The notes under the pieces: generated by a model
Database searches by the model: none
Told to the model about the DNA's origin: nothing
Seen by the model: the letters and a program-made list of their open reading frames with translations, nothing else
Part shown: positions 1 through 64,000 of the stretch, one piece after another
How positions within the stretch are numbered: position 1 is the stretch's first letter
Layout of the letters: each line of letters opens with the position of its first letter
Made by a program: the position numbers and the translations under genes
Assembly (NCBI GenBank): GCA_038321615.1
Contig: JBBQFC010000004.1
Span: 12,768-76,767, forward strand
Reading direction: 5' to 3'
Length of the DNA stretch: 64,000 nt
DNA from: Flavobacteriales bacterium
GTDB taxonomy: Bacteria; Bacteroidota; Bacteroidia; Flavobacteriales_D; Cryomorphaceae

Positions 1-71
1 TTTTCGCGCCGCTTGCACTTCACTTCTCAATTGGCGCAGGCCGAAAAACCGACCAATGTCTGCTATAAATT

Positions 72-2756
<2,685 letters not shown>

Positions 2757-2763
<7 letters not shown>

Positions 2764-3635
2764 CGGCGAGCTTTTACCATGCGATCGCGGCCGTTCATAT
2801 CCTTTCGCGATTCGATTTTTTCAAAACCACGATCTGAAAGTATTTGAGACACTCCAGCAGCAAGCGCTTCATTTATTTCAAAATAGCAACTACCATTTGG
2901 CCGAAGCATTTCCTTGGCCAAATCGACTATGGCGCGGTAAAAAATCAAGGGATCTTCGTCAGCGACAAAAAGAGCGATATGGGGTTCGTAATCAGTGACG
3001 TGGGTAGCCATACTCGAGGACTCACTGCGGCGGACATAGGGGGGATTGCTCACCAGAATATCCACTAATTTTTTACGGTCAGCTGGAAAATCGAGCACAT
3101 CGCATTCGAAAAAATCAACGTCCGACCCATGTATTTTCGAGTTTTCAACCGCTACGTTCAGCGCATCACGGCTAAGATCGCAAGCTGAAACCTTCCAAAA
3201 AGGGCGCTGATTTTTTAGCGCTAAGGCAATGCAGCCTGAGCCTGTACAAAGATCGATCACATCGGACGGTTCATTTGTTGAATCGCTTAAAACCCACGCC
3301 ACCAATTCTTCTGTTTCGGGTCGCGGAATCAAGACTGATGGATTGACAGAGAGCCTTAATCCGAAGAAATCGGCATGCCCGATAGCATATTGGTAAGGCA
3401 TTCCTGATTTGAGCTTTACGAGCACTTGGATTAGTATATCGCACTCGGGCGCTTCAATCTGCGGGCAATTGCCCTTCAGAATGTCGAGTTTGGAAATCCC
3501 TGCTATATCTTCAATAGCTTGATAGGCCATGTGTTGGGCTTCCCTTTCGGGAAAAACGCGACCGATTTCCTGAGTTAAAAAATCGCGCCAGGAAGCTGCT
3601 TCGCAGGGATTATCGGGAGTGTGAATGAGTTTCAT
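2757..3635 (-). CDS. prmC: Peptide chain release factor N5-glutamine methyltransferase (PrmC/HemK)
   Basis: SAM-binding motif VIDLCTGSGCIALAL and catalytic NPPY (LVSNPPYV). Length of 292 aa is typical. Confidence 0.9.
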
Positions 3636-3641
3636 GGCTCA

Positions 3642-3649
3642 CAAAATTA
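3642..3649 (-). promoter_or_regulatory. Bacteroidota -7 promoter box TAatTTTG, 6 nt upstream of the prmC ATG
   Basis: Minus strand reads TAATTTTG-TGAGCC-ATG. Exact match to TAnnTTTG. Confidence 0.4.
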
Positions 3650-3720
3650 AGGGTATCTCCGTGCAAAATGGGAAATTCGCTGGTGCTTTATGCACAGTTT
3701 TTTGATCAATTGGCCAATCC

Positions 3721-4776
3721 ATGCTTTACTTTGCAGCCATGCTGAATGACATTTGGATGATGCGCTGCTTGCAATTAGCGGCAAATGGTGGCGGTTTAGT
3801 CGCTCCAAATCCAATGGTCGGCGCAGTGCTGGTGCAAAATGATCGAATAATTGGCGAAGGCTACCACCATGAATTTGGCGGCGCGCACGCCGAAGTAATC
3901 GCTATCCGATCGGTACACGACGAGACTCTTTTGGCGGAAGCCACGCTCTATGTAAACTTAGAGCCTTGTAGCCACCACGGCAAAACCCCTCCCTGTGCTG
4001 ATCTCATCATAGAGAAAGGCATTAAAAACGTCGTAGTGGGCCAAATGGACCCAAATCCGCTCGTATCGGGCAGGGGCATCCAACGGCTCCGCGATGCCGG
4101 AATTGATGTGACGGTTGGAATAGCCGAAGCGGAATGCAAATTTCTAAACCGCCGTTTCAACACGTTTCATACCAAACAGCGACCCCACGTAATCTTGAAA
4201 TGGGCACAATCGGCTGATGGATTTATGGACAGGCGGCGTGAGGCAGAAGGTGGTGGTGGAATACACTGGATTTCTCACCCGATGTCGAACATCCACGTCC
4301 ATAAATGGCGCACCGAGGAGCAGGCCATCCTTGTAGGTTATAACACGGTGGTCAACGATAATCCGCGGCTTACACCGCGATTAGTGGCAGGAGCAGCCCC
4401 CTTGCGCATTATACTAGCCGGTAACAGGGCCTTACCCCAAGCATGTCATTTGCTCACCGACGCACTTCCAGCATTGATTTTCCATTTTAACGAGTCGAAA
4501 AAAATCGGAGCAAAAGAGTGGGTGAAAGTCGAGCCGGCAAGCTATTTTGATCGAGTGATGCTCGAACTGCGGCATCGAGCCATAAGCAGTGTATTGGTTG
4601 AAGGGGGCCGGTTCACCTTAGACCAATTTTTCAAATCAGCGCTTTACGATGAAGTTCGCGTAATATCCGCTCCGCAAATGATGAGCGAAGGTCTCCCTGC
4701 ACCCTATTTCCCGAAAGGCGAATACCTGCGCACTTCGCTTGGCGAAGACCAACTCTACACCTGGTATCGATCATGA
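3721..4776 (+). CDS. ribD: Bifunctional riboflavin biosynthesis protein RibD (pyrimidine deaminase / uracil reductase)
   Basis: CMP/dCMP-type zinc deaminase motifs HAEVIAI and PCSHHGKTPPC, plus a C-terminal RibD reductase-like domain. An alternative start is ATG 3739. Confidence 0.9.
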   Translation: MLYFAAMLNDIWMMRCLQLAANGGGLVAPNPMVGAVLVQNDRIIGEGYHHEFGGAHAEVIAIRSVHDETLLAEATLYVNLEPCSHHGKTPPCADLIIEKGIKNVVVGQMDPNPLVSGRGIQRLRDAGIDVTVGIAEAECKFLNRRFNTFHTKQRPHVILKWAQSADGFMDRRREAEGGGGIHWISHPMSNIHVHKWRTEEQAILVGYNTVVNDNPRLTPRLVAGAAPLRIILAGNRALPQACHLLTDALPALIFHFNESKKIGAKEWVKVEPASYFDRVMLELRHRAISSVLVEGGRFTLDQFFKSALYDEVRVISAPQMMSEGLPAPYFPKGEYLRTSLGEDQLYTWYRS

Positions 4777-5660
4777 TATTGTTGACGCTAAGCATCTTGG
4801 GGTCATCGGCGATTTACGCCCTTTTCAAGTTATTTCCTCGATTTGGGATTCAGACCTTTCCGGCCATTGTAGCCAATTATGTAGTAGCCGCCAGCCTTGG
4901 TTTCGCTGTAGCCGCGAGCAGCGGAGCCGGTACCGTAATAGATACTTCTTGGATACCTTACGCGTTGGGAATAGGAGCGCTTTTCATCACACTTTTCCGA
5001 TTAATGGCAAGGAGCAGTCAGCTATTCGGAGTAGGGGTAACGGGTCTGAGTACCAAGATGTCGCTGTTGATTCCGGTCATTATTTTCATATTATTCGATC
5101 CGGAAGAATCGGCTACCCTGCCTAAAATGACGGGAATTGCACTCGGATTATTCGCCGTTTATCTGTCCACTTCGCGAACCAAAAAAGATGAAATTCCATC
5201 AACCGACGATGCGCGGAATAAAATGGCTTGGTTGCCATTTGTGGTTTTTGCCGGCAGCGGAGTACTCGATTTAATATTGGCGACGACTGAAAAATACGTT
5301 TTGAAAACTCCGGCAGCGGCGACATCTTTCACCCCGCTGCCATTCTCCGTAGCGGGAGTAATTGGCATTTTAGTACTCGCCTACCTTCGGCTAGCAGGTA
5401 AGGGCACCATTCGGTTGAAAGACCTGTTGGCCGGAATAATTTTGGGCGTTGTGAACTACGGTTCCATTTATTTTCTACTCCGATTTCTCGGCAGTGGCTG
5501 GCTTGATCGATCGGCTGCGATTCCGGTAAATAATATCGGGGTGGTAATCCTTTCGGCCTTGATCGGTTTAGCCTTCTTCGCCGAAAGGCCAACGCCGCGC
5601 AAGGTCTGGGGATTATTTCTTGCTGTAATTTCCATTCTCATTTTAGCATTTTTGGCCTAA
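4773..5660 (+). CDS. Polytopic membrane protein, DMT/EamA-like transporter
   Basis: 295 aa with about 10 hydrophobic segments in two similar halves. 4-nt overlap with the ribD stop. Confidence 0.55.
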   Translation: MILLTLSILGSSAIYALFKLFPRFGIQTFPAIVANYVVAASLGFAVAASSGAGTVIDTSWIPYALGIGALFITLFRLMARSSQLFGVGVTGLSTKMSLLIPVIIFILFDPEESATLPKMTGIALGLFAVYLSTSRTKKDEIPSTDDARNKMAWLPFVVFAGSGVLDLILATTEKYVLKTPAAATSFTPLPFSVAGVIGILVLAYLRLAGKGTIRLKDLLAGIILGVVNYGSIYFLLRFLGSGWLDRSAAIPVNNIGVVILSALIGLAFFAERPTPRKVWGLFLAVISILILAFLA

Positions 5661-6268
5661 TGCCTTTTCAGTATCGCACCCTCGCCACCACCGGCGAAAG
5701 CTTGTACAAAGCCAAGGGCTCCAAGCATTTTGGCTATGCCTACCGCGTAAGTGATGAAGGATCGATTGGCGAAATATTGGGTGCAATTCGCTCGGCACAC
5801 CCGCAGGCAAACCATGTATGCTATGCTTGGCGACTTGGTGCAGATGGAGAGCAGTACCGTTCCAACGACGATGGAGAGCCTAACAATAGCGCAGGAAAAC
5901 CGATTTTAGGTCAAATTGAGAAACACCAACTTACCCATGTTCTTGTGGCCGTGGTGCGTTATTTTGGCGGCACCAAACTGGGAGTTGGCGGGTTGATCGA
6001 AGCCTACCGCACAGCAGCCGAAATGGCTATCGACGATGCAGAAATCGCAGAAGTACAGCTTATGAGCCATTTTGAAATAGCCTTCGACTACCCCGATATG
6101 AGCAGCCTTATGCTCGCCATCCGCAGCAATCATTGGGAAAGTTATGATCCTAAATTTGAAACCACTTGCTCCATCAAGCTCACGACTTTACCTGGCGGCG
6201 AAGAGGAAATAAGCGCAGTCTTGGCTGCTTTCCCGAGCATTCGGATAAACTTTCTAGGCACTTACTGA
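5660..6268 (+). CDS. YigZ/IMPACT family protein (UPF0029)
   Basis: Family-typical segments KGSKHFGYAYRV, HVCYAWRLG, DDGEPNNSAGKPILG, VVRYFGGTKLGVGGL. Confidence 0.8.
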   Translation: MPFQYRTLATTGESLYKAKGSKHFGYAYRVSDEGSIGEILGAIRSAHPQANHVCYAWRLGADGEQYRSNDDGEPNNSAGKPILGQIEKHQLTHVLVAVVRYFGGTKLGVGGLIEAYRTAAEMAIDDAEIAEVQLMSHFEIAFDYPDMSSLMLAIRSNHWESYDPKFETTCSIKLTTLPGGEEEISAVLAAFPSIRINFLGTY

Positions 6269-6334
6269 TCGATTTCCCTTTGCCTTGAAGGCTTTAAGGC
6301 GCCAAAATTTAATGCTTGGCTTCGGTCAGACCGA

Positions 6335-7744
6335 CTATTGCTCTCTCTTCTTAAACTGAAGAATCTGCAGGGCGGCCACGCCGCGTGCTTGAATTTCGAC
6401 GATGATTGAGTCGGGGCGATAGCCTATTTCTTTGGGCTCAAGCGTTACCTCGCTGAGATCTACCGATATAGACTTCCCAATTTTCCCGTTGTCGATGGCC
6501 TGCTCTACCAAAGGTTCGAGGTTATTAATCAGGCTACCCAATGGAAGTTGAAGTTCGCTGCCGATAGCTTGCATCACCGCCTCATGGAGAATTGCATCGG
6601 CAGCTGCAACGAGCATACCACCGTCATCGACTTGGAATGCGATGTCGGATGCTATAAGCGCCGTATCTGGGGCGAAAAAACTCAGCTTCCCTTCGAAATA
6701 GAGCCCGGCTCGGGTCGGCGAGCTAATATCGGCATAGAGAAGTAATCCTTTAGGACTCGTTTGGAGCTTGAGCTGATCGATGGTGACCAGGTTCAATTCT
6801 TTGCTCAAGGGCTTTTTAACGTGGCTGGAGTTAAGGATGTCGTTGACTCTTGCCAGCGGAATGACGACCAGAAATCGCATGTCGAACGTATTATCTATCG
6901 AGTCGAGCTTCGTAAGATCAGGAAGCGGAACGACGTTTCGCGGTAAAGTATCATTCTCTATTCGCGTTTCGAGGTAGGCGCTGAGACGTGTCTGCGCCCA
7001 AATACCTTCTGGCGTAACCACCACTGATGAGAGCGCCAAAGCTTGCGGACTACTTTGAATATAGATTTCAGATATCTTGCGGTTAATTCGAATTGGGCGG
7101 TAGAGTTTGGCCCAAATACGCTCAAGGGGTTTCCGAAGATTAACATACTTTTTTACGACCTTATCAATCGTTGTTCCTATCACGTCGCTCTGCGCATTCA
7201 GAATGCTGTCAACTGCATTCTTTACTGGAAAATTAAAGAAGAGAATATGCGCTTCGGGCTCTTCGATATAACGTATGTCGCGGATTTTGAACTTGGTGAT
7301 GATGTGGTATTTGGTATCAAAATCGATCGGAGTAAGGAGATCGACGTCCACTACGGCAACAATTTTTGGACTTACCGATACATCGCGGCCGAGCACTTGC
7401 CTGGTAATGACGGGTTTAATTTCTATTTTCAATTTCAGATTTACTGTCAACTCCCCATTTTTCTCCGACAGAATCACTTCCGATTTCCTCAGAATACGAA
7501 TCGAAGCACCTTCGAGCGAGCCTTTCTTTACATTGGGTATATTGACTAATACAACGGGAAGTTTATTTTTGATCACTTCTTCGAGTTCTTCGAAACCTAC
7601 GAAAATGGGTAACGGTACAGAGCTAAGCGAGGGTTTAGGGGCATCGGGATATTCGGAAACTTCGTAGGCTATTACTTGCCTTTCAGATTTTCGATCGCAG
7701 GCTACTAAAGCCACCAAAAGGAATAACAGAGCAAAGGAACGCAT
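6335..7744 (-). CDS. Lipoprotein of unknown function (size compatible with DUF4403 family)
   Basis: Lipobox signal MRSFALLFLLVALVAC. 469 aa. Lies 6 nt downstream of the thioesterase gene. The family assignment is from memory of size and architecture only. Confidence 0.55.
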   Translation of the reverse strand: MRSFALLFLLVALVACDRKSERQVIAYEVSEYPDAPKPSLSSVPLPIFVGFEELEEVIKNKLPVVLVNIPNVKKGSLEGASIRILRKSEVILSEKNGELTVNLKLKIEIKPVITRQVLGRDVSVSPKIVAVVDVDLLTPIDFDTKYHIITKFKIRDIRYIEEPEAHILFFNFPVKNAVDSILNAQSDVIGTTIDKVVKKYVNLRKPLERIWAKLYRPIRINRKISEIYIQSSPQALALSSVVVTPEGIWAQTRLSAYLETRIENDTLPRNVVPLPDLTKLDSIDNTFDMRFLVVIPLARVNDILNSSHVKKPLSKELNLVTIDQLKLQTSPKGLLLYADISSPTRAGLYFEGKLSFFAPDTALIASDIAFQVDDGGMLVAAADAILHEAVMQAIGSELQLPLGSLINNLEPLVEQAIDNGKIGKSISVDLSEVTLEPKEIGYRPDSIIVEIQARGVAALQILQFKKREQ

Positions 7745-7750
7745 AGCAGG

Positions 7751-8161
7751 TTAGTTAGTAAAAAAAGGTGCAAGTAAACTATACAGAGCCTTTGGACAGC
7801 GTATTGGCCGAGACGTGTTTTGATCGACAAAAATTAAAGTTGTATTGGCTGTGGTCAGGAGCAGTCCCACATCGTTGCGCAAAACGTAAGTAAAATGAAT
7901 TCGCGTTTCGGGGAGTTCCGTCATCGACGTCTCTAAAGTCAGTAAGTCATCGTACAATGCCGCTTGGCGGTATTGGATAGAAAAATCGCGAACGGGCAGC
8001 AAAACACCTTGATCTTCGAGCGCTCGATAACTCATGCCCACAGATCGCAACAGTTCTACCCTTCCCATTTCAAGATAAGCCGCATAATTGCCATAGTACA
8101 CGAAGCCCATTCGATCGGTTTCGGCGTATCGCACCCGGAAGCTGATCTCATTTTTTATCAT
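7751..8161 (-). CDS. Acyl-CoA thioesterase, YbgC/4HBT hot-dog family
   Basis: N-terminus FRVRYAETDRMGFVYYGNYAAYLEMGRVELLR is typical of YbgC-type thioesterases (catalytic Asp in ETD). 136 aa. Confidence 0.85.
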   Translation of the reverse strand: MIKNEISFRVRYAETDRMGFVYYGNYAAYLEMGRVELLRSVGMSYRALEDQGVLLPVRDFSIQYRQAALYDDLLTLETSMTELPETRIHFTYVLRNDVGLLLTTANTTLIFVDQNTSRPIRCPKALYSLLAPFFTN

Positions 8162-8165
8162 CTAT

Positions 8166-8173
8166 CAAATGTA
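8166..8173 (-). promoter_or_regulatory. -7 promoter box TAcaTTTG, 4 nt upstream of the thioesterase ATG
   Basis: Minus strand reads TACATTTG-ATAG-ATG. Confidence 0.4.
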
Positions 8174-8704
8174 GAGATAGAAATGGGGAAATTTCAGAAT
8201 ATCCGATCAGTTGATACCTGGCTATAGAAATATCAATTTCGAACATCTACAAATCTGATCAAGATGCTTAGAAGCCGCTTAGTTTTTCTCGGGCATCATC
8301 ATTTCCCACAAATAAACCCTAACTTACCTGCCGCTGCGGGCAAACGAGTCAAAGGCAAAAACAGATAATCTTAGAAAGCTATTGTGATTGTAAAGTTGGT
8401 GTGCTTAATACCCTTACTGTCTAATCATTTAACAATAACTATCTCGCTACTTACTCCAATAGTTTGGACAAAATTATGCTACCCCTTTTACGAAAATTTT
8501 AGCATAAAAATCAATGTTGACGAGCAAAAGAGAAGGATTAAAAAAAGTTTACGGTACTGTAAAACTTTTATTGCAAACAATAGGTAAGGGGCTTTTTTTT
8601 TCACTTTTTTGTCGGAATATTTGCCACCCCGCTCAAGCATCGATGCATGGGTAACGCTATGCGGGAAAAGGTCCATTTATTAACCTAAACTACACTACCA
8701 ACCA

Positions 8705-10135
8705 ATGACGAACAAGCATGAAGAAGTGTGGGAAAGTTGTCTCTCCGTAATCAAAGACAATGTAAGCCTACAAGGGTACAAAACCTGGTTCGAGCCCATC
8801 AAACCCATAAAGCTCGAAAATCAGGTGTTGACCATTCAAGTTCCTTCCCAATTTTTCTACGAGTGGCTCGAGGAGCATTATATCCATTTGATGAAGAAAA
8901 TCATCAAGAAAGAATTAGGCGATGAAGGTAGGCTGGAGTATTCCATTATAATGGAAAACAGCTATAACGGCGCCAGTCCCTACACGGTTAAAATCCCAAC
9001 GTCGAACAAGCGAGCCATCAAGAACCCGACGGTTTCGGCTCCGCTCGACATCGGGAGTAAGCAGATTAAGAACCCCTTTGTGATTCCGGGCTTAAGGAAG
9101 ATCAATGTGGATTCTAACCTAAAACCAAACTACTCTTTTGATAATTTGGTGGAAGGAGATTGCAACCGATTAGCGCGATCTGCTGGTTTTGCCGTCGCCA
9201 AAAACCCTGGCGGCACCGCCTTCAACCCACTCCTTATATACGGCGGTGTTGGTTTAGGAAAAACCCACCTGGCACAGGCCATTGGTATCGAAATCAAAAA
9301 TCGATTTCCGAACAAAACCGTGCTCTATGTAGAATCCGAAAAGTTCATTCACCAATTTATTGACGCGGTGAAGAACAACAATGTGAACGATTTCAGCCAC
9401 TTCTATCAGATGATTGATGTGTTGCTAATTGACGATGTGCAGTTCTTCGCGGGTAAGGAAAAAACCCAGGATATGTTCTTCCATATCTTCAATCATCTAC
9501 ACCAAACGGGGAAGCAAATAGTGCTCACCAGCGATAAAGCTCCGGTTGAAATGCAAGGTATGGAGCAGCGGTTGCTCTCCCGCTTTAAGTGGGGTCTTTC
9601 GGCCGATCTTCAGACCCCAAGCCTCGAAACGCGCATCGCCATACTCGAGAAGAAAATGTACGCCGACGGTATTGAGCTGCCAAAAGATGTAGTCGAATAT
9701 CTGGCATATAGCATCACAACAAACATCCGTGAACTCGAAGGTGCATTGATCTCACTTATTGCGCATTCATCACTCAATAAGCGCGCTGTCAATCTTGATT
9801 TGGCTAAGCAGATGATCGATAAATTCGTGAAGAATACCGCTCGCGAAGTATCAATCGACTACATTCAAAAAGTGGTTTGCGATTACTTCGATTTACCAAT
9901 AGAGTTGCTAAAATCAAAAACACGCAAGCGCGAAGTGGTTCAAGCGCGGCAAATAGCCATGTACTTCGCTAAGAAAATGACTAAGAGCAGCCTTGCTAAT
10001 ATTGGTATGCATTGTGGGGGAAAAGACCATGCTACGGTGCTACACGCCTGCCGCACGGTGAATAATCTGCAAGAGACTGACAAACAGTTTAGAAAATACC
10101 TCGACGACTTAGAAAAGAAGTTGAGCATTCAATAA
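8705..10135 (+). CDS. dnaA: Chromosomal replication initiator protein DnaA
   Basis: Walker A GGVGLGKTHL, Walker B LLIDDVQF, sensor regions, and a C-terminal DnaA-box binding domain (VQARQIAMYFAKKMT...HATVLHA). Confidence 0.97.
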   Translation: MTNKHEEVWESCLSVIKDNVSLQGYKTWFEPIKPIKLENQVLTIQVPSQFFYEWLEEHYIHLMKKIIKKELGDEGRLEYSIIMENSYNGASPYTVKIPTSNKRAIKNPTVSAPLDIGSKQIKNPFVIPGLRKINVDSNLKPNYSFDNLVEGDCNRLARSAGFAVAKNPGGTAFNPLLIYGGVGLGKTHLAQAIGIEIKNRFPNKTVLYVESEKFIHQFIDAVKNNNVNDFSHFYQMIDVLLIDDVQFFAGKEKTQDMFFHIFNHLHQTGKQIVLTSDKAPVEMQGMEQRLLSRFKWGLSADLQTPSLETRIAILEKKMYADGIELPKDVVEYLAYSITTNIRELEGALISLIAHSSLNKRAVNLDLAKQMIDKFVKNTAREVSIDYIQKVVCDYFDLPIELLKSKTRKREVVQARQIAMYFAKKMTKSSLANIGMHCGGKDHATVLHACRTVNNLQETDKQFRKYLDDLEKKLSIQ

Positions 10136-10148
10136 TGAAATCTCAGGA

Positions 10149-10175
10149 AGCCCCGCAATGCGGGGCTATCTTTTT
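10149..10175 (+). terminator. Intrinsic terminator downstream of dnaA
   Basis: 8-bp stem AGCCCCGC/GCGGGGCT with a 3-nt loop, then CTATCTTTTT. Confidence 0.7.
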
Positions 10176-10239
10176 ATTACGTACTTTTGAGAATCCAAGA
10201 ATTGTCGGCAAAGCGTAATACCTACCAAGCCCATTCGAT

Positions 10240-10247
10240 TATCTTTG
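10240..10247 (+). promoter_or_regulatory. -7 promoter box TAtcTTTG, 9 nt upstream of ATG 10257
   Basis: Exact TAnnTTTG match. A second exact match, TActTTTG, lies at 10182..10189. Confidence 0.35.
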
Positions 10248-10256
10248 GAGAGTCGC

Positions 10257-10679
10257 ATGCGTACTTTTCTCCTTATATGCTCTTTTGGCGCCGTCCTGGC
10301 GTGCACGCCTCGTGTACAAGGCTTGGAAGGAGCAGCCGAAAAGACCTTTCCCACCCGGTTTGCCACCAAAGCCGAAAAACCGGGAGCTCCCATTGCTATT
10401 AGCCGCGCCGAGCAGATAGGGGACTTACTAGCGTTGGATGTAACATATTCTGGAGGCTGCGAAGCACATACCTTTGAATTAGTTACCCTTGGAAATCACC
10501 AACCCACATACCCACCCGAACTTCTGGTTAAAATCATTCACAATGCAAATGCAGATCGGTGTAGGAATTTCATTCAAGATCGGATTTACTTCGATTTACA
10601 GCCTTTCCGCCTCGATGGCACAAACAGGATTAACCTTGTAATGGAAGATCAACAAATTACCCAAACATATGATTATTAA
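10257..10679 (+). CDS. Small lipoprotein of unknown function, co-transcribed with the S1 protease
   Basis: Signal and lipobox MRTFLLICSFGAVLAC. Mature part contains YSGGCEAHTFEL and NADRC. Its stop is 4 nt before the protease ATG 10684. Confidence 0.6.
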   Translation: MRTFLLICSFGAVLACTPRVQGLEGAAEKTFPTRFATKAEKPGAPIAISRAEQIGDLLALDVTYSGGCEAHTFELVTLGNHQPTYPPELLVKIIHNANADRCRNFIQDRIYFDLQPFRLDGTNRINLVMEDQQITQTYDY

Positions 10680-10683
10680 GCCC

Positions 10684-12957
10684 ATGAAACTACTCTTGAC
10701 CTTTTTAACATCCCTACTTACTGGCGTAACCGTGATGGCCCAAATAAGCCATGGAGGCGAGCCGTACAATTGGAAAAACAGAAATCACTCTGAAGTGGGT
10801 TTTTACAGCCTGCCCGCGCAAAATATCGAAGCCTTGCGCCAAGAAGACGAGCAGGTAGATCCGTTGAAAAACAGCCCTTATCGCTTTGGCGCCAACGTAG
10901 CTGTGGATTTAGATGTCAATAACTCCGGCTCTTGGACCTATTTGCCAAATGGCGACCGCATATGGCGAATTGGCATCAATAGTTCAGGTGCCACGAGTCT
11001 GAATTTCGTATTCGACCAATATCAACTGCCGGAAGATGGGCGGGTTTTTGTTTACGCGGCCGATGGAAGCCAATTGATAGGTTCTTTCACTTCCGAAAAT
11101 GCGAGCCAGGTCGGTTCGCTCGGTGTGGGTCTTATTTTCTCCAATGCGATCGTTATCGAATACCATGAGCCGGAAGCTGCGATTGGAACCGGTTACCTAC
11201 ATATTGACAATGTTACACATGGCTATCGGTCGGCGCTAGGGGGCATTGAATCTACTTTGGAAAAGGCAGGTCCATTTGGAAATTCTGGATCATGCAACAT
11301 CAATGTGAATTGTCCTGAAGGCCTTCCCTATGGAATACAAAAACGCAGCGTAGCAGTAATTGTGGTTGGTAATAGTGGAATCTGTACTGGAGCTTTGGTC
11401 AATAATACTGCTCAGGACAACAAGCCGTACTTCCTAACAGCCAATCACTGCACTCCGGGCAACAATCAGATTCAAAACTGGGTGTTCTACTTCAACCACG
11501 ATGCCGCAGCGTGCAACGGAAATACTGGGCCTACCAATCAAAGCGTATCGGGGGCTACGGTCAGAGCCAAAAATCTATTGAGCGACTTCGCTTTGGTAGA
11601 AATGAATAACCCTGTGCCACCGAGCTACAATGCCTGCTATTCCGGCTGGGATGCTACCGATTCGCAAAGCAGCGTTTCGTCGGCCTATGGCATACACCAT
11701 CCAGGTGGAGATGTGAAGAAAATTTGTTTTGAAAACAATGCACCTTACCACCAATCTTTAGGCGGTTTTGCTTCCGAAGTATGGTACATCGATGAATGGG
11801 AACTTGGAGTTACCGAAGGTGGTTCTAGTGGATCGCCCCTCTTTAATCAATCGGGCGCAATCATTGGCCAATTGGCCGGTGGAGCTGCTGCTTGCAACGG
11901 GAGTGTAAACAATGGTCTGTTTGACTTTTACGGCCGCATCGGAGTGTCGTGGAATACTGGTAGTACTTCGACTACCCGCTTAAGAGATTGGCTGGATCCG
12001 GGAAATACTGGGAACCTTATCCTGTCAAACAGCTGTTCTGCGTCCTTGCCGGCAAATGAAATTACACTTGGAGCCTTTGGCAATGAAGAAACCATTTATT
12101 GCTCCCTGGTCGAATACAATCAATCGATCACCGTGTTTAATACAGGCTCAAATGTTGTAACAAGTTTAACAGGCACCGTGACTTTCAATGGCTCGAGCCA
12201 ACCCCTTAATTGGACTGGCAATTTAGCCGTAGGTGGAGCGACCACAATTAATCTTGGGCTATTTACCCTTCAAGGAGGAATCAATAGCCTGGTGGTAAAC
12301 ATTCCAACCGTAAACGGAATGGCTGACCCTATTCCAGCTGGCAATTTAAAAACGCAGAATGTAACATTTGGAGAAAATCCTGTAACCGTGACCCTAACTA
12401 TCAATTTTGATGATTTTCCCGATGAGACTTCGTGGGAGATCGTTAATGCCAGCGGAACGGTGATATATTCCGGTGGTATATACAGCGAAGATGAATTGCT
12501 ACTTAATCTAACCTTATGTTTAAACGAAGGTTGCTACACCTTCGTAATGGAAGACAATTTTGGAGATGGCATTTGCTGTCAGTACGGAAATGGATTCTAT
12601 TCCTTAACCGATGCCACAGGAACCACACTCGCAAGTGGTGGAGAATTTGAGGATATTGAAGAAACCGCGTTCTGCGTGCAGTCGCTGAGCGTGAACTCAA
12701 GGGAATTGGCACAAGAATGGTCGATCTTTCCCAATCCTGCCCGAACGGAGATTCAAATTACTACATCAACAGATCTGGCTGTAAAATCCCTGCGCGTATT
12801 CGATCCGACCGGGCGTGCCATTGGTTCGGCAACAGGATCAACTCTGCAATCGGGCAATAGCCGAATGGATATTAGTGCGTGGCCGTCGGGAATTTATATT
12901 GTTCAGATAGAAACCGTTTTTGGACTCTCGAGCCGCAAATTGGTGGTGACGAAATAA
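10684..12957 (+). CDS. Secreted trypsin-fold (S1, lysyl-endopeptidase-like) serine protease with T9SS type-A C-terminal domain
   Basis: Catalytic His in LTANHC, Asp in SDFALVE, Ser in EGGSSGSPLF. Signal peptide MKLLLTFLTSLLTGVTVMAQ. A Cys-rich module follows (FPDETSWEI...CYTFVMEDNFGDGICC). C-terminal sorting domain WSIFPNPARTEIQI...SGIYIVQIET...KLVVTK. Confidence 0.85.
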   Translation: MKLLLTFLTSLLTGVTVMAQISHGGEPYNWKNRNHSEVGFYSLPAQNIEALRQEDEQVDPLKNSPYRFGANVAVDLDVNNSGSWTYLPNGDRIWRIGINSSGATSLNFVFDQYQLPEDGRVFVYAADGSQLIGSFTSENASQVGSLGVGLIFSNAIVIEYHEPEAAIGTGYLHIDNVTHGYRSALGGIESTLEKAGPFGNSGSCNINVNCPEGLPYGIQKRSVAVIVVGNSGICTGALVNNTAQDNKPYFLTANHCTPGNNQIQNWVFYFNHDAAACNGNTGPTNQSVSGATVRAKNLLSDFALVEMNNPVPPSYNACYSGWDATDSQSSVSSAYGIHHPGGDVKKICFENNAPYHQSLGGFASEVWYIDEWELGVTEGGSSGSPLFNQSGAIIGQLAGGAAACNGSVNNGLFDFYGRIGVSWNTGSTSTTRLRDWLDPGNTGNLILSNSCSASLPANEITLGAFGNEETIYCSLVEYNQSITVFNTGSNVVTSLTGTVTFNGSSQPLNWTGNLAVGGATTINLGLFTLQGGINSLVVNIPTVNGMADPIPAGNLKTQNVTFGENPVTVTLTINFDDFPDETSWEIVNASGTVIYSGGIYSEDELLLNLTLCLNEGCYTFVMEDNFGDGICCQYGNGFYSLTDATGTTLASGGEFEDIEETAFCVQSLSVNSRELAQEWSIFPNPARTEIQITTSTDLAVKSLRVFDPTGRAIGSATGSTLQSGNSRMDISAWPSGIYIVQIETVFGLSSRKLVVTK

Positions 12958-12981
12958 GTACTTCCCGCGCTTTAAGATTTC

Positions 12982-13018
12982 AATCCCCGATCTATGCAGA
13001 TCGGGGATTTTTGTTTTT
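12982..13018 (+). terminator. Intrinsic terminator after the protease gene
   Basis: 12-bp perfect stem AATCCCCGATCT/AGATCGGGGATT, loop ATGC, then TTTTGTTTTT. Confidence 0.8.
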
Positions 13019-13069
13019 AGGTCATAGTTCGCGACAATCTATGGTGTTCGAGCGGAGTCGGGAACCTTT

Positions 13070-15154
13070 CTAATAATTCCCAGATCGCTTGCGGATAAAC
13101 CACTCAGCGCTCAATCCCAAGATGAGCAAAACAAGTGGCCAAAAAAGGTTGAGCATGCTCGACAGCTTTTCGGTGCTAAAGCTTACAGGTTGTATCCGAT
13201 CGGATGCAGCAATGGCTTCAGCCATTTCGTCTATTTCACTGGGATAATATAGCTCGCCGCCTGTAGATTGTGATAGGGTGTATAGTAATTGATGGTCGGC
13301 ACGAAGCCGGGCTGCTTCAATAGCAAAGGGCCTGATCGTAAAACTGCCGCCATCGGAGAGTGGCCGGCCATCGCGATTAGTGCGGGCCGCAAAGGTGTAG
13401 GTGCCCACCGGAAGCATTCCAGCGTCGAGGCGATAAGCAGTTTCGGTGCGGGAAAAGTTGAAATTATACGTCTTATCTTCTTCATCGGTAAAATCTACAG
13501 TCACCTCGGCGTCGTTGACCGGCGAATATGCTGCATCGTACAACTCGGCGCTGAGTACTATGCGTTCGTTTTGCATAAGGTCGCGCGGAGCTTGCACTCG
13601 AAAAAGCCTTTTATCTTGCTTGAGAGAGAGGTATTGAATGATCTGCCCGATGAACCCATCGAAAATCTCATGGTTTTCATTTCTGGCAAAGTCCGCCAAT
13701 CGCCAACGCCAAATGCCCTCCCCTAGCAAGGTCGCATTTTTCCGGTCGTCGTAGGTCGTGAAAACCAAAAGTGGGTCGTCGGTAGCTATTTTGCCGACCT
13801 GTTGCTTTAGGAAAATGCTGGCACTGCCGGGCAATCGCCATGTGCCGAAAGGCACGCGCAGTGGCGGTGCATCTGCCAATAGCTCACTAATTCGGTCATT
13901 GGGTTGAAACAGCGTGAACGATTTATTCAATCCAGCTTTGACATCATTCACAGCATTTCTGCTTCCAGCCAGCGAAATACCGATACCTATCTCGGTCAAC
14001 CCGCGCAAATCGGAGTCGGCGCCGATGATCTCAAAAATAGGTTTTTTGGCTTGTACTATTGCAAGGCGGATTGCTCGATCATCGCTTAGTGAAGGTAATT
14101 GATGGAGCACCACCAGGTCATACTCCGACAAATTCGGAACCCCGTCGGCAGCGAAATGCACGGCTACTTCGTAATTTTCGTTACCCCCGATGGCGCTGCG
14201 TATAGCGAATACATCGGGGTGCGGAGCAGCAGAAAGAATTAGAACCTTTTGCCGGCTGTCAATAACATCAATAAATACCAGGCTCACATTATTGGCTAGG
14301 GTTTGTTCGCCCGAAACACTATTTAACCGCAGGGTATAGCGTTGCACGCCAGGCTTGTCGGCTTTGAGCAAGAAGCGGACTACCTTCTCATCGTCGGCAT
14401 TGCTGGGGGTGAATGTCCCTCGCTCCAGCACTTGGCCGTCTTTCTCGATTTGATAGTTCAGATTTTCACCTCGGAGTTCTATCCCACGAAACACAGCTTC
14501 TACAGGAAATGTATTCCCCAAAAAGGCGATTCGGTTAGCAGCCACTTCACTGATTAAGGCATCGCGGCGGGGAGTAGTATCGCCCAATGCTATGCTGTAA
14601 ATCGGCGCACCTAAACCTCCTGTGTCATATCGCGGATTGCTCCCGCGATTGTAAATTCCATCGCTCATCAATACCACGGCACCTAGATTTCGGTTGGTAT
14701 ATCTGGCCTTCAGCGACTCCATGAGCTCCGAAATATTCGTCACTTCGTCTTTGAAATCAGCCCCTATTCCTTCGCGCACGGAAGCTCCGAAACTATACGG
14801 CACTACTTCGTACTTCTCCCCGACCTTACTATTCAGCGCATCGGCGGTGCGCTGCACCAAAGCTGCTACCTCAGCCGAGTCGCTATTGAGCGTAAGAGAA
14901 GACGATTGATCGACCGCCAGGACAATTACGGGTGGTTCGATCTCCGTATTCACTTTTCGCAGTAGCGGGCCCAGAAGCAGAAAAACGAGTAGCGCGACTA
15001 CTGTAAAACGCAGTGCTGCTAAGCTAAAAAGAGTTGTTCGGGACCACGACTTCCCTTTGGAATTTTGGAAATAGAGCAAAGCCCCAAAGGCCAAGCCAAC
15101 CAAGGGGCAAAAAATAACGAACCATGTGGGGTATTCTAAGAGCAGATTTTTCAC
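13070..15154 (-). CDS. vWA-domain membrane protein (BatA-like N-terminal double-TM region)
   Basis: Two N-terminal TM helices, MIDAS motif VLAVDQSSSL (DxSxS), C-terminal TM anchor. Start is 2 nt after the fabG stop. Confidence 0.6.
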   Translation of the reverse strand: MKNLLLEYPTWFVIFCPLVGLAFGALLYFQNSKGKSWSRTTLFSLAALRFTVVALLVFLLLGPLLRKVNTEIEPPVIVLAVDQSSSLTLNSDSAEVAALVQRTADALNSKVGEKYEVVPYSFGASVREGIGADFKDEVTNISELMESLKARYTNRNLGAVVLMSDGIYNRGSNPRYDTGGLGAPIYSIALGDTTPRRDALISEVAANRIAFLGNTFPVEAVFRGIELRGENLNYQIEKDGQVLERGTFTPSNADDEKVVRFLLKADKPGVQRYTLRLNSVSGEQTLANNVSLVFIDVIDSRQKVLILSAAPHPDVFAIRSAIGGNENYEVAVHFAADGVPNLSEYDLVVLHQLPSLSDDRAIRLAIVQAKKPIFEIIGADSDLRGLTEIGIGISLAGSRNAVNDVKAGLNKSFTLFQPNDRISELLADAPPLRVPFGTWRLPGSASIFLKQQVGKIATDDPLLVFTTYDDRKNATLLGEGIWRWRLADFARNENHEIFDGFIGQIIQYLSLKQDKRLFRVQAPRDLMQNERIVLSAELYDAAYSPVNDAEVTVDFTDEEDKTYNFNFSRTETAYRLDAGMLPVGTYTFAARTNRDGRPLSDGGSFTIRPFAIEAARLRADHQLLYTLSQSTGGELYYPSEIDEMAEAIAASDRIQPVSFSTEKLSSMLNLFWPLVLLILGLSAEWFIRKRSGNY

Positions 15155-15156
15155 GA

Positions 15157-15903
15157 TTAGGTGAGCATACCCCCATCTACATTAATGGTCTGACCGGTGA
15201 TGTACGCGCTCATATCCGACGCGAGAAATAAACAAAGATTGGCTACATCGTCGGGAGTTCCTCCACGCCTTAGCGGAATGGCTTCTCGCCATTCCTGAAC
15301 GGTTTTCTCATCGAGCGCTCCAGTCATTTCGGTTTCGATAAAGCCTGGTGCTACCGCATTACAGCGTATGTTTCGAGAGCCCAGCTCCAAAGCCACCGAC
15401 TTGGTAAAGCCCAGAATACCTGCCTTCGAAGCTGCATAGTTGGCTTGGCCAGCATTGCCCTTTACTCCTACCACCGAACTCATGTTGATTATGGATCCTG
15501 AACGCGCTTTGAGCATCGGTTTGAGCACGGCCTTGGTAAGATTGAAAACCGATTTAAGGTTTACGGCCATCACTTCATCCCATTGTGCTTCGCTCATGCG
15601 CATTAACAAGGTGTCGCGCGTAATTCCCGCATTGTTGACGAGTATATCGATGGTGCCGTATTCCGCTATTACTTGATCTACAAAGCCTTGGGCAGCATTA
15701 AAATCGCCGGCGTCGCTCTTGTAACCTTTGGACTTTCCCCCTGAAGTGCTCAATTCGGCTTCGAGTGAACGGGCTTTTTCGTCGGAGCTCATATAGGTGA
15801 AACAAACAGTTGCGCCGTGATTGACAAAATGCTGGGCTATGGCTTTCCCGATACCGCGAGAAGCTCCGGTAATAATGGCTACTTTGTTTTCGAGTAGTTT
15901 CAT
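15157..15903 (-). CDS. fabG: 3-oxoacyl-[ACP] reductase FabG (SDR family)
   Basis: Cofactor motif ITGASRGIGKAIA, NNAG, and catalytic S...YAASKAG. 248 aa. Confidence 0.9.
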   Translation of the reverse strand: MKLLENKVAIITGASRGIGKAIAQHFVNHGATVCFTYMSSDEKARSLEAELSTSGGKSKGYKSDAGDFNAAQGFVDQVIAEYGTIDILVNNAGITRDTLLMRMSEAQWDEVMAVNLKSVFNLTKAVLKPMLKARSGSIINMSSVVGVKGNAGQANYAASKAGILGFTKSVALELGSRNIRCNAVAPGFIETEMTGALDEKTVQEWREAIPLRRGGTPDDVANLCLFLASDMSAYITGQTINVDGGMLT

Positions 15904-15922
15904 TTAAGTTCTATTGCAACGG

Positions 15923-15930
15923 CAAAGTTA
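15923..15930 (-). promoter_or_regulatory. -7 promoter box TAacTTTG, 19 nt upstream of the fabG ATG
   Basis: Minus strand reads TAACTTTG-N19-ATG. Confidence 0.45.
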
Positions 15931-16105
15931 AAAACTAGAACATATAAAGTTGAACTCAAAATTCGAAGGGCTGTTGATCACTAAGGAGTAGAAATGAGAC
16001 ACGGATTGAGCAACAATCCCATTTGGGGATACAACTTCCTTCGGAGTAATTAGAAAATTGTAACCTTGAGACGTTTTTCGCACTCTACTTTATAAAACCT
16101 ACCTC

Positions 16106-16891
16106 ATGAGAACCCTTACCTTCCTTGTGCTACTTTTCTCTTCGTTCCAAAATTTTGCTCAAATCATTCCCAACGCCGATTTTGAAGAATGGGAATTTTC
16201 AGGTTGGAATCTGAACCCAGCAGGTTGGATCACAAGCAATTTGCAATCGTTCGAGCCCGTAACCCAAATAGACGATGCCTATAGCGGAGACTATGCCATG
16301 CAAGTAGAAGCTTTGGTTCTTCCTTTGGGCCAATATGGCGAAGCCAAAACGACCTTCCCCATAAGTTTTATTCCCGCCAGTTTGAATTTCGCCGTCCGAA
16401 CAGAACTTGCTTTCGGTGCCGTACAAGTTCGTATGACTTTCTATAATCAGGAAAACGAAATAACGAGCTACACTTGGTTTAGCTCAGAAGAATTTGTCGA
16501 GTGGACGCCTGTGAGCCTGGAAATGATCCAAATTGAGCCGATCATTACGCACGCGGAAATAGCGGTCATTGCCGAAGTAGGCGATCTGATTGCAGGAACA
16601 GCAATAATCCAGATTGATTCACTCTATTTCAATTTCAAACTTAGCGCAGCAGAGCGAAGCAACTTTACTATGGAAATGTATCCAAATCCGGCATCTGAAA
16701 ATTTCGTCATAAGCAATTTGTCGGCGTCGGCAGAGATCCGTCTTTACAGCTTGGACGGAAAGCTATTGAGGCAACAACAAATTCAAACTTCAAATCGGAT
16801 GGATGTCTCCGATTTGAATTCAGGTATTTACGTCGTTCGTGCGCAAGATGGTAGTAACACCACCTATAGAAAGTTAGTGGTAGCTCGCTAA
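16106..16891 (+). CDS. Secreted protein of unknown function with T9SS type-A C-terminal sorting domain
   Basis: Signal peptide MRTLTFLVLLFSSFQNFAQ. C-terminus MEMYPNPASENFVI...SGIYVVRAQDG...RKLVVAR. Confidence 0.75.
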   Translation: MRTLTFLVLLFSSFQNFAQIIPNADFEEWEFSGWNLNPAGWITSNLQSFEPVTQIDDAYSGDYAMQVEALVLPLGQYGEAKTTFPISFIPASLNFAVRTELAFGAVQVRMTFYNQENEITSYTWFSSEEFVEWTPVSLEMIQIEPIITHAEIAVIAEVGDLIAGTAIIQIDSLYFNFKLSAAERSNFTMEMYPNPASENFVISNLSASAEIRLYSLDGKLLRQQQIQTSNRMDVSDLNSGIYVVRAQDGSNTTYRKLVVAR

Positions 16892-16928
16892 TCCGGAGCT
16901 CCTTTTAGTCGGAGCATCCGCTCCTTTA

Positions 16929-17405
16929 CTAATTTAAATTTAGTTCCGCAGGCCAGTTGATAGTGTCTTCATCGCTGAAATAAGGTCCCCATTGCACTTC
17001 CGTAATGGCGCCGCCTTCAAGCCAAATGAGCATTTCAAATTCTTCGGCTTCCACAATTTCTAGGCTCTCTTCGCCCGATTCTACCACTTCGGTATGAATT
17101 TCGGAAGCGCCGTGTTTTTTGAGAATATCGAGCAATTCTTCTCTGTTCAAAGCCTTGATGAGCACGCCGAACAATTCGATTTCGTCATCGGCCGAAACAA
17201 TCGTGGTTAACCGCCATTCTTCCAACTCATCGAATGTGAGCGATAGGTCGAGCTCGTCGTAATGCCAATATTCCAAATCTTCCGACTCTTCGTCGCGTTC
17301 GATCTCATCGGGCTCACCGAGTGCAGCGCGCACCTGAAAGCGGTTCATGCCAAATCGCAAAGAACCAAATCCTTCGCCGGGTAAAATATGTTTCATGTTT
17401 TCCAT
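16929..17405 (-). CDS. Hypothetical strongly acidic cytoplasmic protein
   Basis: 158 aa, Glu/Asp-rich, no signal peptide. 13-nt overlap with the upstream ORF. Confidence 0.5.
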   Translation of the reverse strand: MENMKHILPGEGFGSLRFGMNRFQVRAALGEPDEIERDEESEDLEYWHYDELDLSLTFDELEEWRLTTIVSADDEIELFGVLIKALNREELLDILKKHGASEIHTEVVESGEESLEIVEAEEFEMLIWLEGGAITEVQWGPYFSDEDTINWPAELNLN

Positions 17406-17857
17406 TTTCTTGTTTTGTTATCTAAGACCACCCCCGGCGCCAACAATGCTTCGCGCATCGCTGTCATCAAAGCACATTGATCCACCTGCCATAAAGTTGA
17501 CGGCCTGACGTACCGGATGTTTTGGGTGCCGCAAGAGCGACTCTGATAGATTCTATAAAAATCTTGACTTGGCATAGCCCAGCGCGGATGTCGAGCCATT
17601 GCAGATGAACATGCAGTAGCGTATGCGCCGAGTAGGTCTATGCTAGTTAGAGATTGTGGGCCTGTGCGAAGCATCACTGACTCTTCGGTTCCAATTTCAC
17701 CTTGCATCTCTGCGGCATACCGATCTATGTCTGGTTGCCACATTAAATATCTGGTATCTAAAGATTTGGCGAATAAAGAGAACCCTGCAAATACGGCAAT
17801 CAGCACGAATGCTGTTCGAAGACTTGGATGCTTTAATGCTGAAAAAAGGAAGGGCAT
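17393..17857 (-). CDS. Hypothetical N-terminally membrane-anchored protein
   Basis: 154 aa with hydrophobic segment AFVLIAVFAGFSLFA. A TAaaTTTG box lies 19 nt upstream. Confidence 0.45.
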   Translation of the reverse strand: MPFLFSALKHPSLRTAFVLIAVFAGFSLFAKSLDTRYLMWQPDIDRYAAEMQGEIGTEESVMLRTGPQSLTSIDLLGAYATACSSAMARHPRWAMPSQDFYRIYQSRSCGTQNIRYVRPSTLWQVDQCALMTAMREALLAPGVVLDNKTRKWKT

Positions 17858-17876
17858 CGGGACAACTAATTTGCTC

Positions 17877-17884
17877 CAAATTTA
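17877..17884 (-). promoter_or_regulatory. -7 promoter box TAaaTTTG upstream of ORF 17393..17857
   Basis: Plus strand reads CAAATTTA. 19 nt lie between the box and ATG 17857. Confidence 0.35.
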
Positions 17885-17952
17885 ATCATTGCCTCAAACC
17901 TATGCGAAAAAAGCGCGTCGAAGAAAATTACGAGAGAATACAGTCTTAAACA

Positions 17953-17990
17953 AGGAAAACGGTCGCATAGCTCCGACCGTTTTCCTTTTA
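17953..17990 (+). terminator. Strong intrinsic-terminator-like hairpin with no annotated upstream plus-strand gene
   Basis: 13-bp perfect stem AGGAAAACGGTCG/CGACCGTTTTCCT with an 8-nt loop. The stem runs into TTTTATT. Confidence 0.5.
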
Positions 17991-18173
17991 TTCACTGTTG
18001 AAGATAACTAAACCAAGTCAAATGTATGGCGGCTAAAAGTAGAGTGCAAGCTGTGATCAAAGGCGTAACAGTTTATTCACATTGAATAATGTTGCTAAGT
18101 CGATTTGTTCGAAAAAAATCATTGCGCCTAGTCTTATTATCGCCTACTTTCGTTCCTGCACAAAATTTGACCG

Positions 18174-18950
18174 GTGGAAGTGACAGCGAGTTTAGCCCCT
18201 ATTATCGAAGTTATCGAGCAAGCCTATGAAATACCCCAATTGGGGCGACGCCGAAGAATCTCTGCCCTCCTACCCCACGATTATTATACCAGCGGAAAGA
18301 CCTATCCGGTACTTTACCTCAACGATGGTCAAAATCTTTTTGATGAGCATGCACCATTTGGAAACTGGGCTATAGATAAAGGCCTGGAGCGCTTGGCTTT
18401 CGAAGGCCACGCCAACCTTATAGTCATTGCCATTGATCATGGAGGTATCGATCGAATCACGGAGTATATGCCTTATTTCAATGCCCGTTTTGGCAAAGCC
18501 CAAGGTAAATTATATCTCCGTTTCCTGGAAGAAACGCTCATTCCGTATGTCAACAAGAAGTATCGAACCATAGCGAAGAGCGAAGCCACTGGCATTGGTG
18601 GAAGCTCCATGGGCGGACTTATAAGTCTATATGCTGGTCTGAATCACCAGCGGACATTTGGTAAAACGCTCATTTTTTCCCCAAGTCTCTGGATCGCTCC
18701 TAAAATTTTTCAACAAGCGGAAAACTTCCGGCCCGATATGCCTATGCGTATGTATATCTATGCTGGAGGCAAAGAAAGCGCGAACCACATGGCCAATGTA
18801 TTGCGCTTCAAGCACACCCTACTTAGCGGTTATAAAAACTTGACCAATATGCAGGTACACGTAGCATTAAACCCAGAAGGTACCCATAGCGAAGGTTTTT
18901 GGCGCGATGAGTTCCCAACGGCAGTAAAATGGTTATATTTCCAGTTTTAG
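18174..18950 (+). CDS. Alpha/beta hydrolase, 'putative esterase' (esterase D / IroE-like) family
   Basis: Nucleophile elbow GIGGSSMGG, family-typical YPVLYLNDGQNLF, late His (EGTHSEGFW). GTG start. Confidence 0.75.
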   Translation: MEVTASLAPIIEVIEQAYEIPQLGRRRRISALLPHDYYTSGKTYPVLYLNDGQNLFDEHAPFGNWAIDKGLERLAFEGHANLIVIAIDHGGIDRITEYMPYFNARFGKAQGKLYLRFLEETLIPYVNKKYRTIAKSEATGIGGSSMGGLISLYAGLNHQRTFGKTLIFSPSLWIAPKIFQQAENFRPDMPMRMYIYAGGKESANHMANVLRFKHTLLSGYKNLTNMQVHVALNPEGTHSEGFWRDEFPTAVKWLYFQF

Positions 18951-18967
18951 CTTATTTCCCCACTACT

Positions 18968-20359
18968 ATGGACGTTCAAATAGCCGACAAAAAGGCAACT
19001 TCTGAATTCACGATTAAACCTTTCATCGCAGATAGCAAGGAAGCTCAAGGACAAGAACTTCCGAACATCGGCGAATGGCTCATCGAACGCGAAGGAAAAA
19101 CCGCCACGCTTCACTTCGGAGTAGATTCCACCTGGTCAGAGCAGAAAATGGCGGAGCAGTTTCGCTTACTTGCCCAAAAAACAGAAAAATACTGGGGCGC
19201 GAAACCACATCTAGATTTAAGTAAAGTAGATGCTTACGCCTTACCAATTATTCGCGGGCTAAACATGAACGGTTATACCCAGGCGATGCTTAAGCCTCAG
19301 AAAACAAAACTCAAAACCACTTTATCTCTTGTTGGTAAAGTCGATGCAAAACTATTGGCGGAAGCCAAAGCCGAAGCAGAAGTGCAGCTTTGGGCCATGA
19401 CACTGGTAGATCTGCCACCTGAGCGCAAAACTCCGGAAATAATTGCGGCGAAAACCCGTGAAATGGCCAAGAAATATGGCTTGCAATGCGAGGTGTGGAA
19501 TAAAGATCACATAGTGAAAGCGGGTATGAACGCCCTTTATGCCGTAGGTCGGGGCAGTGTTAATCCGCCTGTATTAATCATTTTGCATTATAAAGGAAAG
19601 CCCGACTCAGAACAAACCGACGTTGTATTTGTAGGCAAGGGTATAACCTTCGACACGGGTGGTATATCGATTAAGCCTTCCGATAACCTTCATTACATGA
19701 AGAGCGATATGGCCGGAGCGGCGGCTGCACTCGGGGCAGTGCAGCTAGCGGCGAGGCTGAAACTCCCCATCAACGTTTCGGCTGTGGTACCATCAGCCGA
19801 AAATAGTGTTGGCGCAAATGCGCTGTTGCCCGGCGAAGTAATCAAATCTTATTCGGGGAAGACCATTGAAATCATCAACACCGATGCAGAAGGCCGCCTG
19901 GTGCTTGCCGACGCTATTGCTTGGGTTAAAAAAACGATTGATCCAGCAGTGATGATCGACTTGGCCACACTCACCGGAAGTGCGGTAAGAGCATTGGGTT
20001 ACGAAGCCGCCGCGCTATACAGTGATAATGAAAAATTAAGGAATCTACTTTATGATTGCGGCCAAGAAACCGGCGAAAAGCTCTGGCCTATGCCGCTTTG
20101 GAAAGACTACGATTATTACCTCCATAGCGACGTGGCCGACGTGGCTAATCTACCATCGACCCCTCTGGCAGGAACTATTGCTGCCGCTAAATTCTTACAG
20201 GTTTTTACAGATAAGCATAGCGCTTGGGCACATATTGATATGCCGGGGGTTGCTTTTCGCGACAGCCCCTTCTTTAAGACCAAATCGGCCACCGGTTATG
20301 GTGTACAATTATTGGGTTGTTTCATAAAAAAACTAGCAGCAAAATCTCATAAATTCTAA
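18968..20359 (+). CDS. pepA: Leucyl aminopeptidase (M17 family)
   Basis: M17 signatures VGKGITFDTGGISIKP and NTDAEGRLVLAD. Start placed at ATG 18968 (MDVQIADKK). Confidence 0.9.
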   Translation: MDVQIADKKATSEFTIKPFIADSKEAQGQELPNIGEWLIEREGKTATLHFGVDSTWSEQKMAEQFRLLAQKTEKYWGAKPHLDLSKVDAYALPIIRGLNMNGYTQAMLKPQKTKLKTTLSLVGKVDAKLLAEAKAEAEVQLWAMTLVDLPPERKTPEIIAAKTREMAKKYGLQCEVWNKDHIVKAGMNALYAVGRGSVNPPVLIILHYKGKPDSEQTDVVFVGKGITFDTGGISIKPSDNLHYMKSDMAGAAAALGAVQLAARLKLPINVSAVVPSAENSVGANALLPGEVIKSYSGKTIEIINTDAEGRLVLADAIAWVKKTIDPAVMIDLATLTGSAVRALGYEAAALYSDNEKLRNLLYDCGQETGEKLWPMPLWKDYDYYLHSDVADVANLPSTPLAGTIAAAKFLQVFTDKHSAWAHIDMPGVAFRDSPFFKTKSATGYGVQLLGCFIKKLAAKSHKF

Positions 20360-20367
20360 GCATTCTC

Positions 20368-21579
20368 ATGGCCGATAAATTAAAATTTCTCTGTGTTTCT
20401 TCATATTTTAAAGGAGAAGCCTTTCTCGAAGCCTGCGCAGAAGCAGGCAATGAAGTGTACTTAATCACGTCGAGCAAATTGCAAAACGAAGCTTGGCCGT
20501 GGCATGCCATTACCGAGGTGTTCTACATGGAAGAAGATGAAAATCGAAAGTGGAATCAGCAGCATTTGGTAAATGCTATTGCTTTCCAGATGCGCGAAAA
20601 ATTCTTCGATCGCTTCATAGCACTCGACGATTTTGACGTCGAAAAAGTGGCCGCCCTGCGCGAACAGTTTAGAACTCCGGGAATGGGCGATTCCACTTCG
20701 CGTTTTTTTCGCGATAAGCTGGCTATGCGTGTAAAAGCTCAAGGCGAGGGCATTCCCGTTCCGGCGTTTACCCCACTTTTCAACGATTCGCACATCAAGC
20801 GGTTTATCGATGAAGTACCTGGCCCATGGATGATCAAACCTCGTTCTGAGGCATCGGCGGTAGGAATTAAGAAAGTTGCAGACGAGGCTACGCTTTGGGG
20901 TGTAATAGAGCAACTCGGCGACAATCGACACCGCTTTGTGCTCGAGCGATTCAGCCCGGGCACGGTGTATCACGCAGATGCGTTGACTTTTCAAGGCAAA
21001 GTAGTGTTCTGTCGGATCAGTCGATACCTCGATACCCCCTTCGAAGTGGCTCACGGTGGCGGTATCTTCCGCTCTCAGACACTCGAGAAAAATGATCCTG
21101 CAAACATCGCCCTAACAGCATTAAACGAGCGATTGCTCAAAGGTTTTGGGATGCAATACAGCGCCTCGCATACGGAGTTTATAGAAGACCGGGAAACGGG
21201 TGAGTTCCTCTTTCTCGAAACTTCTTCGCGTGTGGGCGGCGCCCATCTTGCCGAAATGGTCGAAGCGGCATCGGGTATCAATCTATGGGCCGAATGGGCT
21301 AAACTGGAAACGGCAATCGTAAGAAACACGGGTTACAAAGTCCCAAAGGACAGTGGTAAACAGGCTGGTATTGTGGTGTCTTTGAGCCGGTACGAACACC
21401 CCGATGACAGTCAATTTACGGAACCCGAAATAGTGTGGCGTATGAAGAAAAGTTGGCACATCGGTTTAATAGTTCGTGCGGCTAAAGCAAATAAGGTTTT
21501 AGAATTGCTCAATAGTCTCACCAACCGTATTCACTCCGATTACCACGGTAGCGCACCTGCACCCGATCGCTCGCCCTGA
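20368..21579 (+). CDS. ATP-grasp domain carboxylate-amine ligase, substrate unknown
   Basis: ATP-grasp strands WMIKPRSEASAVGIKKV and FVLERFSPG. Metal/ATP site HTEFIEDRETGEFLFLETSSRVGGAHL. Only a 9-nt gap after pepA. Confidence 0.7.
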   Translation: MADKLKFLCVSSYFKGEAFLEACAEAGNEVYLITSSKLQNEAWPWHAITEVFYMEEDENRKWNQQHLVNAIAFQMREKFFDRFIALDDFDVEKVAALREQFRTPGMGDSTSRFFRDKLAMRVKAQGEGIPVPAFTPLFNDSHIKRFIDEVPGPWMIKPRSEASAVGIKKVADEATLWGVIEQLGDNRHRFVLERFSPGTVYHADALTFQGKVVFCRISRYLDTPFEVAHGGGIFRSQTLEKNDPANIALTALNERLLKGFGMQYSASHTEFIEDRETGEFLFLETSSRVGGAHLAEMVEAASGINLWAEWAKLETAIVRNTGYKVPKDSGKQAGIVVSLSRYEHPDDSQFTEPEIVWRMKKSWHIGLIVRAAKANKVLELLNSLTNRIHSDYHGSAPAPDRSP

Positions 21580-21632
21580 CTGATGCGTTAGCGTTTGGGA
21601 GTGAAGAAGGAAGTGGGATTTGCAAGATTTAG

Positions 21633-22829
21633 CTAAACCGGAAATAAGGCAACGCTCGCCCCGACCCAATCCTTGTCCTTATTATATTTTACGCCGATCA
21701 TCTCGCCTTTTGATACGCGCACAAGGTTATTGATCACTTTGGGGCGAGCTTCATGCTCTTCCCATACCATCATCATGCGGACTTCAAATTTTGCAGGTCC
21801 GGTAGGTGTTTCAACGATCGGCGCATAGCTGACTTTTCGCTGAAGCAAATACTGATCGGGATGCTTCACTGCCATTATGTCGGCCATAGTAGGATGAAGA
21901 TTCACTCCGCTTCCCGCAAAAGAAAAGAGGGGTTTGAGCACCCAATTTTCAAGATCTGATGGATATTCAGTTAACTCACTGAGATAATAGCACTCTGGCA
22001 CATACTTGCTTCGCAACAGCGGCAGGGTATATTTGCTAATCCGGTAAAACCAATTGGGATGACCCACCCACTCTGCATCCACGTCATCGGTAAAAGAAAA
22101 CTCCCTGTTCAGATCACTATGTTGCTGCAGTTCGTCAAATATAATACGGTTGTAAATGCGCTTTACATCTACTTGGTTTCCATCCATGTCCACATAGTAA
22201 AGTCGGCGTCCGGATTTCTTCAGCTTGCTCAAGCAAAGCACTTTTATACCGAGTAAAGCAGAAGTTACTACAAAGTCGATGTACGTGTTTTGGGTTTCCG
22301 GCTCAATTTCGAGCATCACTACTTCTTTCGGGTCACAATTGCCAACAATAATGCGGCGCATTGTTTCGCGATAAGAATCCTTGTTAATTCCGCCGAAATA
22401 AGACTGATAACGTTCATCGATCTCATGGGCGTGTCGAAAGCCATCGGTGAGTAAATCTTGGAAGAAATACAAACTTGGAAAACCTTGGAGTTCGATAAGC
22501 TGGGGAATAATATTACCGCTTTCGTCCGCGCATATCCCAAAATCCATTTGGATAAATCGGCTTTTGCTGTCTTCGCGCGGCACGATCAGATCGGGCGTGC
22601 CAAACGCGCGCTGGGTCAACTTCAAGAAATCGGGTCGTACGAGCACATCGCTAATCTGCTCGCATGCTTCGAGTAATTTATCCTTCAGCTCCTGATCCAA
22701 GAATATCGGCGTTTCGCAGAGGCGAAAAGTAGGCCCAATTCCATAGGTTCCGTTTACATACTCCATAAATGCCGCATACCTTTCTGGCGTAAAATTGGCA
22801 TTAAATGCAGTTCGGACTTCTGGAATCAT
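21633..22829 (-). CDS. Glutathionylspermidine-synthase-like (YgiC/YjfC-type) amidoligase, substrate unknown
   Basis: IPQLIELQGFPSLY resembles the LLExNADTPTSLY pre-ATP-grasp motif. VLKPLFSFAGSGVNL resembles VVKPIFSREGANVSI of YgiC. The 398-aa size matches the family. By-eye similarity only. Confidence 0.5.
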   Translation of the reverse strand: MIPEVRTAFNANFTPERYAAFMEYVNGTYGIGPTFRLCETPIFLDQELKDKLLEACEQISDVLVRPDFLKLTQRAFGTPDLIVPREDSKSRFIQMDFGICADESGNIIPQLIELQGFPSLYFFQDLLTDGFRHAHEIDERYQSYFGGINKDSYRETMRRIIVGNCDPKEVVMLEIEPETQNTYIDFVVTSALLGIKVLCLSKLKKSGRRLYYVDMDGNQVDVKRIYNRIIFDELQQHSDLNREFSFTDDVDAEWVGHPNWFYRISKYTLPLLRSKYVPECYYLSELTEYPSDLENWVLKPLFSFAGSGVNLHPTMADIMAVKHPDQYLLQRKVSYAPIVETPTGPAKFEVRMMMVWEEHEARPKVINNLVRVSKGEMIGVKYNKDKDWVGASVALFPV

Positions 22830-22840
22830 TTCGATTTGAA

Positions 22841-23671
22841 TTAGGCGTATTCCATTCGCATATGCTTCATGGCAGTGCGCAGGAATGACGGAATTACCAT
22901 GTGATGAGTCCGTGCAATATGCTCTGGGTGCTCCAAGCTTTTCATCATAGCATTGTACTTGCGCACGCTGTGATTTTTGATTACCACTTCCCGGTTTTCT
23001 TCCTTTTCGAAATGCACGTACATCCCTTTTGGATCTGCCTCGGGGTGGTACTGCGTTCCTACCATATACGGCGAAAACCGCACCGCCATAATGGCCCGCT
23101 CCATTTGAACGTGGGTACGAATTTTCTCCAGAGATAAAATGGAAGCACCGCGCTTTTTAAATACGCTTAACTTGGGTTGTACCAATTGCCAATCGCGGCT
23201 ATCCACAATGTAATAAGGATCGTCGAGTCCAGCCAACATTGGATCGTCGGCGCCAGCCTTTGTTTTATGGCAGGGATAGATACCGAAGGATGGCACGCTG
23301 CGCAGGTTTACATCGCCTAGCCCAAAGTGGTTGCAAACCATCTGAAAAGAGTGACAGATGAAGAAGACGTGCTTTTTGTGTGGGGCTTCGGAAGCATTGT
23401 GCTTCCATACTGAGTCCACCCAATTGTACCATGCTACATCCCATTTGCCATCGCCCTCCAGCGGATTGCCAGGACCGCCTGATGAAATGTAGAGATCGAA
23501 ACTCAGATCGGGAAGCTCACATTTGCCGCGCACATCAAACTCCTGATACTCGATTTCATTGGCAAAATCGCCTAAAATCTCTTTTATAGCGCGGATTCCC
23601 TGATTGGAAATCCCTTCATACATGTTAAGCAGAGCCAACCTAAAAGGCCGCTTCAAATCATTGACCATCAC
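22841..23671 (-). CDS. Class-I glutamine amidotransferase-like / peptidase C26-like hydrolase
   Basis: Nucleophile Cys in VFFICHSFQ and His-Glu in GTQYHPE, so the Cys-His-Glu triad is intact. No synthase domain is fused. Confidence 0.65.
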   Translation of the reverse strand: MMVNDLKRPFRLALLNMYEGISNQGIRAIKEILGDFANEIEYQEFDVRGKCELPDLSFDLYISSGGPGNPLEGDGKWDVAWYNWVDSVWKHNASEAPHKKHVFFICHSFQMVCNHFGLGDVNLRSVPSFGIYPCHKTKAGADDPMLAGLDDPYYIVDSRDWQLVQPKLSVFKKRGASILSLEKIRTHVQMERAIMAVRFSPYMVGTQYHPEADPKGMYVHFEKEENREVVIKNHSVRKYNAMMKSLEHPEHIARTHHMVIPSFLRTAMKHMRMEYA

Positions 23672-23702
23672 TTCCTTTTCTCTAATGCGAACGCAGGCTC
23701 GC

Positions 23703-25811
23703 TTATTTCTTCTTTGGGCCTTTGGGCATTGCTCGTTTTACTTCAACCTTTTCGGCTGAAGTACCTACCGCAGGCGTTTTTTCCTTTTTGATCGAAGACT
23801 TACGAGCCGCTTTGGCCATAGTTGGGGCCGCGGTGGGCGTAGCTTTCACGCTTAAAGCCGACTTTGGTTTAACAGGGGCATTTGAACTGGTAGAAGCTGC
23901 TTTAGCCGGTTCAGTAGATTTTTTCGGACTGGTTGGTTTCGTAGGCATTGTACGCTTCATGCCTTGTGCCCTTAGCACTGCTGCTTTTGGAGCTGCGGAT
24001 TTCGGCGTATCAGTCTTTACGGCTTTCGCTCCAACGGATTTTGGTGCTTTCGACAGCACAGCTATGGGCGCTTTTGGTGCTACCGATTTAACCACTTTTG
24101 GTGCACTAGATTTAGTTTCTGGTTTGGCTTCAACGGTTGCTTCAGGCACCTTGGCTTCACTCACTTTTGCGACAGTATTTAGGCGGGGCTTAGGCCCACG
24201 CTTTCCTTTCACTTTGGTAACAGTGGCTCCTTCGGCCTTTACACGCGGCTTGAGTCCACGCTTTCCTTTTGCCGTTGCGGTAATTGCTCCGTCGACCTTA
24301 ACACGTGGTTTCGGACCTGGTTTGGCTTTTACTTTAGGCGTAATATCTCCTTCGGCCTTAGTACGCGGCTTAGGCCCACGCTTTGCTTTCACTTTGGGTG
24401 CAGTGGCTCCTTCGGCCTTAATACGCGGCTTCGGCCCTCGCTTTCCTTTTACTTTAGGTGCAGCGTCTCCTTCTGCCTTCATACGTGGCTTCGGCCCTGG
24501 CTTTCCTTTTACTTTGGGTGTAGTGTCTCCATCTGCCTTCATACGCGGCTTTGGCCCTGGCTTTCCTTTTACTTTGGGTGCAGTGTCTCCTTCGGCCTTC
24601 ATACGTGGCTTCGGCCCTGGCTTTCCTTTCACTTTAGGCGTAACGTCTCCTTCGGCCTTGGCTCGCGGCTTTGGCCCTGGCTTTCCTTTCACTTTGGTAA
24701 TTGCGGCTCCTTCGGCATTAACATTAACGCGTGGCTTAGGCCCGGGCTTCCCTTTTACTTTGGGCGTAGCGTCCGCTTCGGCCTTAGCTTTTGGCTTCGG
24801 TCCTGGTTTGCCTTTTACTGCTACCGATGTCCTTGAAGAAGGGCTGTTAGCTACAGATGTCGGCTTTGACGTGCCAAATTGATTTGCGACAAACGTTCCC
24901 CAGGTGAGGTTCATCTGTCCGTCTTTGTGGGTTTTGGCTCGCGCTATGGCCATATCAGCAGCATGCTCCACCACCCATTCGAAATTCTCCTGACCCACAC
25001 TATTCACATCGGCATCAGGCGCGGGATTGCAGAAATCGATGGCATAAGGCACCCCATCGCGCACGGCAAATTCTACGGTATTAAAATCATAACCGAGCGC
25101 TTCATTCAATTTAATCACGCCTTTTCGTACTTTTTCCAACATCGCCGAAGCTACTGGAGGCGCATTGTGTACATAGCGTAAATGGTGCGGATTGCGTGGC
25201 TCGTATTGCATAATGCGCACATCGTTTCCGCCCAAGCAATAGCATCGGAAATACTCGGTAAACTGAATTTCTTCCTGAAGCATCATTACCAACTGTCCGG
25301 TTTCCGAATGGCGGGCAAATAGTTCATTGGCATTCTCGAGCCTATAAACGCTCTTCCAACCACCACCAGAGTGCGGCTTCATATAGGCAGGAAAGCCTAT
25401 ATATTTAAATATACTTTCCCAGTCCATAGGGAATTTCAGATTGCGAAACGAATTATGGTCGGTATCTGCCGGGCGCTCATGCGATGGGAGAATGACTGTT
25501 TTCGGAACGTCCACACCAACATGCATCGCGAGGGCATTATTGAAGAATTTTTCATCGGAACTCCACCAAAACGGATTGTTCAAAACGGCTGTACCTCCAA
25601 TGGCTGCATTTTTTAAATATGCCCGGTAGAAGGGTACGTCTTGCGATATGCGGTCTATTATTACGGCATAATCGGTAGGCTTTGCCTGCTGCACCATTTC
25701 GATAGAAACAGCTTCGGCTTTGATGCCTTTCTCGGCTTTTTGATTTACACGCTCAATAAAGGCCTGGGGAAAGGTATTTTCCTGGCCGTAAAGGATTCCG
25801 ATTTTCTTCAT
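23703..25811 (-). CDS. RimK/glutathione-synthase-type ATP-grasp ligase fused to a Lys/Pro-rich tandem-repeat and histone-H1-like tail
   Basis: The N-terminal ~310 aa form an ATP-grasp domain (FPAYMKPHSGGGWKSVYR; NTVEFAVRDGVPYAIDFCNPAPD). Then come 11 x ~20-aa repeats KVKGKPGPKPRxKAEGDxxP and a 159-aa A/K/P/S/T-rich tail. Start moved to ATG 25811 (MKKIGILYG), which removes the overlap with the upstream esterase. Confidence 0.75.
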   Translation of the reverse strand: MKKIGILYGQENTFPQAFIERVNQKAEKGIKAEAVSIEMVQQAKPTDYAVIIDRISQDVPFYRAYLKNAAIGGTAVLNNPFWWSSDEKFFNNALAMHVGVDVPKTVILPSHERPADTDHNSFRNLKFPMDWESIFKYIGFPAYMKPHSGGGWKSVYRLENANELFARHSETGQLVMMLQEEIQFTEYFRCYCLGGNDVRIMQYEPRNPHHLRYVHNAPPVASAMLEKVRKGVIKLNEALGYDFNTVEFAVRDGVPYAIDFCNPAPDADVNSVGQENFEWVVEHAADMAIARAKTHKDGQMNLTWGTFVANQFGTSKPTSVANSPSSRTSVAVKGKPGPKPKAKAEADATPKVKGKPGPKPRVNVNAEGAAITKVKGKPGPKPRAKAEGDVTPKVKGKPGPKPRMKAEGDTAPKVKGKPGPKPRMKADGDTTPKVKGKPGPKPRMKAEGDAAPKVKGKRGPKPRIKAEGATAPKVKAKRGPKPRTKAEGDITPKVKAKPGPKPRVKVDGAITATAKGKRGLKPRVKAEGATVTKVKGKRGPKPRLNTVAKVSEAKVPEATVEAKPETKSSAPKVVKSVAPKAPIAVLSKAPKSVGAKAVKTDTPKSAAPKAAVLRAQGMKRTMPTKPTSPKKSTEPAKAASTSSNAPVKPKSALSVKATPTAAPTMAKAARKSSIKKEKTPAVGTSAEKVEVKRAMPKGPKKK
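24183..24815 (-). repeat. Coding tandem repeat, 60-bp period, about 10.5 copies (one 66-bp copy)
   Basis: Units are visible in register with the 60-nt sequence lines from 24181 to 24720. Central copies (24421..24660) differ at only about 5 of 60 positions. Confidence 0.95.
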
Positions 25812-25851
25812 TTTTTGGTTTTTTTGGGTTGGTGCAATTTGGTGGTGCAAT

Positions 25852-26562
25852 TTAAATTTTAGAAAGGTAATCTGGAAACATCGTTCGCCACAACGGCCAA
25901 TCATGTTCTGCCCAGCGACGTTCATCCATCCATACGTTCATATTCTTTTCCTGAAGAAGCCCACCCAATTTAAGGTTGGCATCTTTACAGATATCCCATT
26001 CGCCATAGCCGAGTATTACTTTAAGCTTCCACAATTCGGGATTTTGATCGCCCTTTATGTAATCTATCGGATTGTTGAAATAAACGTTATCATCGTAGTA
26101 ACCATCTACAAAAGAGCGAATATCGAAAGCGCCACTCATGCTGATTAAATGGCTCACCATTTCGGGGTGCTTGAAGGCAAAATTGGCCGCATGGAATCCA
26201 CCAAAACTGGCGCCAGCTACCACGACCTTATTGATGCCGTAGCTTTCGCGAATAGCGCCTACAACTTCTTCGGCAATAAACTTATCATACCACATGTGGT
26301 TTTTAACGCGCTCGGCTGGATGAATTTTCTTGTTATACCAGCTGTATTTATCTATGCTGTCGGGGCAATAAATCTTAAACCGCCCTTCATTTAGCAAATT
26401 GGCAGCAGAGTCGATCAATTTGAAATCTTTACTTTCAAAATGCCGACCCATAGTGGTCGGAAAAATGATAACCGGAGTGCCGTAATGACCATAAACCAAC
26501 ATTTCGAACTCCTTGCCAAGGGTGGGCGAATTCCACTTAATGTGTTCTTCTTTTACCTGCAT
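25852..26562 (-). CDS. Alpha/beta hydrolase, 'putative esterase' family
   Basis: Nucleophile elbow VAGASFGGFHA. 236 aa. First gene of the minus-strand operon. Confidence 0.7.
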   Translation of the reverse strand: MQVKEEHIKWNSPTLGKEFEMLVYGHYGTPVIIFPTTMGRHFESKDFKLIDSAANLLNEGRFKIYCPDSIDKYSWYNKKIHPAERVKNHMWYDKFIAEEVVGAIRESYGINKVVVAGASFGGFHAANFAFKHPEMVSHLISMSGAFDIRSFVDGYYDDNVYFNNPIDYIKGDQNPELWKLKVILGYGEWDICKDANLKLGGLLQEKNMNVWMDERRWAEHDWPLWRTMFPDYLSKI

Positions 26563-26594
26563 AAGTGTGTCGTCGACGCTTTGAATCGCATGAG

Positions 26595-26602
26595 CAAAGT
26601 TA
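26595..26602 (-). promoter_or_regulatory. -7 promoter box TAacTTTG, 32 nt upstream of the esterase ATG 26562
   Basis: Plus strand reads CAAAGTTA. It is the only exact box I saw in this divergent intergenic region. Confidence 0.4.
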
Positions 26603-26917
26603 AAACTATATCAATTTGTTAAACAAAGGGAAGAAATTCTTTGGTAAACTCTGAAAATCATGCATTTCGGGCGCTGATTTTACATTGATAGGAGGAAGAT
26701 TGAAGCTAAAAAAGCGAACTTCCAACCTTTTGAAATCTGGTAATGTGAAATATTTAACTCGGGCTGACATTGCTCTGAAACTGAATTTTACCTGTCGCAG
26801 CTAGCTTTTTTCTAATTTTCAGATTAATTGAAAATAAGCATATGAAACTTAGATTAGGTTAATGTTAAGAATTCTTTAATTTTATCCTCCCGCATAAAAA
26901 GCGGCAAAGCTTCAAAG

Positions 26918-27232
26918 ATGCATGGTATTGAGAGAACGTTCAAGTTTGAGAACGGTGAGAAGATTAAAGGCAAGTTCAAAATCGTCGCTATTGCCAAAAA
27001 GCGAAAGAGCAAGAAAAAGTGGCGGCCTGTTGTCTGGAAAGGGACTATCAACGACAAAGAAATTAAAATCGTGCAACTCTCTGCGGAGCCTGCTGCCATA
27101 GAAGATTTCGACTGGAAGGAATTCCCAAAAAAATATGAAGTGGTGAAAGCCTACATCGCCGATGCCATCGAAGAGTATTTTACAGAAACCGATCCCGTTG
27201 TCTTTGCAAAAAGTTTAAAAACCAAGCATTAA
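26918..27232 (+). CDS. Small hypothetical protein, Lys-rich centre and acidic C-terminus
   Basis: 104-aa ORF in an otherwise empty 350-bp+ region. No recognisable motif. Confidence 0.35.
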   Translation: MHGIERTFKFENGEKIKGKFKIVAIAKKRKSKKKWRPVVWKGTINDKEIKIVQLSAEPAAIEDFDWKEFPKKYEVVKAYIADAIEEYFTETDPVVFAKSLKTKH

Positions 27233-27235
27233 ACA

Positions 27236-29062
27236 TTATTCCGCTTTTTCTTTAGCATGTACCTTTATCGCTTGATTGTAAGCCTTTTGGTAATTCTCAA
27301 TCAATACATTCCAATCGAAGTTTTCCGAAAAGTCTTCTAATCTATTTCGCTGAATCATTCGGTAACGTCGGTTTGACTTGACGAAGTGAAGCATATAGCG
27401 ACCGAGGTCTTCCACCGCTTTTTTCTCGGGTTGCTTCTTGCGCTGAAGCACATAGATTCCCCGCTCCTCATGATCGGCTTCCATACTCTCTACATAGCTT
27501 CCAAAACCCGAAAGGTCGGATGTAATAGCCGGAACGCCACGTGCTACGCACTCCAGCGGAGTGTAACCCCAAGGCTCATAATAACTCGGAAAAATACCAA
27601 GGTGGCAACCCCGCACAAACTGTCCATAGTCGAGTCCGAAGAGCGGGTTGGTAGATTCAATAAAATCGGGATGATATACCAATTTAACCCGATCTAGGGG
27701 AGAATTAACCATTTGGTTACCCCGCATGTAATTGAGAATTTCGTCTTCAATATCATTCACTAAATTATGGGTGATAATTATTGGCCACGACTTCGTTTTC
27801 CACGACTGGATAGTCCTCCGGTAGCGCAGCTTCCAATAGTCGTCGATCAATTCGTTCAAGTTGGGCAATTTATGCTCCTCACTGCTGCCGGTGGCTGCAT
27901 AAAAAAGGCGCTCACCAAGTTGCTTTTCGATGGCTTCGCAATTGCGCTTAATCTCTTGCATTACCCCGCGCGATTCGAGCACGTCGGGATTTATACTCCA
28001 AGTGGGTTTCTTGGTTATGAAAAACATTACCACCGTTTTCTTGATCCCTTCTTTAACCATTTGTGCATTCAGCCATTTGAGAGCTTCGAGGGTTATGTCA
28101 TAGCCCTTATTGCGGAACTCGTAACGACCAGAAGTAAAAAAGTAGAGGGTATTATCAAGGTCGAAATTGTACGAGCTAAAGAAATGTCCAATTACGAATT
28201 CGTGAATCTTGTCTTTGTATAATTGATGGCGGTTATGCACCTCGTGATAAGCCACGTAGCGGGTAATGTTCAAGCCATTTGGAGTAATAAGATGGGGTTT
28301 TACACCTAAAAGATGCTCGCATTCCAATCCGGTAACGTCGCTCACCGTGGTGAAACAATCTGTGGAATGCGCTGCACCTCGCTCGATCTGAACCTGGGGT
28401 AGAATCCCAAATTTCCGGGACTCAACCTGCCAATCGAAGTTGGGAAGTTTCTTGTAAAATCCAGGATCATTGCCCGCCAGATACCTACCAAGCATAGTAG
28501 CGTGGGTGGTAAAAACAGTTGAAATCGGTAATCCTTCGCGCTTGATATCCAAAATGGGAAGGGCGGACATCCACTCATGGAAGTGGGCAACGATGGGGCG
28601 GGTATTTCGGACTACTTCTTTGGAGAGTATGGTGAAGAAGGTGCGATTGAGGTCTGCCCACATCATCATTTTTTCCAGAAGCGAATCTTCCTTGTTCGTA
28701 TTTATGCCGAGATCGAGATTGAGGTGTCGGTGGAGGGTATCAATTCTATTGAAAACATTTTGAGGGTTCAACAGCACCACGCGCGGGCGGCCTGTAACCA
28801 GCCATCGACCGTACCACGCCTCGTAACCCATAGCGCGCATTTTATCGACGGTGCGGCCAATGGGATCCGTAGCATTTTGAATCGGTTCAAACTCAGCGCT
28901 GATGTCTTCTGTTTCCAGCGGGCCAAGGAGGCAATAATCATCACCCCAAAGATCGATAGCGGCGGGCACTTTCGAACGAATTACGGTATAGATACCTCCC
29001 ACTTGGTTGCATACTTCCCAAGCGCATTCTATTATTAATGGATTCTTTTTGGTAGTGCTCAT
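27236..29062 (-). CDS. Glycogen synthase, eukaryote-like GT3 family
   Basis: N-terminus ECAWEVCNQVGGIYTVIRSK matches the GT3 glycogen synthase signature (EVANKVGGIYTV in yeast/animal enzymes). 608 aa. Confidence 0.8.
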   Translation of the reverse strand: MSTTKKNPLIIECAWEVCNQVGGIYTVIRSKVPAAIDLWGDDYCLLGPLETEDISAEFEPIQNATDPIGRTVDKMRAMGYEAWYGRWLVTGRPRVVLLNPQNVFNRIDTLHRHLNLDLGINTNKEDSLLEKMMMWADLNRTFFTILSKEVVRNTRPIVAHFHEWMSALPILDIKREGLPISTVFTTHATMLGRYLAGNDPGFYKKLPNFDWQVESRKFGILPQVQIERGAAHSTDCFTTVSDVTGLECEHLLGVKPHLITPNGLNITRYVAYHEVHNRHQLYKDKIHEFVIGHFFSSYNFDLDNTLYFFTSGRYEFRNKGYDITLEALKWLNAQMVKEGIKKTVVMFFITKKPTWSINPDVLESRGVMQEIKRNCEAIEKQLGERLFYAATGSSEEHKLPNLNELIDDYWKLRYRRTIQSWKTKSWPIIITHNLVNDIEDEILNYMRGNQMVNSPLDRVKLVYHPDFIESTNPLFGLDYGQFVRGCHLGIFPSYYEPWGYTPLECVARGVPAITSDLSGFGSYVESMEADHEERGIYVLQRKKQPEKKAVEDLGRYMLHFVKSNRRYRMIQRNRLEDFSENFDWNVLIENYQKAYNQAIKVHAKEKAE

Positions 29063-29154
29063 TCAACGATCGGAATAGGTGTGATCCAAAGTAAAGCATT
29101 CTGGCCTAAACATTGCAAGCCTTTTCGACACAGAATAATAATTCCGAAGGGATC

Positions 29155-29189
29155 CAAAATAAAATCCCGAGACAAGGATGCATCGGGAT
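29155..29189 (-). terminator. Intrinsic terminator downstream of tRNA-Arg
   Basis: Minus strand reads ATCCCGA-N12-TCGGGAT followed by TTTATTTTGG. Confidence 0.6.
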
Positions 29190-29199
29190 ATAAACTGAG

Positions 29200-29273
29200 T
29201 GATCGCGACAGGACTCGAACCTGTGACCGTCTGCTTAGAAGGCAGATGCTCTATCCATCTGAGCTACGCGACC
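29200..29273 (-). tRNA. tRNA-Arg (anticodon TCT)
   Basis: Hand-folded cloverleaf with acceptor GGTCGCG/CGCGATC and D arm GCTC-AGATGGATA-GAGC. Anticodon arm TCTGC-CTTCTAA-GCAGA, variable loop CGGTC, T arm ACAGG-TTCGAGT-CCTGT. Discriminator A, CCA not encoded. Confidence 0.9.
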
Positions 29274-29289
29274 CTGAAATAATGGAGCG

Positions 29290-29297
29290 CAAAGATA
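29290..29297 (-). promoter_or_regulatory. -7 promoter box TAtcTTTG, 16 nt upstream of the tRNA-Arg 5' end
   Basis: Plus strand reads CAAAGATA. Confidence 0.45.
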
Positions 29298-29657
29298 CTA
29301 TTTTCAGCGGGAATGGATGTCGCGAATTTCGATGCTATTGAAAAATTCGGCTCTTCCTTGGCCTATTTTTTAACGGTAAAAAGCGGAGTTCAGAATCCTA
29401 TTAAAACACGTGCTTTGATATTGTCTATTGGCCCAAATGATGGATTTCCTAAAAACATTTATATTATGAACTCTATCGTTCAACCGTTCTAAAACTCGTC
29501 GACACGCTTTCTTTCTTACTTTCTTTCTTACTCTAGACGAGCAAGGTTTTTCTAAATGGAATAATTAACGCTAGTTAACCCTAAGGAAACATTTTAATAA
29601 CACAATTTACATAACGCTTAGCCTTCCTTTCCGTAAGACTTTGGAAAGGTTTAGCAC

Positions 29658-31703
29658 ATGCGCAATCTCCCCATTCGATTAAAATTAAGAGCCGCCTTTA
29701 CGTTAGCAATCGGTATGGCTTTTATTATCCTAATAATACGATTGATCTATGATCAAAATAAAAGTGAAACGGCAGACATCGCAAATGCACTTGAAAAATA
29801 TAAAACGTTAGCGCTCCAAAATTCAAAGGATCAGCAAGAATTTCTGCACATGGATTGCGTGAACGAACAATACTACATAACTGGCACGAGCGACAAAATG
29901 ATCGCTCACCAGAAATGGAAAGCCAAGATGGGGAGCGCAATAACAGAAATTCAAAACTTATCAGTGTCAAAAGCATTGGACTTGGATGATTTACTCTATG
30001 AGCTCAACAGGACTCAGATTCGCTCGTTTGACTCTTTCGATAAATTGGCAAACGCCACAACTCTTGTTGGCTACAAAGACTACGGAATAACCGGAGAAAT
30101 GAGAGAATTTGCTCATCAATTGGAAGATAGCTTTCCTGAATTCCTGAAGCCTGAACTGCTATTAATGTTGAGAAGACATGAGAAAGACTTCATTATTCGG
30201 AAGGAAGAAAAATATGCAAGTAAATTTTTTGATCTCTACCGTAAAATTTCAGTCGAGATGAATTCGACCGTAGGCTCATCAAACGGTCATGACGCAAAAA
30301 TAATTATTGATCAATATGCGGAAGCCTTTGGAAAACTCTACCAGCATAGCAAAAGAATAGGATTAACTTCTGGCTCGGGATTGAAAAGCGATTTGGCTGA
30401 CGCCGAGCAGAATTTGCTGGATCAAACAGATCAACTTTTGGTGACTATAAGTGAGAGATCAAAAAATATTCTGCTACGACTACAGATTTACTTTTGGATT
30501 GCAATATCGGGCTGCTTACTTACCCTCATGGCACTGGTAAATTATCTTGCTCGTCTTCTATCCAGACCAGTTCTCATACTTTCGCAACATGTTGATCAGT
30601 TTGTAAGCTCTGATTTTGGGAGCAACATCAAAATTGAAAGTTTCGAAAATCGGCGTGATGAGTTCGGTGGGCTTTATAATAATTTCAAGAAGTTAGCCGA
30701 AGAAATAACCGTTTCATTCAAAGACTACAGGCAAAATGCTGAACAGAAGCAGGCAGAAGTTTTAGAGAAAACTCAAAAGATAGAAGCGCAAAGAAAACAG
30801 CTGGAAACCCATAAAAATCTGCTTATAGGAAAAAATACGGCAATTATGGATAGTATCCGATATGCGCAGCGGCTTCAAGAGGCCATATTCCCAAGCAGTA
30901 AACATATCTCAGAAATTTTGGGAGATTATACCCTAATTTTTAAACCAAAGGATGTTGTTTCCGGAGATTTTTACTGGATTTACGAAACTCCCGATTCAAT
31001 ATTTTGGGCGGTCGGAGACTGCACCGGACACGGGGTTCCTGGAGCTTTCATGAGCATTTTGGGTTATACTTTTCTGAAGCAAGCTGTAGCTGATATGGAT
31101 CTTCGAGAAACCCATGACATCTTAGACTATCTAAACATGGCAATTTCTGAATTGCTCAATAAAAACAACGGTGTGGGTGAAATTAAAGATGGGATGGATA
31201 TCGCACTTTGCCGTTATATAAAACGTGATGGAGTACTTCAATTTTCTGGAGCAAATCGGCCCTTATGCATCATTCGAAACGGTAACGTAGAAATCTATAA
31301 ATCCGATCGATTACCGGTAGGATGGTACTTCGAAAAAGCCCGAGCAGCGTTTACTTCAAAACAGATTCAACTCGAAGATTCTGATTTAATTTACCTTTTC
31401 TCCGATGGATATTACGATCAATTTGGCGGTTCCAATGACAAAAAATTGAAATTCAATAGTTTTAAATCGCTTCTTACAGAACTACATCCTTTTGATCATC
31501 AAGCCAATTACAGGCTCCTGATGTTCAGTTTAGATCATTGGCAGCAAAAGACCGAGCAAGTGGACGACATCTGCGTATTGGGAATAGGCACGGCGAAACT
31601 CAAATCTTACAGTGCCGCAAAGCATATTTCAAAAAATGTAAGTACGCACGTCCCAAAAGGAACTCAAACGGAAGAAAGTGGCAGATTCAAAAGAGTAAAG
31701 TAA
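29658..31703 (+). CDS. Membrane sensor PP2C/SpoIIE-family protein phosphatase
   Basis: N-terminal TM, ~250-aa extracytoplasmic region, second TM, HAMP-like linker and coiled coil. SpoIIE/PP2C domain (VSGDFYW...VGDCTGHGVPGAFMS...DGYYDQFGG...DDICVLG). Confidence 0.85.
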   Translation: MRNLPIRLKLRAAFTLAIGMAFIILIIRLIYDQNKSETADIANALEKYKTLALQNSKDQQEFLHMDCVNEQYYITGTSDKMIAHQKWKAKMGSAITEIQNLSVSKALDLDDLLYELNRTQIRSFDSFDKLANATTLVGYKDYGITGEMREFAHQLEDSFPEFLKPELLLMLRRHEKDFIIRKEEKYASKFFDLYRKISVEMNSTVGSSNGHDAKIIIDQYAEAFGKLYQHSKRIGLTSGSGLKSDLADAEQNLLDQTDQLLVTISERSKNILLRLQIYFWIAISGCLLTLMALVNYLARLLSRPVLILSQHVDQFVSSDFGSNIKIESFENRRDEFGGLYNNFKKLAEEITVSFKDYRQNAEQKQAEVLEKTQKIEAQRKQLETHKNLLIGKNTAIMDSIRYAQRLQEAIFPSSKHISEILGDYTLIFKPKDVVSGDFYWIYETPDSIFWAVGDCTGHGVPGAFMSILGYTFLKQAVADMDLRETHDILDYLNMAISELLNKNNGVGEIKDGMDIALCRYIKRDGVLQFSGANRPLCIIRNGNVEIYKSDRLPVGWYFEKARAAFTSKQIQLEDSDLIYLFSDGYYDQFGGSNDKKLKFNSFKSLLTELHPFDHQANYRLLMFSLDHWQQKTEQVDDICVLGIGTAKLKSYSAAKHISKNVSTHVPKGTQTEESGRFKRVK

Positions 31704-31725
31704 ATTTGCCAATCAAAAGTCAACA

Positions 31726-32676
31726 ATGGATGATGAAAAGTCGGGAGTAAATCTCGCGTATGCCAAGGAGCTGCTAGATAGCGGGCAAATAATTGGGATT
31801 CCCACGGAGACAGTTTACGGACTCGCTGCCAATGGATTTGATCCAGATGCTATCATCCGGATATTCGACGCAAAGAAACGTCCGTATTTCGACCCGCTTA
31901 TTTTACACATTGGCCAAGCGGATCAATTGCAATTAGTTGCCAAAAAAGTACCGCAAGATGCGCTCAAACTAGCGCAGCGTTTTTGGCCGGGGCCACTCAC
32001 TATAATCTTAGAGAAGTCCGATCGCATTCCCGATCTGGTTTCTTCCGGACTCCCAACAGTGGGGATTCGAATACCTAGACATCCCATCACCTTAGACTTA
32101 CTCGGCATGCTCGATTACCCCCTTGCCGCTCCAAGTGCCAACCCCTTTGGGTACATCAGCCCCACAAGTGCAGGGCACGTATTGCGGCAATTAGGCGACT
32201 TGATTCCCTACGTTATTGACGGCGGAATGTGCTCCGTGGGTGTAGAATCGACTATTGTAGATCTCAGTGGCGACCAACCGGTAATGCGTCGGCTCGGTGC
32301 CGTAACAAACCAAAGTATTAGTGAGGCATTAGGCAAACCTGTACTCGAAGATTTCCGTGGGGGAAGCAACCCAGCTGCCCCGGGTTTGCTTGCCGGCCAC
32401 TATGCCCCTCGCAAACCGCTGTATTTTGGCGACATCGAAGCTCTCCTTGACCAATTTGGCACTCAGAAAGTCGCAGTATTGGGCTATACGCAAACTTACG
32501 GTTACCCGGGTATTGCCTTAAGCCCTGGCGGAAGCATCAACGAAGCCGCCCGCAATTTATTTGCTGCAATGCGTAAACTCGACGAAAGCAACTACGAAAT
32601 CATTTTGGCTGAAACCATGCCGCATAAAGGAATAGGAAGAGCCATGAATGATCGGCTCCAACGGGCTTCCCGCTAG
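31726..32676 (+). CDS. tsaC: L-threonylcarbamoyladenylate synthase (Sua5/TsaC type, with Sua5 C-terminal domain)
   Basis: YrdC-domain motifs IGIPTETVYGLAANGFD and SANPFGYISPT. 316 aa. Confidence 0.9.
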   Translation: MDDEKSGVNLAYAKELLDSGQIIGIPTETVYGLAANGFDPDAIIRIFDAKKRPYFDPLILHIGQADQLQLVAKKVPQDALKLAQRFWPGPLTIILEKSDRIPDLVSSGLPTVGIRIPRHPITLDLLGMLDYPLAAPSANPFGYISPTSAGHVLRQLGDLIPYVIDGGMCSVGVESTIVDLSGDQPVMRRLGAVTNQSISEALGKPVLEDFRGGSNPAAPGLLAGHYAPRKPLYFGDIEALLDQFGTQKVAVLGYTQTYGYPGIALSPGGSINEAARNLFAAMRKLDESNYEIILAETMPHKGIGRAMNDRLQRASR

Positions 32677-32678
32677 GG

Positions 32679-33377
32679 CTACCTGCCAAATAAATTGCGG
32701 CCACTTCCAAAGCCGAACTCTGTGCCAATTACAAAAAGACGGGTACCTGGAAAAAGGAGCGGTTCACTTACTAAAAAATATGTTCCAAATAAGAAGTTTC
32801 GATTGAAGTTCATATCGAGACCTGCACCGGCTCTGATCCGATCAAAACCCTGAAATCTGGGAAAATCCGGTTCATAAAGCGCGTAGCGCAGATCGAAGTT
32901 CACATAGGGTTGATACTTCCTATTTACACGGTAGCCTATTTTAAAAGTATTCCGCAGGTTAGTTTCCCAGCCGAGTTCACGGTCTTCTCCGTAGTTTATT
33001 GTTCTTTTCTCCCATTGGCCGCGCAGCCTGTTGGCAAAGGTATATCGACCACTTTTAAAACGGAGCGTAAGGTCGCCGCCCAGCCGGTGCCTATGGCCGT
33101 AAATGCCAGACGCCCGGCGATCGAGTATGTACCGATAGTGGCCACCGACACGGACGTGTTTATTGATTTTATATTGCAGACCCAGATTAGTGAAAGCACG
33201 GTCGAGCTGCGATAGATTCTGCCCGAAGCGAAACTCTTGATCGATTTCAATTTCAAAATCCTTGGTCAAATCGGTAGCAAAGCTGAATGTAGTCCATCCG
33301 CCAAAATCTTGATCGACTTGAGCCTTTGCATAAGCAATACCGCATAAGAAAACAATAAGCCAAAAGGCCTTAAGCAT
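32679..33377 (-). CDS. DUF2490-like outer-membrane protein
   Basis: Signal peptide MLKAFWLIVFLCGIAYAKAQ, then beta-rich GGWTTFSFATDL...QEFRFGQNLSQLDR typical of DUF2490. 8-nt overlap with the upstream gene. Confidence 0.6.
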   Translation of the reverse strand: MLKAFWLIVFLCGIAYAKAQVDQDFGGWTTFSFATDLTKDFEIEIDQEFRFGQNLSQLDRAFTNLGLQYKINKHVRVGGHYRYILDRRASGIYGHRHRLGGDLTLRFKSGRYTFANRLRGQWEKRTINYGEDRELGWETNLRNTFKIGYRVNRKYQPYVNFDLRYALYEPDFPRFQGFDRIRAGAGLDMNFNRNFLFGTYFLVSEPLLFPGTRLFVIGTEFGFGSGRNLFGR

Positions 33378-34104
33378 CGTTATCCTGCTTGCTGTGGTAG
33401 TAAACTTTAATGGTAGCCGTATCGCGAAGAAAATCGATTTTCTTGATGTAAAGTTTGTGCACTACAAGACCCGTGCGAGCCTGAATATCTGCTTTAAGCT
33501 CCGCTCTATGCTCCGGCTTAATAAGCTCTATGCGTTCGTATTCGATGGTTTTCACAAATCCCGTTTGGACAAATACATTCCCTTCCACCAGGAAAGCCAT
33601 AATCAAGATTACTAAATTCATTAGACCGATTTCGAGTATCGATCCTTCTGTTAGCGAAGCGATAAGACCTAAGGTGATAGAAATGAATAAATAGGTCATA
33701 TCTCGGGCGGTGATATCTTCCGTGCGGTAGCGCAAAATGCTGAAAATCGCGAATAACCCGAACGCAGCGCCCACGCCAAAACCACTGTTGTTGTTGAGCA
33801 AAGTGGTGATGATCAATATAATGATATTGAACATAAAGAAGGTGAAGAAGAAATCGTAGCGGCCGTAAACCGGATAATAAATGAACCGGATGAGAATGAA
33901 CATCGCAAGGAGATCTACTGCCATACGAATGAAAAAATGCAGGTCGAAGCGCCCCAAGGCCAAGCTGAAAAATTCAATAGGCTCGGCAGTTGCGGTCGGA
34001 ATGCTTTCCATACCCCAGGGATCTTGACCTAGCCCCAGGAAGGGAAGGACGATACAAACGATTAATAGGAGAAATGATGGTTTCGAGCTAAAAAGTGAAC
34101 GCAT
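33370..34104 (-). CDS. DUF4956-like polytopic membrane protein
   Basis: 4-5 TM helices and FSILRYRTEDITARDMTYLFISITLGLI, which resembles the DUF4956 core. Start placed at ATG 34104. Confidence 0.6.
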   Translation of the reverse strand: MRSLFSSKPSFLLLIVCIVLPFLGLGQDPWGMESIPTATAEPIEFFSLALGRFDLHFFIRMAVDLLAMFILIRFIYYPVYGRYDFFFTFFMFNIIILIITTLLNNNSGFGVGAAFGLFAIFSILRYRTEDITARDMTYLFISITLGLIASLTEGSILEIGLMNLVILIMAFLVEGNVFVQTGFVKTIEYERIELIKPEHRAELKADIQARTGLVVHKLYIKKIDFLRDTATIKVYYHSKQDNDA

Positions 34105-34864
34105 GGTCAATTTTTTGGAGGTAGTGCAGGTTTGGTTTAAAGGCATTCGATTTGAGATTCTTGTGCAATAAAGTCATCGATAAGCAGTACTTACTAAAGG
34201 AAAACTCTCGAATAGAAAGGCTTCGCAGGGCTGCTACGGCTGGCGAACGGCGTATGGCATCGGTTTTCACTTCAATGATCGCTACATCGCCAAAATGAGC
34301 AGACCGCCCATCTTGTTCCGTCGAAATACGAAAATCAATTGATACGCGCTCATTCAGAACGGTATCAATAAGCGCTATGCGGTGGTAGTGAATAGCAACC
34401 GTGGCGCCGAGACTTTTTAAAACTTCTTCGGGAAAATAGTTTGCCAGAAAAGTTCGTGAAGTACTTGAAAGGAGGCTGTCATTGTAGCCCACACGCGTTC
34501 GCTCTTTGCGAGTAAAACCCTTGTTATTCTTCATTTTCACCTCCATAAAGGCGGTGCCTGTATTGGAATATTTGCGGATACGGATCTTTGATCGCGTCGC
34601 TCTTCGGGCGTGGTGTGCCTTGAAAAACGACAAATCTGCTGTGTCTAAATACTGCGAAGAATAGGGCGAAATGGATTGGCCTGCCGCAGTAATATTTTGA
34701 TAATCTTGAGTAATGAGCTTCAAGAAAGCGGCAATGTCATCCTTATGACATAGAAATTTACGGTCGAAACGCTTCATTAAGATTTCCGCTGGAAGAGCTT
34801 CTAGTTCGATTTTTTCGAAAGGCGACACAGCTTGAACAATACAATCGGGGTATTGCTCATTCAT
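34088..34864 (-). CDS. VTC-domain (polyphosphate-polymerase-like, CYTH/triphosphate-tunnel fold) protein
   Basis: RFDRKFL near the N-terminus. IRIRKYSNTGTAFMEVKMKNNKGFTRKERT and IEVKTD basic beta-strand pattern are typical of bacterial VTC proteins. Confidence 0.65.
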   Translation of the reverse strand: MNEQYPDCIVQAVSPFEKIELEALPAEILMKRFDRKFLCHKDDIAAFLKLITQDYQNITAAGQSISPYSSQYLDTADLSFFKAHHARRATRSKIRIRKYSNTGTAFMEVKMKNNKGFTRKERTRVGYNDSLLSSTSRTFLANYFPEEVLKSLGATVAIHYHRIALIDTVLNERVSIDFRISTEQDGRSAHFGDVAIIEVKTDAIRRSPAVAALRSLSIREFSFSKYCLSMTLLHKNLKSNAFKPNLHYLQKIDHAFTF

Positions 34865-35435
34865 ACATGTAGGCTTTTGTTTCTACCAAGATACCGTCAA
34901 CTTCGGTGCGTTTCCCGATTTTAAAACCCCGGTCATCGAAGGAATATATTTCAATTCGGGTCTCATTTCTATCACCAAACACGGTGCGTTTTTCCACCAC
35001 ATCGCCAAAGCTATTGTAGGTGTAAAAAGTAGTGCTCACAAGCTCGCCTGCCCTGTTATAGTATGCCGTGGAAAGCTTATCCCCTTTTTTAAATTTATGT
35101 ACTTGCTTTTCGTATTCGGCCGAGCGCTCTTGGGGATTTCGATCGTAAGGTTGGTCGCGTACTTCTTCTATAATATCATCTCCTTCGTACAACCGCTTTT
35201 CAGTGGTCTTGACGTTTCCGTCGGGGAGCATATCGACTTTTTCCACCCATTCGCCATCTGCATTGTAACTTTCGTGTTCTGAAATGTAAGGCTCCAGAGC
35301 TTCACCATTAGCGTACGGCGTTGTAAGTTCTTTCATAGACTTAATGCCATACGTCTTCTTTAGCTTCGATTGCCCGTAAGCTGAAGCCAGGAATAATGGA
35401 AAAAGTATCAGGAATGCAGCCGTGCTCTTCTTCAT
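34857..35435 (-). CDS. Secreted protein with YD/MORN-like beta-hairpin repeats, unknown function
   Basis: Signal peptide MKKSTAAFLILFPLFLASAYGQ. Recurrent Y-x-Y-(N/D)-x-x-G-x-(V/L) units. 8-nt overlap with the VTC gene. Confidence 0.55.
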   Translation of the reverse strand: MKKSTAAFLILFPLFLASAYGQSKLKKTYGIKSMKELTTPYANGEALEPYISEHESYNADGEWVEKVDMLPDGNVKTTEKRLYEGDDIIEEVRDQPYDRNPQERSAEYEKQVHKFKKGDKLSTAYYNRAGELVSTTFYTYNSFGDVVEKRTVFGDRNETRIEIYSFDDRGFKIGKRTEVDGILVETKAYMYE

Positions 35436-35824
35436 CTTACCACCACAATATCGGGTAAAACTATTTTGGCTTTTCGGTCGGATATTTCAACTTCCAACCT
35501 ACGCGTTTCGTTGGCATCGGTAAGGTCGCAAGCGTTCGAAATTGCGTAAACGGTGTACCTACCTTCTTGTAAATAAGGAAACCAATAAGTGCCATCTGGA
35601 CCCGTGCGCACACGTTCAAAATAAGAAGGTTCATCGCCCGCAATGATATAGACTTCTTCATCTACACCATAATAGGTAGCTCGCAAATCGCTGCAATTCC
35701 CATTATACTCTTCGATCCAGACCTTACCCTGTATGGATGCTTTTCCGCCAGGACCAGGATCCTTTTCGCAGGCTGAAAAAATAAAAATGGCTATTAAAAA
35801 GCTAAAAATCGTGCAGCGCTTCAT
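35432..35824 (-). CDS. Small lipoprotein with carboxypeptidase-regulatory-like (CarboxypepD_reg) beta-sandwich features
   Basis: Lipobox MKRCTIFSFLIAIFIFSAC. IQGKVW...TGPDGTYWFPYLQEGRYTVYA. ATGA overlap with the downstream gene. Confidence 0.55.
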   Translation of the reverse strand: MKRCTIFSFLIAIFIFSACEKDPGPGGKASIQGKVWIEEYNGNCSDLRATYYGVDEEVYIIAGDEPSYFERVRTGPDGTYWFPYLQEGRYTVYAISNACDLTDANETRRLEVEISDRKAKIVLPDIVVVR

Positions 35825-35890
35825 GGTCTCAAAGAGCCAAATATCGCAAACCTTGACGACATGGTAACATTGGCTTAACATTAAACGCGA

Positions 35891-38800
35891 TTAACGAATC
35901 AAGGTAATGTGTCCAAGCCGCTCCACAATCTCGCCTGTAATAGTATTGGTATACCTTATAAAATAAGCATAAACACCAGCTTCGCAGTAGTAATCGCCGC
36001 CATCAAGGTTTCCATTCCAGCCTTTATCAATATCGAAAGTGGTCCAAATAGTCTTCCCCCAGCGATCGATTACGGCGAAGCGAAAATCTTCCACGGCTAT
36101 CTCATTGGCGTAGGCCTTAAATAGATCGTTGACCCCATCGCCATTAGGGGTAAAGGAATTTGGAATATACACGTTGTGGATACGCTCTTTGAAATGAGCG
36201 ATCAGACGCGCCGGGCCCAAGAATTTGTAATTCTGATAACCCACTTCGGGATAAGCGATGGGGTACCCGAAGAAGACTTCCCAATGAGAAAATTCGTAGA
36301 TGCCGCGATTGATTGGGTCAAGCAAGATAAAGTCATTTGATAGAAAACGCTTCTCGTAAGGGAACGTGTCTTCAAATATTCCGTCAATGCGCATCACGCC
36401 TGCTCCTTCGGGTTCTACTTCGACTTGCAGGAGGTAATTTGGCAACTCGACGTAGTTCGCAATAACCACATCAGCAGTATTAAATACGGTAATAATCTCC
36501 GCGCTCGACTCATTAGGCGCTGGTATAGCGTTCAGAATACTCCAATGCGAAAATTCGTGAAAAGGAAGTAGAGACGCTGTTTCCAAAAGCACATCCACAC
36601 CGCCGGGTATTTGCAGATTTGCGGGAAGTGGGGTTATGTCGCTTTCGTTCATCCGCATGCTACCGGCGCCAGCGGGGACTACGTTGAAACTAACGGAGTA
36701 AATAAGTTCTTCGAAGAAAGCCGTTATCGACCCATCAGCGTCGGCGGAGAACAGGTTTTCGGCCGAAATAGGCGCATTAACAAAGACAAAATCCGATTGC
36801 CAATAATCAAAAGCCCAGCCACCATTTGCCGTAGCAAGTATAGCATAATCAGTAGCTGGAAGCTCTATGGTAACAGGAAAGGAATTATAGGTAACACCGT
36901 TCAAAGTGATGCTCCCGCCAAGCGCTGGCTCAGCATTCAAGGTGATATTATAAACTTGGTCGGGTACAAAATGAGCGACCAGGGTATCATTTGCAGTGAA
37001 GGTCAGTAAGATTGCCTCATCCAATTCGTCGGGAGTTATTACGGTATTGTTCGACGTCCAATGCGAAAAGGAAAAGCCAGGATTTTCATCGGCATCAAAA
37101 GGCACTTCGATGCCTCCAAAATAGGCGGTAGTGTAGGGATAGGTCGAGATTTCAAAAGAACTTAGATCGATTCGACCACCCTCTGGTGGATCGGCCATAA
37201 GCGTTATTTGATAAGGGCCGCTCAATTCCGGATAGCAATCAATAAAGCCATCGTTGACTGTAGCGCAGCGGGTATCGATGAAATCGTGAATCTCTTGAAC
37301 GTTCGACTCCCACTCGGCCATGCTCCCGCCCCAACGGGTAATGTGGCCGGGCATTTCAGGAGCGATAAGGCCAACTAAACTATCTAAGTGGTTATGCATA
37401 AAATCGCAACTGAAGTAGATGCCACTCAGATCAGAAAATCGATTAACATACTCCGAGAAGAATTGATCGTTGGTCAGCAGTGCGTTCCAAATAGGCACAT
37501 GGCCTTGACCGCCAGGGTCACCAATTTGAGCCGGGTCGCAGATATCCGCGTTAGCCGATTGATCGGGAATACCCGTAAAATTGACGTAATGCCCAAAAGT
37601 GGCGTCCATATCCCATAGAATATAACGCCATCTCCGACCGTCACCATCTGGATTGCGCCCACGCCACCAACCCGTATTCCAATTGAGCCAGTCGGCGCAA
37701 ACGGTGTAGGAGTTCAACGTGAAATAATCGATCAAACTGGTTACATTGAATCGATCCACTACATATTCGTAATTGGCATCGACAGACATGTCATTACCTA
37801 AAATATAATCGCGGAGATCGTACCATTCATCTGCTGAGCCAAATTCTTCCCAAGTGCCTCCCCAGGTTTTTAAGAAATCTACGTCATTGGAACCTTGGTC
37901 GTAATAATGATCGGTGAAGTCGATGTCATCAACCTTTTCGCGAATCTCATACACACCCCAATATTGCCCGTTCACGTACATCACGCAGGGTTCGTAGCTA
38001 CGCTCATCGAGCTTAAGGTCGGCTACTTGCGAAAGGCTTTGCACATAAGCATCGCGTATGTGGGCACCGCCGTTTTCAAAAGGGTAATTATCGCTAGCAG
38101 CAGCCTTCAGAATCAGGCGTTGGTAGCCATCTCTATCCTTCCCTGGAAACACCGGGTATTCAATTTCATTGCCGTAGCCAAACTCGTCTTGGGTTATATA
38201 GTCAATTCCGCGCTGCGGATAGGCCCACGAATCATTTCCATGTTCATTGAAATCGCCTAGTGCTTGAGCAAGCAGCTCTCCCTGCGGTGAGAAAAGCTCA
38301 AAATGGCCAACGGGTTCAATTTGTTGTCCGTTCAGCAGGGTTAAAAGTTGATTGCCACTTACGGAAACAATTGGCGTGCTATGTGTCTGGTTTAGGAAAT
38401 AGGTGTGGGTGGCAATGAAACTAGGAGGCGTATCGGGATTGCTGCTGAAAGCTCTCGCCCGAATTACCGTCGTTACTGCCAGATTGATAGACCCCGTATA
38501 TACTTGACTGGAGACGATTGGCTCCGAGCCATCGGTAGTGTAGCGAATAGTTGCGCCAGGAGTAGCGGAAGTAATGGTAACATTTGCGTTTCCGGAATAA
38601 TATCCAGGTGCCGTTGCAATTGTAAGCTCGGGATACTCATCGCGCGGAGCTGCATTCGGATTGCCCGGAGTTGGCGTAGTAAATATCGACCAGGTGTTGC
38701 CGCCATCGGTTGTCCTTCCTCGGGAATGCCCACGCTGATTAGCGGTAAGCAATAGGTAGCTATCGACAATGATCCCCCCCGGATTGCTTAGTACTGCTCC

Positions 38801-39145
38801 TTCTTGCTTGGCTTGGGTAATTTTAAAATTAGTGTGCAAATTTGGAAGGGTCTGAATATCCCGACCCGAACACCAAAACCGGAGAAAACCATTACCCGCA
38901 ATATTAATTCCGGCCGGAATAGCCCACTTCATGGGTTCCAGCTCGTTGTCGCTCAAATAAAATCCGCTCAAATCTACTGGTGTGCCAGAAGTATTATAGA
39001 GCTCCAGCCAATCTTCGTAATCGCCAAAATTATCTATGAAGCCACCTCCTTGAAAATTTGCGGCACTCAATTCGTTTATTACCACTTGAGCGCGCAAGGA
39101 GAACCCTATCGAAAAGGCAAAAAGCAGCGTAAGCAATCGGTTCAT
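35891..39145 (-). CDS. CotH-family (atypical protein kinase fold) surface protein with N-terminal lamin-tail domain and T9SS type-B (CHU_C) C-terminal domain
   Basis: LTD (VINELSAANF...DWLELYNTSGTPVDLSGFYLSD). CHB_HEX_C-like module (ATIRYTTDGSEP). CotH core (YVNGQYWGVYEIREKVD). InlB-B-repeat-like modules. C-terminus IPNSFTPNGDGVNDLF. Confidence 0.8.
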   Translation of the reverse strand: MNRLLTLLFAFSIGFSLRAQVVINELSAANFQGGGFIDNFGDYEDWLELYNTSGTPVDLSGFYLSDNELEPMKWAIPAGINIAGNGFLRFWCSGRDIQTLPNLHTNFKITQAKQEGAVLSNPGGIIVDSYLLLTANQRGHSRGRTTDGGNTWSIFTTPTPGNPNAAPRDEYPELTIATAPGYYSGNANVTITSATPGATIRYTTDGSEPIVSSQVYTGSINLAVTTVIRARAFSSNPDTPPSFIATHTYFLNQTHSTPIVSVSGNQLLTLLNGQQIEPVGHFELFSPQGELLAQALGDFNEHGNDSWAYPQRGIDYITQDEFGYGNEIEYPVFPGKDRDGYQRLILKAAASDNYPFENGGAHIRDAYVQSLSQVADLKLDERSYEPCVMYVNGQYWGVYEIREKVDDIDFTDHYYDQGSNDVDFLKTWGGTWEEFGSADEWYDLRDYILGNDMSVDANYEYVVDRFNVTSLIDYFTLNSYTVCADWLNWNTGWWRGRNPDGDGRRWRYILWDMDATFGHYVNFTGIPDQSANADICDPAQIGDPGGQGHVPIWNALLTNDQFFSEYVNRFSDLSGIYFSCDFMHNHLDSLVGLIAPEMPGHITRWGGSMAEWESNVQEIHDFIDTRCATVNDGFIDCYPELSGPYQITLMADPPEGGRIDLSSFEISTYPYTTAYFGGIEVPFDADENPGFSFSHWTSNNTVITPDELDEAILLTFTANDTLVAHFVPDQVYNITLNAEPALGGSITLNGVTYNSFPVTIELPATDYAILATANGGWAFDYWQSDFVFVNAPISAENLFSADADGSITAFFEELIYSVSFNVVPAGAGSMRMNESDITPLPANLQIPGGVDVLLETASLLPFHEFSHWSILNAIPAPNESSAEIITVFNTADVVIANYVELPNYLLQVEVEPEGAGVMRIDGIFEDTFPYEKRFLSNDFILLDPINRGIYEFSHWEVFFGYPIAYPEVGYQNYKFLGPARLIAHFKERIHNVYIPNSFTPNGDGVNDLFKAYANEIAVEDFRFAVIDRWGKTIWTTFDIDKGWNGNLDGGDYYCEAGVYAYFIRYTNTITGEIVERLGHITLIR

Positions 39146-39203
39146 AAAGCAGGTTAAAAAATGGTTTCAGTTCATTGACGATACGTTTAGATACAAGTTG
39201 TAT

Positions 39204-40391
39204 CTAAGGTAATATCACAAATTTAGCAGTTGATTCTCCCAAAACCAAGACATAAGATCCAGTGGGCAAATCAAAGTTCAAATTTTGATTATTGATGAAG
39301 GGCATAATGGGAAATTCTGCGACATTCCTACCCGCTAAGTCATAGACCTTTAGAACATCAGGCTTATTGAGTTCACTGCTCAGAGTGGCACTTCCACTAC
39401 TTGGGTTTGGCCAAATCTTTAAAGGCTTCCGCTCTGCTTTCTGAGCAATGCTGAGTGGGAAACCATTGGTTTCCGAAAAGGAAGGTATCATGCAGCTTAT
39501 CGATCCGGTGCCATTTCCAAATCGACCCTCACTATCATCGGGAATTTGAGGTCCAAATTTCACGTAGTCAACTGTGAGCGTGTCCGGGTTGGAGAGGAGA
39601 ATATCATCGCCGTCGGCACCTAACTTGAAAAAGGTATGCAAGCCGGGTTCAAAAAGGCCTTGGTCGCACCAAATGATCAAATAGCTGTTGGGCGCCATAG
39701 TAGTGTCGGGGAAAACAAATTGCGCAGGCTCCCCGATCTTATCGCTCAAGAACCATCCGCCCAGATTGATGGGTTGTGGGCTGTTGTTGTACAATTCGAT
39801 CCAATCTTCGTAACCTCCCCATTGATCTTGTACCGTACTTTCATTTATAGCTTGATATTCATTGATCACCACCCCCGGGTTCACACTATTGGTATTCGCG
39901 GAAGCAAAGGTGGGAATGAGTATTTTAAAAGGGCCGCTCCCGTTTGGGAATCTACCTATGGTAATATCGTCGGGGATCGAGCCGAAACTCACGAAATCGA
40001 CCGTGGCCGTGTCTGTATCGTACAAACCTACCTTTTCGCCGCTACCACTGAGGTTGAAAGCGGCGTGATAAGCACCCTGCTCCGGTTGGTTGTCGCACCA
40101 GATGATCAGGTAGGAGTCAGCAGGCAACACGGTATTCGGAAAAGCGTACTTGGTTCTTGTTGCTCGGCTGTCTGACAGAAAATAGCCTTCCAGTTGGACG
40201 GCTTCGCCACTTGCGTTGTAAATCTCTATCCAATCGTCGAATTCGCCAAATTCATCGGCGGCTGTACCATCGTTGCCAGCCATGAGTTCATTGATCAAAA
40301 GCTTGCCAAAGAGCGGCTCACATTGTGCCAAAGCTGCTGGAGAATGGCCTGCGAGAATTAATACGAGCCAGCCAAAATTTAATAATTTCAT
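39204..40391 (-). CDS. Secreted protein with two lamin-tail domains and T9SS type-A C-terminal sorting domain
   Basis: LINELMAGNDG...DWIEIYNASGEAVQLEGYFLSD and VINEYQAINE...DWIELYNNSPQPINLGGWFLSD. C-terminus KIWPNPSSGSATL...GSYVLVLGE. Start placed at ATG 40391 (MKLLNFGWLVLILAG). Confidence 0.8.
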   Translation of the reverse strand: MKLLNFGWLVLILAGHSPAALAQCEPLFGKLLINELMAGNDGTAADEFGEFDDWIEIYNASGEAVQLEGYFLSDSRATRTKYAFPNTVLPADSYLIIWCDNQPEQGAYHAAFNLSGSGEKVGLYDTDTATVDFVSFGSIPDDITIGRFPNGSGPFKILIPTFASANTNSVNPGVVINEYQAINESTVQDQWGGYEDWIELYNNSPQPINLGGWFLSDKIGEPAQFVFPDTTMAPNSYLIIWCDQGLFEPGLHTFFKLGADGDDILLSNPDTLTVDYVKFGPQIPDDSEGRFGNGTGSISCMIPSFSETNGFPLSIAQKAERKPLKIWPNPSSGSATLSSELNKPDVLKVYDLAGRNVAEFPIMPFINNQNLNFDLPTGSYVLVLGESTAKFVILP

Positions 40392-40500
40392 AACCGAAAG
40401 GTAGCCAAATATCCGAATTGGAATGTTTAACGAGAAATAATAGGATTGCAAGCCTGGACTAAATAATTACCAAGACTCACACATACACTAAGCTGTGTGC

Positions 40501-40944
40501 TTAGGCCATTACCACCTGATTGACGGATCGATATAAGAACTCATTGCAGATTCTGCGGCGGGCAAAACGCGTTGGGCTGTCGGAATTGAGGAATTTGTTA
40601 TAAAGCTCGCGAGATACCTCAAAGTACTCGAAGCTTTCGCCGTTCGAGAAATCAAGCGTTAATACCTGCTTTTGATAGTTGTAATTGGTTACCTGAGCCG
40701 CGCTGATAGTAGCGTTATAGGCTTCAGCATTCTTCGCCTTGGTTTCTGGAGCCACGCTTACTAAAAAATGGTACGCTTCGATCAAGATTTTACTCTTCGA
40801 TTCCGCATCTTCCCGTTCTGTTTCATCCTGAAATTTATCGGGATGAAATGCCTTCATCACGTTGCGATAAACGGTTTTCAGGCCTTGGAGATCTGCGGCT
40901 GATGTTACACCGAGAACTTTTCGGCTTTCTGAGATTTTCGACAT
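40501..40944 (-). CDS. J-domain protein with C-terminal KTSC domain
   Basis: J-domain HPD motif (YRNVMKAFHPDKF). C-terminal LTLDFSNGESFEYFEVSRELYNKFLNSDSPTRF is KTSC-like. Confidence 0.7.
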   Translation of the reverse strand: MSKISESRKVLGVTSAADLQGLKTVYRNVMKAFHPDKFQDETEREDAESKSKILIEAYHFLVSVAPETKAKNAEAYNATISAAQVTNYNYQKQVLTLDFSNGESFEYFEVSRELYNKFLNSDSPTRFARRRICNEFLYRSVNQVVMA

Positions 40945-40985
40945 GACTGCGCTTTTTTTAATTTCTGCTCCCGTTTTAGGGCGCG

Positions 40986-40993
40986 CAAAGGTA
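40986..40993 (-). promoter_or_regulatory. -7 promoter box TAccTTTG, 41 nt upstream of the J-domain gene ATG
   Basis: Plus strand reads CAAAGGTA. Confidence 0.35.
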
Positions 40994-41188
40994 ATTATAA
41001 TTCTTTTCGAAATTGAGCCTGTGCATTATTCGACTATTGCGCACTCGTGAATTTAGTAATCGGTGATCGAACGGTACACCCAGCCAATTCGGGAAGATAG
41101 AGACATATCTAATTTCAGGAATACTAAAAGGCATCATTGCGACACGAGCGGAAACCAATACCCTACATTTAGCGATCTTTTCGAGCCC

Positions 41189-42325
41189 ATGAAAAACCAA
41201 AAGAGAAAAATAATTAAGAAAATGATTTGGATAATACTCCTGCTGATGATTGCACTGGTGGTAATTGTTGTTGCGCTATTCCTCAATTCCAAACCTTTTG
41301 GAAAAGCTCCTGCGGGCGAGCGATTGGAGCGCTTTTCGAAAGTAAAATATTATCACGACGGAGCCTTCCACAACATAGAAGAAACCCCGATGCTGGCCGA
41401 TGGTGCTTCTTATACCAAAATACTCTTCGAGTTTTTCTTTAAAAGCTCCATGCGTAAAAGCCCAAAAACGCCCCTTCCAACCGTTAAGACTGATCTCAAA
41501 GCACTTGCAGCTATTTCGGACGTGCTGATTTGGTTCGGACATTCCTCCTATTTCATGCAAATCGATGGCATTCGCATTTTGGTCGATCCCGTGTTTAGCG
41601 GCAGCGCATCGCCAGTGCCCGGAAGCGTAAAAGCTTTCCCCGGAACAGATATTTACAGCGCCCGTGATATGCCGGAAATCGACTTGCTGCTAATCACACA
41701 TGATCATTATGATCACCTCGATTATGAAACCATTGTTGCCCTGAAGCCCAAGGTAAAGCAGGTTATTACTTCGCTTGGCTGTGGGAGTCATCTTGAATAC
41801 TGGGGTTACGATGCTTCGCTCATTACCGAATTAAATTGGGAAGAGTCGATCGATTTTAATGAGAACTTAAAATTAACTGCTCTCCCTGCTCGCCACTTTG
41901 GCGGCCGTGGTCTAAACCGCGGAAACACCTTTTGGTCGGCCTTCTTGATGGAGTCTGATGCTCTTTCAATTCTTGTGGGCGGAGACAGCGGTTATGGCAA
42001 ACATTTCAAAGAAATCGGAAATGCTCATCCGGGTATCGATCTTGCAATTCTTGAAAATGGGCAGTACGATGTAAAATGGCCCTTTATCCATATGCAGCCC
42101 GATGAAGTAATATTAGCCATAAAGGATCTGGGAGCAAAACGCTTACTCCCTGTACATTCCGGAAAGTTTGCTTTGGCTAACCACGACTGGGACGAGCCGC
42201 TAAAAAGCATCAATGATGCCAGCAGTAAAGCTGGCATTCCACTTTTGACGCCGAGAATCGGCGAAGTTATTAGGCTAAATGATGCCGATCAGCGCTTCGA
42301 CGCTTGGTGGGTCGGAATTGACTGA
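41189..42325 (+). CDS. MBL-fold metallo-hydrolase with N-terminal TM anchor
   Basis: Metal-binding motif LLITHDHYDHLD. TM segment MIWIILLLMIALVVIVVALFL. Start placed at ATG 41189. Confidence 0.8.
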   Translation: MKNQKRKIIKKMIWIILLLMIALVVIVVALFLNSKPFGKAPAGERLERFSKVKYYHDGAFHNIEETPMLADGASYTKILFEFFFKSSMRKSPKTPLPTVKTDLKALAAISDVLIWFGHSSYFMQIDGIRILVDPVFSGSASPVPGSVKAFPGTDIYSARDMPEIDLLLITHDHYDHLDYETIVALKPKVKQVITSLGCGSHLEYWGYDASLITELNWEESIDFNENLKLTALPARHFGGRGLNRGNTFWSAFLMESDALSILVGGDSGYGKHFKEIGNAHPGIDLAILENGQYDVKWPFIHMQPDEVILAIKDLGAKRLLPVHSGKFALANHDWDEPLKSINDASSKAGIPLLTPRIGEVIRLNDADQRFDAWWVGID

Positions 42326-42431
42326 TGAGTTGATCACTTTCGGGATGATATGTTAAAGTGCGAGTCTATGAATCAGTCTATTGTTTTTTTTCGCATTTTT
42401 GAGCAGCGAAAAACATATAAAACGCATCGTC

Positions 42432-42755
42432 ATGAAAAAATTTCTTCCTTTTGTACTCGTTCTTTTTATTCTTTCTTCCTGTGAAGAAGATAGTGTTACT
42501 CCCCTACCACAGATTAACGAGTCAAAACTGCGTGAAGTGATCGAAGACAAGAAAGTAGATGCACTCGAAATGTGTTGTTCTGATTGTCCTTGCAATCAAG
42601 AAATGGGAGTTGGTAAAGATTTTAGCTTTCCGGGCAGCAATACGGTTCGTATTCGCCGAAATGAGTACGATCTCAACCGCGTTTTTAGCTACCGCATCGA
42701 GCAATTTCAAGATGGCTGGCAAAAAGAAACGCGGATGATTATGTATATGGAGTAA
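42432..42755 (+). CDS. Small lipoprotein of unknown function
   Basis: Lipobox MKKFLPFVLVLFILSSC. 107 aa. Confidence 0.5.
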   Translation: MKKFLPFVLVLFILSSCEEDSVTPLPQINESKLREVIEDKKVDALEMCCSDCPCNQEMGVGKDFSFPGSNTVRIRRNEYDLNRVFSYRIEQFQDGWQKETRMIMYME

Positions 42756-43015
42756 TTCACCCTTAGAGCTATTTCTGATGCGACGCTGGCATTACGAAAC
42801 AGCGCGTAATTTCCAAATTTGCAATAGGTCAAACGCCATTTTCATATTGGCTCATTCACACGCCTTGATTGGATAGCAATATCACAAAACCGGTGTTTTA
42901 TTTGACGCTGACTGTAATTTCATTAAATTGATTGAATTCAACTCCTTATCGAAAAAATTGCAGCAGGTCCGTTTTCTCTTTTTCCATCCAATTTAACCAT
43001 AAATCCCATCTTATC

Positions 43016-44383
43016 ATGACCATTCACAGGCGCTACTGGCTGATGCTAATATTGGCTTTACCGCTCTTAATTCAGGGTTGCGAAAGCCAGAATAACACAT
43101 GGAAAGAGAGCGTTGCCGATCCAGATCTTCTACATTCCTGCGTAGAAAAGCTAACGAAGACAGTCGTCTATGACGTTTTCTCACCACCCGTTTCTTCGCG
43201 CGTATATGCGTACCCTTCCATAGCAGCTTATGAAGCCTTTCACCACGGAAATCCAGCTAAAAAACTTTCGGGCAGGCTTAATGATTTTGAGCTTCCTGAT
43301 GTCGCGATACCAGCGAATGTCTCTAAAGAAATAGCAGCATGCGCAGCCTTCTTGGAAACCAGTAAAGCATTTATTTTTTCTGAAAATCAGATTGCTCAGT
43401 TTCAGGATAGCCTGCTTCAATACTATATTACCAAAGGCGTACCAGAGGAAACTATAGATGCTTCTGAAACCTATGGAAAAGAAATAGCCAAATATGTGGT
43501 GGCATGGTCAAATAAAGACAATTACAAAGAATCACGGTCGTTTCAACGCTACACTCCATCTAAGATAGATAGTGCATATGCTTTAACTCCGCCCGACTAT
43601 ACAGATGCGCTGGAGCCCAATTGGAATAAAATCAGGCCTTTAGTTATGGATTCAGTTTCCCAATTTATGCCGGCGCGACCCATACCTTACAGCAGCGACA
43701 CTGCTTCGGCTTTCTTCAAACAAGCATATGACGTTTACAAGCTTTCTCAAGTGCTCTCAGACTAAGAAAAAGATATTGCCAGATTTTGGGACAATAACCC
43801 CTTTATCAATGAACATCACGGTCATTTAATGATTGGTGTAAAAAAGGTTGGACCTCCCGGTCATTGGTTGGGAATCGCCGAAATGGCTTGCAAACATTAC
43901 AATACCGATATCGAAGGATCCATTGATGCCTATGCATTCACATCTATCGCATTTTTCGATGCATTCATTTCTGCTTTTGACGAGAAGTATCGCAGTCATT
44001 ATATTCGACCGGAAACCTATATAAACAGGCATATAGATGCAACCTGGCAACCGCTTATTCACACACCACCGTTTCCGGAATATCCGAGTGCACACAGCGT
44101 AACATCGGGTGCTGTGGCAACCGTACTTACTCAACTTTTTGGCGAAAATTTCGCATTCACAGATTCAGTTGAAGTACCTTTTGGGCAGCAGCCAAGGCAA
44201 CTTCCCAGTTTTCTCGAAGCAGCTCAGGAAGCATCCATAAGCCGACTTTATGGTGGTATTCACTATTTGGAATCGCTGGATAACGGCAATCTTCAGGGCA
44301 GAGTTTTGGGAGCATTTATCGTAAATAAATTGCAAATAAATCCATTGGTTTTGGCTCCTTTAACTGCTCAAGATGAGTTATAG
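43016..44383 (+). pseudogene. PAP2 / vanadium-haloperoxidase-like lipoprotein gene interrupted by one in-frame TAA (43763..43765)
   Basis: ORFs 42932..43765 and 43829..44383 share one frame. Reading through the TAA gives ...SQVLSD*EKDIARFWDNNPF...HLMIGVKK. PAP2 motifs lie in the distal part (KYRSHYIRPE, YPSAHS, SRLYGGIHY). Lipobox MTIHRRYWLMLILALPLLIQGC. Confidence 0.7.
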
Positions 44384-47300
44384 GTTACCCATTCGAATGA
44401 TTTTCATCCTGGCCATTTTCGCTTCTTGCGAACCCAAGAGGGATGGAACGGTTCAAGATGAGACAGCTGCTCCCGAAAAACAGACCGCTCTCTTTAAAAT
44501 GATAAGTCCCGATAGCTCAGGGGTAAGATTTGCCAACCATATTACTCAGACTTTTGCGCTCAACGTTTATACGTATGCGTATTTATTCAATGGCGGAGGA
44601 GTTGCAACGGGCGATATTAATAATGACGGGCTACCCGACATTTATTTTACCTCCACAATCGGAGAAGATAAGCTATACCTGAATAAAGGAAACCTGACAT
44701 TTGAAGACATTTCAGCGAAAGCGGGCATCGCCAACTTCGTAGGAATCAAGACAGGGGTCACGATGGCCGATATCAATAATGATGGCTATTTGGACATCTA
44801 CGTGTGCCGCTCTGGCCCAACCAAGGATGAACAAAATTTAAATAATCTCGTGTTTATTAATAATCAAGATTTGACTTTTACTGAGCAAGCATCCAGCCTT
44901 GGGCTTCTAGATAAAAGCAATTCTACTCAAGCGTATTTCGCTGATTTCGATGAGGATGGAGACCTAGACATCTACTTGGTAAATCATCGAATTGACTTTA
45001 CCAATAGCACAAAATTAAGGCTCAAACAAAATGAAGACGGATCAATTGAAAGGATCCTTGGAGCCCAAACGGCCTTTGAATCGGATCGATTGTTTAGAAA
45101 TGATGGCAGGTCTTTTTCAGATGTTAGTAAAGCAGCAGGCATCGACAATAGTGCTTTCGGGCTGAGTGCATCTATCGGAGACTTTAACAATGATGGGCAC
45201 CTGGACATATATGTCGCCAACGATTATGTGGACCCAGACTTTTGCTATATAAATAATGGTGACGGTACCTTCCGCGAGTCGATGGAAAAGATTTTTAGGC
45301 ATATCAGTCAAAGTACCATGGGAACCGATGCGGCGGATGTAAATAACGATGGCTTAATTGATATCGTGGCTGCCGATATGGCTTCCGAGTCGAATTTTAG
45401 ACAAAAATCTTTAATCAGCGTAATGATGTATGATCGATTTGCGACATTGTTGGAATATAATTTTGGAAAACAATTGAGCCGAAATACGCTCCAAATTAAT
45501 AATGGAAATGGCTCATTTAGTGAAGTCGGTGAGTTTGCTGGTCTAAGCCGAACCGACTGGAGTTGGTCGCCTACTATTTTGGATCTTGATAACGACGGCT
45601 ATAAAGATATTTTCATCACCAATGGGTATCGTTTTGAAGTCACAAACCACGACTATCTCAAGTTTACGCTCGACTCGCTGAATAAAAACGTTGGACTCTC
45701 ATCGGCAGAAAAACTGGAGATTTTTTTGTCGAAAATTCCAACATCCAAATTGAGCAACTACGCCTTCCGCAATGAGCATTCTCTGAAATTCTCGAATAAA
45801 ACTTCGGAATGGGGCCTAGACATTCCATCAAATTCAACAGGGGCTAGCTTCGCTGATCTGGATGGAGACGGAGATCTGGATATGATTATAAACAACACGG
45901 ATGATTTTGCTTCTGTGTACGAGAACTTAAGCAATGATGCACTCGGCAACAACTATCTAAAAGTAAATTTCGATGGAAAATCAGGAAATCTTCTGGGCGT
46001 AGGATCTCGGGTGGAAGTAACCACGAATGAAGGGATTCAAGTACAAGAATATTTCCCGAGCCGCGGATTCATATCCGGAGTGTCGAGCGAAGTGCATTTC
46101 GGCTTGGGTAAAAATAAAGCAATTAATCAGGTGCGCGTTATCTGGCCGGACAAAAAAGAAGAGATAATTGAGAATCCAGAAATCAATCAAACTTTAACAT
46201 TCAACTACGTCAATTCAAATAAAGCTTCATTGTTAAATCTGGCAAAGACTCAGGTTATTTTTGAAGAACTGGCCAAGGATGTCATAGACTTTACACATAG
46301 TGAAGCGGAATTTATCGATTTTAAAAGAGAGCCATTAATTCCTCATCTGCTCTCATGCGAAGGGCCCATTCTTGCCGTGGCAGATATTAACAATGATGGC
46401 TTGGATGACCTTTTTGTAGGTGGCGGTGGCGGAAAAGCCAATGATTCAAAGAGCGGCCAAGCAGGGGTGATTTTTTTGCAACGGAAGGATGGAACCTTTA
46501 GCACGCTGGCCCAACCTGCACTTGAAGCAGATCGATTGGCTGAGGATGTGGGCGCACTTTTTTTCGATGCAGATAACGATGGCGATCAGGATCTTTACGT
46601 GGTGAGTGGTAGCAATGAGTATGATTCGGAAAGTCCGCTTTATCAAGATCGATTATATACGAACGATGGTTCCGGCCGATTGCAAAGAAAGGTGTCGGCT
46701 CTTCCCAACGAAGTACTTAGTGGAAGCTGCGTAAAGGCGGCTGATTTTGATGGCGATGGTGATCTTGATCTATTTGTGGGAAGCAAACTGCTCCCCGGAA
46801 GCTACCCGAAAGCCCCCGGCAGCTTATTGCTGAAAAACGAAGGGGGTACTTTCAAAAATGTTTCTGCAACCTTTTTTCCGAAAAATTGGAAATCATCCAT
46901 GGTTTTTGACGCTGTGTGGTGTGATTTGAACAACGACAAACGCCCAGATTTGATAATCGTAGGCGAATGGATGCCCATCACCATTTTCGAAAACACGGGA
47001 AATTCGTTTGAAATGCGCGAAATCGAAAACTCTACGGGTTGGTGGAATTGCATAGAAATGATCGATCACGATCAAGATGGCGATACGGATTTTGTAATCG
47101 GAAATTTAGGCTTAAATTCCCGTCTAAAAGCCAGTCCATCAGAGCCATTACGCATATATTACGATGATTTCGACTCAAATGGAAGTGTAGATGCCATAAT
47201 AAGTTACTACAACGAAGGGCAGGAGTATCCTCTGGTTCAAAAAGATTTGCTCCTGAGCCAGTTGCCCGTATTAAAAAAGAAGTATGTGACCTACAATAGC

Positions 47301-47744
47301 TACGCCTCAGCAACGATACAGAATTTACTTTCAAATGAACAGCTGGCAAAAAGTAATAAAAAAGAAGCGGTCAACTTTAGCTCTTCCATCTTAGAAAATC
47401 TAGGCGGTGGAAGTTTCAAACTATTACCTCTTCCCGAAGAAGCTCAACTCGCGCCCATACGATCCATACTAAAGTTGGACTATGATGCTAATGGCACGGA
47501 AGATTTACTGCTCCTGGGAAACTCTTTTGGAACTGAAGTAGAAACGGGTGTTTACGACGCGCTCAATGGGGTATTACTCAAAAATACTAATGGAAATTTT
47601 AGACCCGTCCACTTCGCAGAAAGTGGGTTTTTTGCTCCGGGCGATGGGAGAAGTTTAGCTCAGGTTAAAACATCGAATGAAGCTACATTGGTCATTGCTG
47701 CTTACAATAATGCACCCTTGCGTATTTGGAAAATCAATAAATGA
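44373..47744 (+). CDS. CRTAC1/ASPIC-UnbV family protein with FG-GAP/VCBS repeats
   Basis: Many (D/N)xNNDGxxD(I/L)(Y/F)V repeats and an UnbV_ASPIC segment GVGSRVEVTTNEGIQVQEYFPSRGFISGVSSEVHFGLG. Lipoprotein signal ILAIFASC. 11-nt overlap with the haloperoxidase-like gene. Confidence 0.85.
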   Translation: MSYRLPIRMIFILAIFASCEPKRDGTVQDETAAPEKQTALFKMISPDSSGVRFANHITQTFALNVYTYAYLFNGGGVATGDINNDGLPDIYFTSTIGEDKLYLNKGNLTFEDISAKAGIANFVGIKTGVTMADINNDGYLDIYVCRSGPTKDEQNLNNLVFINNQDLTFTEQASSLGLLDKSNSTQAYFADFDEDGDLDIYLVNHRIDFTNSTKLRLKQNEDGSIERILGAQTAFESDRLFRNDGRSFSDVSKAAGIDNSAFGLSASIGDFNNDGHLDIYVANDYVDPDFCYINNGDGTFRESMEKIFRHISQSTMGTDAADVNNDGLIDIVAADMASESNFRQKSLISVMMYDRFATLLEYNFGKQLSRNTLQINNGNGSFSEVGEFAGLSRTDWSWSPTILDLDNDGYKDIFITNGYRFEVTNHDYLKFTLDSLNKNVGLSSAEKLEIFLSKIPTSKLSNYAFRNEHSLKFSNKTSEWGLDIPSNSTGASFADLDGDGDLDMIINNTDDFASVYENLSNDALGNNYLKVNFDGKSGNLLGVGSRVEVTTNEGIQVQEYFPSRGFISGVSSEVHFGLGKNKAINQVRVIWPDKKEEIIENPEINQTLTFNYVNSNKASLLNLAKTQVIFEELAKDVIDFTHSEAEFIDFKREPLIPHLLSCEGPILAVADINNDGLDDLFVGGGGGKANDSKSGQAGVIFLQRKDGTFSTLAQPALEADRLAEDVGALFFDADNDGDQDLYVVSGSNEYDSESPLYQDRLYTNDGSGRLQRKVSALPNEVLSGSCVKAADFDGDGDLDLFVGSKLLPGSYPKAPGSLLLKNEGGTFKNVSATFFPKNWKSSMVFDAVWCDLNNDKRPDLIIVGEWMPITIFENTGNSFEMREIENSTGWWNCIEMIDHDQDGDTDFVIGNLGLNSRLKASPSEPLRIYYDDFDSNGSVDAIISYYNEGQEYPLVQKDLLLSQLPVLKKKYVTYNSYASATIQNLLSNEQLAKSNKKEAVNFSSSILENLGGGSFKLLPLPEEAQLAPIRSILKLDYDANGTEDLLLLGNSFGTEVETGVYDALNGVLLKNTNGNFRPVHFAESGFFAPGDGRSLAQVKTSNEATLVIAAYNNAPLRIWKINK

Positions 47745-47936
47745 TTGTTTCTAAAAGAGACGTAGAAGTATTCAGAAAATGTGACACGTGCATACCTGAA
47801 GACATCTACTATTTGTAGTCCAAAAAATTTGCAACATAGGCCAATATATTTTCCGCTCACCAAACTGAAAAGAAAATTTAGCATCTCGTGAATTAAGTGG
47901 GAGAAACTTTTATCATTGTAGCGAAAAAACCGAAAT

Positions 47937-48344
47937 ATGAGCATGATCAAAGAGTTTAAGGAGTTTGCCATGCGCGGCAATCTGGTAGACTTAGCTGTTG
48001 CATTCGTCATGGGAGCCGCTTTTACAAAATTAGTGTCGTCTTTTGTCGATGGCATCGTGATGCCGCTCGTCGGATTAGTGACGGCAGGCGTGGATTTCAC
48101 CAAATTGAAATTGGTGCTAAAAGAAGCTCAGATTGGTGCAGATGGAGCGGTATCTGTTCCAGAAACGGCTATCAGCTACGGTCAGTTTATTACGGTCACC
48201 CTGGATTTTATAATTGTTTCTTTCGCGATGTTTATGCTCGTAAAAGCGGTGAACAAGATGCGGAAGAAGGAAGATCCCGTGCCCGCAGGCCACACTCCCG
48301 ATCAGGCTTTGCTTATTGAAATTCGCGATTTGCTCAAAAAGTAA
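47937..48344 (+). CDS. mscL: Large-conductance mechanosensitive channel MscL
   Basis: N-terminus MIKEFKEFAMRGNLVDLAVAFVMGAAFTKLVSSFVDGIVMPLVG is the MscL signature. 135 aa. Confidence 0.93.
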   Translation: MSMIKEFKEFAMRGNLVDLAVAFVMGAAFTKLVSSFVDGIVMPLVGLVTAGVDFTKLKLVLKEAQIGADGAVSVPETAISYGQFITVTLDFIIVSFAMFMLVKAVNKMRKKEDPVPAGHTPDQALLIEIRDLLKK

Positions 48345-48364
48345 TTAGCCCTGTTGTAATTTTG

Positions 48365-48394
48365 AAGCCGAACCTTGGTTCGGCTTTCTTGTTT
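48365..48394 (+). terminator. Intrinsic terminator after mscL
   Basis: Stem AAGCCGAA/TTCGGCTT, loop CCTTGG, then TCTTGTTT. Confidence 0.65.
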
Positions 48395-48477
48395 AGTAGG
48401 CTGTGAGATTAATTTTTATCTGCCTTTGGGCGTTCTTTATACCACGATTGGACGCTACAGCTCAAAATAGGAACGCC

Positions 48478-49212
48478 ATGAACCCCGTAAATAATGACTC
48501 CAACAAGGTAACCGTCGAGATTTGGAGCGACGTAATGTGTCCCTTCTGCTATATCGGAAAGCGGAGATTTGAGAAAGCCCTCGATCAATTTACATTTAAG
48601 CAAGATGTGGAAGTGGTGTGGAAAAGCTTCCAGCTAAATCCTTCCATGGTTACAAACCCCGACGTAAGCGTCAAAGAGCATCTTGCTGAGCAAAAAGGCT
48701 GGAGTGCGGCTCAAACCGACCAGGCTATGGATCATGTAATCCAAATGGCCGCCGAAGAAGGGCTTCATTACGATTTTGATAAAGCCGTGGTTGCCAATTC
48801 GTTCAAGGCACATCGACTTTTGCAATATGCCAAAACGAAAAATCAAGGCGACGCCCTTAAAGAAGCTTTGCTTAAAGCCTATTTCATCGATGGGGAAAAC
48901 ACAGACGATGATGTCATTTTGCTCGATTTGGCAATAGCCGTTGGCCTCGATAAAGCGGAGAGCATTGCAGTGCTACAAAACAAAGATTCCTTTGCAGAAG
49001 CCGTCAAAACAGATATTCAGGAAGCCAATCAAATGGGCATTCGCGGGGTGCCTTACTTCGTGATCAATAGCAAGTACGGCATTTCGGGGGCGCAAGAAGT
49101 GAAAGTTTTTGAGCAGGCTCTAAGGCAGGCTTATGCAGAAACGCAATTAATAGAATCGGCAGCGGGAAGCGCGGAAGGGGCTGTTTGCACACCCGAGGGT
49201 GAATGTGAATAA
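48478..49212 (+). CDS. DsbA-family (FrnE-like) thiol oxidoreductase
   Basis: Thioredoxin-fold active site VEIWSDVMCPFCYIGKRRFE (CPFC). GVPYFVIN near the C-terminus. Start placed at ATG 48478. Confidence 0.85.
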   Translation: MNPVNNDSNKVTVEIWSDVMCPFCYIGKRRFEKALDQFTFKQDVEVVWKSFQLNPSMVTNPDVSVKEHLAEQKGWSAAQTDQAMDHVIQMAAEEGLHYDFDKAVVANSFKAHRLLQYAKTKNQGDALKEALLKAYFIDGENTDDDVILLDLAIAVGLDKAESIAVLQNKDSFAEAVKTDIQEANQMGIRGVPYFVINSKYGISGAQEVKVFEQALRQAYAETQLIESAAGSAEGAVCTPEGECE

Positions 49213-49299
49213 ACTACCGACTATTTTCAGGTTGTCATTATTTCGTTAATTCTCGGTAAGCGGCCACTTTCCTTATAGTTCTAAAGCTATATTCGCCTT

Positions 49300-49710
49300 A
49301 TGGAAATCAAGGTAACCATTGAGCATCTGGGCGGCGGATTGCGATTTAGAGCTAAAAACGCTGCGGGGCTCACCGCCCTAATTGATGGTGGCTCATCGCC
49401 GGAAGGTATGCGGCCAATGGAGTTTTTGCTCAGCGCATTAGGTTCTTGCACCGCTTTCGATGCCCTCTTGATTCTCGAAAAGCAGCGTCAGAAAGTTGAA
49501 AAATTTGAAGTGGAAATCCGTGGTACGCGTCCCGATAATCTACCTGTAAAGCCCTTTACTGCCATAGAACTCGTGTTTCATCTAAGTGGCGATCTCGATC
49601 GGGCAAAAGTCGAGCGCGCATTTTCCCTTTCGCTCGAAAAATATTGTTCCGTAAAGGCGTCGCTCGACCCAAACATTTCGATCGCCCATCGCGTAGAACT
49701 TTCAGCCTGA
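49300..49710 (+). CDS. OsmC/Ohr-family peroxiredoxin-like protein
   Basis: Conserved Cys pair in LLSALGSCTAFD and EKYCSV. 136 aa. Confidence 0.8.
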   Translation: MEIKVTIEHLGGGLRFRAKNAAGLTALIDGGSSPEGMRPMEFLLSALGSCTAFDALLILEKQRQKVEKFEVEIRGTRPDNLPVKPFTAIELVFHLSGDLDRAKVERAFSLSLEKYCSVKASLDPNISIAHRVELSA

Positions 49711-49738
49711 ATTTAAAGCGCTTACCCCCCTTAACGCT

Positions 49739-50563
49739 ATGGATGCACTCTTTTTAAAATCACTTTACGCGCGGAATAAAAACTGCGATCGCTGCCCTTC
49801 GCCTAAACAGATAGCCGAATTTACCCGCGGTATTATTCGCTTTCTCTTCCCCGACTTCGACAAGAAGGAATTTAACACCTTGAGGGAGTTTCAACTTTAT
49901 GCAGATCAACTCAAGGTCGATCTTGAGCAGATCCTCACCAGCAACTCAGGCGAACAATCTCAAGCACAGATTATTACAGAATCTTTTTTTGACGCGCTCC
50001 CCGATCTCTCCGAATTGATCGGCGAAGACATCACAGCTATGTACATGGGTGATCCGGCGGCTCGATCCGAATCGGAGATTATCCGAAGCTATCCCGGCTT
50101 TTTCGCTATCGCTTCTTACCGCATCGCTCATGTGCTGAAAAACCTGGGCGTTCAACTTATTCCCCGGCTCATCACCGAGCAAGCACATAGCCGCACAGGT
50201 ATTGATATTCACCCCGGAGCCACCATCGGGCGGAGTTTTTGTATAGACCATGGCACGGGCGTAGTAATTGGAGAAACGAGCCATATAGGCAAGCACGTTA
50301 AAATTTACCAAGGGGTAACCCTCGGTGGGCTTAGCGTCGATAAAGCCGATGCCGATACGAAACGCCATCCCACCATTGGCGATCACGTGGTGATTTACGC
50401 CGGAGCAACTATTTTGGGTGGACAGACCGAAATCGGCCACCATGCTGTGATAGGGGGTAATGTATGGCTCACACGGAGCGTGCCGCCGCACACGAAAGTT
50501 TATTACAAAGCGGCTCTAACCAATGGCGATGGCGACACCGACCTGATTGAATACAAATTATGA
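49739..50563 (+). CDS. cysE: Serine O-acetyltransferase
   Basis: Left-handed beta-helix hexapeptide region GIDIHPGATIGRSFCIDHGTGVVIGETSHIGKHVKIYQGVTLGG. 4-nt overlap with cysM. Confidence 0.88.
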   Translation: MDALFLKSLYARNKNCDRCPSPKQIAEFTRGIIRFLFPDFDKKEFNTLREFQLYADQLKVDLEQILTSNSGEQSQAQIITESFFDALPDLSELIGEDITAMYMGDPAARSESEIIRSYPGFFAIASYRIAHVLKNLGVQLIPRLITEQAHSRTGIDIHPGATIGRSFCIDHGTGVVIGETSHIGKHVKIYQGVTLGGLSVDKADADTKRHPTIGDHVVIYAGATILGGQTEIGHHAVIGGNVWLTRSVPPHTKVYYKAALTNGDGDTDLIEYKL

Positions 50564-51438
50564 AGCTCATCGATTTAATTGGCAATACTCCACAGGTTGA
50601 AATAAGCCATATTTGGAAAAATCCAAAAGTCAAAATCTCCGGCAAGCTCGAAGGTCATAACCCGGGCGGAAGCGTAAAGGACCGAGCTGCTTATGGCATG
50701 ATAACAGGTGCACTAGAACGCGGCGACATTAAAGCCGGCGATAAATTGGTGGAAGCCACAAGTGGCAATACCGGTATAGCATTGGCCATGATCGCGCGGC
50801 TTCTCCAGCTTGATATGACGCTTATAATGCCCGAAAACAGCACCGCGGAAAGGGTGCAGACAATGCGAGCTTTTGGGGCAAAAGTGATTTTGAGCCCTGC
50901 CGAAGGCACCATAGAATACTCCCGCGAGCTTGCCGAAAAAATGGCGAACGAAGAGGGTTATTATATGCTTGATCAGTTTTCAAATCCCGACAATTGGAAA
51001 ATGCATTTCCGAACAACCGGGCCAGAAATTTGGAGAGACACCGAAGGAAAGGTTACGCACTTTATTAGTGCAATGGGCACAACCGGCACTATTATGGGCG
51101 TATCTCGCTATCTGAAATCGCAAAATCCCGAAGTTCAAATCATTGGCACCCAGCCCACCGAAGGATCGAGCATACCGGGCATACGCCGATGGAGCCCAGC
51201 TTTCTTACCCAAAATTTACGAAGCTTGGCGCGTAGATCGACAAATAGAAGTGAGCCAAGCAGAAGCCACCACTATGGCGCTGAGACTAGCGCGCGAAGAA
51301 GCGATCTTCTCGGGCATGAGTAGCGGCGGTGCCCTGACCGCAGCGCTGCGCGTAGCCGAAGAGCTCGAAGAAGGCCATATCGTGTTTATTGTCTGCGACC
51401 GTGGCGATCGATACCTAAGCTCGGATCTTTTCGCTTAA
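50560..51438 (+). CDS. cysM: Cysteine synthase B-type O-acetylserine sulfhydrylase
   Basis: PLP lysine motif NPGGSVKDRAA. EATSGNTGIALA. The C-terminal half (QPTEGSSIPGIRRW...CDRGDRYLSS) matches E. coli CysM closely. Confidence 0.9.
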   Translation: MKLIDLIGNTPQVEISHIWKNPKVKISGKLEGHNPGGSVKDRAAYGMITGALERGDIKAGDKLVEATSGNTGIALAMIARLLQLDMTLIMPENSTAERVQTMRAFGAKVILSPAEGTIEYSRELAEKMANEEGYYMLDQFSNPDNWKMHFRTTGPEIWRDTEGKVTHFISAMGTTGTIMGVSRYLKSQNPEVQIIGTQPTEGSSIPGIRRWSPAFLPKIYEAWRVDRQIEVSQAEATTMALRLAREEAIFSGMSSGGALTAALRVAEELEEGHIVFIVCDRGDRYLSSDLFA

Positions 51439-51579
51439 TACTTCCGGAGCGCAAGGTCAAAACATTGACCATTCGCCGCGTGTTTTTGGTTTCTTAACGC
51501 GCTATTGCACCATTTATGCTTAAGCATGTTAATTGTCGCGAGTTTTTTCTTTGCTTCGCAAGATAAACTTGCTCTCGCT

Positions 51580-54500
51580 ATGCTTATTAACCGATTATTG
51601 GCTGTAGCCGCCATTTGCACATCTTCACTCCTATCGGCTCAAACGCCTGAAGTTTCTTGGCTCCGTTTCCCCAGTATCTCGCCCGATGGCTCTACCGTAG
51701 CCTTTGCCTACCAAGGCGATATCTTCACCGTGCCCATGTCGGGCGGGGCAGCAAAGCAGATTACCCTACATGAAGCTTACGAAAGTCATCCCGTATGGAG
51801 CCGGGACGGGAAGTCGATCGCTTTTGCAAGTATGCGCTATGGCAACGATGACGTGTTTACAGTATCGGCAGAAGGTGGAGTACCCCAGCGACTTACTTTC
51901 CATAGCGCCGGCGATATTCCCCAGTGTTTCTCGCCCGATGGATCGAAAGTGCTCTTTAGCTCTTCGCGTTTAGATGCACAATCGGCCATATTATTCCCGT
52001 CAGGAGTGCTTCCCGAACTCTACGAAATGAGCGTAAGTGGTGGTCGCGAGCGACAAATTCTGACTACTCCGGCTATGGACGTGATATTTAATAAAGCGGG
52101 CGATTTAATGGCGTTCCATGACCAAAAGGGTTATGAAGACGATTTGCGAAAGCACCATACCTCATCTGTAGCACGCGACATATGGACGTACAATACAGCG
52201 AGTAAGGCCTTCACGCAGATTACCACCTGGGAAGGTGAAGACCGAAACCCTGTATTTTATGCCCCCGACAAAATCTACTTTCTGAGTGAACGCAGTGGAT
52301 CTTTCAACGTGTGGAAAGCAGATATTACAGATGGAAAAGAGCAAAATGCCCAGCAAGTAAGTTTCTTTGAAAAGCACCCGGTTCGCGAGCTTTCCATCGC
52401 CGAAAACGGCATGATCGTATTTGTATTCAACGGTGATCTCTATACCCAGCTGCCCCCCGCTGAACCTGTGAAAGTGGAAGTAATGGTGAAGCGCGACCGC
52501 CGTTACAACGATGTAACAGTGGAACTTATTAGCGGCGATTGCAGCGAGTTTTTGCTTTCGCCAAATGAAAAAGAAATAGCCTTCATTGTGCGTGGTGAAG
52601 TATTTATTACCTCCATCGAATTTAACGATACGAAGCGCATAACCAATACCCCTGAGCAAGAGCGCGACCTGGCCTTCAATAGCGCTGGCACGAAACTCAT
52701 GTATTCCAGCGAGCGAAATCAAAGCTGGAACATCTATGAAGCCGCGCTTGGCAGAAAAGAAGAGAAATACTTCTACAACAGCACCTTAATTGCTGAGAAA
52801 GCCTTGGTAGAAACCACTGCCGAAACCTTCCAAGCCACCTACTCGCCCGACGATAAAGAGATTGCCTTTTTGGAAAACCGCACTACTTTGCGCGTTAAAA
52901 ATCTAGCTTCTGGCGCTACTCGCACCGTATTGCCCGGGAATCTTAACTACAGCTATTCCGATGGCGACCAATATTACACTTGGGCGCCCGATAGTAAGTG
53001 GTTGCTAATAGAATTCAATGATCAAAATCGCTGGGTTAGTCAAGTGGGACTTGTGAAAGCAAGTGGCGAAGAACCACCGATAAACCTAAGCCAAAGCGGG
53101 TACAATAACAACCGCCCAAAATTTGGAATGGACGGAAAAATGATCTATTGGATGAGCGATAAGGATGGCTTCCGGTCGCACGGGAGTTGGGGATCGCAAT
53201 CGGATGTGTTTGCTTTGTTTTTAACGATCGACGCTTACAAGCAATTCACACTCGATAAGGCCGATTACGCCTATTGGAAAGAGCAGAAAGAAGAAAAGGA
53301 CAAAGAAAAAGAGAAATCCAAAGACGATTCCAAAGGCAAGGACAAGGATAAAAAAGACGAAGATGACAAGAAAAAGGAGCCTGTAAAACCCATTGAAATA
53401 GATTGGGAAGGGCTGCAAGATCGAAAGCTTAAACTCACCATATTCTCGTCGTTCCTGGCCGATTTTGTATTAAGTAAAGATGCTGAAACACTTTATTATT
53501 TGGCTTCCACCGGCGAAGAAGTAAACCTTTGGCAAACCAAGTTTAGAGAAAAAGAAACCAAAATTCTGGCAGAAGTGAAGGGCAACTATTCCGCTTTGAA
53601 CATCGATAAGGAATCTAAATTTATCTATCTCGAAAACGCGGGAAACCTTCACAAGGTAGATTTGAGCGATGGAGCAGTAAAAGGCATTGCCTTTTCGAGT
53701 GAAATGTTGCTCAATACCGATGCCGAGCGGCGCTACATGTTTGAGCATGCCTGGCGCCAATTTCGAGATAAGTTCTACCTGGTCGATATACATGGTGCCG
53801 ATTGGCAATATTACCACGACAACTACGCACAGTTTCTGCCACATATCAACAACGGGTACGATTTTGCCGACCTGCTCAGCGAGATGCTCGGTGAAGCCAA
53901 TGCATCGCATACCGGAGCATTCTACCGCGATAATATGCCTACCGGCGATGCCACAGCGAGCTTGGGCATATTTACAGATCCCGATTATACCGGTGCAGGC
54001 ATTCGGATTTTAGAACTCCTGCCAAAAAGTCCCTTGTTGAACGAAGGAAAAAAAGTGTCAAATGGGGTAATCATCGAAAAAATTGATGGGCAACCAATAC
54101 CCGCCGGCATCAACTACTGGCCCCTGCTCAACCGCAAAGCGGACAAAAAAGTGTTGATCTCCTATTTCAACCCGGCTAATAATAAGCGGTGGGACGAAGT
54201 AGTAGAACCCATAACGCGTGGAGCTGAGAACCAATTGCTTTACGAGCGATGGGTAAACACGCGAGAAGCCGAAACCAAGCGACTTTCCGACGGGAAGATT
54301 GGCTACGTGCACGTGCGCGGAATGGACTCCGAAAGCTTCCGCGAAGTGTATAGCAACGCCTTGGGCAAGTACAATGCCTGCGACGCGTTGGTAGTGGATA
54401 CCCGCTTCAACGGCGGCGGCTGGCTGCACGACGACTTGGCGACTTTCCTGAGCGGCGAAGCTTACATGCAGTTTGTACCCCGTGGACAAGAAAATCTAGG

Positions 54501-54852
54501 AGCCGAACCCATTGCTAAATGGCAGAAACCATCCGCAGTGATAATGAGCGAAAGCAACTACTCCGACGCCCATCTCTTCCCCTACACGTATAAGTTTTTT
54601 AATATTGGAAAACTGGTCGGGATGCCGGTACCCGGCACAGGCACAGCCGTGTGGTGGGAATCGATGATCGACGGCACCGTATTCGGGATTCCACAGCTAG
54701 GCATGCGCGACACTAAAACTGGCAAGCTTATGGAAAACCTGCAACTGGAGCCCGATATCAGAGTGTTCAACGAACCCGCAAAATCAGGTCAAGGTACGGA
54801 TCAACAGCTGGAAGCGGCAGTGAAACATTTATTAGAAATTACTGCCCGCTAA
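51580..54852 (+). CDS. Tricorn-protease-like S41 peptidase with beta-propeller domains
   Basis: N-terminus WLRFPSISPDGSTVAFAYQGDIFTVP...HPVWSRDGKSIAFAS (TolB/tricorn propeller). C-terminal S41-like VVDTRFNGGGW. Signal peptide from ATG 51580. Confidence 0.85.
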   Translation: MLINRLLAVAAICTSSLLSAQTPEVSWLRFPSISPDGSTVAFAYQGDIFTVPMSGGAAKQITLHEAYESHPVWSRDGKSIAFASMRYGNDDVFTVSAEGGVPQRLTFHSAGDIPQCFSPDGSKVLFSSSRLDAQSAILFPSGVLPELYEMSVSGGRERQILTTPAMDVIFNKAGDLMAFHDQKGYEDDLRKHHTSSVARDIWTYNTASKAFTQITTWEGEDRNPVFYAPDKIYFLSERSGSFNVWKADITDGKEQNAQQVSFFEKHPVRELSIAENGMIVFVFNGDLYTQLPPAEPVKVEVMVKRDRRYNDVTVELISGDCSEFLLSPNEKEIAFIVRGEVFITSIEFNDTKRITNTPEQERDLAFNSAGTKLMYSSERNQSWNIYEAALGRKEEKYFYNSTLIAEKALVETTAETFQATYSPDDKEIAFLENRTTLRVKNLASGATRTVLPGNLNYSYSDGDQYYTWAPDSKWLLIEFNDQNRWVSQVGLVKASGEEPPINLSQSGYNNNRPKFGMDGKMIYWMSDKDGFRSHGSWGSQSDVFALFLTIDAYKQFTLDKADYAYWKEQKEEKDKEKEKSKDDSKGKDKDKKDEDDKKKEPVKPIEIDWEGLQDRKLKLTIFSSFLADFVLSKDAETLYYLASTGEEVNLWQTKFREKETKILAEVKGNYSALNIDKESKFIYLENAGNLHKVDLSDGAVKGIAFSSEMLLNTDAERRYMFEHAWRQFRDKFYLVDIHGADWQYYHDNYAQFLPHINNGYDFADLLSEMLGEANASHTGAFYRDNMPTGDATASLGIFTDPDYTGAGIRILELLPKSPLLNEGKKVSNGVIIEKIDGQPIPAGINYWPLLNRKADKKVLISYFNPANNKRWDEVVEPITRGAENQLLYERWVNTREAETKRLSDGKIGYVHVRGMDSESFREVYSNALGKYNACDALVVDTRFNGGGWLHDDLATFLSGEAYMQFVPRGQENLGAEPIAKWQKPSAVIMSESNYSDAHLFPYTYKFFNIGKLVGMPVPGTGTAVWWESMIDGTVFGIPQLGMRDTKTGKLMENLQLEPDIRVFNEPAKSGQGTDQQLEAAVKHLLEITAR

Positions 54853-54865
54853 GGGCCAATCAGAA

Positions 54866-55744
54866 TTAAGCGGTAACCCCCATTAATTCGGCCATCTTAG
54901 CGCCAATCTGAGCGGGTGAGTCCACTACGTGGATGCCACAATCGCGTAGAATTGCTTTCTTCGCTTCGGCGGTATCGTCGTGGCCACCTACTATCGCTCC
55001 GGCGTGGCCCATAGTGCGGCCCTTTGGAGCGGTAACTCCAGCTATAAAACCTACCACAGGCTTGGTGCCATGCTCTTTGATCCACCGGGCAGCATCGGCT
55101 TCGAGGTTGCCCCCAATTTCGCCGATCATTACGATTCCTTCTGTACCCGGATCGGCCATAAGCATCTGAACGGCTTGCTTGGTGGTAGTGCCAATTATTG
55201 GATCTCCGCCAATGCCAATGGCCGTAGATTGACCCATCCCAGCTTTGGTAATTTGATCCACCGCTTCGTAGGTAAGCGTACCCGATTTCGAAACGATTCC
55301 AATAGTTCCTTTTTTGAAAATAAAGCCGGGCATGATCCCCACTTTGGCTTCACCAGCTGTCATCACTCCAGGGCAGTTGGGTCCAATTAAGATGCAATCG
55401 CGTGCATCAACATATTGCTTCACCTTTACCATATCGTTCACCGGAATACCTTCGGTGATTGTTACAATCACCTTGATACCAGCTTCGGCCGCTTCAAGTA
55501 TAGCATCGGCAGCAAATGCCGGGGGCACAAAAATGATCGAAACGTCGGCACCTGTTTTGGCGACAGCCTGAGCTACGGTGTCGAATACTGGTCGGTCGAG
55601 GTGCGTTTGCCCGCCTTTTCCGGGGGTAACCCCTCCTACCACATTGGTGCCGTACTCTATCATTTGGCCGGCATGGAAGCTACCTTCCGACCCTGTAAAA
55701 CCTTGTACAATGACTTTTGAATTTTTGTTGACGAGCACGCTCAT
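54866..55744 (-). CDS. sucD: Succinate--CoA ligase subunit alpha
   Basis: [14 protein letters not shown], phosphohistidine loop [15 protein letters not shown]. 292 aa. Confidence 0.95.
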
Positions 55745-55778
55745 AGTGGCTGAATAAATGGGGTTAAAATTTCGGGTA

Positions 55779-55786
55779 CAAACATA
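55779..55786 (-). promoter_or_regulatory. -7 promoter box TAtgTTTG, 34 nt upstream of the sucD ATG
   Basis: Plus strand reads CAAACATA. Confidence 0.4.
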
Positions 55787-55907
55787 CTTTAATAAGGTGT
55801 GGACGCCAAACCGACATGATCAAAATTGATCGAGAATTCAGAACCTTTTAAAATAGAAGTCCTACCAGGTCGAAAGATTCGCTCCTACCCGTCAAGCTCA
55901 CGTTCTC

Positions 55908-56120
55908 CTAATGTTGAACTCCATCTGGTTTATTCGGAAGAATATCATAAACCGCTTTTGACATAAATAAGTGCCTACCGCGTGGTTTTGCGTGTCCGCA
56001 GATTCGTGCGGTTGTACTCATGACATCGCCGCTAAAGTCGGGTTGCTTTTTCAAGTCGCCCACATAGGCCACCATTACTTCGCCAATGTGCTGTGCCGAT
56101 CGAAACATAGGCTTTAGCAT
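55908..56120 (-). CDS. Small hypothetical protein (70 aa)
   Basis: The only ORF in the gap between sucD and the lipocalin-like gene. No recognisable motif or promoter box. Confidence 0.3.
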   Translation of the reverse strand: MLKPMFRSAQHIGEVMVAYVGDLKKQPDFSGDVMSTTARICGHAKPRGRHLFMSKAVYDILPNKPDGVQH

Positions 56121-56151
56121 GATTTAAAGAAAATTTCAAAAAATAGCGGTA

Positions 56152-56177
56152 TAAAAAAACAGGCCCGAAGGCCTGTT
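56152..56177 (-). terminator. Intrinsic terminator after the lipocalin-like lipoprotein gene
   Basis: Minus strand reads AACAGGCC-TTCG-GGCCTGTT followed by TTTTTTT. Confidence 0.75.
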
Positions 56178-56198
56178 CTTAAATTTTCGGAGCGTCCG

Positions 56199-56672
56199 TT
56201 AATTGTAAGTAGTAGTGAAGGTATAAGTAACGTTTTGAATTACGAATGTTTCAGTAGTTGTTAATGCAGTACTGCTCAATGCAGTAACCACATATTCAGT
56301 TGATTGTCCTCCCGCCGTAAGAACTACGCGAGTCTCGTCACTATTCCATATCCAAACTCCGCTCTGTATTACCTGTGGATCATTTGGATCGCATTTGGAT
56401 GCACCTTCTTCATTCGTAAAAGTGCCATTTGCGTTGAGCTTTAAAAAATCGTCCAAATCGCAGGCTTGAAGAAAAGGGATCAAATTGTTCTCTTGCGTAC
56501 CATTTCCATCTAAGTCAATTGCTGGTTCCACATTCAAACTTACTACTGACCAAGACTGCGATGTAATAAGCTGTGATCTAGTGGGCGCTGGTTCATCTTC
56601 ATCGTCATCGCCGCAACTAACCATTACAAAAGATAACAGGGCGAGCATGGGTAAAAATTTCAATACGTTCAT
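56199..56672 (-). CDS. Small lipoprotein (lipocalin-like)
   Basis: Lipobox LALLSFVMVSC followed by an acidic linker GDDDEDEP. Beta-rich 157 aa. Confidence 0.55.
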   Translation of the reverse strand: MNVLKFLPMLALLSFVMVSCGDDDEDEPAPTRSQLITSQSWSVVSLNVEPAIDLDGNGTQENNLIPFLQACDLDDFLKLNANGTFTNEEGASKCDPNDPQVIQSGVWIWNSDETRVVLTAGGQSTEYVVTALSSTALTTTETFVIQNVTYTFTTTYN

Positions 56673-56967
56673 TTTGGGTTGATTTAAGTGTTTTTGGTTT
56701 ATCGATTAGATTTTGGAAGGTGAACAGTGCATGTTCTCTGTTCATCTAACGCGAGCGAAGATATACAACTGGTTGAAATTCTAAATTGAATATTTGATGA
56801 AATTACGCGCCATGTGGCAGCTGCGAAATAATTCTGATTGCGCATATTGAAAAAGCTACGAAACCCTCTATAGCATTCCCGATTATAACGGTGACAGAGA
56901 CATCCATTATATCCTAGCTGGATAATAAGCGCATAAATTTCTCACTTTCTTGAAAGCCCAGTTCCCC

Positions 56968-56975
56968 TACCTTTG
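56968..56975 (+). promoter_or_regulatory. -7 promoter box TAccTTTG, 5 nt upstream of the mnmE ATG
   Basis: Plus strand reads TACCTTTG-CCGCA-ATG. Confidence 0.4.
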
Positions 56976-56980
56976 CCGCA

Positions 56981-58351
56981 ATGATAGCCTCACCATCTGA
57001 CACTATTTGCGCACTCTCCACTCCCGCAGGTACGGGCGCTTTAGGCGTTATTCGCATTTCTGGAAAAGATGCAACACTGATTTTTCAACGTATTTTCTCG
57101 AAGCACATAGAAAAGGCTCCGGGCTACACCCTGCATTACGGCGAGATACGCTGGAATAAGGAGCCGATCGATGAAGTGATGGTCAGTATTTTCCGCGCTC
57201 CCCGATCGTTTACCGGCGAAGATACCGTGGAAGTATCCTGCCATGGCTCTCCTTATATTCTTTCGCAAGTCATGCAGGCGCTTCTGGCAAATGGCTGCCG
57301 ATTGGCCGCACCGGGCGAGTTTAGCATGCGGGCATTTGCCAACGGTAAAATGGACTTGAGCCAGGCTGAAGCCATAGCCGACTTAATCGCTTCTTCTTCG
57401 CAAGCGGAACATAAACTCGCCATGAATCAAATGCGGGGACAGTTTTCGAAGGAGATTTCGGCGCTTCGGCAAAAGCTTATTCACTTTGCTTCCCTGATCG
57501 AATTGGAGCTCGATTTTGGAGAAGAAGATGTGACCTTCGCCGACCGCGATGATCTGAAAAAGCTCATTACGGAAATCCTGCAAATAGTATCGGGTCTTGC
57601 CGAAAGTTTTGCGCTTGGAAAGGTGCTCAAAAGCGGTATTCCAGTGGCTATTTTGGGTGCTCCCAATCGCGGGAAATCGACCTTACTCAACGCCTTGCTT
57701 AGAGAAGACCGCGCCATAGTGAGCGCCATTGCAGGTACCACGCGCGATACCATCGAAGATGAGACCGTAATCGAAGGCGTGCGTTTTCGCTTTATCGATA
57801 CCGCCGGCCTTCGCGACACGGTAGATGAAATCGAACTAATCGGCATCGGGCGGGCCATGGAGAAGGCCGACAAGGCGCGAATTGTACTCTATCTGGTCGA
57901 AGCTGATATGCATACAGATGAGATCACCGCAGAGATTGCCGCTTCGAAAAGCCGTATAAGTGGAGATGCCGAATGGATCATTCTGGCCAATAAAGCCGAT
58001 AAATTATCTCCAACAGAGCTTAGCGATCGCTTCCCAAACGAAGTGCTTCCAATCAGCGCATTCACCGGCCTGGGTCTCCCAGCGCTCATTGCGAAATTGG
58101 TGGAGCTTTCTCAGATCAAGACCATTGCTTCCGGCGATTTAGTGGTGACCAACCTCCGCCACTTCGAAGCGCTGCGCCATACCGAAGAAGCGCTTAGCGT
58201 AGCACTACACGGCCTTGAAACCGGCATCACCGGCGACTTTGTAGCCATGGACATCCGCAGGGCACTTTACCACCTCGGCGAGATCACCGGCGCGATTACA
58301 ACCGATGATTTGCTGGGGAATATCTTTAGTAAGTTTTGTATTGGGAAGTAA
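56981..58351 (+). CDS. mnmE: tRNA modification GTPase MnmE (TrmE)
   Basis: G1 motif GAPNRGKSTLLNAL, DTAGLR, NKAD, and the C-terminal FCIGK signature. Confidence 0.95.
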   Translation: MIASPSDTICALSTPAGTGALGVIRISGKDATLIFQRIFSKHIEKAPGYTLHYGEIRWNKEPIDEVMVSIFRAPRSFTGEDTVEVSCHGSPYILSQVMQALLANGCRLAAPGEFSMRAFANGKMDLSQAEAIADLIASSSQAEHKLAMNQMRGQFSKEISALRQKLIHFASLIELELDFGEEDVTFADRDDLKKLITEILQIVSGLAESFALGKVLKSGIPVAILGAPNRGKSTLLNALLREDRAIVSAIAGTTRDTIEDETVIEGVRFRFIDTAGLRDTVDEIELIGIGRAMEKADKARIVLYLVEADMHTDEITAEIAASKSRISGDAEWIILANKADKLSPTELSDRFPNEVLPISAFTGLGLPALIAKLVELSQIKTIASGDLVVTNLRHFEALRHTEEALSVALHGLETGITGDFVAMDIRRALYHLGEITGAITTDDLLGNIFSKFCIGK

Positions 58352-58384
58352 GGGGTTACATTCAACCGTACCCGCAGACATTGA

Positions 58385-60388
58385 TTAGGCTAGCAGAGCT
58401 TCTTCCTTTTCAACCTTTACCTTGCGCCCTTCTACTATGTACATATCAATCTCGCCTTTGTTTTTGGCTTCAATCTTTCCGCGATGGAAGCACTGAAAAT
58501 CGGCTTGGATATATTCATACGTGGTACCCGATATATTGACTTTGCCTGGAATCCCACTCGACTCCATTCGGCTGGCTGTATTCACTGCATCGCCCCATAT
58601 ATCGTAGGCAAATTTGTTCTTGCCAACCACTCCGGCAACCACAGGTCCGGTGTGGATTCCTATACGAAGCTCCCAAATTTCCTTGCCCATGGCCAAGCGC
58701 TCTTGTTTGAGTTGCTCCATAAAATCTCTGATCTCTAAGGCAGCACCCACAACATCTATCGGGTTATTGGAATTGACAGCCGGGATACCTCCTGCACACA
58801 TGTAAGCGTCCCCAATGGTCTTAATCTTCTCGAGATTATATTTATCAATAATTGTATCGAAGGCCACGAAACAATAGTTCAGTTCTTCGACCAATTCCTG
58901 AGGCGAAAGCTTCTCCGCAATGGCAGTAAAACCTTTGAAATCAGTAAATAACACTGAAACCTTTTCATAATACCTCGGTGTAGCGCTGCCTTTAGATTTT
59001 AATTCTTCGGCTGTTTCCTGAGGCAAAATGTTCAATAGAAGCCTTTCGGAACGGTCCTTTTCAGCGGCGATAATTTTACTGGTCTTTCGGGTGTATTTGT
59101 AGCGGTTGTACAATCCCGCGATAAGGATTAATAAAAGCACCCCCGCTATCGCTGCCCCATTTCTTATGGCCTTCTCACGCTCTAATTCCAATTGCTTTAG
59201 TTCCTGATCCTTTTCCAGGAGCGATATCTGCCCTTGCTTCTGCTCAATCTCATAGCTGAGCGTCTGAGACTGAAGCTTTTTGTCCATCTCGGCGTCGTAC
59301 AACGTATCCTTCAAACTGGAAGACAATTTATAAAATTCGAAAGCCAACTTGTAATTTGGAATCTTAGAATAGGTATCGGCCAAACCTTCATATGCCGTTT
59401 GAACTTCGTACAATGCGCCTATATCTTCTGCGAGGTCTTTTGAAATGTTGAAGGAGCGAATGGCATTATCAAGGTCACCCATTTCTTCATAGGTCAACGC
59501 AAGGGAAAGCAATACCTGCGCCATTTCCAGACGAGCATCTAAGGCCTGAGCCAATTCGAAAGCCTCCTTCTGAAACTGAATTGCCTTCGCAAAGTCATTG
59601 CGGGCAAAATGTACTTTTCCGATACTGTTTAAGGCAAAAGCCACATTGCCCGTAGCCGATTTTTGAAACGCATCCAAGGCCAATTCAAAATAGTAAAGTG
59701 CTGAATCAATATTCTGAGTTTTAGTACTCAAATCAAGGCCAAGAGTATCTCTCAAATAAAGTTCACCCATATTTACAGCGCAGCTGCCAAGGGCATCATA
59801 ATCCCCTAACTTCTTACATAAGGGCAAGGCCCGATTATAAAAATCAAAAGCCAGATCTTCGCTTTTCTCCTTTGTTAAATAGACACCTGCTATATTAATA
59901 AGCGCAGTAACAAATCGGAGTGTGTCATCATTCTTTTCAGCAACTTCCAATGATTGTAAATAAAACTTCAAAGCTGCCTCATCATCGCCTCCATTAAAAT
60001 GGACTGCTCCCAGATTGTTTAATATGTTTGAAACCCCGTTCATGTCGTTGATCGACCTGAATACCTCAAGTGCAATCTGCCACTCCACGAGGGCATCTAC
60101 CCAATCGTTCTGAAAATAGTAGGACATTCCCAATGCCTTGTGCGAATAGGCCAAGCCACTTGGATAATTACTTTTCTCAGCCAGATCCCGAGCTTCCGTA
60201 GCAATCTTTTTTGCTTCCCGCGGGTCAACCCGATAATAGTTGGCCGCTAAATCTATTAAAGTATTGACCCGTAAAGAATCGACCATAGGCCGCTTCAAGA
60301 CCTTCTTCAGACTGTCAATCACAGGATCCTGCCCACACACACTGATGGCCAGGAGCATTCCCAACATAGTTACTAACCAAATTTTCAC
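58385..60388 (-). CDS. TPR-repeat sensor fused to class III adenylate/guanylate cyclase
   Basis: Signal peptide, multiple TPR units, one TM. Cyclase domain VLFTDFKGFT...KTIGDAYMCAGG...GIHTGPVVAGVVG...YDIWGDAVNTASRMES. The TTG at 60412 lies in the neighbouring terminator T-run, so GTG 60388 (or ATG 60367) is preferred. Confidence 0.85.
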   Translation of the reverse strand: MKIWLVTMLGMLLAISVCGQDPVIDSLKKVLKRPMVDSLRVNTLIDLAANYYRVDPREAKKIATEARDLAEKSNYPSGLAYSHKALGMSYYFQNDWVDALVEWQIALEVFRSINDMNGVSNILNNLGAVHFNGGDDEAALKFYLQSLEVAEKNDDTLRFVTALINIAGVYLTKEKSEDLAFDFYNRALPLCKKLGDYDALGSCAVNMGELYLRDTLGLDLSTKTQNIDSALYYFELALDAFQKSATGNVAFALNSIGKVHFARNDFAKAIQFQKEAFELAQALDARLEMAQVLLSLALTYEEMGDLDNAIRSFNISKDLAEDIGALYEVQTAYEGLADTYSKIPNYKLAFEFYKLSSSLKDTLYDAEMDKKLQSQTLSYEIEQKQGQISLLEKDQELKQLELEREKAIRNGAAIAGVLLLILIAGLYNRYKYTRKTSKIIAAEKDRSERLLLNILPQETAEELKSKGSATPRYYEKVSVLFTDFKGFTAIAEKLSPQELVEELNYCFVAFDTIIDKYNLEKIKTIGDAYMCAGGIPAVNSNNPIDVVGAALEIRDFMEQLKQERLAMGKEIWELRIGIHTGPVVAGVVGKNKFAYDIWGDAVNTASRMESSGIPGKVNISGTTYEYIQADFQCFHRGKIEAKNKGEIDMYIVEGRKVKVEKEEALLA

Positions 60389-60410
60389 GGACCTAAGGTA
60401 GGAGATTTCC

Positions 60411-60446
60411 AAAAAAGATAAGCAGCATTATGAAATGCTGCTTATC
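60411..60446 (-). terminator. Intrinsic terminator after the S8 peptidase gene
   Basis: 12-bp perfect stem GATAAGCAGCAT/ATGCTGCTTATC with a 6-nt loop. The minus strand continues with TTTTTT. Confidence 0.8.
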
Positions 60447-60476
60447 GCTTAAGAATTCCAATATTTAAAAATTCAA

Positions 60477-63400
60477 TTATTCAATAATCACATTCATCGC
60501 CCGAGACCAACTATTTGAGGAAACTCTGATGATATACAAGCCCGGACTAAGGTTTGAAAGATCCACTTCCGATATCATCCCTGAACTGTGAGGGGCTGGG
60601 ATGGAATGCTTTTTCCCGACACTGTCGTACACCTCCAAATTATTCCACGTGTCGCCTGTGCCTGTAACTTGGATAAACACTTTTCCCGACGAAGGATTAG
60701 GGAAGAGGACTGTTTCCAACACAGATTCTTCAGCATTCAATTTAGCTCTTGCATTATTTTTAGAAGCTTCTTCACATTCCAGGAACCACCATGCAGTGGC
60801 AAACCGGAATCTCGATCCACCATTCTCAATATTCGATCGTAATAGCCATCTCAGCAATTCCCCATCATAAGGAATGGAGAAGGAGCCACCACCGGAAAGA
60901 AATACTTCCGGCTGGTTTGTATCGTCTCTCTCAGCGTTAAGCAACGCGTTGGAACTTCCTTTTGGAATATAGACATCAGTCGGATTATTATTCTCGTAAT
61001 AGAAAAGGGCTAAATAATTGAATCCATTTTCATCGGGTTGTTCAAAATATTGGAAACATTCAAAATAAGGCAGGATCATTTGTGTGCCGGGCCCGGTTGG
61101 ATTCACATATAGGGTGCCATCGCCTGCCACGAAAGAATAGTTAACCGCGGTAGCATTTGGGATAATCTCATAAACCCCAGCTTCGCCAGTATAAGTTGGG
61201 CTGAGCTCGTAGAAAAAATCGCTAATAACACCCGCATCATCACCATTGACAAATCCATCGAAAGTCGATTCAAAAACAGGTAGTTCACTCCCTTCATTAA
61301 TACCATAAACACCCGTATTTATAATTACTTCTTTCGGCGATATCACCAGGGTCGCAATGCCGGAGCCCATGTAATTGTTGTCAAATACAATTGCATCAAC
61401 GTTGTAATCACCCGCATTCACAGGCAAGTCAGTTGATCCATTGTAGGTTACCTCCACAATCAGAACCGAGGGAGTAGAAATCACAGTAACTTCTTTAGGA
61501 TTTCCATCATATTCCTGTATCAAATCGGTAAAGAGCAGTTGTGCTTGCCCTGGATCAATAACCAAAATACCTACCGATGAACCCATATAGTTTGAATCAA
61601 CCACTGTGGCTTGAACGCTGTAAGAACCGGCATTGACTGGCGCATCAGGCAAACCCTCATACGCAAACAACAATGTGAGCCCCGCAGGACTCGTAGTGCC
61701 GCTTATTGGTTTGGGGTTACCATCATAAATCTGGCTTAGCTCTAGCAAGGAAATACTCGCTTCTGCTTTCTCTATTCCCAATGTAGCCAAGGCTAATCCT
61801 TCGTAATTATCATCTACAACTACTACCTGCACTTCGTACGAACCTGCATTGACAGGCAGGTCTTCCGAATTATTGTAGCTCACGGAAACCGTCAATTCAC
61901 TTGGGGTAGTGCTCACCGAAACAGATTTGGCTGAGCCATCATAGGTTTGGTTCAAGTCAGTAATCTCTATTCCAGCTGTTGCTTTATCAATAGTTAATAA
62001 CCCACTAACCGAACCGGTGTAATTCGGATTCGTTATGACAACATCTACCGCATATGTTCCAGCATTTACGGGAAGATCGGATGAGCCATCGTATGTAATC
62101 GCTGCTGCCAGGCCTTGTGGATCAGTGGTGACCAAAACAGATTTTCCGGAACCGTCGTAAACCTGCGTGGTACTTGCAAGGTCTATGTTCACTACAGCTT
62201 CAGCAGGAAGAATTGTAAGGGTCGCTGTAGCTGAGCCGGTATAATTGCTATCCGTCACTACTACTTCTACAAGGTAGCTGCCTGCATCTATTGGAAGTGT
62301 TTCTTCGCCGTTGTAGGTAATAGCGTAAGCCACCGTATCGGGGACTGCACTAACAATAACCTGCTTGGCTGAGCCATCGTAAACCTGTGTCAGACTTTCG
62401 ATATCGAATTCAAAAGTAGCTTCGTCCGGCAAAACAATCAGACTACCTGAGAGGTAGGAAACATTGAAATTATTGGATAAAAATGCACCCGGCAGTATAA
62501 AATGCGTGCCTACCGTTTCGCCGGTAACAAGGTTTATAGATTCCGTTTCTACCACCCCTATTGAATCGCCTGAAAGTATCGCAATATCTCCTTCACCCAA
62601 TATGACGATTGTTTGGGAATTGCTATTTGCAGTAAAAGTAGTGGTACTTAATTCGCCTGAGCTATTGAGCAGTGAACTCGAATTGGTAAGCGGAATAGTT
62701 TCCAACAATTCTCCATCCTCGCCAACGGTGTTTACCAATGCGGTGGCCCGGACAAGTCGGAAACCATTAACCAGTGCCGTTGCCCGAACCAGGCGGGCTG
62801 TAGCATTCGTAAAAGCAGCAGCTTCATAGAAACTTTGGGGTTCAATAAGTTCGCCGTTCACCAATGCTGTAGCTCTAACCAATCTGACTGCCGAAGAGAT
62901 CATGAAACTTTTATTTGCGAGAAGTTCTTCCGTTGTAAACGGATCACTTATATCGTTGACCAAAGCAGTGGCTCGCACCAGAACGGCTCCTTTATTTACC
63001 AAGGCGGTGGCATGCACAAGCCTTAATCCGTTGATGATAATATCTTTATCTCCTTCCGAAATATTTAGAGAATTATTTTGGTTAAACAAATAATCAAAAT
63101 CAAATCCAACCAGGGAATCATTGTAAATAAGGGTTGTGTCGCGCGTATCGATTATAAGATCAAGCGGATTAATCGTCATCAAACCATTGCTAAACACAAA
63201 ATTAAATCGCTCCAACAGCGAAACGTCCATGGCATCGGTTGCTTCCACATCACTCAGTGGATTCAAAGGGTCGCTGTCATCGGGTTCAATGCCCCAAAGT
63301 CCGACATTGCTCAAAGAGTTTGCTACGGTAATGATATTAATTCCCAAAATTCGGGCAAGTTCTTCCTGCGTTAAACCGGCAGAGTCAATCGGTAAATTCC

Positions 63401-64000
63401 CATCAAGAGTGCCTAGAAAATACCCTGCGCTGAACTGAGGAATGGTTTCGCCATAGATCTTGACTGTATCTTGAATATCCACGAAGATGGTCGTTTTCGT
63501 AGTGAGATAAACCGGGTTCGAAAGTCCGCCATCTAATCCGTTAGTGCCGGGCTGAGAAGGATTAAAAACCTGTATTTCCGGAAAGAGAATATCCTGAAAC
63601 GGTGGAATAATTGCGGTTATCGCGGTATCGCCTTGTAAAGTCGATATCGTTTCCAGAAATACCCCATTGAAGTAAACTTGAGATTCGGCATTGAGATATT
63701 CGCCGCTTATCACAATAGGAATTTCATCAATACCTGGAACAAGGGTCGTGTCGTAGGTAACGGTGATGAGAAATGCAGTGGGATTGGCTAAGGTGTTAAG
63801 CGCGGAATCTGCTAAAAGGAAACCTGCTCCCGATTCCACATCGTAACCCGGGCCGTACATGTCGAGAGCGGAATTTTGAAGGAGTAATTTGAGCTCTTCG
63901 GGACTCAGATTTCCCTCATCATCGTAAAATTTTTGACGCGCTTCTAAGACTAAAGCAGCCATACCTGCAGCGTGAGGTGCAGCAGCAGAAGTTCCAATAA
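60477..64000 (-). CDS. Giant S8 (subtilisin-family) peptidase with MBG-domain repeats and T9SS type-A C-terminal domain; 5' end lies outside the window
   Basis: The frame stays open to the window edge, encoding IGTSAAAPHAAGMAALV (catalytic Ser motif GTSxAAP). Five tandem ~72-aa MBG-like units follow (YDGSAK...ITYNG...PVNAGSY...NYxGS). C-terminus LFPNPSSGKVFIQV...PGLYIIRVSS. Confidence 0.85.
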   Translation of the reverse strand, partial: IGTSAAAPHAAGMAALVLEARQKFYDDEGNLSPEELKLLLQNSALDMYGPGYDVESGAGFLLADSALNTLANPTAFLITVTYDTTLVPGIDEIPIVISGEYLNAESQVYFNGVFLETISTLQGDTAITAIIPPFQDILFPEIQVFNPSQPGTNGLDGGLSNPVYLTTKTTIFVDIQDTVKIYGETIPQFSAGYFLGTLDGNLPIDSAGLTQEELARILGINIITVANSLSNVGLWGIEPDDSDPLNPLSDVEATDAMDVSLLERFNFVFSNGLMTINPLDLIIDTRDTTLIYNDSLVGFDFDYLFNQNNSLNISEGDKDIIINGLRLVHATALVNKGAVLVRATALVNDISDPFTTEELLANKSFMISSAVRLVRATALVNGELIEPQSFYEAAAFTNATARLVRATALVNGFRLVRATALVNTVGEDGELLETIPLTNSSSLLNSSGELSTTTFTANSNSQTIVILGEGDIAILSGDSIGVVETESINLVTGETVGTHFILPGAFLSNNFNVSYLSGSLIVLPDEATFEFDIESLTQVYDGSAKQVIVSAVPDTVAYAITYNGEETLPIDAGSYLVEVVVTDSNYTGSATATLTILPAEAVVNIDLASTTQVYDGSGKSVLVTTDPQGLAAAITYDGSSDLPVNAGTYAVDVVITNPNYTGSVSGLLTIDKATAGIEITDLNQTYDGSAKSVSVSTTPSELTVSVSYNNSEDLPVNAGSYEVQVVVVDDNYEGLALATLGIEKAEASISLLELSQIYDGNPKPISGTTSPAGLTLLFAYEGLPDAPVNAGSYSVQATVVDSNYMGSSVGILVIDPGQAQLLFTDLIQEYDGNPKEVTVISTPSVLIVEVTYNGSTDLPVNAGDYNVDAIVFDNNYMGSGIATLVISPKEVIINTGVYGINEGSELPVFESTFDGFVNGDDAGVISDFFYELSPTYTGEAGVYEIIPNATAVNYSFVAGDGTLYVNPTGPGTQMILPYFECFQYFEQPDENGFNYLALFYYENNNPTDVYIPKGSSNALLNAERDDTNQPEVFLSGGGSFSIPYDGELLRWLLRSNIENGGSRFRFATAWWFLECEEASKNNARAKLNAEESVLETVLFPNPSSGKVFIQVTGTGDTWNNLEVYDSVGKKHSIPAPHSSGMISEVDLSNLSPGLYIIRVSSNSWSRAMNVIIE
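61330..62410 (-). repeat. Five tandem ~216-bp coding repeats (MBG-type Ig-like domains)
   Basis: Protein units begin FDIESLTQVYDGSAK, NIDLASTTQVYDGSGK, IEITDLNQTYDGSAK, ISLLELSQIYDGNPK, LLFTDLIQEYDGNPK. Boundaries are approximate. Confidence 0.8.
62725..63035 (-). repeat. Six copies of the 9-aa motif (R/V)LV(R/H)ATALVN within about 105 aa
   Basis: LRLVHATALVN, AVLVRATALVN, VRLVRATALVN, ARLVRATALVN, FRLVRATALVN, with different synonymous codons in different copies. Boundaries are approximate. Confidence 0.8.

Follow-up and report, generated by a model that had tools for sequence, protein, structure and literature searches.

Within the window, a 64,000-nucleotide stretch from a Flavobacteriales bacterium, we found a cluster of seven genes coding for amide-bond-forming and amide- or ester-cleaving enzymes, arranged in two convergent modules that meet across a gap of 53 nt. 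The plus-strand module opens with Est1 (18174-18950), which has a GTG start (6 nt later in the gene call of an independent assembly), and continues with M17 (18968-20359) and LAL (20368-21579), with gaps of 17 and 8 nt. The minus-strand module opens with Est2 (25852-26562), followed by AG (23703-25811), GAT (22841-23671) and, directly downstream of GAT, cpAG (21633-22829), the anchor gene of the cluster, with gaps of 40, 31 and 11 nt. The open reading frame of AG extends to 25925, and its start was set at 25811, where its homologues begin (MKKIGIL). Ahead of Est2, 32 nt from its ATG, lies an TAACTTTG box (26595-26602, minus strand) matching the Bacteroidota -7 promoter motif TAnnTTTG, with a TTTG a further 21 nt upstream, which together may represent a promoter. 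All seven reading frames lie where the initial annotation had placed them, and its account of 11-40 nt gaps in the minus-strand module and of a TAnnTTTG-type box ahead of that module agrees with our measurements; the M17-LAL gap, given there as 9 nt, is 8 nt.

Concerning the hydrolases, Est1 is predicted to be a cytoplasmic alpha/beta-hydrolase of the PF00756 'putative esterase' family (1e-25, 91.4 bits against a cut-off of 22), with a GxSxG nucleophile elbow (GSSMG, within GGSSMGG) and relatives in the PDB among CE1 ferulic acid esterases and IroE-like hydrolases. Est2, assigned to PF00756/Abhydrolase_1 (PF00756 at 6.8e-10, 39.6 bits against 22; elbow GASFG, within GASFGG), is likewise a predicted cytoplasmic alpha/beta-hydrolase. 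The composition of the two modules had been described as mirrored; as a sign of duplication this does not hold, because Est1 and Est2 belong to distinct PF00756 subfamilies and show no significant similarity to each other by BLASTP (E 0.1). M17 is a putative metallo-aminopeptidase of the leucyl-aminopeptidase family: it matches PF00883 at 3.3e-111 and carries the NTDAEGRL signature, and it matches NCBIfam leucyl aminopeptidase models at up to 1e-109, yet below their equivalog cut-offs. The window protein has no detectable N-terminal M17_N domain.

LAL matches the L-amino-acid ligase structure 4wd3, which we take to be RizA, at 3.9e-15 over 234 aligned residues (86-319), and a second L-amino-acid ligase entry at 6.8e-8, while its Gelidibacter orthologue matches ATP-grasp_4 at 5.5e-8. 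These matches identify LAL as a homologue of L-amino-acid ligases with a putative dipeptide-forming activity. It aligns more weakly with BacD (YwfE) than with 4wd3 and differs from these ligases in having an ETSSR motif where E-x-N is usual, and in being linked to an M17 peptidase and an esterase instead of antibiotic-pathway partners.

AG consists of a core resembling classical RimK/GshB/Ddl-like ATP-grasp ligases (24861-25811) and a C-terminal tail of 385 aa (23703-24860). No Pfam model matches the core above threshold, PF08443 is absent from the Pfam search, and the sole NCBIfam match is to TIGR00768 rimK_fam (3.6e-4, 20 bits against a cut-off of 143.4), so that AG falls outside the RimK family proper. 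Its AF2 model (pLDDT 78.8) nevertheless retrieves Ddl, PsnB, ArgX/LysX and RimK in Foldseek searches (TM 0.6-0.7, E about 1e-12 to 1e-15), and K145, D259 and N262 are invariant in 47 sequences together with many other positions; on this modelled fold, AG is a three-domain member of the ATP-grasp superfamily. The tail is rich in Lys, Ala and Pro, with 103 K+R against 25 D+E (net charge about +78), and, as the initial annotation had noted, it is repetitive: we counted 11 tandem 20-aa units of the form KGKPGPKPRxKAEGDxxPKV, 60 nt each, at roughly 24150-24815 (TRF: period 60, 9.9 copies, 76% matches, scores 480-642). Two independent SRA assemblies carry the repeat tail, and both break inside it. 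Elsewhere, many AG orthologues are tailless (312-340 aa), and the tails of other lineages are K/A/P-rich; in at least five loci they give HC2 matches or contain helix-hairpin-helix-like motifs, all HC2 and HhH matches being below Pfam thresholds. The fold of the core is shared with RimK and LysX/ArgX, but no gene for S6, for a LysW-type carrier or for another target is linked to AG (rpsF was absent from the cluster in every locus examined), and RimK lacks the variable basic tails. One distant relative of AG weakly matches the RimK Pfam model. Distant relatives also occur alone in unrelated neighbourhoods, which indicates that AG does not depend on the other ligases and need not contribute to the same product.

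cpAG (398 aa, a single domain) has no Pfam match above threshold. Its AF2 model (pLDDT 91.6) finds 3n6x as top Foldseek match (5.6e-14), along with 1m0w, 8fbz, 7uk8 and 2io7 (E range 1e-10 to 6e-14), and all 21 PDB matches at E<=1e-3 are permuted ATP-grasps (3n6x, GSS, YgiC, GspS). The predicted structure thus makes cpAG a circularly permuted ATP-grasp with the fold of GspS, YgiC and eukaryotic glutathione synthetase. Conserved residues are E349, R351, N367, N368 and R371, and at least 7998 homologues exist, with identities of 55-63% among the best 120 listed. Assignment to a known family is another matter: the window protein stays below threshold for GSP_synth (PF03738; E 0.049, 13.3 bits against 29.3), as for CP_ATPgrasp_1 and CP_ATPgrasp_2, and GSP_synth weakly matches 24 of 50 family members (best 7.4e-5). 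E. coli YgiC/YjfC and Mfla_0391 (3n6x) are among its best structural matches (E 6e-14 to 7e-11, TM 0.5-0.6) and have the same stand-alone architecture, but their sequence identity to cpAG is about 14% and their gene neighbourhoods are different. We also considered a glutathionylspermidine synthetase/amidase and rejected it, since cpAG has no fused N-terminal CHAP domain and the neighbouring hydrolase is a separate protein of GATase1 fold.

GAT, the neighbour in question, is a class-I glutamine amidotransferase-like protein. For PF00117 the window protein lies barely above the cut-off (23.4 against 22.8 bits), and 32/32 family members match the model (best 3e-10). The triad C106-H209-E211 is invariant; SSGGPG forms the oxyanion motif, FICHSFQ contains the nucleophile and QYHPE the His-Glu pair. 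HTS, the MetA acyl-transferase family, is matched by 12 of the 32 members, profile comparison with the PDB places 3l7n and MetA first, and the NCBIfam near-matches are GuaA/TrpG-like glutamine amidotransferases. The initial annotation was right on the esterases, M17, the ATP-grasps and the GspS/YgiC-like ligase, but its C26 (gamma-glutamyl hydrolase) label for GAT is not supported, as Peptidase_C26 (PF07722) is found in 0/32 members at E<=0.1. Because its motifs and HMM matches are those of class-I amidotransferases, GAT could equally deliver ammonia to a ligase.

The cluster recurs across the phylum Bacteroidota, with its layout kept in Flavobacteriia, Saprospiria, Chitinophagia and Cytophagia, and recurrence in dozens of genomes places the arrangement far beyond chance. 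Among 82 loci, cpAG is accompanied by GAT in 70, AG in 54, LAL in 30 and M17 in 24; in the 45 loci whose flanks reach 8 kb or more in each direction, the corresponding counts are 38, 30, 20 and 17. In those 70 loci GAT adjoins cpAG, the median distance being 10 nt and several pairs overlapping by 4 nt; Est2 lies directly upstream of AG in 31, M17 is linked to LAL in 24, and Est1 is kept downstream of M17 in at least 20. The canonical cluster has an eighth gene between AG and GAT, a fourth ligase of the GCS2/YbdK carboxylate-amine type (PF04107 at 8e-64, YbdK 1r8g at 4e-63), present in 28 related loci. It is missing from many Saprospiraceae loci, and tblastn finds none in the 64-kb window. All eight genes occur together in 13 of the 45 long loci, and exactly the set of the window in three. 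The window carries one variant of a cluster vertically conserved in aerobic Bacteroidota. We found no published characterization of this cluster in the literature searched.

It is improbable that the two modules are functionally unrelated neighbours, the island being no more than inherited gene order. They are certainly separable, since cpAG stands alone or with GAT only in 10 of the 45 long loci and LAL-M17 is absent from 25, and AG relatives are found by themselves. However, the LAL-M17-Est1 module stays within 10 kb despite inversions (five loci: L011, L013, L017, L048, L057) and inserted genes (L004, L015, L021, L024, L029), a linkage with cpAG that also outlasts class-level divergence; this persistence argues for a functional rather than a historical link. 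Moreover, flanking genes are not conserved, and the families recurring widely across loci are the seven enzyme families only. None of these is a precursor peptide, carrier protein, transporter, regulator or tailoring enzyme, nor did a conserved ORF of 20-95 aa emerge when the cluster and its flanks out to 1.5 kb were examined in 81 loci, recurring small ORFs being antisense gene shadows only. A graspetide or other RiPP ATP-grasp system was rejected on the lack of a linked precursor gene in these 81 loci. The absence of conserved small ORFs and of transporter, regulator and tailoring genes fits a product that is made from primary metabolites and kept in the cell.

The initial annotation had proposed that a peptide-like metabolite, a poly-amino acid or a protein tail modification might be made and turned over independently of the ribosome. 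The broad idea stands, because synteny of the homologues is strong throughout Bacteroidota and no ligase could be assigned to a characterized pathway enzyme; the three options are not separated by these data. Production and recycling of a small non-ribosomal peptide or amino-acid polymer is the probable function of the cluster. A similar operon principle has been described in multi-amidoligase neighbourhoods that combine ATP-grasp and COOH-NH2 (GS-like) ligases with peptidases and, as summarized in PMC4431377, were predicted to produce peptide metabolites or peptide tags (Iyer, Abhiman, Burroughs, Aravind 2009, Mol Biosyst 5:1636).

Our preferred explanation, to which we give a probability of roughly 0.4, is by analogy: the cluster may build a gamma-glutamyl-type peptide or conjugate stepwise in the cytoplasm, without ribosomes, and break it down again by hydrolysis, on the pattern of glutathione and glutathionylspermidine. 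For substrates, order of steps and product, we infer the following. Each ligase (GCS2/YbdK where present, the RimK/GshB-like AG, the GspS/glutathione-synthetase-like cpAG and the dipeptide-ligase-like LAL) would convert a carboxylate with ATP into an acyl-phosphate and then couple it to an amine, the joint product being a small gamma-glutamyl-type oligopeptide or peptide-amine conjugate built from common amino acids and possibly a polyamine. The Cys-His-Glu protein GAT would work directly with cpAG, either as a hydrolase that takes off a gamma-glutamyl or amide group, comparable to the amidase half of GspS or to plant gamma-glutamyl peptidases, or as a source of glutamine-derived ammonia; M17 would trim the di- or oligopeptides formed, and the two PF00756 hydrolases might cut an ester, thioester or amide form of the product.

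The close spacing of GAT and cpAG supports this proposal, as does the set of superfamilies, which is that of glutathione and glutathionylspermidine metabolism (GshA, GshB/eukaryotic GSS, the GspS synthetase-amidase, the PepA/PepB Cys-Gly dipeptidase and esterase D): a GS-fold ligase (the canonical GCS2), an ATP-grasp, a permuted ATP-grasp with a Cys-hydrolase, M17 and PF00756. GCS2 members include bona fide gamma-Glu-Cys ligases, permuted ATP-grasps include eukaryotic glutathione synthetase and GspS, M17 enzymes cleave Cys-Gly, and esterase D is a PF00756 member. However, no cluster protein reaches the family-specific thresholds of that metabolism, the hydrolase partner has a GATase1 fold where GspS has a CHAP domain, and LAL is additional. 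With GCS2 lacking in the window and in many Saprospiraceae loci, a glutathione-like route would not have its first step everywhere. A small-metabolite pathway also leaves the polycationic or helix-hairpin-helix-like tails of AG unexplained, and YgiC, a close structural match of cpAG, is without GspS activity according to the citing text in PMC12506659 (Sui et al. 2012). The product is also unlikely to be the main cellular thiol, since Polaribacter has the cluster (loci L031 and L039) but N-methyl-bacillithiol as its major bimane-labelled thiol (PMC6282198).

The role of GAT is the point at which another reading departs from the glutathione-like one. GAT may be a glutaminase subunit instead of a product hydrolase, such that cpAG (or GCS2) activates a carboxylate and GAT channels ammonia to it to give a carboxamide, as in CarA/CarB or MurT/GatD, the product being an amidated peptide or amino acid. 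We regard this as a possible but somewhat doubtful alternative. It agrees with the amidotransferase-type motifs (SSGGPG, C-x-x-x-Q, QYHPE), with PF00117 but not Peptidase_C26 throughout the family, with the GuaA/TrpG-like near-matches and with the position of GAT directly upstream of, and sometimes overlapping, cpAG, a spacing typical of subunits produced in fixed ratio. On the other hand, the family matches are all marginal, the HTS/MetA matches and the leading PDB profiles (3l7n and MetA) also count against it, and we know of no permuted ATP-grasp that uses a GATase partner.

The other two options start from AG. It might polymerize an acidic amino acid, much like RimK or the CphA ATP-grasp domain, possibly extending LAL dipeptides, with the polycationic tail holding the anionic product, the alpha/beta-hydrolases depolymerizing it and M17 and GAT degrading it from the ends, the polymer being a nitrogen or carbon reserve. 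The affinity of AG to RimK, LysX and Ddl-type ATP-grasps, the charge of the tail and the position of Est2 directly ahead of AG are consistent with this, and in a distant lineage (L087) the genes behind an AG relative code for an M28 peptidase and an alpha/beta-hydrolase, presumably the two types represented by the poly(aspartate) hydrolases PahZ1 and PahZ2. Also in its favour, glycogen genes, coding for non-homologous enzymes, adjoin the cluster in two lineages. Against it, this adjacency concerns only about 6 of 83 loci, many AG orthologues are tailless, no Mur-ligase-type domain accompanies AG as in CphA, cpAG, GAT and GCS2 are left without a role, and no such polymer is reported for Bacteroidota in the literature searched. 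We regard this explanation as unlikely. Slightly less likely still is a RimK/S6-like protein modification, whereby the tail (Lys-rich or helix-hairpin-helix) would direct AG to the nucleoid or ribosome, and AG would attach to a conserved protein amino acids that the hydrolases remove. AG is exceptionally conserved (74-85% identity among closest homologues, 60-78% by tblastn across the classes sampled), as is typical of enzymes recognizing a conserved macromolecule, its relatives stand alone in other genomes, as RimK does, and some tails are histone-H1-like (weak HC2) or helix-hairpin-helix-like. However, no candidate target gene is linked, AG is far from the RimK cut-off, the tail matches are sub-threshold, and the tight linkage of cpAG, GAT and GCS2 and the LAL module would remain unexplained. 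At a more speculative level, and with a low probability comparable to that of the polymer, one may imagine a new phylum-specific housekeeping system of aerobic Bacteroidota in which up to four unrelated amide ligases make a hitherto undetected cytoplasmic amino-acid-derived molecule (a short poly-amino acid, or a conjugate of peptide-polyamine or gamma-glutamyl type). AG would be tethered to the nucleoid or ribosome by its histone-H1-like or helix-hairpin-helix tail, and the product or modification would act on nucleic-acid-associated targets.

A comparison with cyanophycin is also instructive. The cyanophycin synthetase/cyanophycinase system combines ATP-grasp polymerization with a GATase1-fold hydrolase and dipeptidases, and the cluster likewise pairs an ATP-grasp ligase with a GATase1-fold protein and a peptidase, but cyanophycinase has a Ser nucleophile where GAT has Cys. 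A cyanophycin synthetase itself was rejected: in accordance with the earlier observation that no cphA-sized synthetase is present, we could not find any large CphA-like ORF with ATP-grasp and Mur-ligase-type domains in the cluster or elsewhere in the window.

Carbon turnover in the sea, in soil and in wastewater owes much to Bacteroidota, yet the eight genes of this cluster, which spans the phylum, carry no annotation beyond hypothetical or generic proteins, and two of the families, AG among them, are without a Pfam model. Identification of the product would bring a new primary metabolite, polymer or protein modification into bacterial physiology, functions for thousands of database entries and a first substrate for a stand-alone GspS/YgiC-like permuted ATP-grasp; should it be ordinary (e.g. 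redundant dipeptide salvage), the gain would mainly be better annotation.

As for the glycogen genes found beside the cluster, these code for a GT3 synthase in the window and in one further locus (L003), and for GlgC and a GT5 GlgA in Saprospiraceae loci.

The seven ORFs described in the initial annotation hold at all their coordinates and form two convergent modules. On the plus strand, the esterase Est1 (18174-18950) is followed after 17 nt by M17 (18968-20359), a clear member of the M17 peptidase family (Pfam, 3e-111), and, 8 nt further, by LAL (20368-21579), an L-amino-acid-ligase-like ATP-grasp protein homologous to the solved L-amino-acid ligase 4wd3 (4e-15). After a convergent gap of 53 nt come the minus-strand genes, i.e. 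the circularly permuted ATP-grasp cpAG (21633-22829), the class-I glutamine-amidotransferase-like GAT (22841-23671), the classical ATP-grasp AG with its tail (23703-25811), and a further esterase, Est2 (25852-26562), separated by gaps of 11, 31 and 40 nt, respectively. Both esterases are members of PF00756, and a recent duplication as the origin of this mirrored pair was rejected because they show no significant similarity to each other.

This highly conserved cluster extends across the phylum. Scanning one genome per species gave 574 confirmed loci, the best 80 of which were kept. These include Flavobacteriaceae (Gelidibacter, Polaribacter, Winogradskyella, Flaviramulus, and Subsaxibacter), as well as Cryomorphaceae, to which the nearest relatives belong, Saprospiraceae, Lewinellaceae, Chitinophaga, Sediminibacterium, Spirosoma, and Hymenobacter. 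The gene neighbourhood proved syntenic across Bacteroidota: tblastn with the window proteins over 82 loci found cpAG accompanied by GAT in 70, AG in 54, Est2 in 31, LAL in 30, and M17 in 24. No publication on this cluster was found in full-text searches of the literature; the key survey of amidoligase neighbourhoods, Iyer et al. 2009, lay outside them and may mention it.

When all ORFs of these loci were clustered without supervision, just seven families recurred widely. One of these, a protein of 365 aa lying between AG and GAT in 28 loci, is a YbdK-type carboxylate-amine ligase (GCS2; PF04107, 8e-64; YbdK 1r8g, 4e-63), and was not found anywhere in the 64-kb window. From its position, the canonical cluster is Est2-AG-GCS2-GAT-cpAG convergent with LAL-M17-Est1, that is eight genes including four amide ligases. 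Where at least 8 kb are available on both sides (45 loci), all families are present in 13 and exactly the window's set in three, while smaller subsets consist of cpAG alone, cpAG with GAT, then with GCS2, then with AG. The LAL module is still linked in spite of inversions and inserted genes, which argues for a functional coupling of the two convergent modules.

The full eight-gene layout is also present in Fulvivirga sedimenti. Just upstream of it, this genome carries an AstE/AspA-type deacylase (PF24827, 8e-26; 2255-3211 of the locus, minus strand) and a third PF00756 esterase, and an extra divergent esterase is found in several Saprospiraceae loci; the number of cluster-linked hydrolases thus differs by lineage.

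Searches of Pfam and NCBIfam gave no match for cpAG, and sequence searches of cpAG and AG against the PDB gave nothing useful, so that structure prediction was needed. The AF2 model of cpAG is confident (pLDDT 91.6) and matches circularly permuted ATP-grasps only, namely 3n6x, the yeast, human, and plant glutathione synthetases, E. coli YgiC, and GspS. The earlier description of this protein as GspS/YgiC-like is therefore right at the level of fold, but does not extend to membership of the GSP_synth HMM. At least 7998 homologues exist, the best 120 being 55-63% identical apart from one near-identical match. An apparent GAT-cpAG fusion in one locus probably stems from a frameshift in the MAG sequence, and it was left out of the analysis.

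The AG core is a classical ATP-grasp, whose nearest folds by comparison of predicted structures are Ddl, PsnB, LysX/ArgX, and RimK. Membership of the R2K clade was rejected, as every R2K_2 and R2K_3 match is below threshold. In the window, the tail of AG is 385 aa long, strongly basic (103 Lys+Arg versus 25 Asp+Glu), and holds 11 tandem 20-aa units of the form KGKPGPKPRxKAEGDxxPKV, corresponding to a 60-nt DNA repeat. Tail length ranges from none (312 aa) to this maximum. Other tails are rich in Lys, Ala, and Pro and give weak HC2 (histone-H1-like) matches, and some terminate in a DDLKKIEGIGPKIE-type helix-hairpin-helix-like domain; both kinds of match are below threshold, and recur across independent lineages. 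Two independent SRA assemblies carry the cluster genes, and both break within the AG repeat region. A 386-aa ORF antisense to the tail (23722-24882, plus strand) is a Gly/Phe/Pro-rich mirror of the Lys/Pro/Gly repeat, and was discarded as an artefact not to be annotated.

When 1.84 billion representative proteins were searched with a profile, 2008 relatives of AG were recovered, some of them full-length at 30-49% identity. The distant ones sit mostly in neighbourhoods unrelated to the cluster and reveal no partner gene. In GCA_026417135.1 (9001-12650 of the locus), the genes that come after a 30%-identical relative encode an M28 peptidase-PDZ protein and an alpha/beta-hydrolase, an independent pairing of a ligase with hydrolases in another lineage. 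AG can therefore work without the other cluster ligases, and tends to travel with hydrolases. A deoxyhypusine/homospermidine-synthase-like gene lies 5 kb from this relative.

Across the loci, we could not find any conserved small ORF in or near the cluster, which makes a RiPP precursor or a LysW-/Pup-like carrier unlikely, and models of this type were set aside. Moreover, no transporter, regulator, or tailoring enzyme recurs in the ORF clustering, and no signal peptide is evident by eye at the N-termini of the seven translated proteins. Together, these absences point to a product that is cytoplasmic and derives from common metabolites and, considered with the high conservation of the cluster (the closest AG homologues are 74-85% identical), suggest a housekeeping rather than a secondary-metabolite role.

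The enzymes come from known superfamilies and the operon logic is already known. The general proposal of the initial annotation, a ribosome-independent amide-ligase system with paired hydrolases, remains the best-supported statement on function. Within it, we tentatively prefer (probability about 0.4) a model where the ligases would build a gamma-glutamyl-type peptide or a peptide-amine conjugate step by step, and the hydrolases would turn the product over. The set of eight families parallels glutathione/glutathionylspermidine metabolism and comprises a GS-fold ligase, an ATP-grasp, a permuted ATP-grasp plus Cys hydrolase, an M17 dipeptidase, and esterase-D-family hydrolases. However, Polaribacter, which carries the cluster, uses N-methyl-bacillithiol as its main thiol (PMC6282198), and we therefore give less weight to a version of the analogy where the product is the major low-molecular-weight thiol. 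Likewise, YgiC lacks GspS activity according to the account of Sui et al. 2012 cited in PMC12506659, which counts against a simple transfer of function to cpAG.

An amidotransferase role for GAT is possible but doubtful. PF00117 is matched by all 32 family members, 12 of which also touch the MetA/HTS acyltransferase family, and Cys106, His209, and Glu211 are invariant; these features mark a class-I GATase-like enzyme, for which the sequence would fit a hydrolase or an ammonia donor equally well. The C26 label initially given to it finds no support, as none of the 32 matches Peptidase_C26. The synthesis of a poly-amino-acid reserve appears unlikely, even if the pairing of AG with hydrolases, its cationic tail, and the glycogen genes adjoining the cluster in two lineages speak in its favour. 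Less likely still is a protein modification of the RimK type, with the AG tail directing it; the AG core scores far under the RimK family cut-off.

Concerning transcription of the cluster, a candidate promoter box, TAACTTTG (26595-26602, minus strand), is found 32 nt before the Est2 start with a TTTG 21 nt further upstream, and would fit the Bacteroidota consensus. Some 185 nt ahead of Est1, a strong hairpin rich in GC precedes a run of T residues, GGAAAACGGTCG...CGACCGTTTTCCTTTT (17953-17990). This element resembles an intrinsic terminator and may shield the plus-strand module from transcription coming from upstream; it is missing from the output of a simple terminator scan. The sigma-70 promoter and terminator scan is uninformative, as its counts do not exceed shuffle expectation, which is usual for Bacteroidota.

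Just upstream of Est2, the window encodes a eukaryotic-type GT3 glycogen synthase (PF05693, 4e-191; 27236-29062, minus strand), also found in the nearest relative, whereas several Saprospiraceae loci have GlgC and a GT5 GlgA adjoining LAL instead. Glycogen genes lie beside the cluster in about six of 83 loci (the window, L003, L017, L053, L054, and L061), and the presence of non-homologous ones in two lineages may reflect a link with storage metabolism or coincidence. The 674-nt gap between Est2 and the synthase contains a divergent 104-aa ORF that would encode an unannotated basic protein (MHGIERTFKFENGEKIKGKF...; 26918-27232, plus strand). On the other side, two overlapping minus-strand genes directly upstream of the cluster (16929-17405, 158 aa; 17393-17857, 154 aa) have no Pfam match and lie outside the conserved cluster, since they recur in near-identical assemblies only. 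A 694-aa ORF (13070-15154, minus strand) adjoining an SDR gene (15157-15903) matches no Pfam family at E<=1e-3, and tblastn matches it weakly (27%) near the cluster in a single locus.

Further away, dnaA (8705-10135, plus strand) is preceded by 960 nt without any ORF of at least 150 aa (from 7745), in a 2-kb interval whose GC content (0.427) is among the lowest in the first half of the window. This stretch is a plausible candidate oriC region, in which case about 10 kb would separate the cluster from the replication origin. Sua5 (31726-32676; family f27) also recurs beside the cluster in loci of Aureispira and Chitinophagales (L016 and L034). Signalling proteins include a 681-aa SpoIIE/PP2C phosphatase near the cluster (29658-31703, plus strand) and a TPR-containing class III adenylate/guanylate cyclase (58385-60412, minus strand). 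Finally, the host belongs to the Bacteroidota, and type IX secretion sorting domains occur in several genes nearby; a 1084-aa secreted protein (35891-39145, minus strand) combines CotH kinase, lamin-tail, chitobiase C-terminal, and Fn3-associated domains with a CHU_C type IX secretion signal, and the gene next to it (39204-40451) has lamin-tail domains and a Por_Secre_tail.

Follow-up and report, generated by a model that had tools for sequence, protein, structure and literature searches.

The ATP-grasp superfamily includes RimK, the poly-alpha-L-glutamate ligase of ribosomal protein S6, and the TTLL tubulin glutamylases, which are eukaryotic ligases with cationic microtubule-binding domains; we know of no characterized RimK or LysX with a polycationic tail. 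H1-like and AT-hook tails have been described in bacteria for proteins with structural or regulatory roles (AlgP, PhaF and CarD). The KPAA tail of AlgP is H1-like in composition and needed for the spacing of polyphosphate (polyP) granules, and peptides derived from it bind DNA; AlgP itself associates with polyP granules, is described as DNA-binding, and has a repeat region that is reported to be a mutational hot spot (PMC9239181). According to the account of Garcia-Heras 2009 in PMC4374960, CarD binds DNA through RGRP AT-hooks, and HMGA-type and H1-like domains are reported to be functionally equivalent in CarD orthologues.

Here, we analyze a gene in a stretch of 64,000 nucleotides from a Flavobacteriales bacterium (the window) that combines an ATP-grasp ligase domain with such a tail. 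The C-terminal 385 aa of its product have a net charge of +78 (K 22%, A 15%, P 14%), and it is the only such polycationic segment among the window ORFs of at least 100 aa. Long, disordered in the structural model, dominated by K/A/P and with a high net positive charge, it is an extreme polycation that is H1-like by the usual description, and its composition and charge bear out the histone H1- and AT-hook-like character given in the preliminary description. Similarly to Pseudomonas AlgP (net charge +55) and PhaF, the protein has a long disordered C-terminal domain of K/A/P tandem repeats; however, the tail of AlgP/PhaF extends a small domain of structural or phasin type and is built from a unit of 4 aa (KPAA), whereas the window tail is attached to an enzyme and has a unit of 20 aa that combines a basic core with an acidic spacer. 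With Myxococcus CarD and eukaryotic HMGA, it shares repeated basic hooks that are separated by spacers and have acidic residues nearby. However, CarD is a transcription factor and not an enzyme, and the window units have KGKP/RGPK instead of the RGRP core. An AT-hook is defined by a Gly-Arg-Pro core with Arg/Lys flanks, while the window units read KGKPGPKPR or KGKRGPKPR; thus, they are not AT-hooks in this sense, and minor-groove binding is not implied. The likeness to the TTLL enzymes would be that an appended cationic region places an ATP-grasp amino acid ligase on an anionic polymer; in this case, the sequence relationship is limited to the superfamily, and the cationic TTLL domain is folded, helical and binds microtubules.

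Catalytic domain and repeat array

The gene (23703..25811, minus strand) encodes 702 aa plus the stop codon in a frame that is open across 2.1 kb, and the same ORF is present in the JGI metagenome contig Ga0105045_10016192 (L091), which was assembled independently and has 97% nucleotide identity. In the ORF list of the window, the minus-strand ORF extends at full length from 23703..25925 (740 aa). Because the MKKIGIL start at 25811 is common to all homologues and the longer start runs into the upstream esterase gene, 23703..25811 is the right gene, as the preliminary description had it. Look-ups of the exact sequences of the 702- and 740-aa products returned no identical record.

Residues 1-311 (24879..25811, minus strand) form the N-terminal ATP-grasp ligase domain. 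This assignment is only weakly visible in single-sequence searches of Pfam, NCBIfam and PDB, in which the ATP-grasp matches were sub-threshold (nothing at E≤0.01 in Pfam); however, it is solid based on the family profile and the predicted structure, both of which support the earlier placement in the RimK/Ddl structural class. The AlphaFold2 (AF2) model (mean pLDDT 78, pTM 0.77) has a three-domain ATP-grasp fold. Using the predicted structure in Foldseek, we found similarity to D-Ala-D-Ala ligase (Ddl; E=1e-13), RimK (TM 0.65-0.71), PsnB/MdnC and LysX/ArgX; against PDB, there were 489 matches at E≤1e-3, of which the best 50 are all ATP-grasp ligases aligned over 303-363 columns. The family profile matched biotin carboxylase (E=1e-8), Ddl (4e-8) and RimK (7e-5) in PDB. 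In the profile alignment, K145-P-x-x-GGGW falls on LKAAAGGGGRG of biotin carboxylase (K159 and the Gly loop), QEE (180-181) on MEKY, E247 on FEF (E276) and D259..N262 on the Mg ligands E288-x-N290, and the aligned ATP/Mg residues are invariant across 45 homologues. Judged from these residues, the motif set of an ATP-binding Lys with a Gly-rich loop, a hinge Glu and acidic/Asn Mg2+ ligands is complete, and we predict that the domain is a catalytically intact ATP-grasp carboxylate-amine ligase.

RimK and LysX/ArgX, which join amino acids to carboxylates of proteins or peptides, share the three-domain fold with the window ligase (best TM-scores 0.62-0.71); the window ligase differs from RimK in its Mg-site motif (D-x-x-N vs E-x-N) and in its gene context. 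It stays far below the cut-off of the RimK family TIGR00768 (rimK_fam; 20 vs 143.4 bits, E=3.6e-4) and does not match PF08443 (Pfam RimK), which is matched by only 8 of 56 distant relatives. Scores for the R2K clade (PF18299/PF14243) are below the gathering threshold as well (R2K_2, E=0.025, 14.9 vs 26.2 bits; R2K_3, E=0.087), and likewise in the relatives.

The catalytic domain is followed by an S/T/P-rich linker (aa 312-329, QFGTSKPTSVANSPSSRT; 24825..24878, minus strand), which lies in the part of the AF2 model with a pLDDT below 50 that starts at residue 306 and includes the entire tail. Next is an array of 11 tandem units of 20-22 aa (aa 330-552; 24156..24824, minus strand) with the consensus KVKGK[P/R]GPKPRxKAEGDxxP and a net charge of +50. 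Tandem Repeats Finder reports a period of 60 in 24187..24786/24819 with ~10 copies, 76-80% matches and scores of 480-642, and the unit table gives 11 units, confirming the block of 11 that had been noted at 24183..24815, with bounds that differ by less than 30 nt. Any two of units 4-7 differ at 4-7 of their 60 nt, in line with the earlier estimate of about 5 for these central copies. In the basic core KVKGK[PR]GPKPR, 27 departures from the consensus codon are synonymous and 11 are non-synonymous, while the spacer has 6 and 22, respectively. The core is therefore under purifying selection and the spacer is not, and the synonymous excess in the core argues that the peptide motif is maintained and is more than the result of recent copying.

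The terminal part of the tail (aa 553-702; 23706..24155, minus strand) is non-repetitive, rich in K/A/P/S/T (K 21%, A 19%, P 13%, S 11%, V 9%, T 9%), has a net charge of +27 and ends in KRAMPKGPKKK. It comprises 150 aa past unit 11, or 159 aa when counted from the end of the basic core of unit 11, which is the figure given earlier for the tail ending in KGPKKK. It includes GMKRTMP (aa 618-624; 23940..23960, minus strand), a probable variant of a motif, [AP]P[KQ]RMM, that is found once per tail in ~17 of 120 close homologues, all of which are long-tailed. Pfam had no match to the window tail on its own. When 140 aa of the repeat array were compared with 5.8 billion proteins, none matched at E≤1e-3, and in this search the correction for low-complexity bias is probably limiting. 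Viral contigs were also scanned for KGKPGPKPR; the four hits were single occurrences in unrelated ORFs that we judged to be chance or irrelevant.

A conserved cluster of ligases and hydrolases

The ligase belongs to a very large enzyme family of more than 8000 sequence clusters without a Pfam model, with members in Bacteroidota, Ignavibacteria and Chlorobiota. It is encoded together with several other amide ligases and hydrolases in a gene cluster that is conserved in these three groups; the cultured genera Algoriphagus, Mucilaginibacter, Dyadobacter and Arenibacter are among its carriers. The co-directional cluster consists of genes for an esterase, the ATP-grasp ligase, the carboxylate-amine ligase GCS2, a GATase-like protein and a GS/GspS-fold ligase, and its order is the same in 65-70 of 80 loci. 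In the window, the order is esterase, ligase, GATase-like protein and a 398-aa protein, with gaps of 40, 31 and 11 nt. The GCS2 ligase, which is an additional member at most loci, was not found anywhere in the 64-kb window by tblastn; the four-gene variant without it is also present in L008, L012, L022, L035, L063, L070 and L085, and there is no consistent pattern between GCS2 loss and long tails.

The first gene of the cluster (25852..26562, minus strand) encodes an alpha/beta-hydrolase (PF00756 esterase; Pfam E=6.8e-10) that is present upstream of the ligase in 70 of 80 loci. The gene starting 31 nt past the ligase stop (22841..23671, minus strand; 67 of 80 loci) encodes a class I glutamine-amidotransferase-like protein (Pfam GATase, E=5e-5), the Cys-His-Glu triad of which (C106, H209, E211) is invariant in 24 orthologues. 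Based on AF2 (pLDDT 90.5) and Foldseek, the 398-aa protein (21633..22829, minus strand; 65 of 80 loci) is a circularly permuted ATP-grasp ligase of the glutathione synthetase/glutathionylspermidine synthetase fold; all 29 of its 29 significant Foldseek matches are eukaryote-type glutathione synthetase (TM 0.70), the putative GspS 3n6x, YgiC/YjfC, and GspS or trypanothione synthetase. Three genes on the plus strand are convergent or close by. One (20368..21579) encodes a 403-aa L-amino-acid-ligase-like ATP-grasp protein (PDB 4wd3, E=3.9e-15; NCBIfam D-Ala-D-Ala ligase, ~1e-7) and adjoins the cluster in at least 15 of 80 loci; one (18929..20359) encodes a peptidase of the M17 leucyl-aminopeptidase family (Pfam Peptidase_M17, E=3.5e-111) and is adjacent in at least 12 of 80 loci; and one (18174..18950) encodes a second PF00756 esterase of 258 aa (Pfam E=1e-25), a paralogue of which is near the cluster in several loci. 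A scan for promoter and terminator consensus sequences gave matches at the level of shuffled sequence and was uninformative; Bacteroidota are not known to have sigma-70-like promoters.

Because of the GCS2, GS/GspS-fold, esterase-D-family and M17 components, we considered a glutathione- or glutathionylspermidine-like thiol as the product of the cluster. The folds of the cluster partners are those of glutathione and glutathionylspermidine genes (GCS2, GshB/GS, GspS, YgiC/YjfC), and PF00756 esterases and an M17 peptidase are found near the window cluster. However, none of the cluster partners reaches any curated family cut-off, the window cluster lacks GCS2, and bacillithiol derivatives rather than glutathione are proposed to be the widespread bacterial thiols, Bacteroidetes included (PMC6282198). 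We have therefore downgraded this idea. The literature search returned no description of the ligase family or of the fusion, and the survey of amidoligases by Iyer et al. (2009, Mol Biosyst) might mention the cluster.

Tails at the same position in relatives

Most members of the family have basic C-terminal tails of 6 to more than 340 aa, and tail lengths overall range from 6 to 392 aa. Taking a net charge of at least +0.15 per residue as strongly basic, 83 of 84 tails of at least 30 aa are strongly basic among 119 close homologues. Basic tails are therefore the family rule and the fusion is not the one-off architecture that it had seemed to be. For the same reason, the outcome in which orthologues uniformly lack the tail does not apply: over 80 species, tail lengths are 6-217 aa with a median of 31 aa. 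The tail sequences cannot be aligned between genera and the C-terminal residue is not conserved. What is special to the window lineage is only the length of the tail (385 aa, the longest seen) and the array of 11-13 copies.

The same C-terminal position is occupied by different modules in different relatives. P0123 (61% identical) has ~14 PKRRGRPAK AT-hooks at a spacing of ~20 aa together with KRGRKPK variants; P0129, P0142, P0157 and P0188 (38-45% identical) have KKRGRPKK/KRGRKPK hooks; and P0100 has KRKPGRPRK three times. Thus, RGRP/KGRP/PGRPR cores are found at this position in P0123, P0129, P0142, P0157 and P0100. In the Saprospiraceae locus L022, the tail consists of nine 20-aa units with GKRGPKPK, and other relatives have H1-like K/A/P/T tails; the tail of P0023 has a Pfam match to HC2 (E=1e-5) that is below the gathering cut-off. 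L027, L041, L063, P0121, P0153 and P0193 have a helix-hairpin-helix (HhH) module instead, which in P0121 is preceded by an acidic linker. This module is also present at the C-termini of NuoE, L21, S2 and the phasin PhaH (E down to 3e-22), and its comparison with the HhH motifs of Pol beta, Pol IV, RadA and NusA was not significant (E 0.2-1). The interchange of PKRRGRPAK hooks (P0123) and H1-like tails within the ATP-grasp family parallels what is reported for the HMGA- and H1-like domains of CarD orthologues (cited in PMC4374960). That three modules of nucleic-acid-binding type substitute for each other at one C-terminal position is a strong comparative hint at where the ligase works, and here such tails are a recurrent appendage of an enzyme.

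Possible functions of the tail

On balance, we favor the reading that the disordered polycationic tail serves a peptide ligase as a tether to nucleic acid or a polyanion. Because other modules of DNA-binding type are located at the same place in relatives, the enzymes of this family are probably tethered to DNA, RNA or some other polyanion when they work. In the window protein, the C-terminus of the ligase is extended into an intrinsically disordered polycation, with AT-hook-like units of lysine type followed by a histone H1-like tail, that probably acts as a non-sequence-specific tether and keeps the ligase on a cellular polyanion, by analogy to the H1-like tails of AlgP/PhaF and the AT-hooks of CarD. 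Nucleoid DNA would be our first choice for this polyanion, with RNA/ribosomes or polyP as alternatives, and the co-encoded peptide ligases and hydrolases might be held there too, via the ligase. The preliminary description had proposed a tether to the nucleoid, polyphosphate or RNA; the AT-hook arrays, GKRGPKPK repeats, H1-like tails and HhH modules at the same position lend indirect comparative support to the tether but do not distinguish between DNA, RNA and polyphosphate. Many orthologue tails are merely 6-12 aa long and a few lack lysine, arguing that a tether is dispensable for the core function. We also note, on the opposite side, the acidic linker in P0121, the absence of a GRP core from the window units and of any Pfam match to the tail, and the non-significant similarity of the HhH module to known HhH motifs, and that a cluster of peptide ligases, peptidases and esterases has no obvious need of nucleic acid. 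More tentatively, and with considerable doubt, we speculate that the family is a nucleic-acid-tethered peptide-ligase system and thus, in bacteria, the analogue of the TTLL arrangement. The ligase would then attach amino acids to a protein that is bound to the nucleoid or the ribosome or, together with the partner ligases and hydrolases, make and turn over a small peptide or a peptide-amine conjugate directly on the nucleoid. In this more speculative reading, the number of AT-hook-like units would determine the residence time or promote co-condensation with DNA, RNA or polyP, and H1-like tails, AT-hooks or an HhH domain would be the routes by which independent lineages arrived at the same localization.

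The lysine- and glutamate-bearing repeats could instead be a built-in carrier or acceptor to which this ligase or the neighboring ligases add amino acids via isopeptide bonds, analogous to the LysW carrier of LysX/ArgX or to the extension of ribosomal protein S6 by RimK. The domain is structurally near the protein- and peptide-modifying RimK, LysX/ArgX and the graspetide ligases PsnB and MdnC, two to three more amide ligases are encoded alongside, and three spacer positions (K13, E/D15 and G16) are conserved among the units of the array. However, the five-gene cluster is kept in species with tails of 6-12 aa, some of which are Lys-free (e.g., ...SFIKNQF), many long tails are nearly free of acidic residues (D+E 0-3%), neither an alignable tail nor a particular C-terminal residue is retained between genera, and replacement by AT-hooks or an HhH module would make no sense in an acceptor. 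Because the cluster is conserved where tails are short, non-acidic or lysine-free, this function, which had been raised earlier for the repeats, is disfavored and we regard it as improbable. Somewhat less improbable, although still unlikely, is that the tail represents a mostly neutral expansion of low-complexity sequence that has no specific ligand and is tolerated because it is disordered, perhaps with a benefit for solubility, and in which 11-13 copies reflect replication slippage only. The wide range of tail lengths with little sequence conservation would fit with such an expansion, as would the lack of a detectable homologue of the array, the difference in copy number between 97%-identical strains, and the tail of just 38 aa in P0001, the closest database relative of the N-domain (85% identical). 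By contrast, the synonymous excess in the basic core points to selection at the peptide level, a strong positive charge is kept across a phylum by nearly all tails that reach 30 aa, separate lineages repeatedly show canonical AT-hook arrays or a folded HhH module at this site, and the PKRMM motif is conserved inside many tails.

Short-read assemblers mishandle near-identical 60-nt units, and the two assemblies disagree on the copy number (11 vs 13); nevertheless, there is only the slightest chance that misassembly, by repeat collapse or expansion or by a frameshifted junction of two genes, produced the array or the fusion. The ligase gene of L091 has the same architecture in frame with 13 units, which rules out the frameshifted two-gene junction that had been named as a possible refutation, and every relative runs from the same domain end into its tail in the same frame. 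Between L091 and the window, 328 of the 329 N-terminal residues (ATP-grasp domain plus linker) and 147 of the 150 residues of the terminal tail are identical, while the arrays differ by exactly two units (120 nt). A fusion artefact is thereby excluded, and uncertainty is confined to the exact copy number. The array is real and its copy number variable, as had been anticipated from the near-identical central units. Another contig, L090 (99% identical), stops short of the ligase gene. Unequal recombination or slippage among the near-identical central units probably makes the array grow and shrink, and this would tune valency; with 11 and 13 copies in 97%-identical strains, the array is a natural case of a disordered polycation in bacteria that changes its valency rapidly.

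The tailed ligase gene and its repeat array

The longest ORF at the ligase gene spans 23703..25925 on the minus strand (740 aa). Because its 38 leading codons overlap the gene of the upstream esterase and all homologues start with MKKIGIL, 23703..25811 (702 aa) is the right gene, as stated in the preliminary description. Translation divides the protein into four segments. The N-terminal domain covers aa 1-311 and is joined by an S/T/P linker (aa 312-329) to 11 units, each 20-22 aa long, with the consensus KVKGK[P/R]GPKPRxKAEGDxxP (aa 330-552, nt 24156..24824). After unit 11 comes a non-repetitive K/A/P/S/T tail of 150 aa with KGPKKK at its end (159 aa, the previously given length, if the count starts where the last basic core ends). 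Tandem Repeats Finder detected the 60-nt period at 24187..24786/24819 (76-80% matches, scores 480-642), and any two of units 4-7 differ from each other at 4-7 of their 60 nt. ORF analysis, Tandem Repeats Finder and translation agree with all earlier descriptive statements on this gene. The net charge over the C-terminal 385 aa is +78. An antisense ORF of 386 aa (23722..24882, plus strand) crosses the array and tail; its translation is G/F/P/R-rich and repetitive, and most likely the ORF reflects the composition of the repeat and is not a gene.

Public metagenome contigs were scanned with a 35-nt pattern taken from the central units, and a single contig matched, L091 (JGI Ga0105045_10016192). 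L091 is 97% identical to 29314..23089 of the window with unchanged gene order; its ligase ORF is in frame, with aa 1-329 (the ATP-grasp domain and linker) identical at 328 of 329 positions and the terminal tail at 147 of 150. Because this independently assembled gene has the same architecture, the enzyme-tail fusion is not a frameshift artefact; the frameshifted junction of two genes considered in the preliminary description is, therefore, ruled out. L091 has 13 units versus 11 in the window, and the two extra units both lie within the near-identical central block. Either the two close strains differ in copy number, or exactly two units were lost by collapse when one of the contigs was assembled; both possibilities had been raised in the preliminary description.

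Taking the commonest codon per column of the unit alignment as reference, the 11 codons of the basic core have 27 synonymous and 11 non-synonymous departures in the window array, the latter mainly P6 to R and G4 to A, whereas the nine spacer codons have 6 and 22, with only K13, E/D15 and G16 being held. These codon patterns argue that the KVKGK[PR]GPKPR motif is kept by selection and is not merely young.

The ATP-grasp domain and its gene cluster

In single-sequence searches, the N-terminal domain matched no Pfam family at E<=0.01, reached 20 bits with the rimK_fam model against a cut-off of 143, and gave E values of 0.1-0.4 against the PDB with phmmer. A family profile built from 56 diverse members matched biotin carboxylase (E=1e-8), pyruvate carboxylase (E=3e-8), D-Ala-D-Ala ligase (Ddl; E=4e-8) and RimK (E=7e-5), and the invariant K145 and GGGW loop, QEE hinge, E247 and D259-x-x-N262 align with the ATP/Mg2+ sites of biotin carboxylase and Ddl. 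An AlphaFold2 model (mean pLDDT 78, pTM 0.77, disorder from residue 306 on) matches full-length ATP-grasp ligases (Ddl, E=1e-13), including the graspetide ligases PsnB, MdnB and MdnC, RimK (TM 0.65-0.71) and LysX/ArgX (TM 0.62-0.71). Profile and model identify the domain as an ATP-grasp carboxylate-amine ligase, intact and of the RimK/Ddl structural class. The domain lies outside every curated family, and the precomputed Pfam annotation is blank in essentially all homologues. No Pfam model is dedicated to this family, which comprises >8000 clusters at 90% identity; matches to PF08443 or PF02222 are confined to a few distant members.

The ligase gene comes second in a cluster of tightly packed genes that share one direction (gaps of 40, 31 and 11 nt), together with genes for a PF00756 esterase (25852..26562; in 70 of 80 loci), a class-I GATase-like protein with an invariant Cys-His-Glu triad (22841..23671; 67 of 80) and a 398-aa protein (21633..22829; 65 of 80). 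The model of the 398-aa protein (pLDDT 90.5) has 29 significant PDB matches, exclusively to circularly permuted ATP-grasp ligases, among them eukaryote-type glutathione synthetase (TM 0.70), the putative glutathionylspermidine synthase (GspS) 3n6x, YgiC/YjfC, GspS and trypanothione synthetase. Between the ligase and GATase genes, 70 of 80 loci also encode a carboxylate-amine ligase of the GCS2 (YbdK) type; no GCS2 was found anywhere in the 64-kb window, including the cluster at 22841..25811, and the GCS2-less four-gene variant also occurs in several Saprospiraceae loci and in locus L085. Convergent on the cluster, on the plus strand, are genes for an L-amino-acid-ligase-like ATP-grasp protein (20368..21579; PDB 4wd3, E=4e-15) and, within 18174..21579, an M17 aminopeptidase and a second PF00756 esterase. 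Because at least 10-15 of 80 loci have these genes beside the cluster, counted with flanks limited to 6 kb, the functional unit may be larger than five genes. As an island, the neighbourhood combines three to four ATP-dependent ligases for amide bonds with three to four hydrolases. The folds alone suggest that the cluster product could be glutathione- or glutathionylspermidine-like; bacillithiol derivatives are proposed to be the widespread bacterial thiols, Bacteroidetes included (PMC6282198).

Just upstream of the cluster are a eukaryote-type GT3 glycogen synthase gene (PF05693, E=4e-191; 27236..29062, minus strand) and, beside it, tRNA-Arg(TCT) (29199..29273, minus strand). The synthase gene adjoins the cluster only in the close relatives L004 and L091 and, therefore, is probably not part of the system. 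Elsewhere in the window, a 694-aa ORF (13070..15154) had no family match, and several proteins, a CotH-domain protein among them, have sorting domains for type IX secretion (Por_Secre_tail, CHU_C; 10669..12957, 16106..16891 and 35891..39145), consistent with a Bacteroidota genome. The closest matches of window genes are from Cryomorphaceae.

Tails and modules across the family

A word-indexed protein search with the ligase gave at least 8000 matches, of which the best 120 are 73-85% identical and 312 to 515 aa long, while an exhaustive representative search gave 1729 clusters at E<=1e-3, of which 333 reach E<=1e-30. A genome scan found the family in 80 species from all major Bacteroidota orders, Ignavibacteria and Chlorobiota, with Cryomorpha ignava as the best match (82%). 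The domain ends in a conserved NLTWG-x-F, and the sequence beyond is variable throughout. Tails of at least 30 aa are present in 84 of 119 close homologues, and 83 of these 84 reach a net charge per residue of +0.15 or more; among the 80 species, tails range from 6 to 217 aa (median 31 aa), and eight have at least 100 aa. The longest tails seen are those of the window protein (an extension of 385-392 aa, depending on the anchor) and its 13-unit sister. P0001, the database protein closest in its N-domain (85% identical), has a tail of only 38 aa, arguing that tail length changes fast.

The key comparative observation is that modules are swapped at this one C-terminal position. Bacteroidota tails are mostly H1-like K/A/T/P runs, and that of homologue P0023 matches Pfam HC2 (E=1e-5). 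P0123 (61% identical, 652 aa), whose gene adjoins the cluster esterase, has ~14 canonical AT-hooks of the form PKRRGRPAK[E/P]K, which recur about every 20 aa with an A/V/T/D spacer after each hook, and ends in KRGRKPK variants. The more distant P0129, P0142, P0157 and P0188 (38-45% identity) have KKRGRPKK, KKKGRPAK or KRGRKPK hooks, and P0100 has KRKPGRPRK three times. The comparison with relatives that had been proposed for the fusion revealed widespread basic tails and, besides the 13 units of L091, nine 20-aa units, GKRGPKPKASSVAKETKVP, in the Saprospiraceae locus L022 (72% identical). Three to five KPGPKPK motifs are present in P0007 and P0013, and one motif of this type, PSKPGPKPKGVP, in Cryomorpha, the closest cultured relative. 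The window unit fits a graded series RGRPAK, RGRKPK, RGPKPK, KGKPGPKPR and may be taken for a lysine-type, AT-hook-like motif; by the strict definition, an AT-hook has a GRP core, which the unit lacks. The ancestral tail probably held a single motif copy that was amplified in the window's lineage.

In L027, L041, L063, P0121, P0153 and P0193, the C-terminus is instead a folded module, DLKKIEGIGPKIE...W-x-QAK (L027:7132-7374, L041:7081-7329, L063:6965-7219), of helix-hairpin-helix type (Pfam HHH_5, E=0.007-0.05). This mobile module also closes some NuoE, ribosomal L21 and S2, and phasin PhaH proteins (NCBIfam E down to 3e-22) and is likewise present in PDB 8yy9_O (E=9e-15) and 9wqv_a (E=2e-12). 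In P0121, a strongly acidic, not basic, segment of ~200 aa joins the domain to the module.

Possible functions of the tail

The best-supported reading is that the tail would be a disordered, multivalent, non-sequence-specific tether, with the polycationic chain holding the ligase on a cellular polyanion. This reading is based on the extreme charge, the selection on the basic core, the phylum-wide basic tails and, above all, the AT-hook arrays or helix-hairpin-helix module that replace the tail at the identical position in separate lineages. The tether to nucleoid, polyphosphate or RNA suggested in the preliminary description is, thereby, indirectly supported as a polyanion tether. The AT-hooks speak for DNA as the target; RNA or ribosomes are plausible from the RimK resemblance and the module on L21/S2, and polyphosphate is possible. 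One precedent for such a tail is the KPAA tail of AlgP, which has an H1-like composition and is needed for polyphosphate-granule spacing, and from which derived peptides bind DNA (PMC9239181). A second precedent is CarD, which binds DNA via RGRP hooks and in which domains of the HMGA type and H1-like ones can reportedly stand in for each other (work cited in PMC4374960).

The alternative that the tail is an acceptor substrate of the ligases, also raised in the preliminary description, is disfavoured because the ligase cluster persists where tails are very short, without acidic residues or even without lysine. A purely neutral expansion would agree with the clearly weak constraint on tail length and with the many species that do without a tether; however, it is unlikely given the selection signal in the array and the recurrent modules at the tail position.

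Our literature search, of incomplete coverage, found no publication on the ligase family, the cluster or the fusion. Each part is of a known kind, the ATP-grasp ligase as well as the H1-like or AT-hook-like tail. What appears undescribed is the combination, an enzyme family that repeatedly gains nucleic-acid-binding-type C-termini, with the 11-13-copy lysine-hook array at the extreme; the earlier impression of an undescribed architecture would hold in this form, although basic tails as such are common across the family. The tailed ligase offers a concrete and testable way into a Bacteroidota gene cluster that is very widespread and uncharacterised.

A short Met-containing motif, [AP]P[KQ]RMM, occurs once per K/A/P/T tail in ~17 of 120 close homologues, all long-tailed (P0003, P0004, P0015, P0016, P0019, P0020, P0022, P0025, P0027, P0034, P0043, P0058, P0069, P0073, P0089, P0095 and P0100), often with TAKAT-x-AP before it. 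With the look of a conserved short linear motif in a disordered tail, it may be a partner-binding or processing site. In the window ligase, GMKRTMP (23940..23960, aa 618-624) is probably a degenerate copy.

What the first reader, a model, noticed from the sequence alone, without database searches (positions are those of the whole stretch)
32679..40451. Seven-gene operon linking T9SS-exported lamin-tail-domain / CotH-kinase proteins to a VTC-DUF4956-DUF2490 membrane module
Seen in the sequence: seven minus-strand genes with 4-17-nt overlaps or gaps under 60 nt. In order they are a 2xLTD protein with a type-A T9SS CTD, a 1084-aa LTD-CotH protein with a type-B (CHU_C) CTD, and a CarboxypepD_reg-like lipoprotein. 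Then come a secreted YD/MORN-like repeat protein, a VTC-domain protein, a DUF4956 polytopic membrane protein and a DUF2490 outer-membrane-like protein. Established knowledge: Bacillus CotH is an atypical protein kinase of the spore coat. The eukaryotic VTC catalytic domain (Vtc4) polymerises polyphosphate from ATP through a triphosphate-tunnel fold and threads it across a membrane. Bacterial VTC, DUF4956 and DUF2490 proteins have no assigned function. LTDs occur on extracellular phosphoesterases. Inference: the operon may form an envelope-spanning device. A cytoplasmic VTC enzyme plus DUF4956 channel and DUF2490 barrel would deliver a phosphoryl polymer or donor to the surface, where the CotH kinase and LTD proteins act. 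This would solve the problem of how an extracellular kinase gets a phosphodonor. Two different T9SS sorting-domain classes in one operon are also notable.
Basis: partly seen in the sequence, partly recalled or inferred. Interest (0 to 1): 0.75.

Follow-up and report, generated by a model that had tools for sequence, protein, structure and literature searches.

The report
Envelope polyphosphate module beside secreted kinase
A Bacteroidota gene cluster pairs a yeast-type polyphosphate-polymerase domain, a membrane partner and an outer-membrane barrel with secreted CotH-family kinases; the arrangement recurs in many genomes, but no one has tested what it does.

Summary

Comparison with 80 Bacteroidota loci anchored on DUF4956 shows two linked units rather than one fixed operon:
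- A five-gene core, colinear and overlapping: lipoprotein (g3), YD-repeat protein (g4), VTC, DUF4956, DUF2490.
- An upstream unit of T9SS cargo: an LTD protein (g1) and an LTD-CotH kinase (g2).

In the 51 loci with full flanks, VTC is present in 50, DUF2490 in 48 and CotH in 34. CotH genes lie almost only directly upstream on the same strand (51 versus 2, p=1.6e-15).

The reverse does not hold. None of 84 loci anchored on g2-like CotH genes has VTC or DUF4956. About 39% of them carry a paralogous lipoprotein-DUF2490 pair instead.

The catalytic residues of Vtc4 and of CotH are retained. DUF4956 has no detectable relative among solved structures. An OprO/P-type phosphate porin takes the place of DUF2490 in two unrelated loci.

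A CotH-VTC-DUF4956 cluster was already noted beside Gram-positive pel operons and occurs in Deinococcus. This is therefore a diderm, T9SS-linked variant of a known but uncharacterised cluster.

The most likely function is synthesis of polyphosphate and its hand-over to the cell envelope. Feeding the kinase with it remains speculative.

The parts
39204..40391 (-). g1: secreted protein with two lamin-tail domains and a type-A T9SS C-terminal sorting domain. The longest ORF runs to the TTG at 40451; the likely start is the ATG at 40391.
   Evidence: Pfam LTD E=1.6e-36 (2 stretches), Por_Secre_tail 27.4 bits; TIGR04183 29.4 bits against a cut-off of 23. From 40391 the protein begins MKLLNFGWLVLILAGHSPAALAQ, a signal peptide. 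Orthologues lie directly upstream of the CotH gene in L006, L008 and L018 (E about 1e-157).
35891..39145 (-). g2: 1084-aa T9SS cargo. Order of parts: signal peptide, LTD, CHB_HEX_C/Fn3_assoc, CotH kinase domain, InlB-B-like repeats, type-B (CHU_C) sorting domain.
   Evidence: Pfam CotH E=1.1e-33, CHB_HEX_C_1 1.4e-17, CHU_C 1.2e-14, LTD 2e-10, Flg_new_2 2e-7. TIGR04131 41.8 bits against a cut-off of 35. The same architecture is common in Bacteroidota.
37262..38170 (-). CotH kinase domain of g2 (residues 326-628), including the catalytic Asp485 (37691-37693) and the metal-binding Asp512 (37610-37612).
   Evidence: Profile A4 matches B. cereus CotH 5jd9 at E=4.4e-24. D485 (CADW) is conserved in 39 of 40 sequences and D512 (LWDMD) in 40 of 40. 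They align with B. cereus D224/D247, which I equate with B. subtilis D228/D251 from the shared 23-residue spacing; both B. subtilis residues are needed for activity (PMC7821199). AF2 model pLDDT 86.4; best Foldseek match 5jd9, E=1.3e-12, TM 0.65/0.72. Coordinates checked by translation.
35894..36166 (-). Type-B T9SS sorting domain of g2 (residues 994-1084).
   Evidence: PF13585 CHU_C E=1.2e-14; TIGR04131 41.8 bits.
35432..35824 (-). g3: small lipoprotein with a transthyretin/CarboxypepD_reg-like beta-sandwich; first gene of the conserved five-gene core.
   Evidence: Starts MKRCTIFSFLIAIFIFSAC, and this Cys is invariant in 30 homologues. 26 of 30 homologues match CarboxypepD_reg, best E=7e-8. 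Present in 32 of 51 full-flank core loci. A paralogous subfamily pairs with DUF2490 next to CotH where VTC is absent.
34857..35435 (-). g4: secreted protein (Sec signal peptide, no sorting domain) made of about six YD/RHS-like hairpin repeats.
   Evidence: Signal peptide ending ...ASAYGQ. 16 of 32 homologues match RHS_repeat and 12 of 32 match MORN_2. Present in 42 of 51 full-flank core loci and in none of the 84 CotH-anchored loci.
34088..34864 (-). g5: stand-alone cytoplasmic VTC (triphosphate-tunnel) domain protein, the candidate polyphosphate polymerase.
   Evidence: Pfam VTC E=5.7e-24. Profile A3 matches the Vtc4 catalytic domain 3g3q at E=4.4e-5. Invariant residues are R32, K36, R91, K93, R95, R97, E108, K110, R162, D177, E198, K200, S224 and K225. 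By my numbering of the 3g3q chain, these align with Vtc4 K200, R264/R266, K281, R361, E426 and S457/K458. There is no signal peptide or TM segment. Adjacent to DUF4956 in 79 of 80 loci.
33370..34104 (-). g6: DUF4956 inner-membrane protein. Order of parts: N-terminal signal/anchor helix, five TM helices, cytoplasmic ACT-like C-terminal domain.
   Evidence: Pfam DUF4956 E=4e-50. The AF2 model has helices at 10-27, 55-80, 84-105, 111-128, 133-151 and 156-174, and a beta-alpha-beta-beta domain at 182-237 with pLDDT above 90. The loop LRYRTEDxxxRD is invariant. No PDB relative by fold or by profile. Start M15 agrees with P0004 (244 aa, 99% identity).
32679..33377 (-). g7: DUF2490 outer-membrane beta-barrel; last gene of the core.
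   Evidence: Pfam DUF2490 E=7.9e-18; weak KdgM match below cut-off. Signal peptide MLKAFWLIVFLCGIAYAKAQ. The family is uniformly basic: median pI 9.5-9.7, net charge +10 to +12, n=97. Present in 48 of 51 full-flank loci. A Porin_O_P protein stands in its place in L070 and in Pseudoalteromonas.
40403..40413 (-). Promoter-like box GATATTTGGCT, 11 nt upstream of the g1 start codon.
   Evidence: This 11-mer occurs exactly twice in the 64-kb window, here and upstream of g3. It is one mismatch from the Bacteroidetes -7 consensus TAnnTTTG (consensus from my own knowledge).
35835..35845 (-). Identical promoter-like box GATATTTGGCT, 10 nt upstream of the g3 start codon; candidate internal promoter of the five-gene core.
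   Evidence: CGATATTTG is also found upstream of the g3 orthologues in L018 and L021.

Best explanation
The locus is two linked units.

Unit 1 is a five-gene core (g3 to g7), conserved and self-standing across Bacteroidota. It works as an envelope-spanning (poly)phosphate module:
- The cytoplasmic VTC/triphosphate-tunnel enzyme (g5) makes polyphosphate from ATP at the inner face of the membrane.
- It is docked on its translationally coupled partner DUF4956 (g6).
- The polymer, or a short oligophosphate, is handed across the inner membrane.
- It is then met by the periplasmic YD-repeat protein (g4), the lipoprotein (g3) and the basic DUF2490 barrel (g7), which passes it through or holds it at the outer membrane.

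Unit 2 (g1 and g2) is T9SS cargo: an LTD protein and a surface-anchored LTD-CotH kinase. They act in the same extracellular process, most plausibly on or with the exported phosphate polymer.

Shown: domain identities, retained catalytic residues, predicted locations, conserved gene order, and the one-way enrichment of CotH.

Inferred: polyphosphate as the product, export as the direction, DUF4956 as the conduit, and any use of the product by CotH.
For: - Domains are confirmed.
- The Vtc4 tunnel and catalytic residues are invariant in g5 and in 60 diverse homologues.
- VTC and DUF4956 are adjacent, usually overlapping, in 79 of 80 Bacteroidota loci and in Deinococcus. Gram-positive cases are in the literature.
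- The order g3-g4-VTC-DUF4956-DUF2490 is colinear. In 51 full-flank loci VTC is in 50, DUF2490 in 48, g4 in 42 and g3 in 32. The core stands alone between opposite-strand genes in L024 and L025.
- DUF4956 has five TM helices with conserved intramembrane and loop charges and a cytoplasmic C-terminal domain.
- DUF2490 is uniformly basic.
- A phosphate-selective Porin_O_P stands where DUF2490 would be in a Bacteroidia MAG (L070) and in Pseudoalteromonas.
- CotH lies immediately upstream on the same strand in 34 of 51 loci, with several different CotH architectures (51 upstream versus 2 downstream, p=1.6e-15).
- The CotH fold and both catalytic Asp are retained.
- An identical promoter-like box precedes g1 and g3.
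Against: - There is no biochemical evidence for any bacterial VTC-domain protein in the papers I could search.
- DUF4956 has no detectable similarity to the eukaryotic VTC channel or to any solved structure, and its TM region is modelled at only about pLDDT 67. Its layout of five TM helices plus an ACT-like domain resembles the regulator MgtC.
- None of 84 loci anchored on g2-like CotH genes has VTC or DUF4956. 19 of 49 of them have a lipoprotein-DUF2490 pair without VTC, so the barrel and lipoprotein can serve CotH without an adjacent polymerase.
- 17 of 51 core loci lack CotH.
- The direction of transport is not determined. OprO/P porins are classically uptake porins, and Deinococcus sp. QL22 places VTC-DUF4956 beside phosphonate uptake genes.
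- The basic charge of the g4 family is not kept in the window's copy.
Confidence: 0.4

Rival explanations
1. Phosphate capture and storage, with no export. The basic barrel (DUF2490, or OprO/P elsewhere) admits phosphate or pyrophosphate. VTC stores phosphorus as cytoplasmic polyphosphate. DUF4956 is an MgtC-like membrane anchor or regulator whose ACT-like domain senses a metabolite, not a channel. CotH and LTD proteins are co-regulated surface enzymes of the same phosphorus or stress regulon.
For: - Porin_O_P proteins, classically uptake porins, stand where DUF2490 would be.
- Deinococcus sp. QL22 has VTC-DUF4956 next to phnCDE and HAD acid phosphatases.
- DUF4956 has an ACT-like C-terminal domain and an MgtC-like layout.
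- The authors of the S. intermedius preprint also suggest the polyphosphate stays in the cytoplasm.
- VTC-DUF4956 occurs alone among housekeeping genes in L028, L033 and L038.
Against: - The polymerase uses ATP, not imported phosphate directly.
- A periplasmic YD-repeat protein and a lipoprotein translationally coupled to a cytoplasmic storage enzyme are hard to explain this way.
- hhalign finds no DUF4956-MgtC homology (probability 0.1% against E. coli YhiD).
- The tight, directional CotH adjacency across phyla is not explained.
Confidence: 0.25
2. The tunnel enzyme is not a polyphosphate polymerase. It hydrolyses or cyclises a triphosphate substrate, as other triphosphate-tunnel enzymes do. 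Together with the ACT-like domain of DUF4956 it forms a membrane signalling or regulatory pair that controls the envelope genes.
For: - The triphosphate-tunnel superfamily includes triphosphatases, adenylate cyclases and RNA triphosphatases (established knowledge).
- The match to Vtc4 is remote (E=4.4e-5).
- LytS/LytTR two-component genes and a TPR-SpoIIE phosphatase are recurrent neighbours.
Against: - g5 belongs to Pfam VTC, not CYTH.
- It keeps the Lys that aligns with Vtc4 K200 and the whole basic tunnel set, invariant over 60 diverse homologues.
- NCBI names the family polyphosphate polymerase domain-containing protein.
Confidence: 0.15
3. There is no functional coupling between CotH/LTD and the VTC core. 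The adjacency is inherited synteny, or loose co-location of envelope genes near T9SS loci.
For: - None of 84 CotH-anchored loci has VTC.
- 17 of 51 core loci have no CotH.
- In 18-22 loci the core sits next to ispF-porV-porU and porP/gldJ, which suggests a T9SS-rich neighbourhood.
Against: - CotH genes of at least four different architectures occupy the same position directly upstream on the same strand.
- The CotH-VTC-DUF4956 triad recurs in Deinococcota and, per the literature, in Firmicutes and Actinobacteria. Those phyla have no T9SS.
- g1 and g3 share an identical promoter-like box.
Confidence: 0.15

Closest known systems
Eukaryotic VTC complex (Vtc4/Vtc3 or Vtc2/Vtc1 polyphosphate polymerase-translocase)
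   Same: g5 has the same catalytic domain family (Pfam VTC). It retains the tunnel residues that align with Vtc4 K200, R264/R266, K281, R361, E426 and S457/K458. The enzyme is cytoplasmic and is encoded with an obligatory membrane partner.
   Different: - There is no SPX domain.
- The polymerase is not fused to the membrane part.
- The partner is DUF4956 (five TM helices plus an ACT-like domain). It shows no detectable similarity to the Vtc1-type three-helix channel subunits, or to anything else in the PDB.
- The module carries extra periplasmic and outer-membrane components.
- Polymerase and translocase activities are untested.
CotH / polyphosphate-polymerase / DUF4956 (+DUF4832) accessory cluster of Gram-positive pel operons and C. 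perfringens NELoc-2
   Same: The same triad of a secreted CotH-like kinase, a VTC-domain protein and DUF4956 in one cluster. The same triad is annotated in Deinococcus taeanensis. Its function is unknown there too.
   Different: - There is no Pel or chitin-synthase-like polysaccharide synthase nearby.
- CotH is T9SS cargo fused to LTD domains.
- Three diderm-specific genes are added: the g3 lipoprotein, the g4 YD-repeat protein and the DUF2490 barrel.
- The VTC core often stands alone, and CotH often occurs without it.
Bacillus spore-coat kinase CotH with its substrates CotB and CotG
   Same: The kinase fold (Foldseek E=1.3e-12 to 5jd9) and both catalytic Asp are shared.
   Different: The Bacillus enzyme acts in the mother cell, where ATP is available, and has no signal peptide, LTD or sorting domain. 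g2 is exported to the cell surface. Its substrate and phosphodonor are unknown.
MgtC family (five TM helices plus a C-terminal ACT-like domain; a regulator of the F-ATPase and PhoR in Salmonella)
   Same: DUF4956 has the same overall layout of five TM helices followed by a small cytoplasmic ACT-like domain. A preprint reports that CDD assigns the streptococcal orthologue to MgtC.
   Different: No sequence homology is detectable here: hhalign probability 0.1% against E. coli YhiD, and no MgtC Pfam hit even at E up to 10.
OprP/OprO phosphate- and pyrophosphate-selective porins
   Same: A Porin_O_P protein stands where DUF2490 would be in two unrelated loci: directly downstream of DUF4956 in Pseudoalteromonas and directly upstream of VTC in L070. 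DUF2490 is uniformly basic, as expected for an anion-selective barrel.
   Different: DUF2490 is a smaller barrel (about 210 mature residues) and is not homologous to OprP by Pfam. No transport data exist.

Membership tests
VTC / triphosphate-tunnel polyphosphate polymerase (Vtc4-type) | Sequence membership in Pfam VTC above the curated cut-off | tested here: met
   85.4 bits against a cut-off of 23, covering profile positions 2-235 of 235.
VTC / triphosphate-tunnel polyphosphate polymerase (Vtc4-type) | Conserved basic tunnel and catalytic residues (those aligning with Vtc4 K200, R264/R266, K281, R361, E426, S457/K458) | tested here: met
   Profile A3 aligns to 3g3q at E=4.4e-5. g5 K36, R95/R97, K110, R162, E198 and S224/K225 are invariant in 60 homologues. 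The residue numbering of Vtc4 is my mapping from the chain alignment.
VTC / triphosphate-tunnel polyphosphate polymerase (Vtc4-type) | SPX regulatory domain and a fused or associated Vtc1-type transmembrane channel | tested here: not met
   g5 is a stand-alone 258-aa domain. The best 150 of 6042 representative homologues are all 226-319 aa. The partner DUF4956 has no detectable similarity to any PDB chain.
VTC / triphosphate-tunnel polyphosphate polymerase (Vtc4-type) | ATP-dependent polyphosphate synthesis coupled to translocation | not testable with these tools
   Needs enzymology and reconstitution.
CotH atypical protein kinase | CotH fold | tested here: met
   Pfam CotH 117.6 bits. Profile against 5jd9 E=4.4e-24. 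AF2 model pLDDT 86.4; Foldseek 5jd9 E=1.3e-12, TM 0.65/0.72.
CotH atypical protein kinase | Catalytic Asp and metal-binding Asp (B. subtilis D228 and D251) | tested here: met
   g2 D485 is conserved in 39 of 40 sequences and D512 in 40 of 40. The role of D228 and D251 is from PMC7821199.
CotH atypical protein kinase | Ser/Thr protein kinase activity with ATP | not testable with these tools
   Substrate and phosphodonor are unknown for any secreted bacterial CotH.
T9SS cargo | N-terminal Sec signal peptide plus a C-terminal sorting domain of type A or type B | tested here: met
   g1: TIGR04183 29.4 bits, cut-off 23. g2: TIGR04131 41.8 bits, cut-off 35. Signal peptides were read from the sequences.
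CotH-VTC-DUF4956 gene cluster (as described beside Gram-positive pel operons) | The three genes contiguous on one strand | tested here: met
   Present in the window, in 34 of 51 Bacteroidota loci and in Deinococcus taeanensis.
CotH-VTC-DUF4956 gene cluster (as described beside Gram-positive pel operons) | Location next to a synthase-dependent exopolysaccharide (pel or chitin-synthase-like) operon | tested here: not met
   The window's neighbours are Sua5, a SpoIIE-type phosphatase, glycogen synthase, a metallo-beta-lactamase-fold protein and a DnaJ-KTSC protein. No such synthase appears among the recurrent neighbours in 80 loci.
Single seven-gene operon | Same strand with overlaps or very short gaps throughout, and no internal promoter | tested here: inconclusive
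   g3 to g7 overlap by 4-17 nt. The g1/g2 and g2/g3 gaps are 58 and 66 nt, and the same promoter-like 11-mer precedes g1 and g3. Co-transcription needs RT-PCR or RNA-seq.
MgtC family (considered for DUF4956) | Sequence homology to Pfam MgtC | tested here: not met
   No MgtC hit at E up to 10. hhalign probability 0.1% against E. coli YhiD. Only the layout is similar.

The most novel reading that the evidence does not exclude
Bacteria have a third, VTC-type route to polyphosphate. It is built as a trans-envelope secretion line: a cytoplasmic tunnel polymerase, a DUF4956 inner-membrane conduit, periplasmic g4 and g3, and a DUF2490 outer-membrane outlet. Its product is the phosphodonor, or the substrate, of surface-exposed CotH kinases. 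That would explain how a kinase can work outside the cell, where there is no ATP.
Probability: 0.15. Interest if true: 0.9.

Novelty: new variant of a known kind. Interest (0 to 1): 0.62.

Why it matters
- Bacterial polyphosphate synthesis is attributed to PPK1 and PPK2. A working VTC-type polymerase with a dedicated membrane partner would be a third route, and a likely evolutionary relative of the eukaryotic vacuolar machine.
- The family is large: 6042 representative clusters of VTC-domain proteins, and thousands of DUF4956 proteins. It occurs in gut Bacteroides, in streptococci and in C. perfringens virulence loci. No member has been tested biochemically in the papers I could search.
- If the product reaches the envelope, three things become testable:
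  - what secreted CotH kinases use as a phosphodonor;
  - whether bacteria build surface polyphosphate on purpose;
  - what DUF4956 and DUF2490 do.
- Comparative analysis here yields a concrete dissection into three modules: A (LTD and CotH cargo), B (lipoprotein plus barrel) and C (g4 plus VTC plus DUF4956). Genetics can address each module directly.

Tried and rejected
- **Single-sequence PDB searches.** Searches with g2 and g5 found nothing useful. Profiles were needed.
- **Word-indexed homologue search with g5.** It returned only three proteins. The exhaustive search was used instead.
- **First CotH HMM.** It was too narrow and missed the Pfam-annotated CotH of L001. After iteration it recovered that gene, and 10 of 10 sampled hits were confirmed by Pfam.
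- **DUF4956 as a relative of the VTC channel.** No Foldseek hit reached E<0.001 and there was no profile hit in the PDB. This is inconclusive, because the TM part of the model has only about pLDDT 67.
- **DUF4956 as an MgtC relative.** hhalign against E. coli YhiD gave 0.1% probability. The template was a single sequence, so this is a weak test.
- **g4 as a basic polyanion binder.** The family's median pI is 9.0, but the window's copy has pI 5.1. Rejected as a conserved property.
- **Alternative partners where CotH is absent.** Neighbours varied: serpin, GH1, sulfatase, GEVED and others. Only Porin_O_P and Cthe_2159 were noteworthy.
- **Sigma-70 promoter and terminator scan.** Not above the shuffled expectation, and not appropriate for Bacteroidota.
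- **Upstream DnaJ-KTSC gene (40501-40944).** Not conserved in related loci, so it was excluded from the cluster.
- **Source contig of the window.** An exact look-up of P0001 failed.
- **Nguyen et al. 2016 CotH paper.** Not held in the library. The residue roles were taken from PMC7821199.
- **Rfam and tRNA scans.** Nothing found in the cluster.

Full report
**1. The observation**

Region 32679-40451 holds seven consecutive minus-strand ORFs.
- g1 (39204-40451): two lamin-tail domains (E=1.6e-36) and a type-A T9SS sorting domain (TIGR04183, 29.4 bits, cut-off 23).
- g2 (35891-39145, 1084 aa): LTD, CHB_HEX_C_1/Fn3_assoc, CotH (E=1.1e-33), Flg_new_2 repeats and a type-B sorting domain (TIGR04131, 41.8 bits, cut-off 35).
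- g5 (34088-34864): VTC (E=5.7e-24).
- g6: DUF4956 (E=4.5e-50).
- g7 (32679-33377): DUF2490 (E=7.9e-18).

g3 and g4 are weak or blank on their own, but their families are clear.
- All 30 aligned g3 homologues have a signal sequence ending in an invariant Cys. 26 of them match CarboxypepD_reg.
- All g4 homologues have a Sec signal peptide followed by about six YD-like hairpin repeats. 16 of 32 match RHS_repeat and 12 of 32 match MORN_2.

Signal peptides and homologue lengths move three start codons: g1 to 40391, g3 to 35824 and g6 to 34104. With these starts, g3 to g7 overlap by 4, 8, 17 and 8 nt. The g1/g2 and g2/g3 gaps are 58 and 66 nt.

**2. Are the enzymes intact?**

*VTC protein (g5).* A profile of g5 plus 59 diverse homologues aligns to the catalytic domain of yeast Vtc4 (3g3q, E=4.4e-5). 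The homologues come from an exhaustive search that found 6042 representative clusters. The best 150 are all stand-alone proteins of 226-319 aa. The columns invariant in all 60 sequences include g5 K36, R95/R97, K110, R162, E198 and S224/K225. By my numbering of the 3g3q chain, these align with Vtc4 K200, R264/R266, K281, R361, E426 and S457/K458, the basic tunnel and catalytic set.

*CotH domain (g2).* A profile of the g2 kinase domain aligns to B. cereus CotH (5jd9, E=4.4e-24). B. subtilis D228 and D251 are both required for activity (PMC7821199). They correspond to g2 D485 (conserved in 39 of 40 sequences) and D512 (40 of 40). An AlphaFold model of the domain (pLDDT 86.4, pTM 0.88) has B. 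cereus CotH as its best structural match (E=1.3e-12, TM 0.65/0.72). Lipid kinases, CtkA and Fam20 follow.

**3. The membrane parts**

*DUF4956 (g6).* It was modelled with 52 homologues.
- It has an N-terminal hydrophobic helix, five TM helices (residues 55-174, pLDDT about 67) and a confident C-terminal beta-alpha-beta-beta domain (182-237, pLDDT above 90).
- The positive-inside rule puts the invariant loop LRYRTEDxxxRD and the C-terminal domain in the cytoplasm (my reading).
- Foldseek against the PDB gave nothing below E=0.001, only weak ACT-like matches to the C-terminal domain.
- A profile search of PDB sequences gave nothing even at E up to 10.
- A preprint on the streptococcal orthologue reports that CDD assigns it to MgtC. 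I could not reproduce this: hhalign gave 0.1% probability against E. coli YhiD, and there is no MgtC Pfam hit.
- Whether DUF4956 is a conduit, an anchor or a regulator remains open.

*DUF2490 (g7).* The literature describes the family as an outer-membrane barrel with Sec signal peptides. It is uniformly basic: median pI 9.5-9.7 and net charge +10 to +12 in 97 sequences.

**4. Gene-neighbourhood statistics, anchored on DUF4956**

A scan of one genome per species found 531 relatives.
- The order [CotH/LTD]-[g3]-[g4]-[VTC]-[DUF4956]-[DUF2490] is colinear on one strand.
- Among the 51 loci with at least 5 kb upstream and 3 kb downstream, VTC is present in 50, DUF2490 in 48, g4 in 42, CotH in 34 and g3 in 32.
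- All 10 sampled CotH calls were confirmed by Pfam. They show at least four architectures: about 490 aa with no sorting domain, about 510 aa with a type-A domain, CotH-LTD with a type-A domain, and the long g2 type.
- CotH ORFs are concentrated directly upstream: 51 upstream against 2 downstream, in 478 kb and 572 kb of flank (binomial p=1.6e-15). 53 of 54 are on the core's strand, and 38 end within 400 nt of the core.
- Where CotH is absent, the five-gene core can sit between opposite-strand genes (L024, L025). It is therefore a self-standing unit. No alternative partner recurs.

**5. The reverse direction, anchored on CotH**

- Four g2-like CotH genes on long contigs have no VTC, DUF4956 or DUF2490 within 8 kb.
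- None of 80 metagenome loci anchored on the closest relatives of the g2 kinase domain has VTC, DUF4956 or g4. 53 of the 84 CotH-anchored loci have at least 3 kb downstream and 49 have at least 3 kb upstream.
- 19 of those 49 carry a divergently transcribed pair of a g3-like lipoprotein and DUF2490 right next to CotH.
- These pairs form their own subfamilies. All 22 barrels and all 26 lipoproteins have another such pair as nearest neighbour. Barrel identity to the core type is 22%, against 39% within the subfamily.
- L052, L053 and L057 carry a second lipoprotein-barrel pair beside the full core. In L052 it comes with a second CotH.

This gives three modules:
- A: LTD and CotH cargo.
- B: lipoprotein plus barrel.
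- C: g4 plus VTC plus DUF4956.

A+B, B+C and A+B+C all occur. The window is A+B+C. The full seven-gene form recurs in Cryomorphaceae MAGs L006, L008 and L018.

**6. Other phyla**

A protein search of annotated plasmids and chromids with g6 found three records.
- Deinococcus taeanensis: CotH kinase family protein, then polyphosphate polymerase domain protein, then DUF4956, contiguous on one strand.
- Deinococcus sp. QL22: VTC then DUF4956, beside phnCDE and HAD acid phosphatases.
- Pseudoalteromonas: an LTD protein, a VTC remnant, DUF4956, and then, starting 2 nt after the DUF4956 stop, a Porin_O_P porin (E=2.4e-47).

A Bacteroidia MAG (L070) also has a Porin_O_P homologue directly upstream of VTC-DUF4956 and no DUF2490. 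These are two independent cases of a phosphate-selective porin standing in for DUF2490. This is the best indication found here that a phosphate-type anion crosses the outer membrane in this system. It does not give the direction.

Published work had already noted cotH, a polyphosphate polymerase gene and DUF4956 as accessory genes of Gram-positive pel operons and in C. perfringens NELoc-2. It also lists DUF4956 and DUF2490 as adjacent genes in B. thetaiotaomicron. I found no paper on CotH with T9SS, and none testing a bacterial VTC protein.

**7. Transcription units**

A sigma-70 scan is uninformative. The 11-mer GATATTTGGCT occurs exactly twice in the 64-kb window. It lies 11 nt upstream of the g1 ATG and 10 nt upstream of the g3 ATG. 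CGATATTTG also precedes g3 in L018 and L021. The 11-mer is one mismatch from the Bacteroidetes -7 consensus TAnnTTTG, which I cite from my own knowledge.

I infer two co-regulated units, g1-g2 and g3-g7, rather than one seven-gene operon. This matches the modular pattern in sections 4 and 5.

**8. Mechanism**

The most likely reading (confidence about 0.4) has two parts.
- The core is a bacterial counterpart of the VTC machine. A cytoplasmic tunnel polymerase makes polyphosphate from ATP on a dedicated inner-membrane partner, and the product is passed to envelope components ending in a basic barrel.
- The secreted CotH and LTD proteins work in the same extracellular process.

What is shown:
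- the domain identities;
- the retained catalytic residues;
- the predicted locations;
- the conserved gene order;
- the one-way enrichment of CotH.

What is inferred:
- polyphosphate as the product;
- export as the direction;
- DUF4956 as the conduit;
- any use of the product by CotH.

However, many g2-like CotH genes have a barrel-lipoprotein pair but no polymerase next to them, so I give that idea about 0.15.

The rivals are:
- phosphate capture and cytoplasmic storage, with DUF4956 as anchor or regulator (0.25);
- a tunnel enzyme that is not a polymerase (0.15);
- no functional coupling of CotH to the core (0.15).

**9. Verdict**

The feature is real and conserved. It is a diderm, T9SS-linked variant of a cluster already noted but never characterised. 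It is interesting because a large, widespread family with a eukaryote-like polyphosphate polymerase domain remains untested, and because the three-module dissection makes direct experiments possible.

Noticed in passing
window 23703-25925 (-): A 740-aa protein with no Pfam hit. By eye the N-terminal ~340 aa look like an ATP-grasp-type enzyme. The C-terminal half is a very basic tandem repeat, PKVKGKPGPKPRxKAEGD, about 14 copies (60-nt DNA period, 24187-24819), followed by a Lys/Pro/Ala-rich tail. It explains the AT-skew dip at 24-26 kb.
   Followed up: partly
L009-L066 (18-22 of the 80 DUF4956-anchored loci), about 1-9 kb downstream of DUF2490: The VTC core is followed by convergent ispF-porV-porU, and further on by porP/sprF and a gldJ-like gene, which are core T9SS components. 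The window itself has no such genes. This could be clade synteny or a T9SS link.
   Followed up: partly
window 29658-31703 (+); also L006, L008, L026, L032, L040, L042: A SpoIIE (PP2C-type) phosphatase-domain gene, with TPR repeats in the locus homologues tested (L026, L032), recurs within a few kb of the module. The window's copy matches the L032 homologue at E=1e-57. Its position and strand vary between loci.
   Followed up: partly
L001 4264-6116; 12-18 of the 80 loci (e.g. L031, L036, L040, L052, L071, L078): A LytS-type histidine kinase plus a LytTR response regulator is a frequent neighbour of the module. In L001 it directly follows VTC-DUF4956-DUF2490-CotH.
   Followed up: no
L090-L169 (e.g. 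L113 8044-9152, L135 8021-9174): A divergent pair of a g3-like lipoprotein and DUF2490 sits beside LTD-CotH genes with no VTC or DUF4956. These pairs form a separate paralogous subfamily of both proteins.
   Followed up: yes
L171 (Pseudoalteromonas sp. CuT4-3, NZ_CP142031.1) 6090-8468; L070 7754-8947: An OprO/P-type phosphate porin stands in for DUF2490: directly downstream of DUF4956 in Pseudoalteromonas and directly upstream of VTC in L070. The Pseudoalteromonas locus keeps only a ~107-aa remnant of VTC, overlapping a small LTD gene.
   Followed up: partly
L059 6205-10606: A variant gene order: DUF2490, then a Cthe_2159-type carbohydrate-binding beta-helix protein (E=1e-96), then g4, VTC and DUF4956.
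   Followed up: no
L007 646-1932: One uninterrupted ORF matches both DUF4956 and DUF2490. This is either a fusion or, more likely, an assembly or frameshift error in a 2-kb MAG contig.
   Followed up: no
L173 (Deinococcus sp. QL22, NZ_CP097150.1) 5635-11667: VTC-DUF4956 without CotH lies next to HAD acid phosphatases and the phnDCE phosphonate/phosphate ABC transporter, a phosphorus-acquisition neighbourhood.
   Followed up: no
window 39145-39204 (g1/g2 gap): A perfect 8-bp inverted repeat, AGATACAA-C-TTGTATCT, lies just after the g1 stop codon. It is AT-rich with no clear T-run, and its role is unknown.
   Followed up: no
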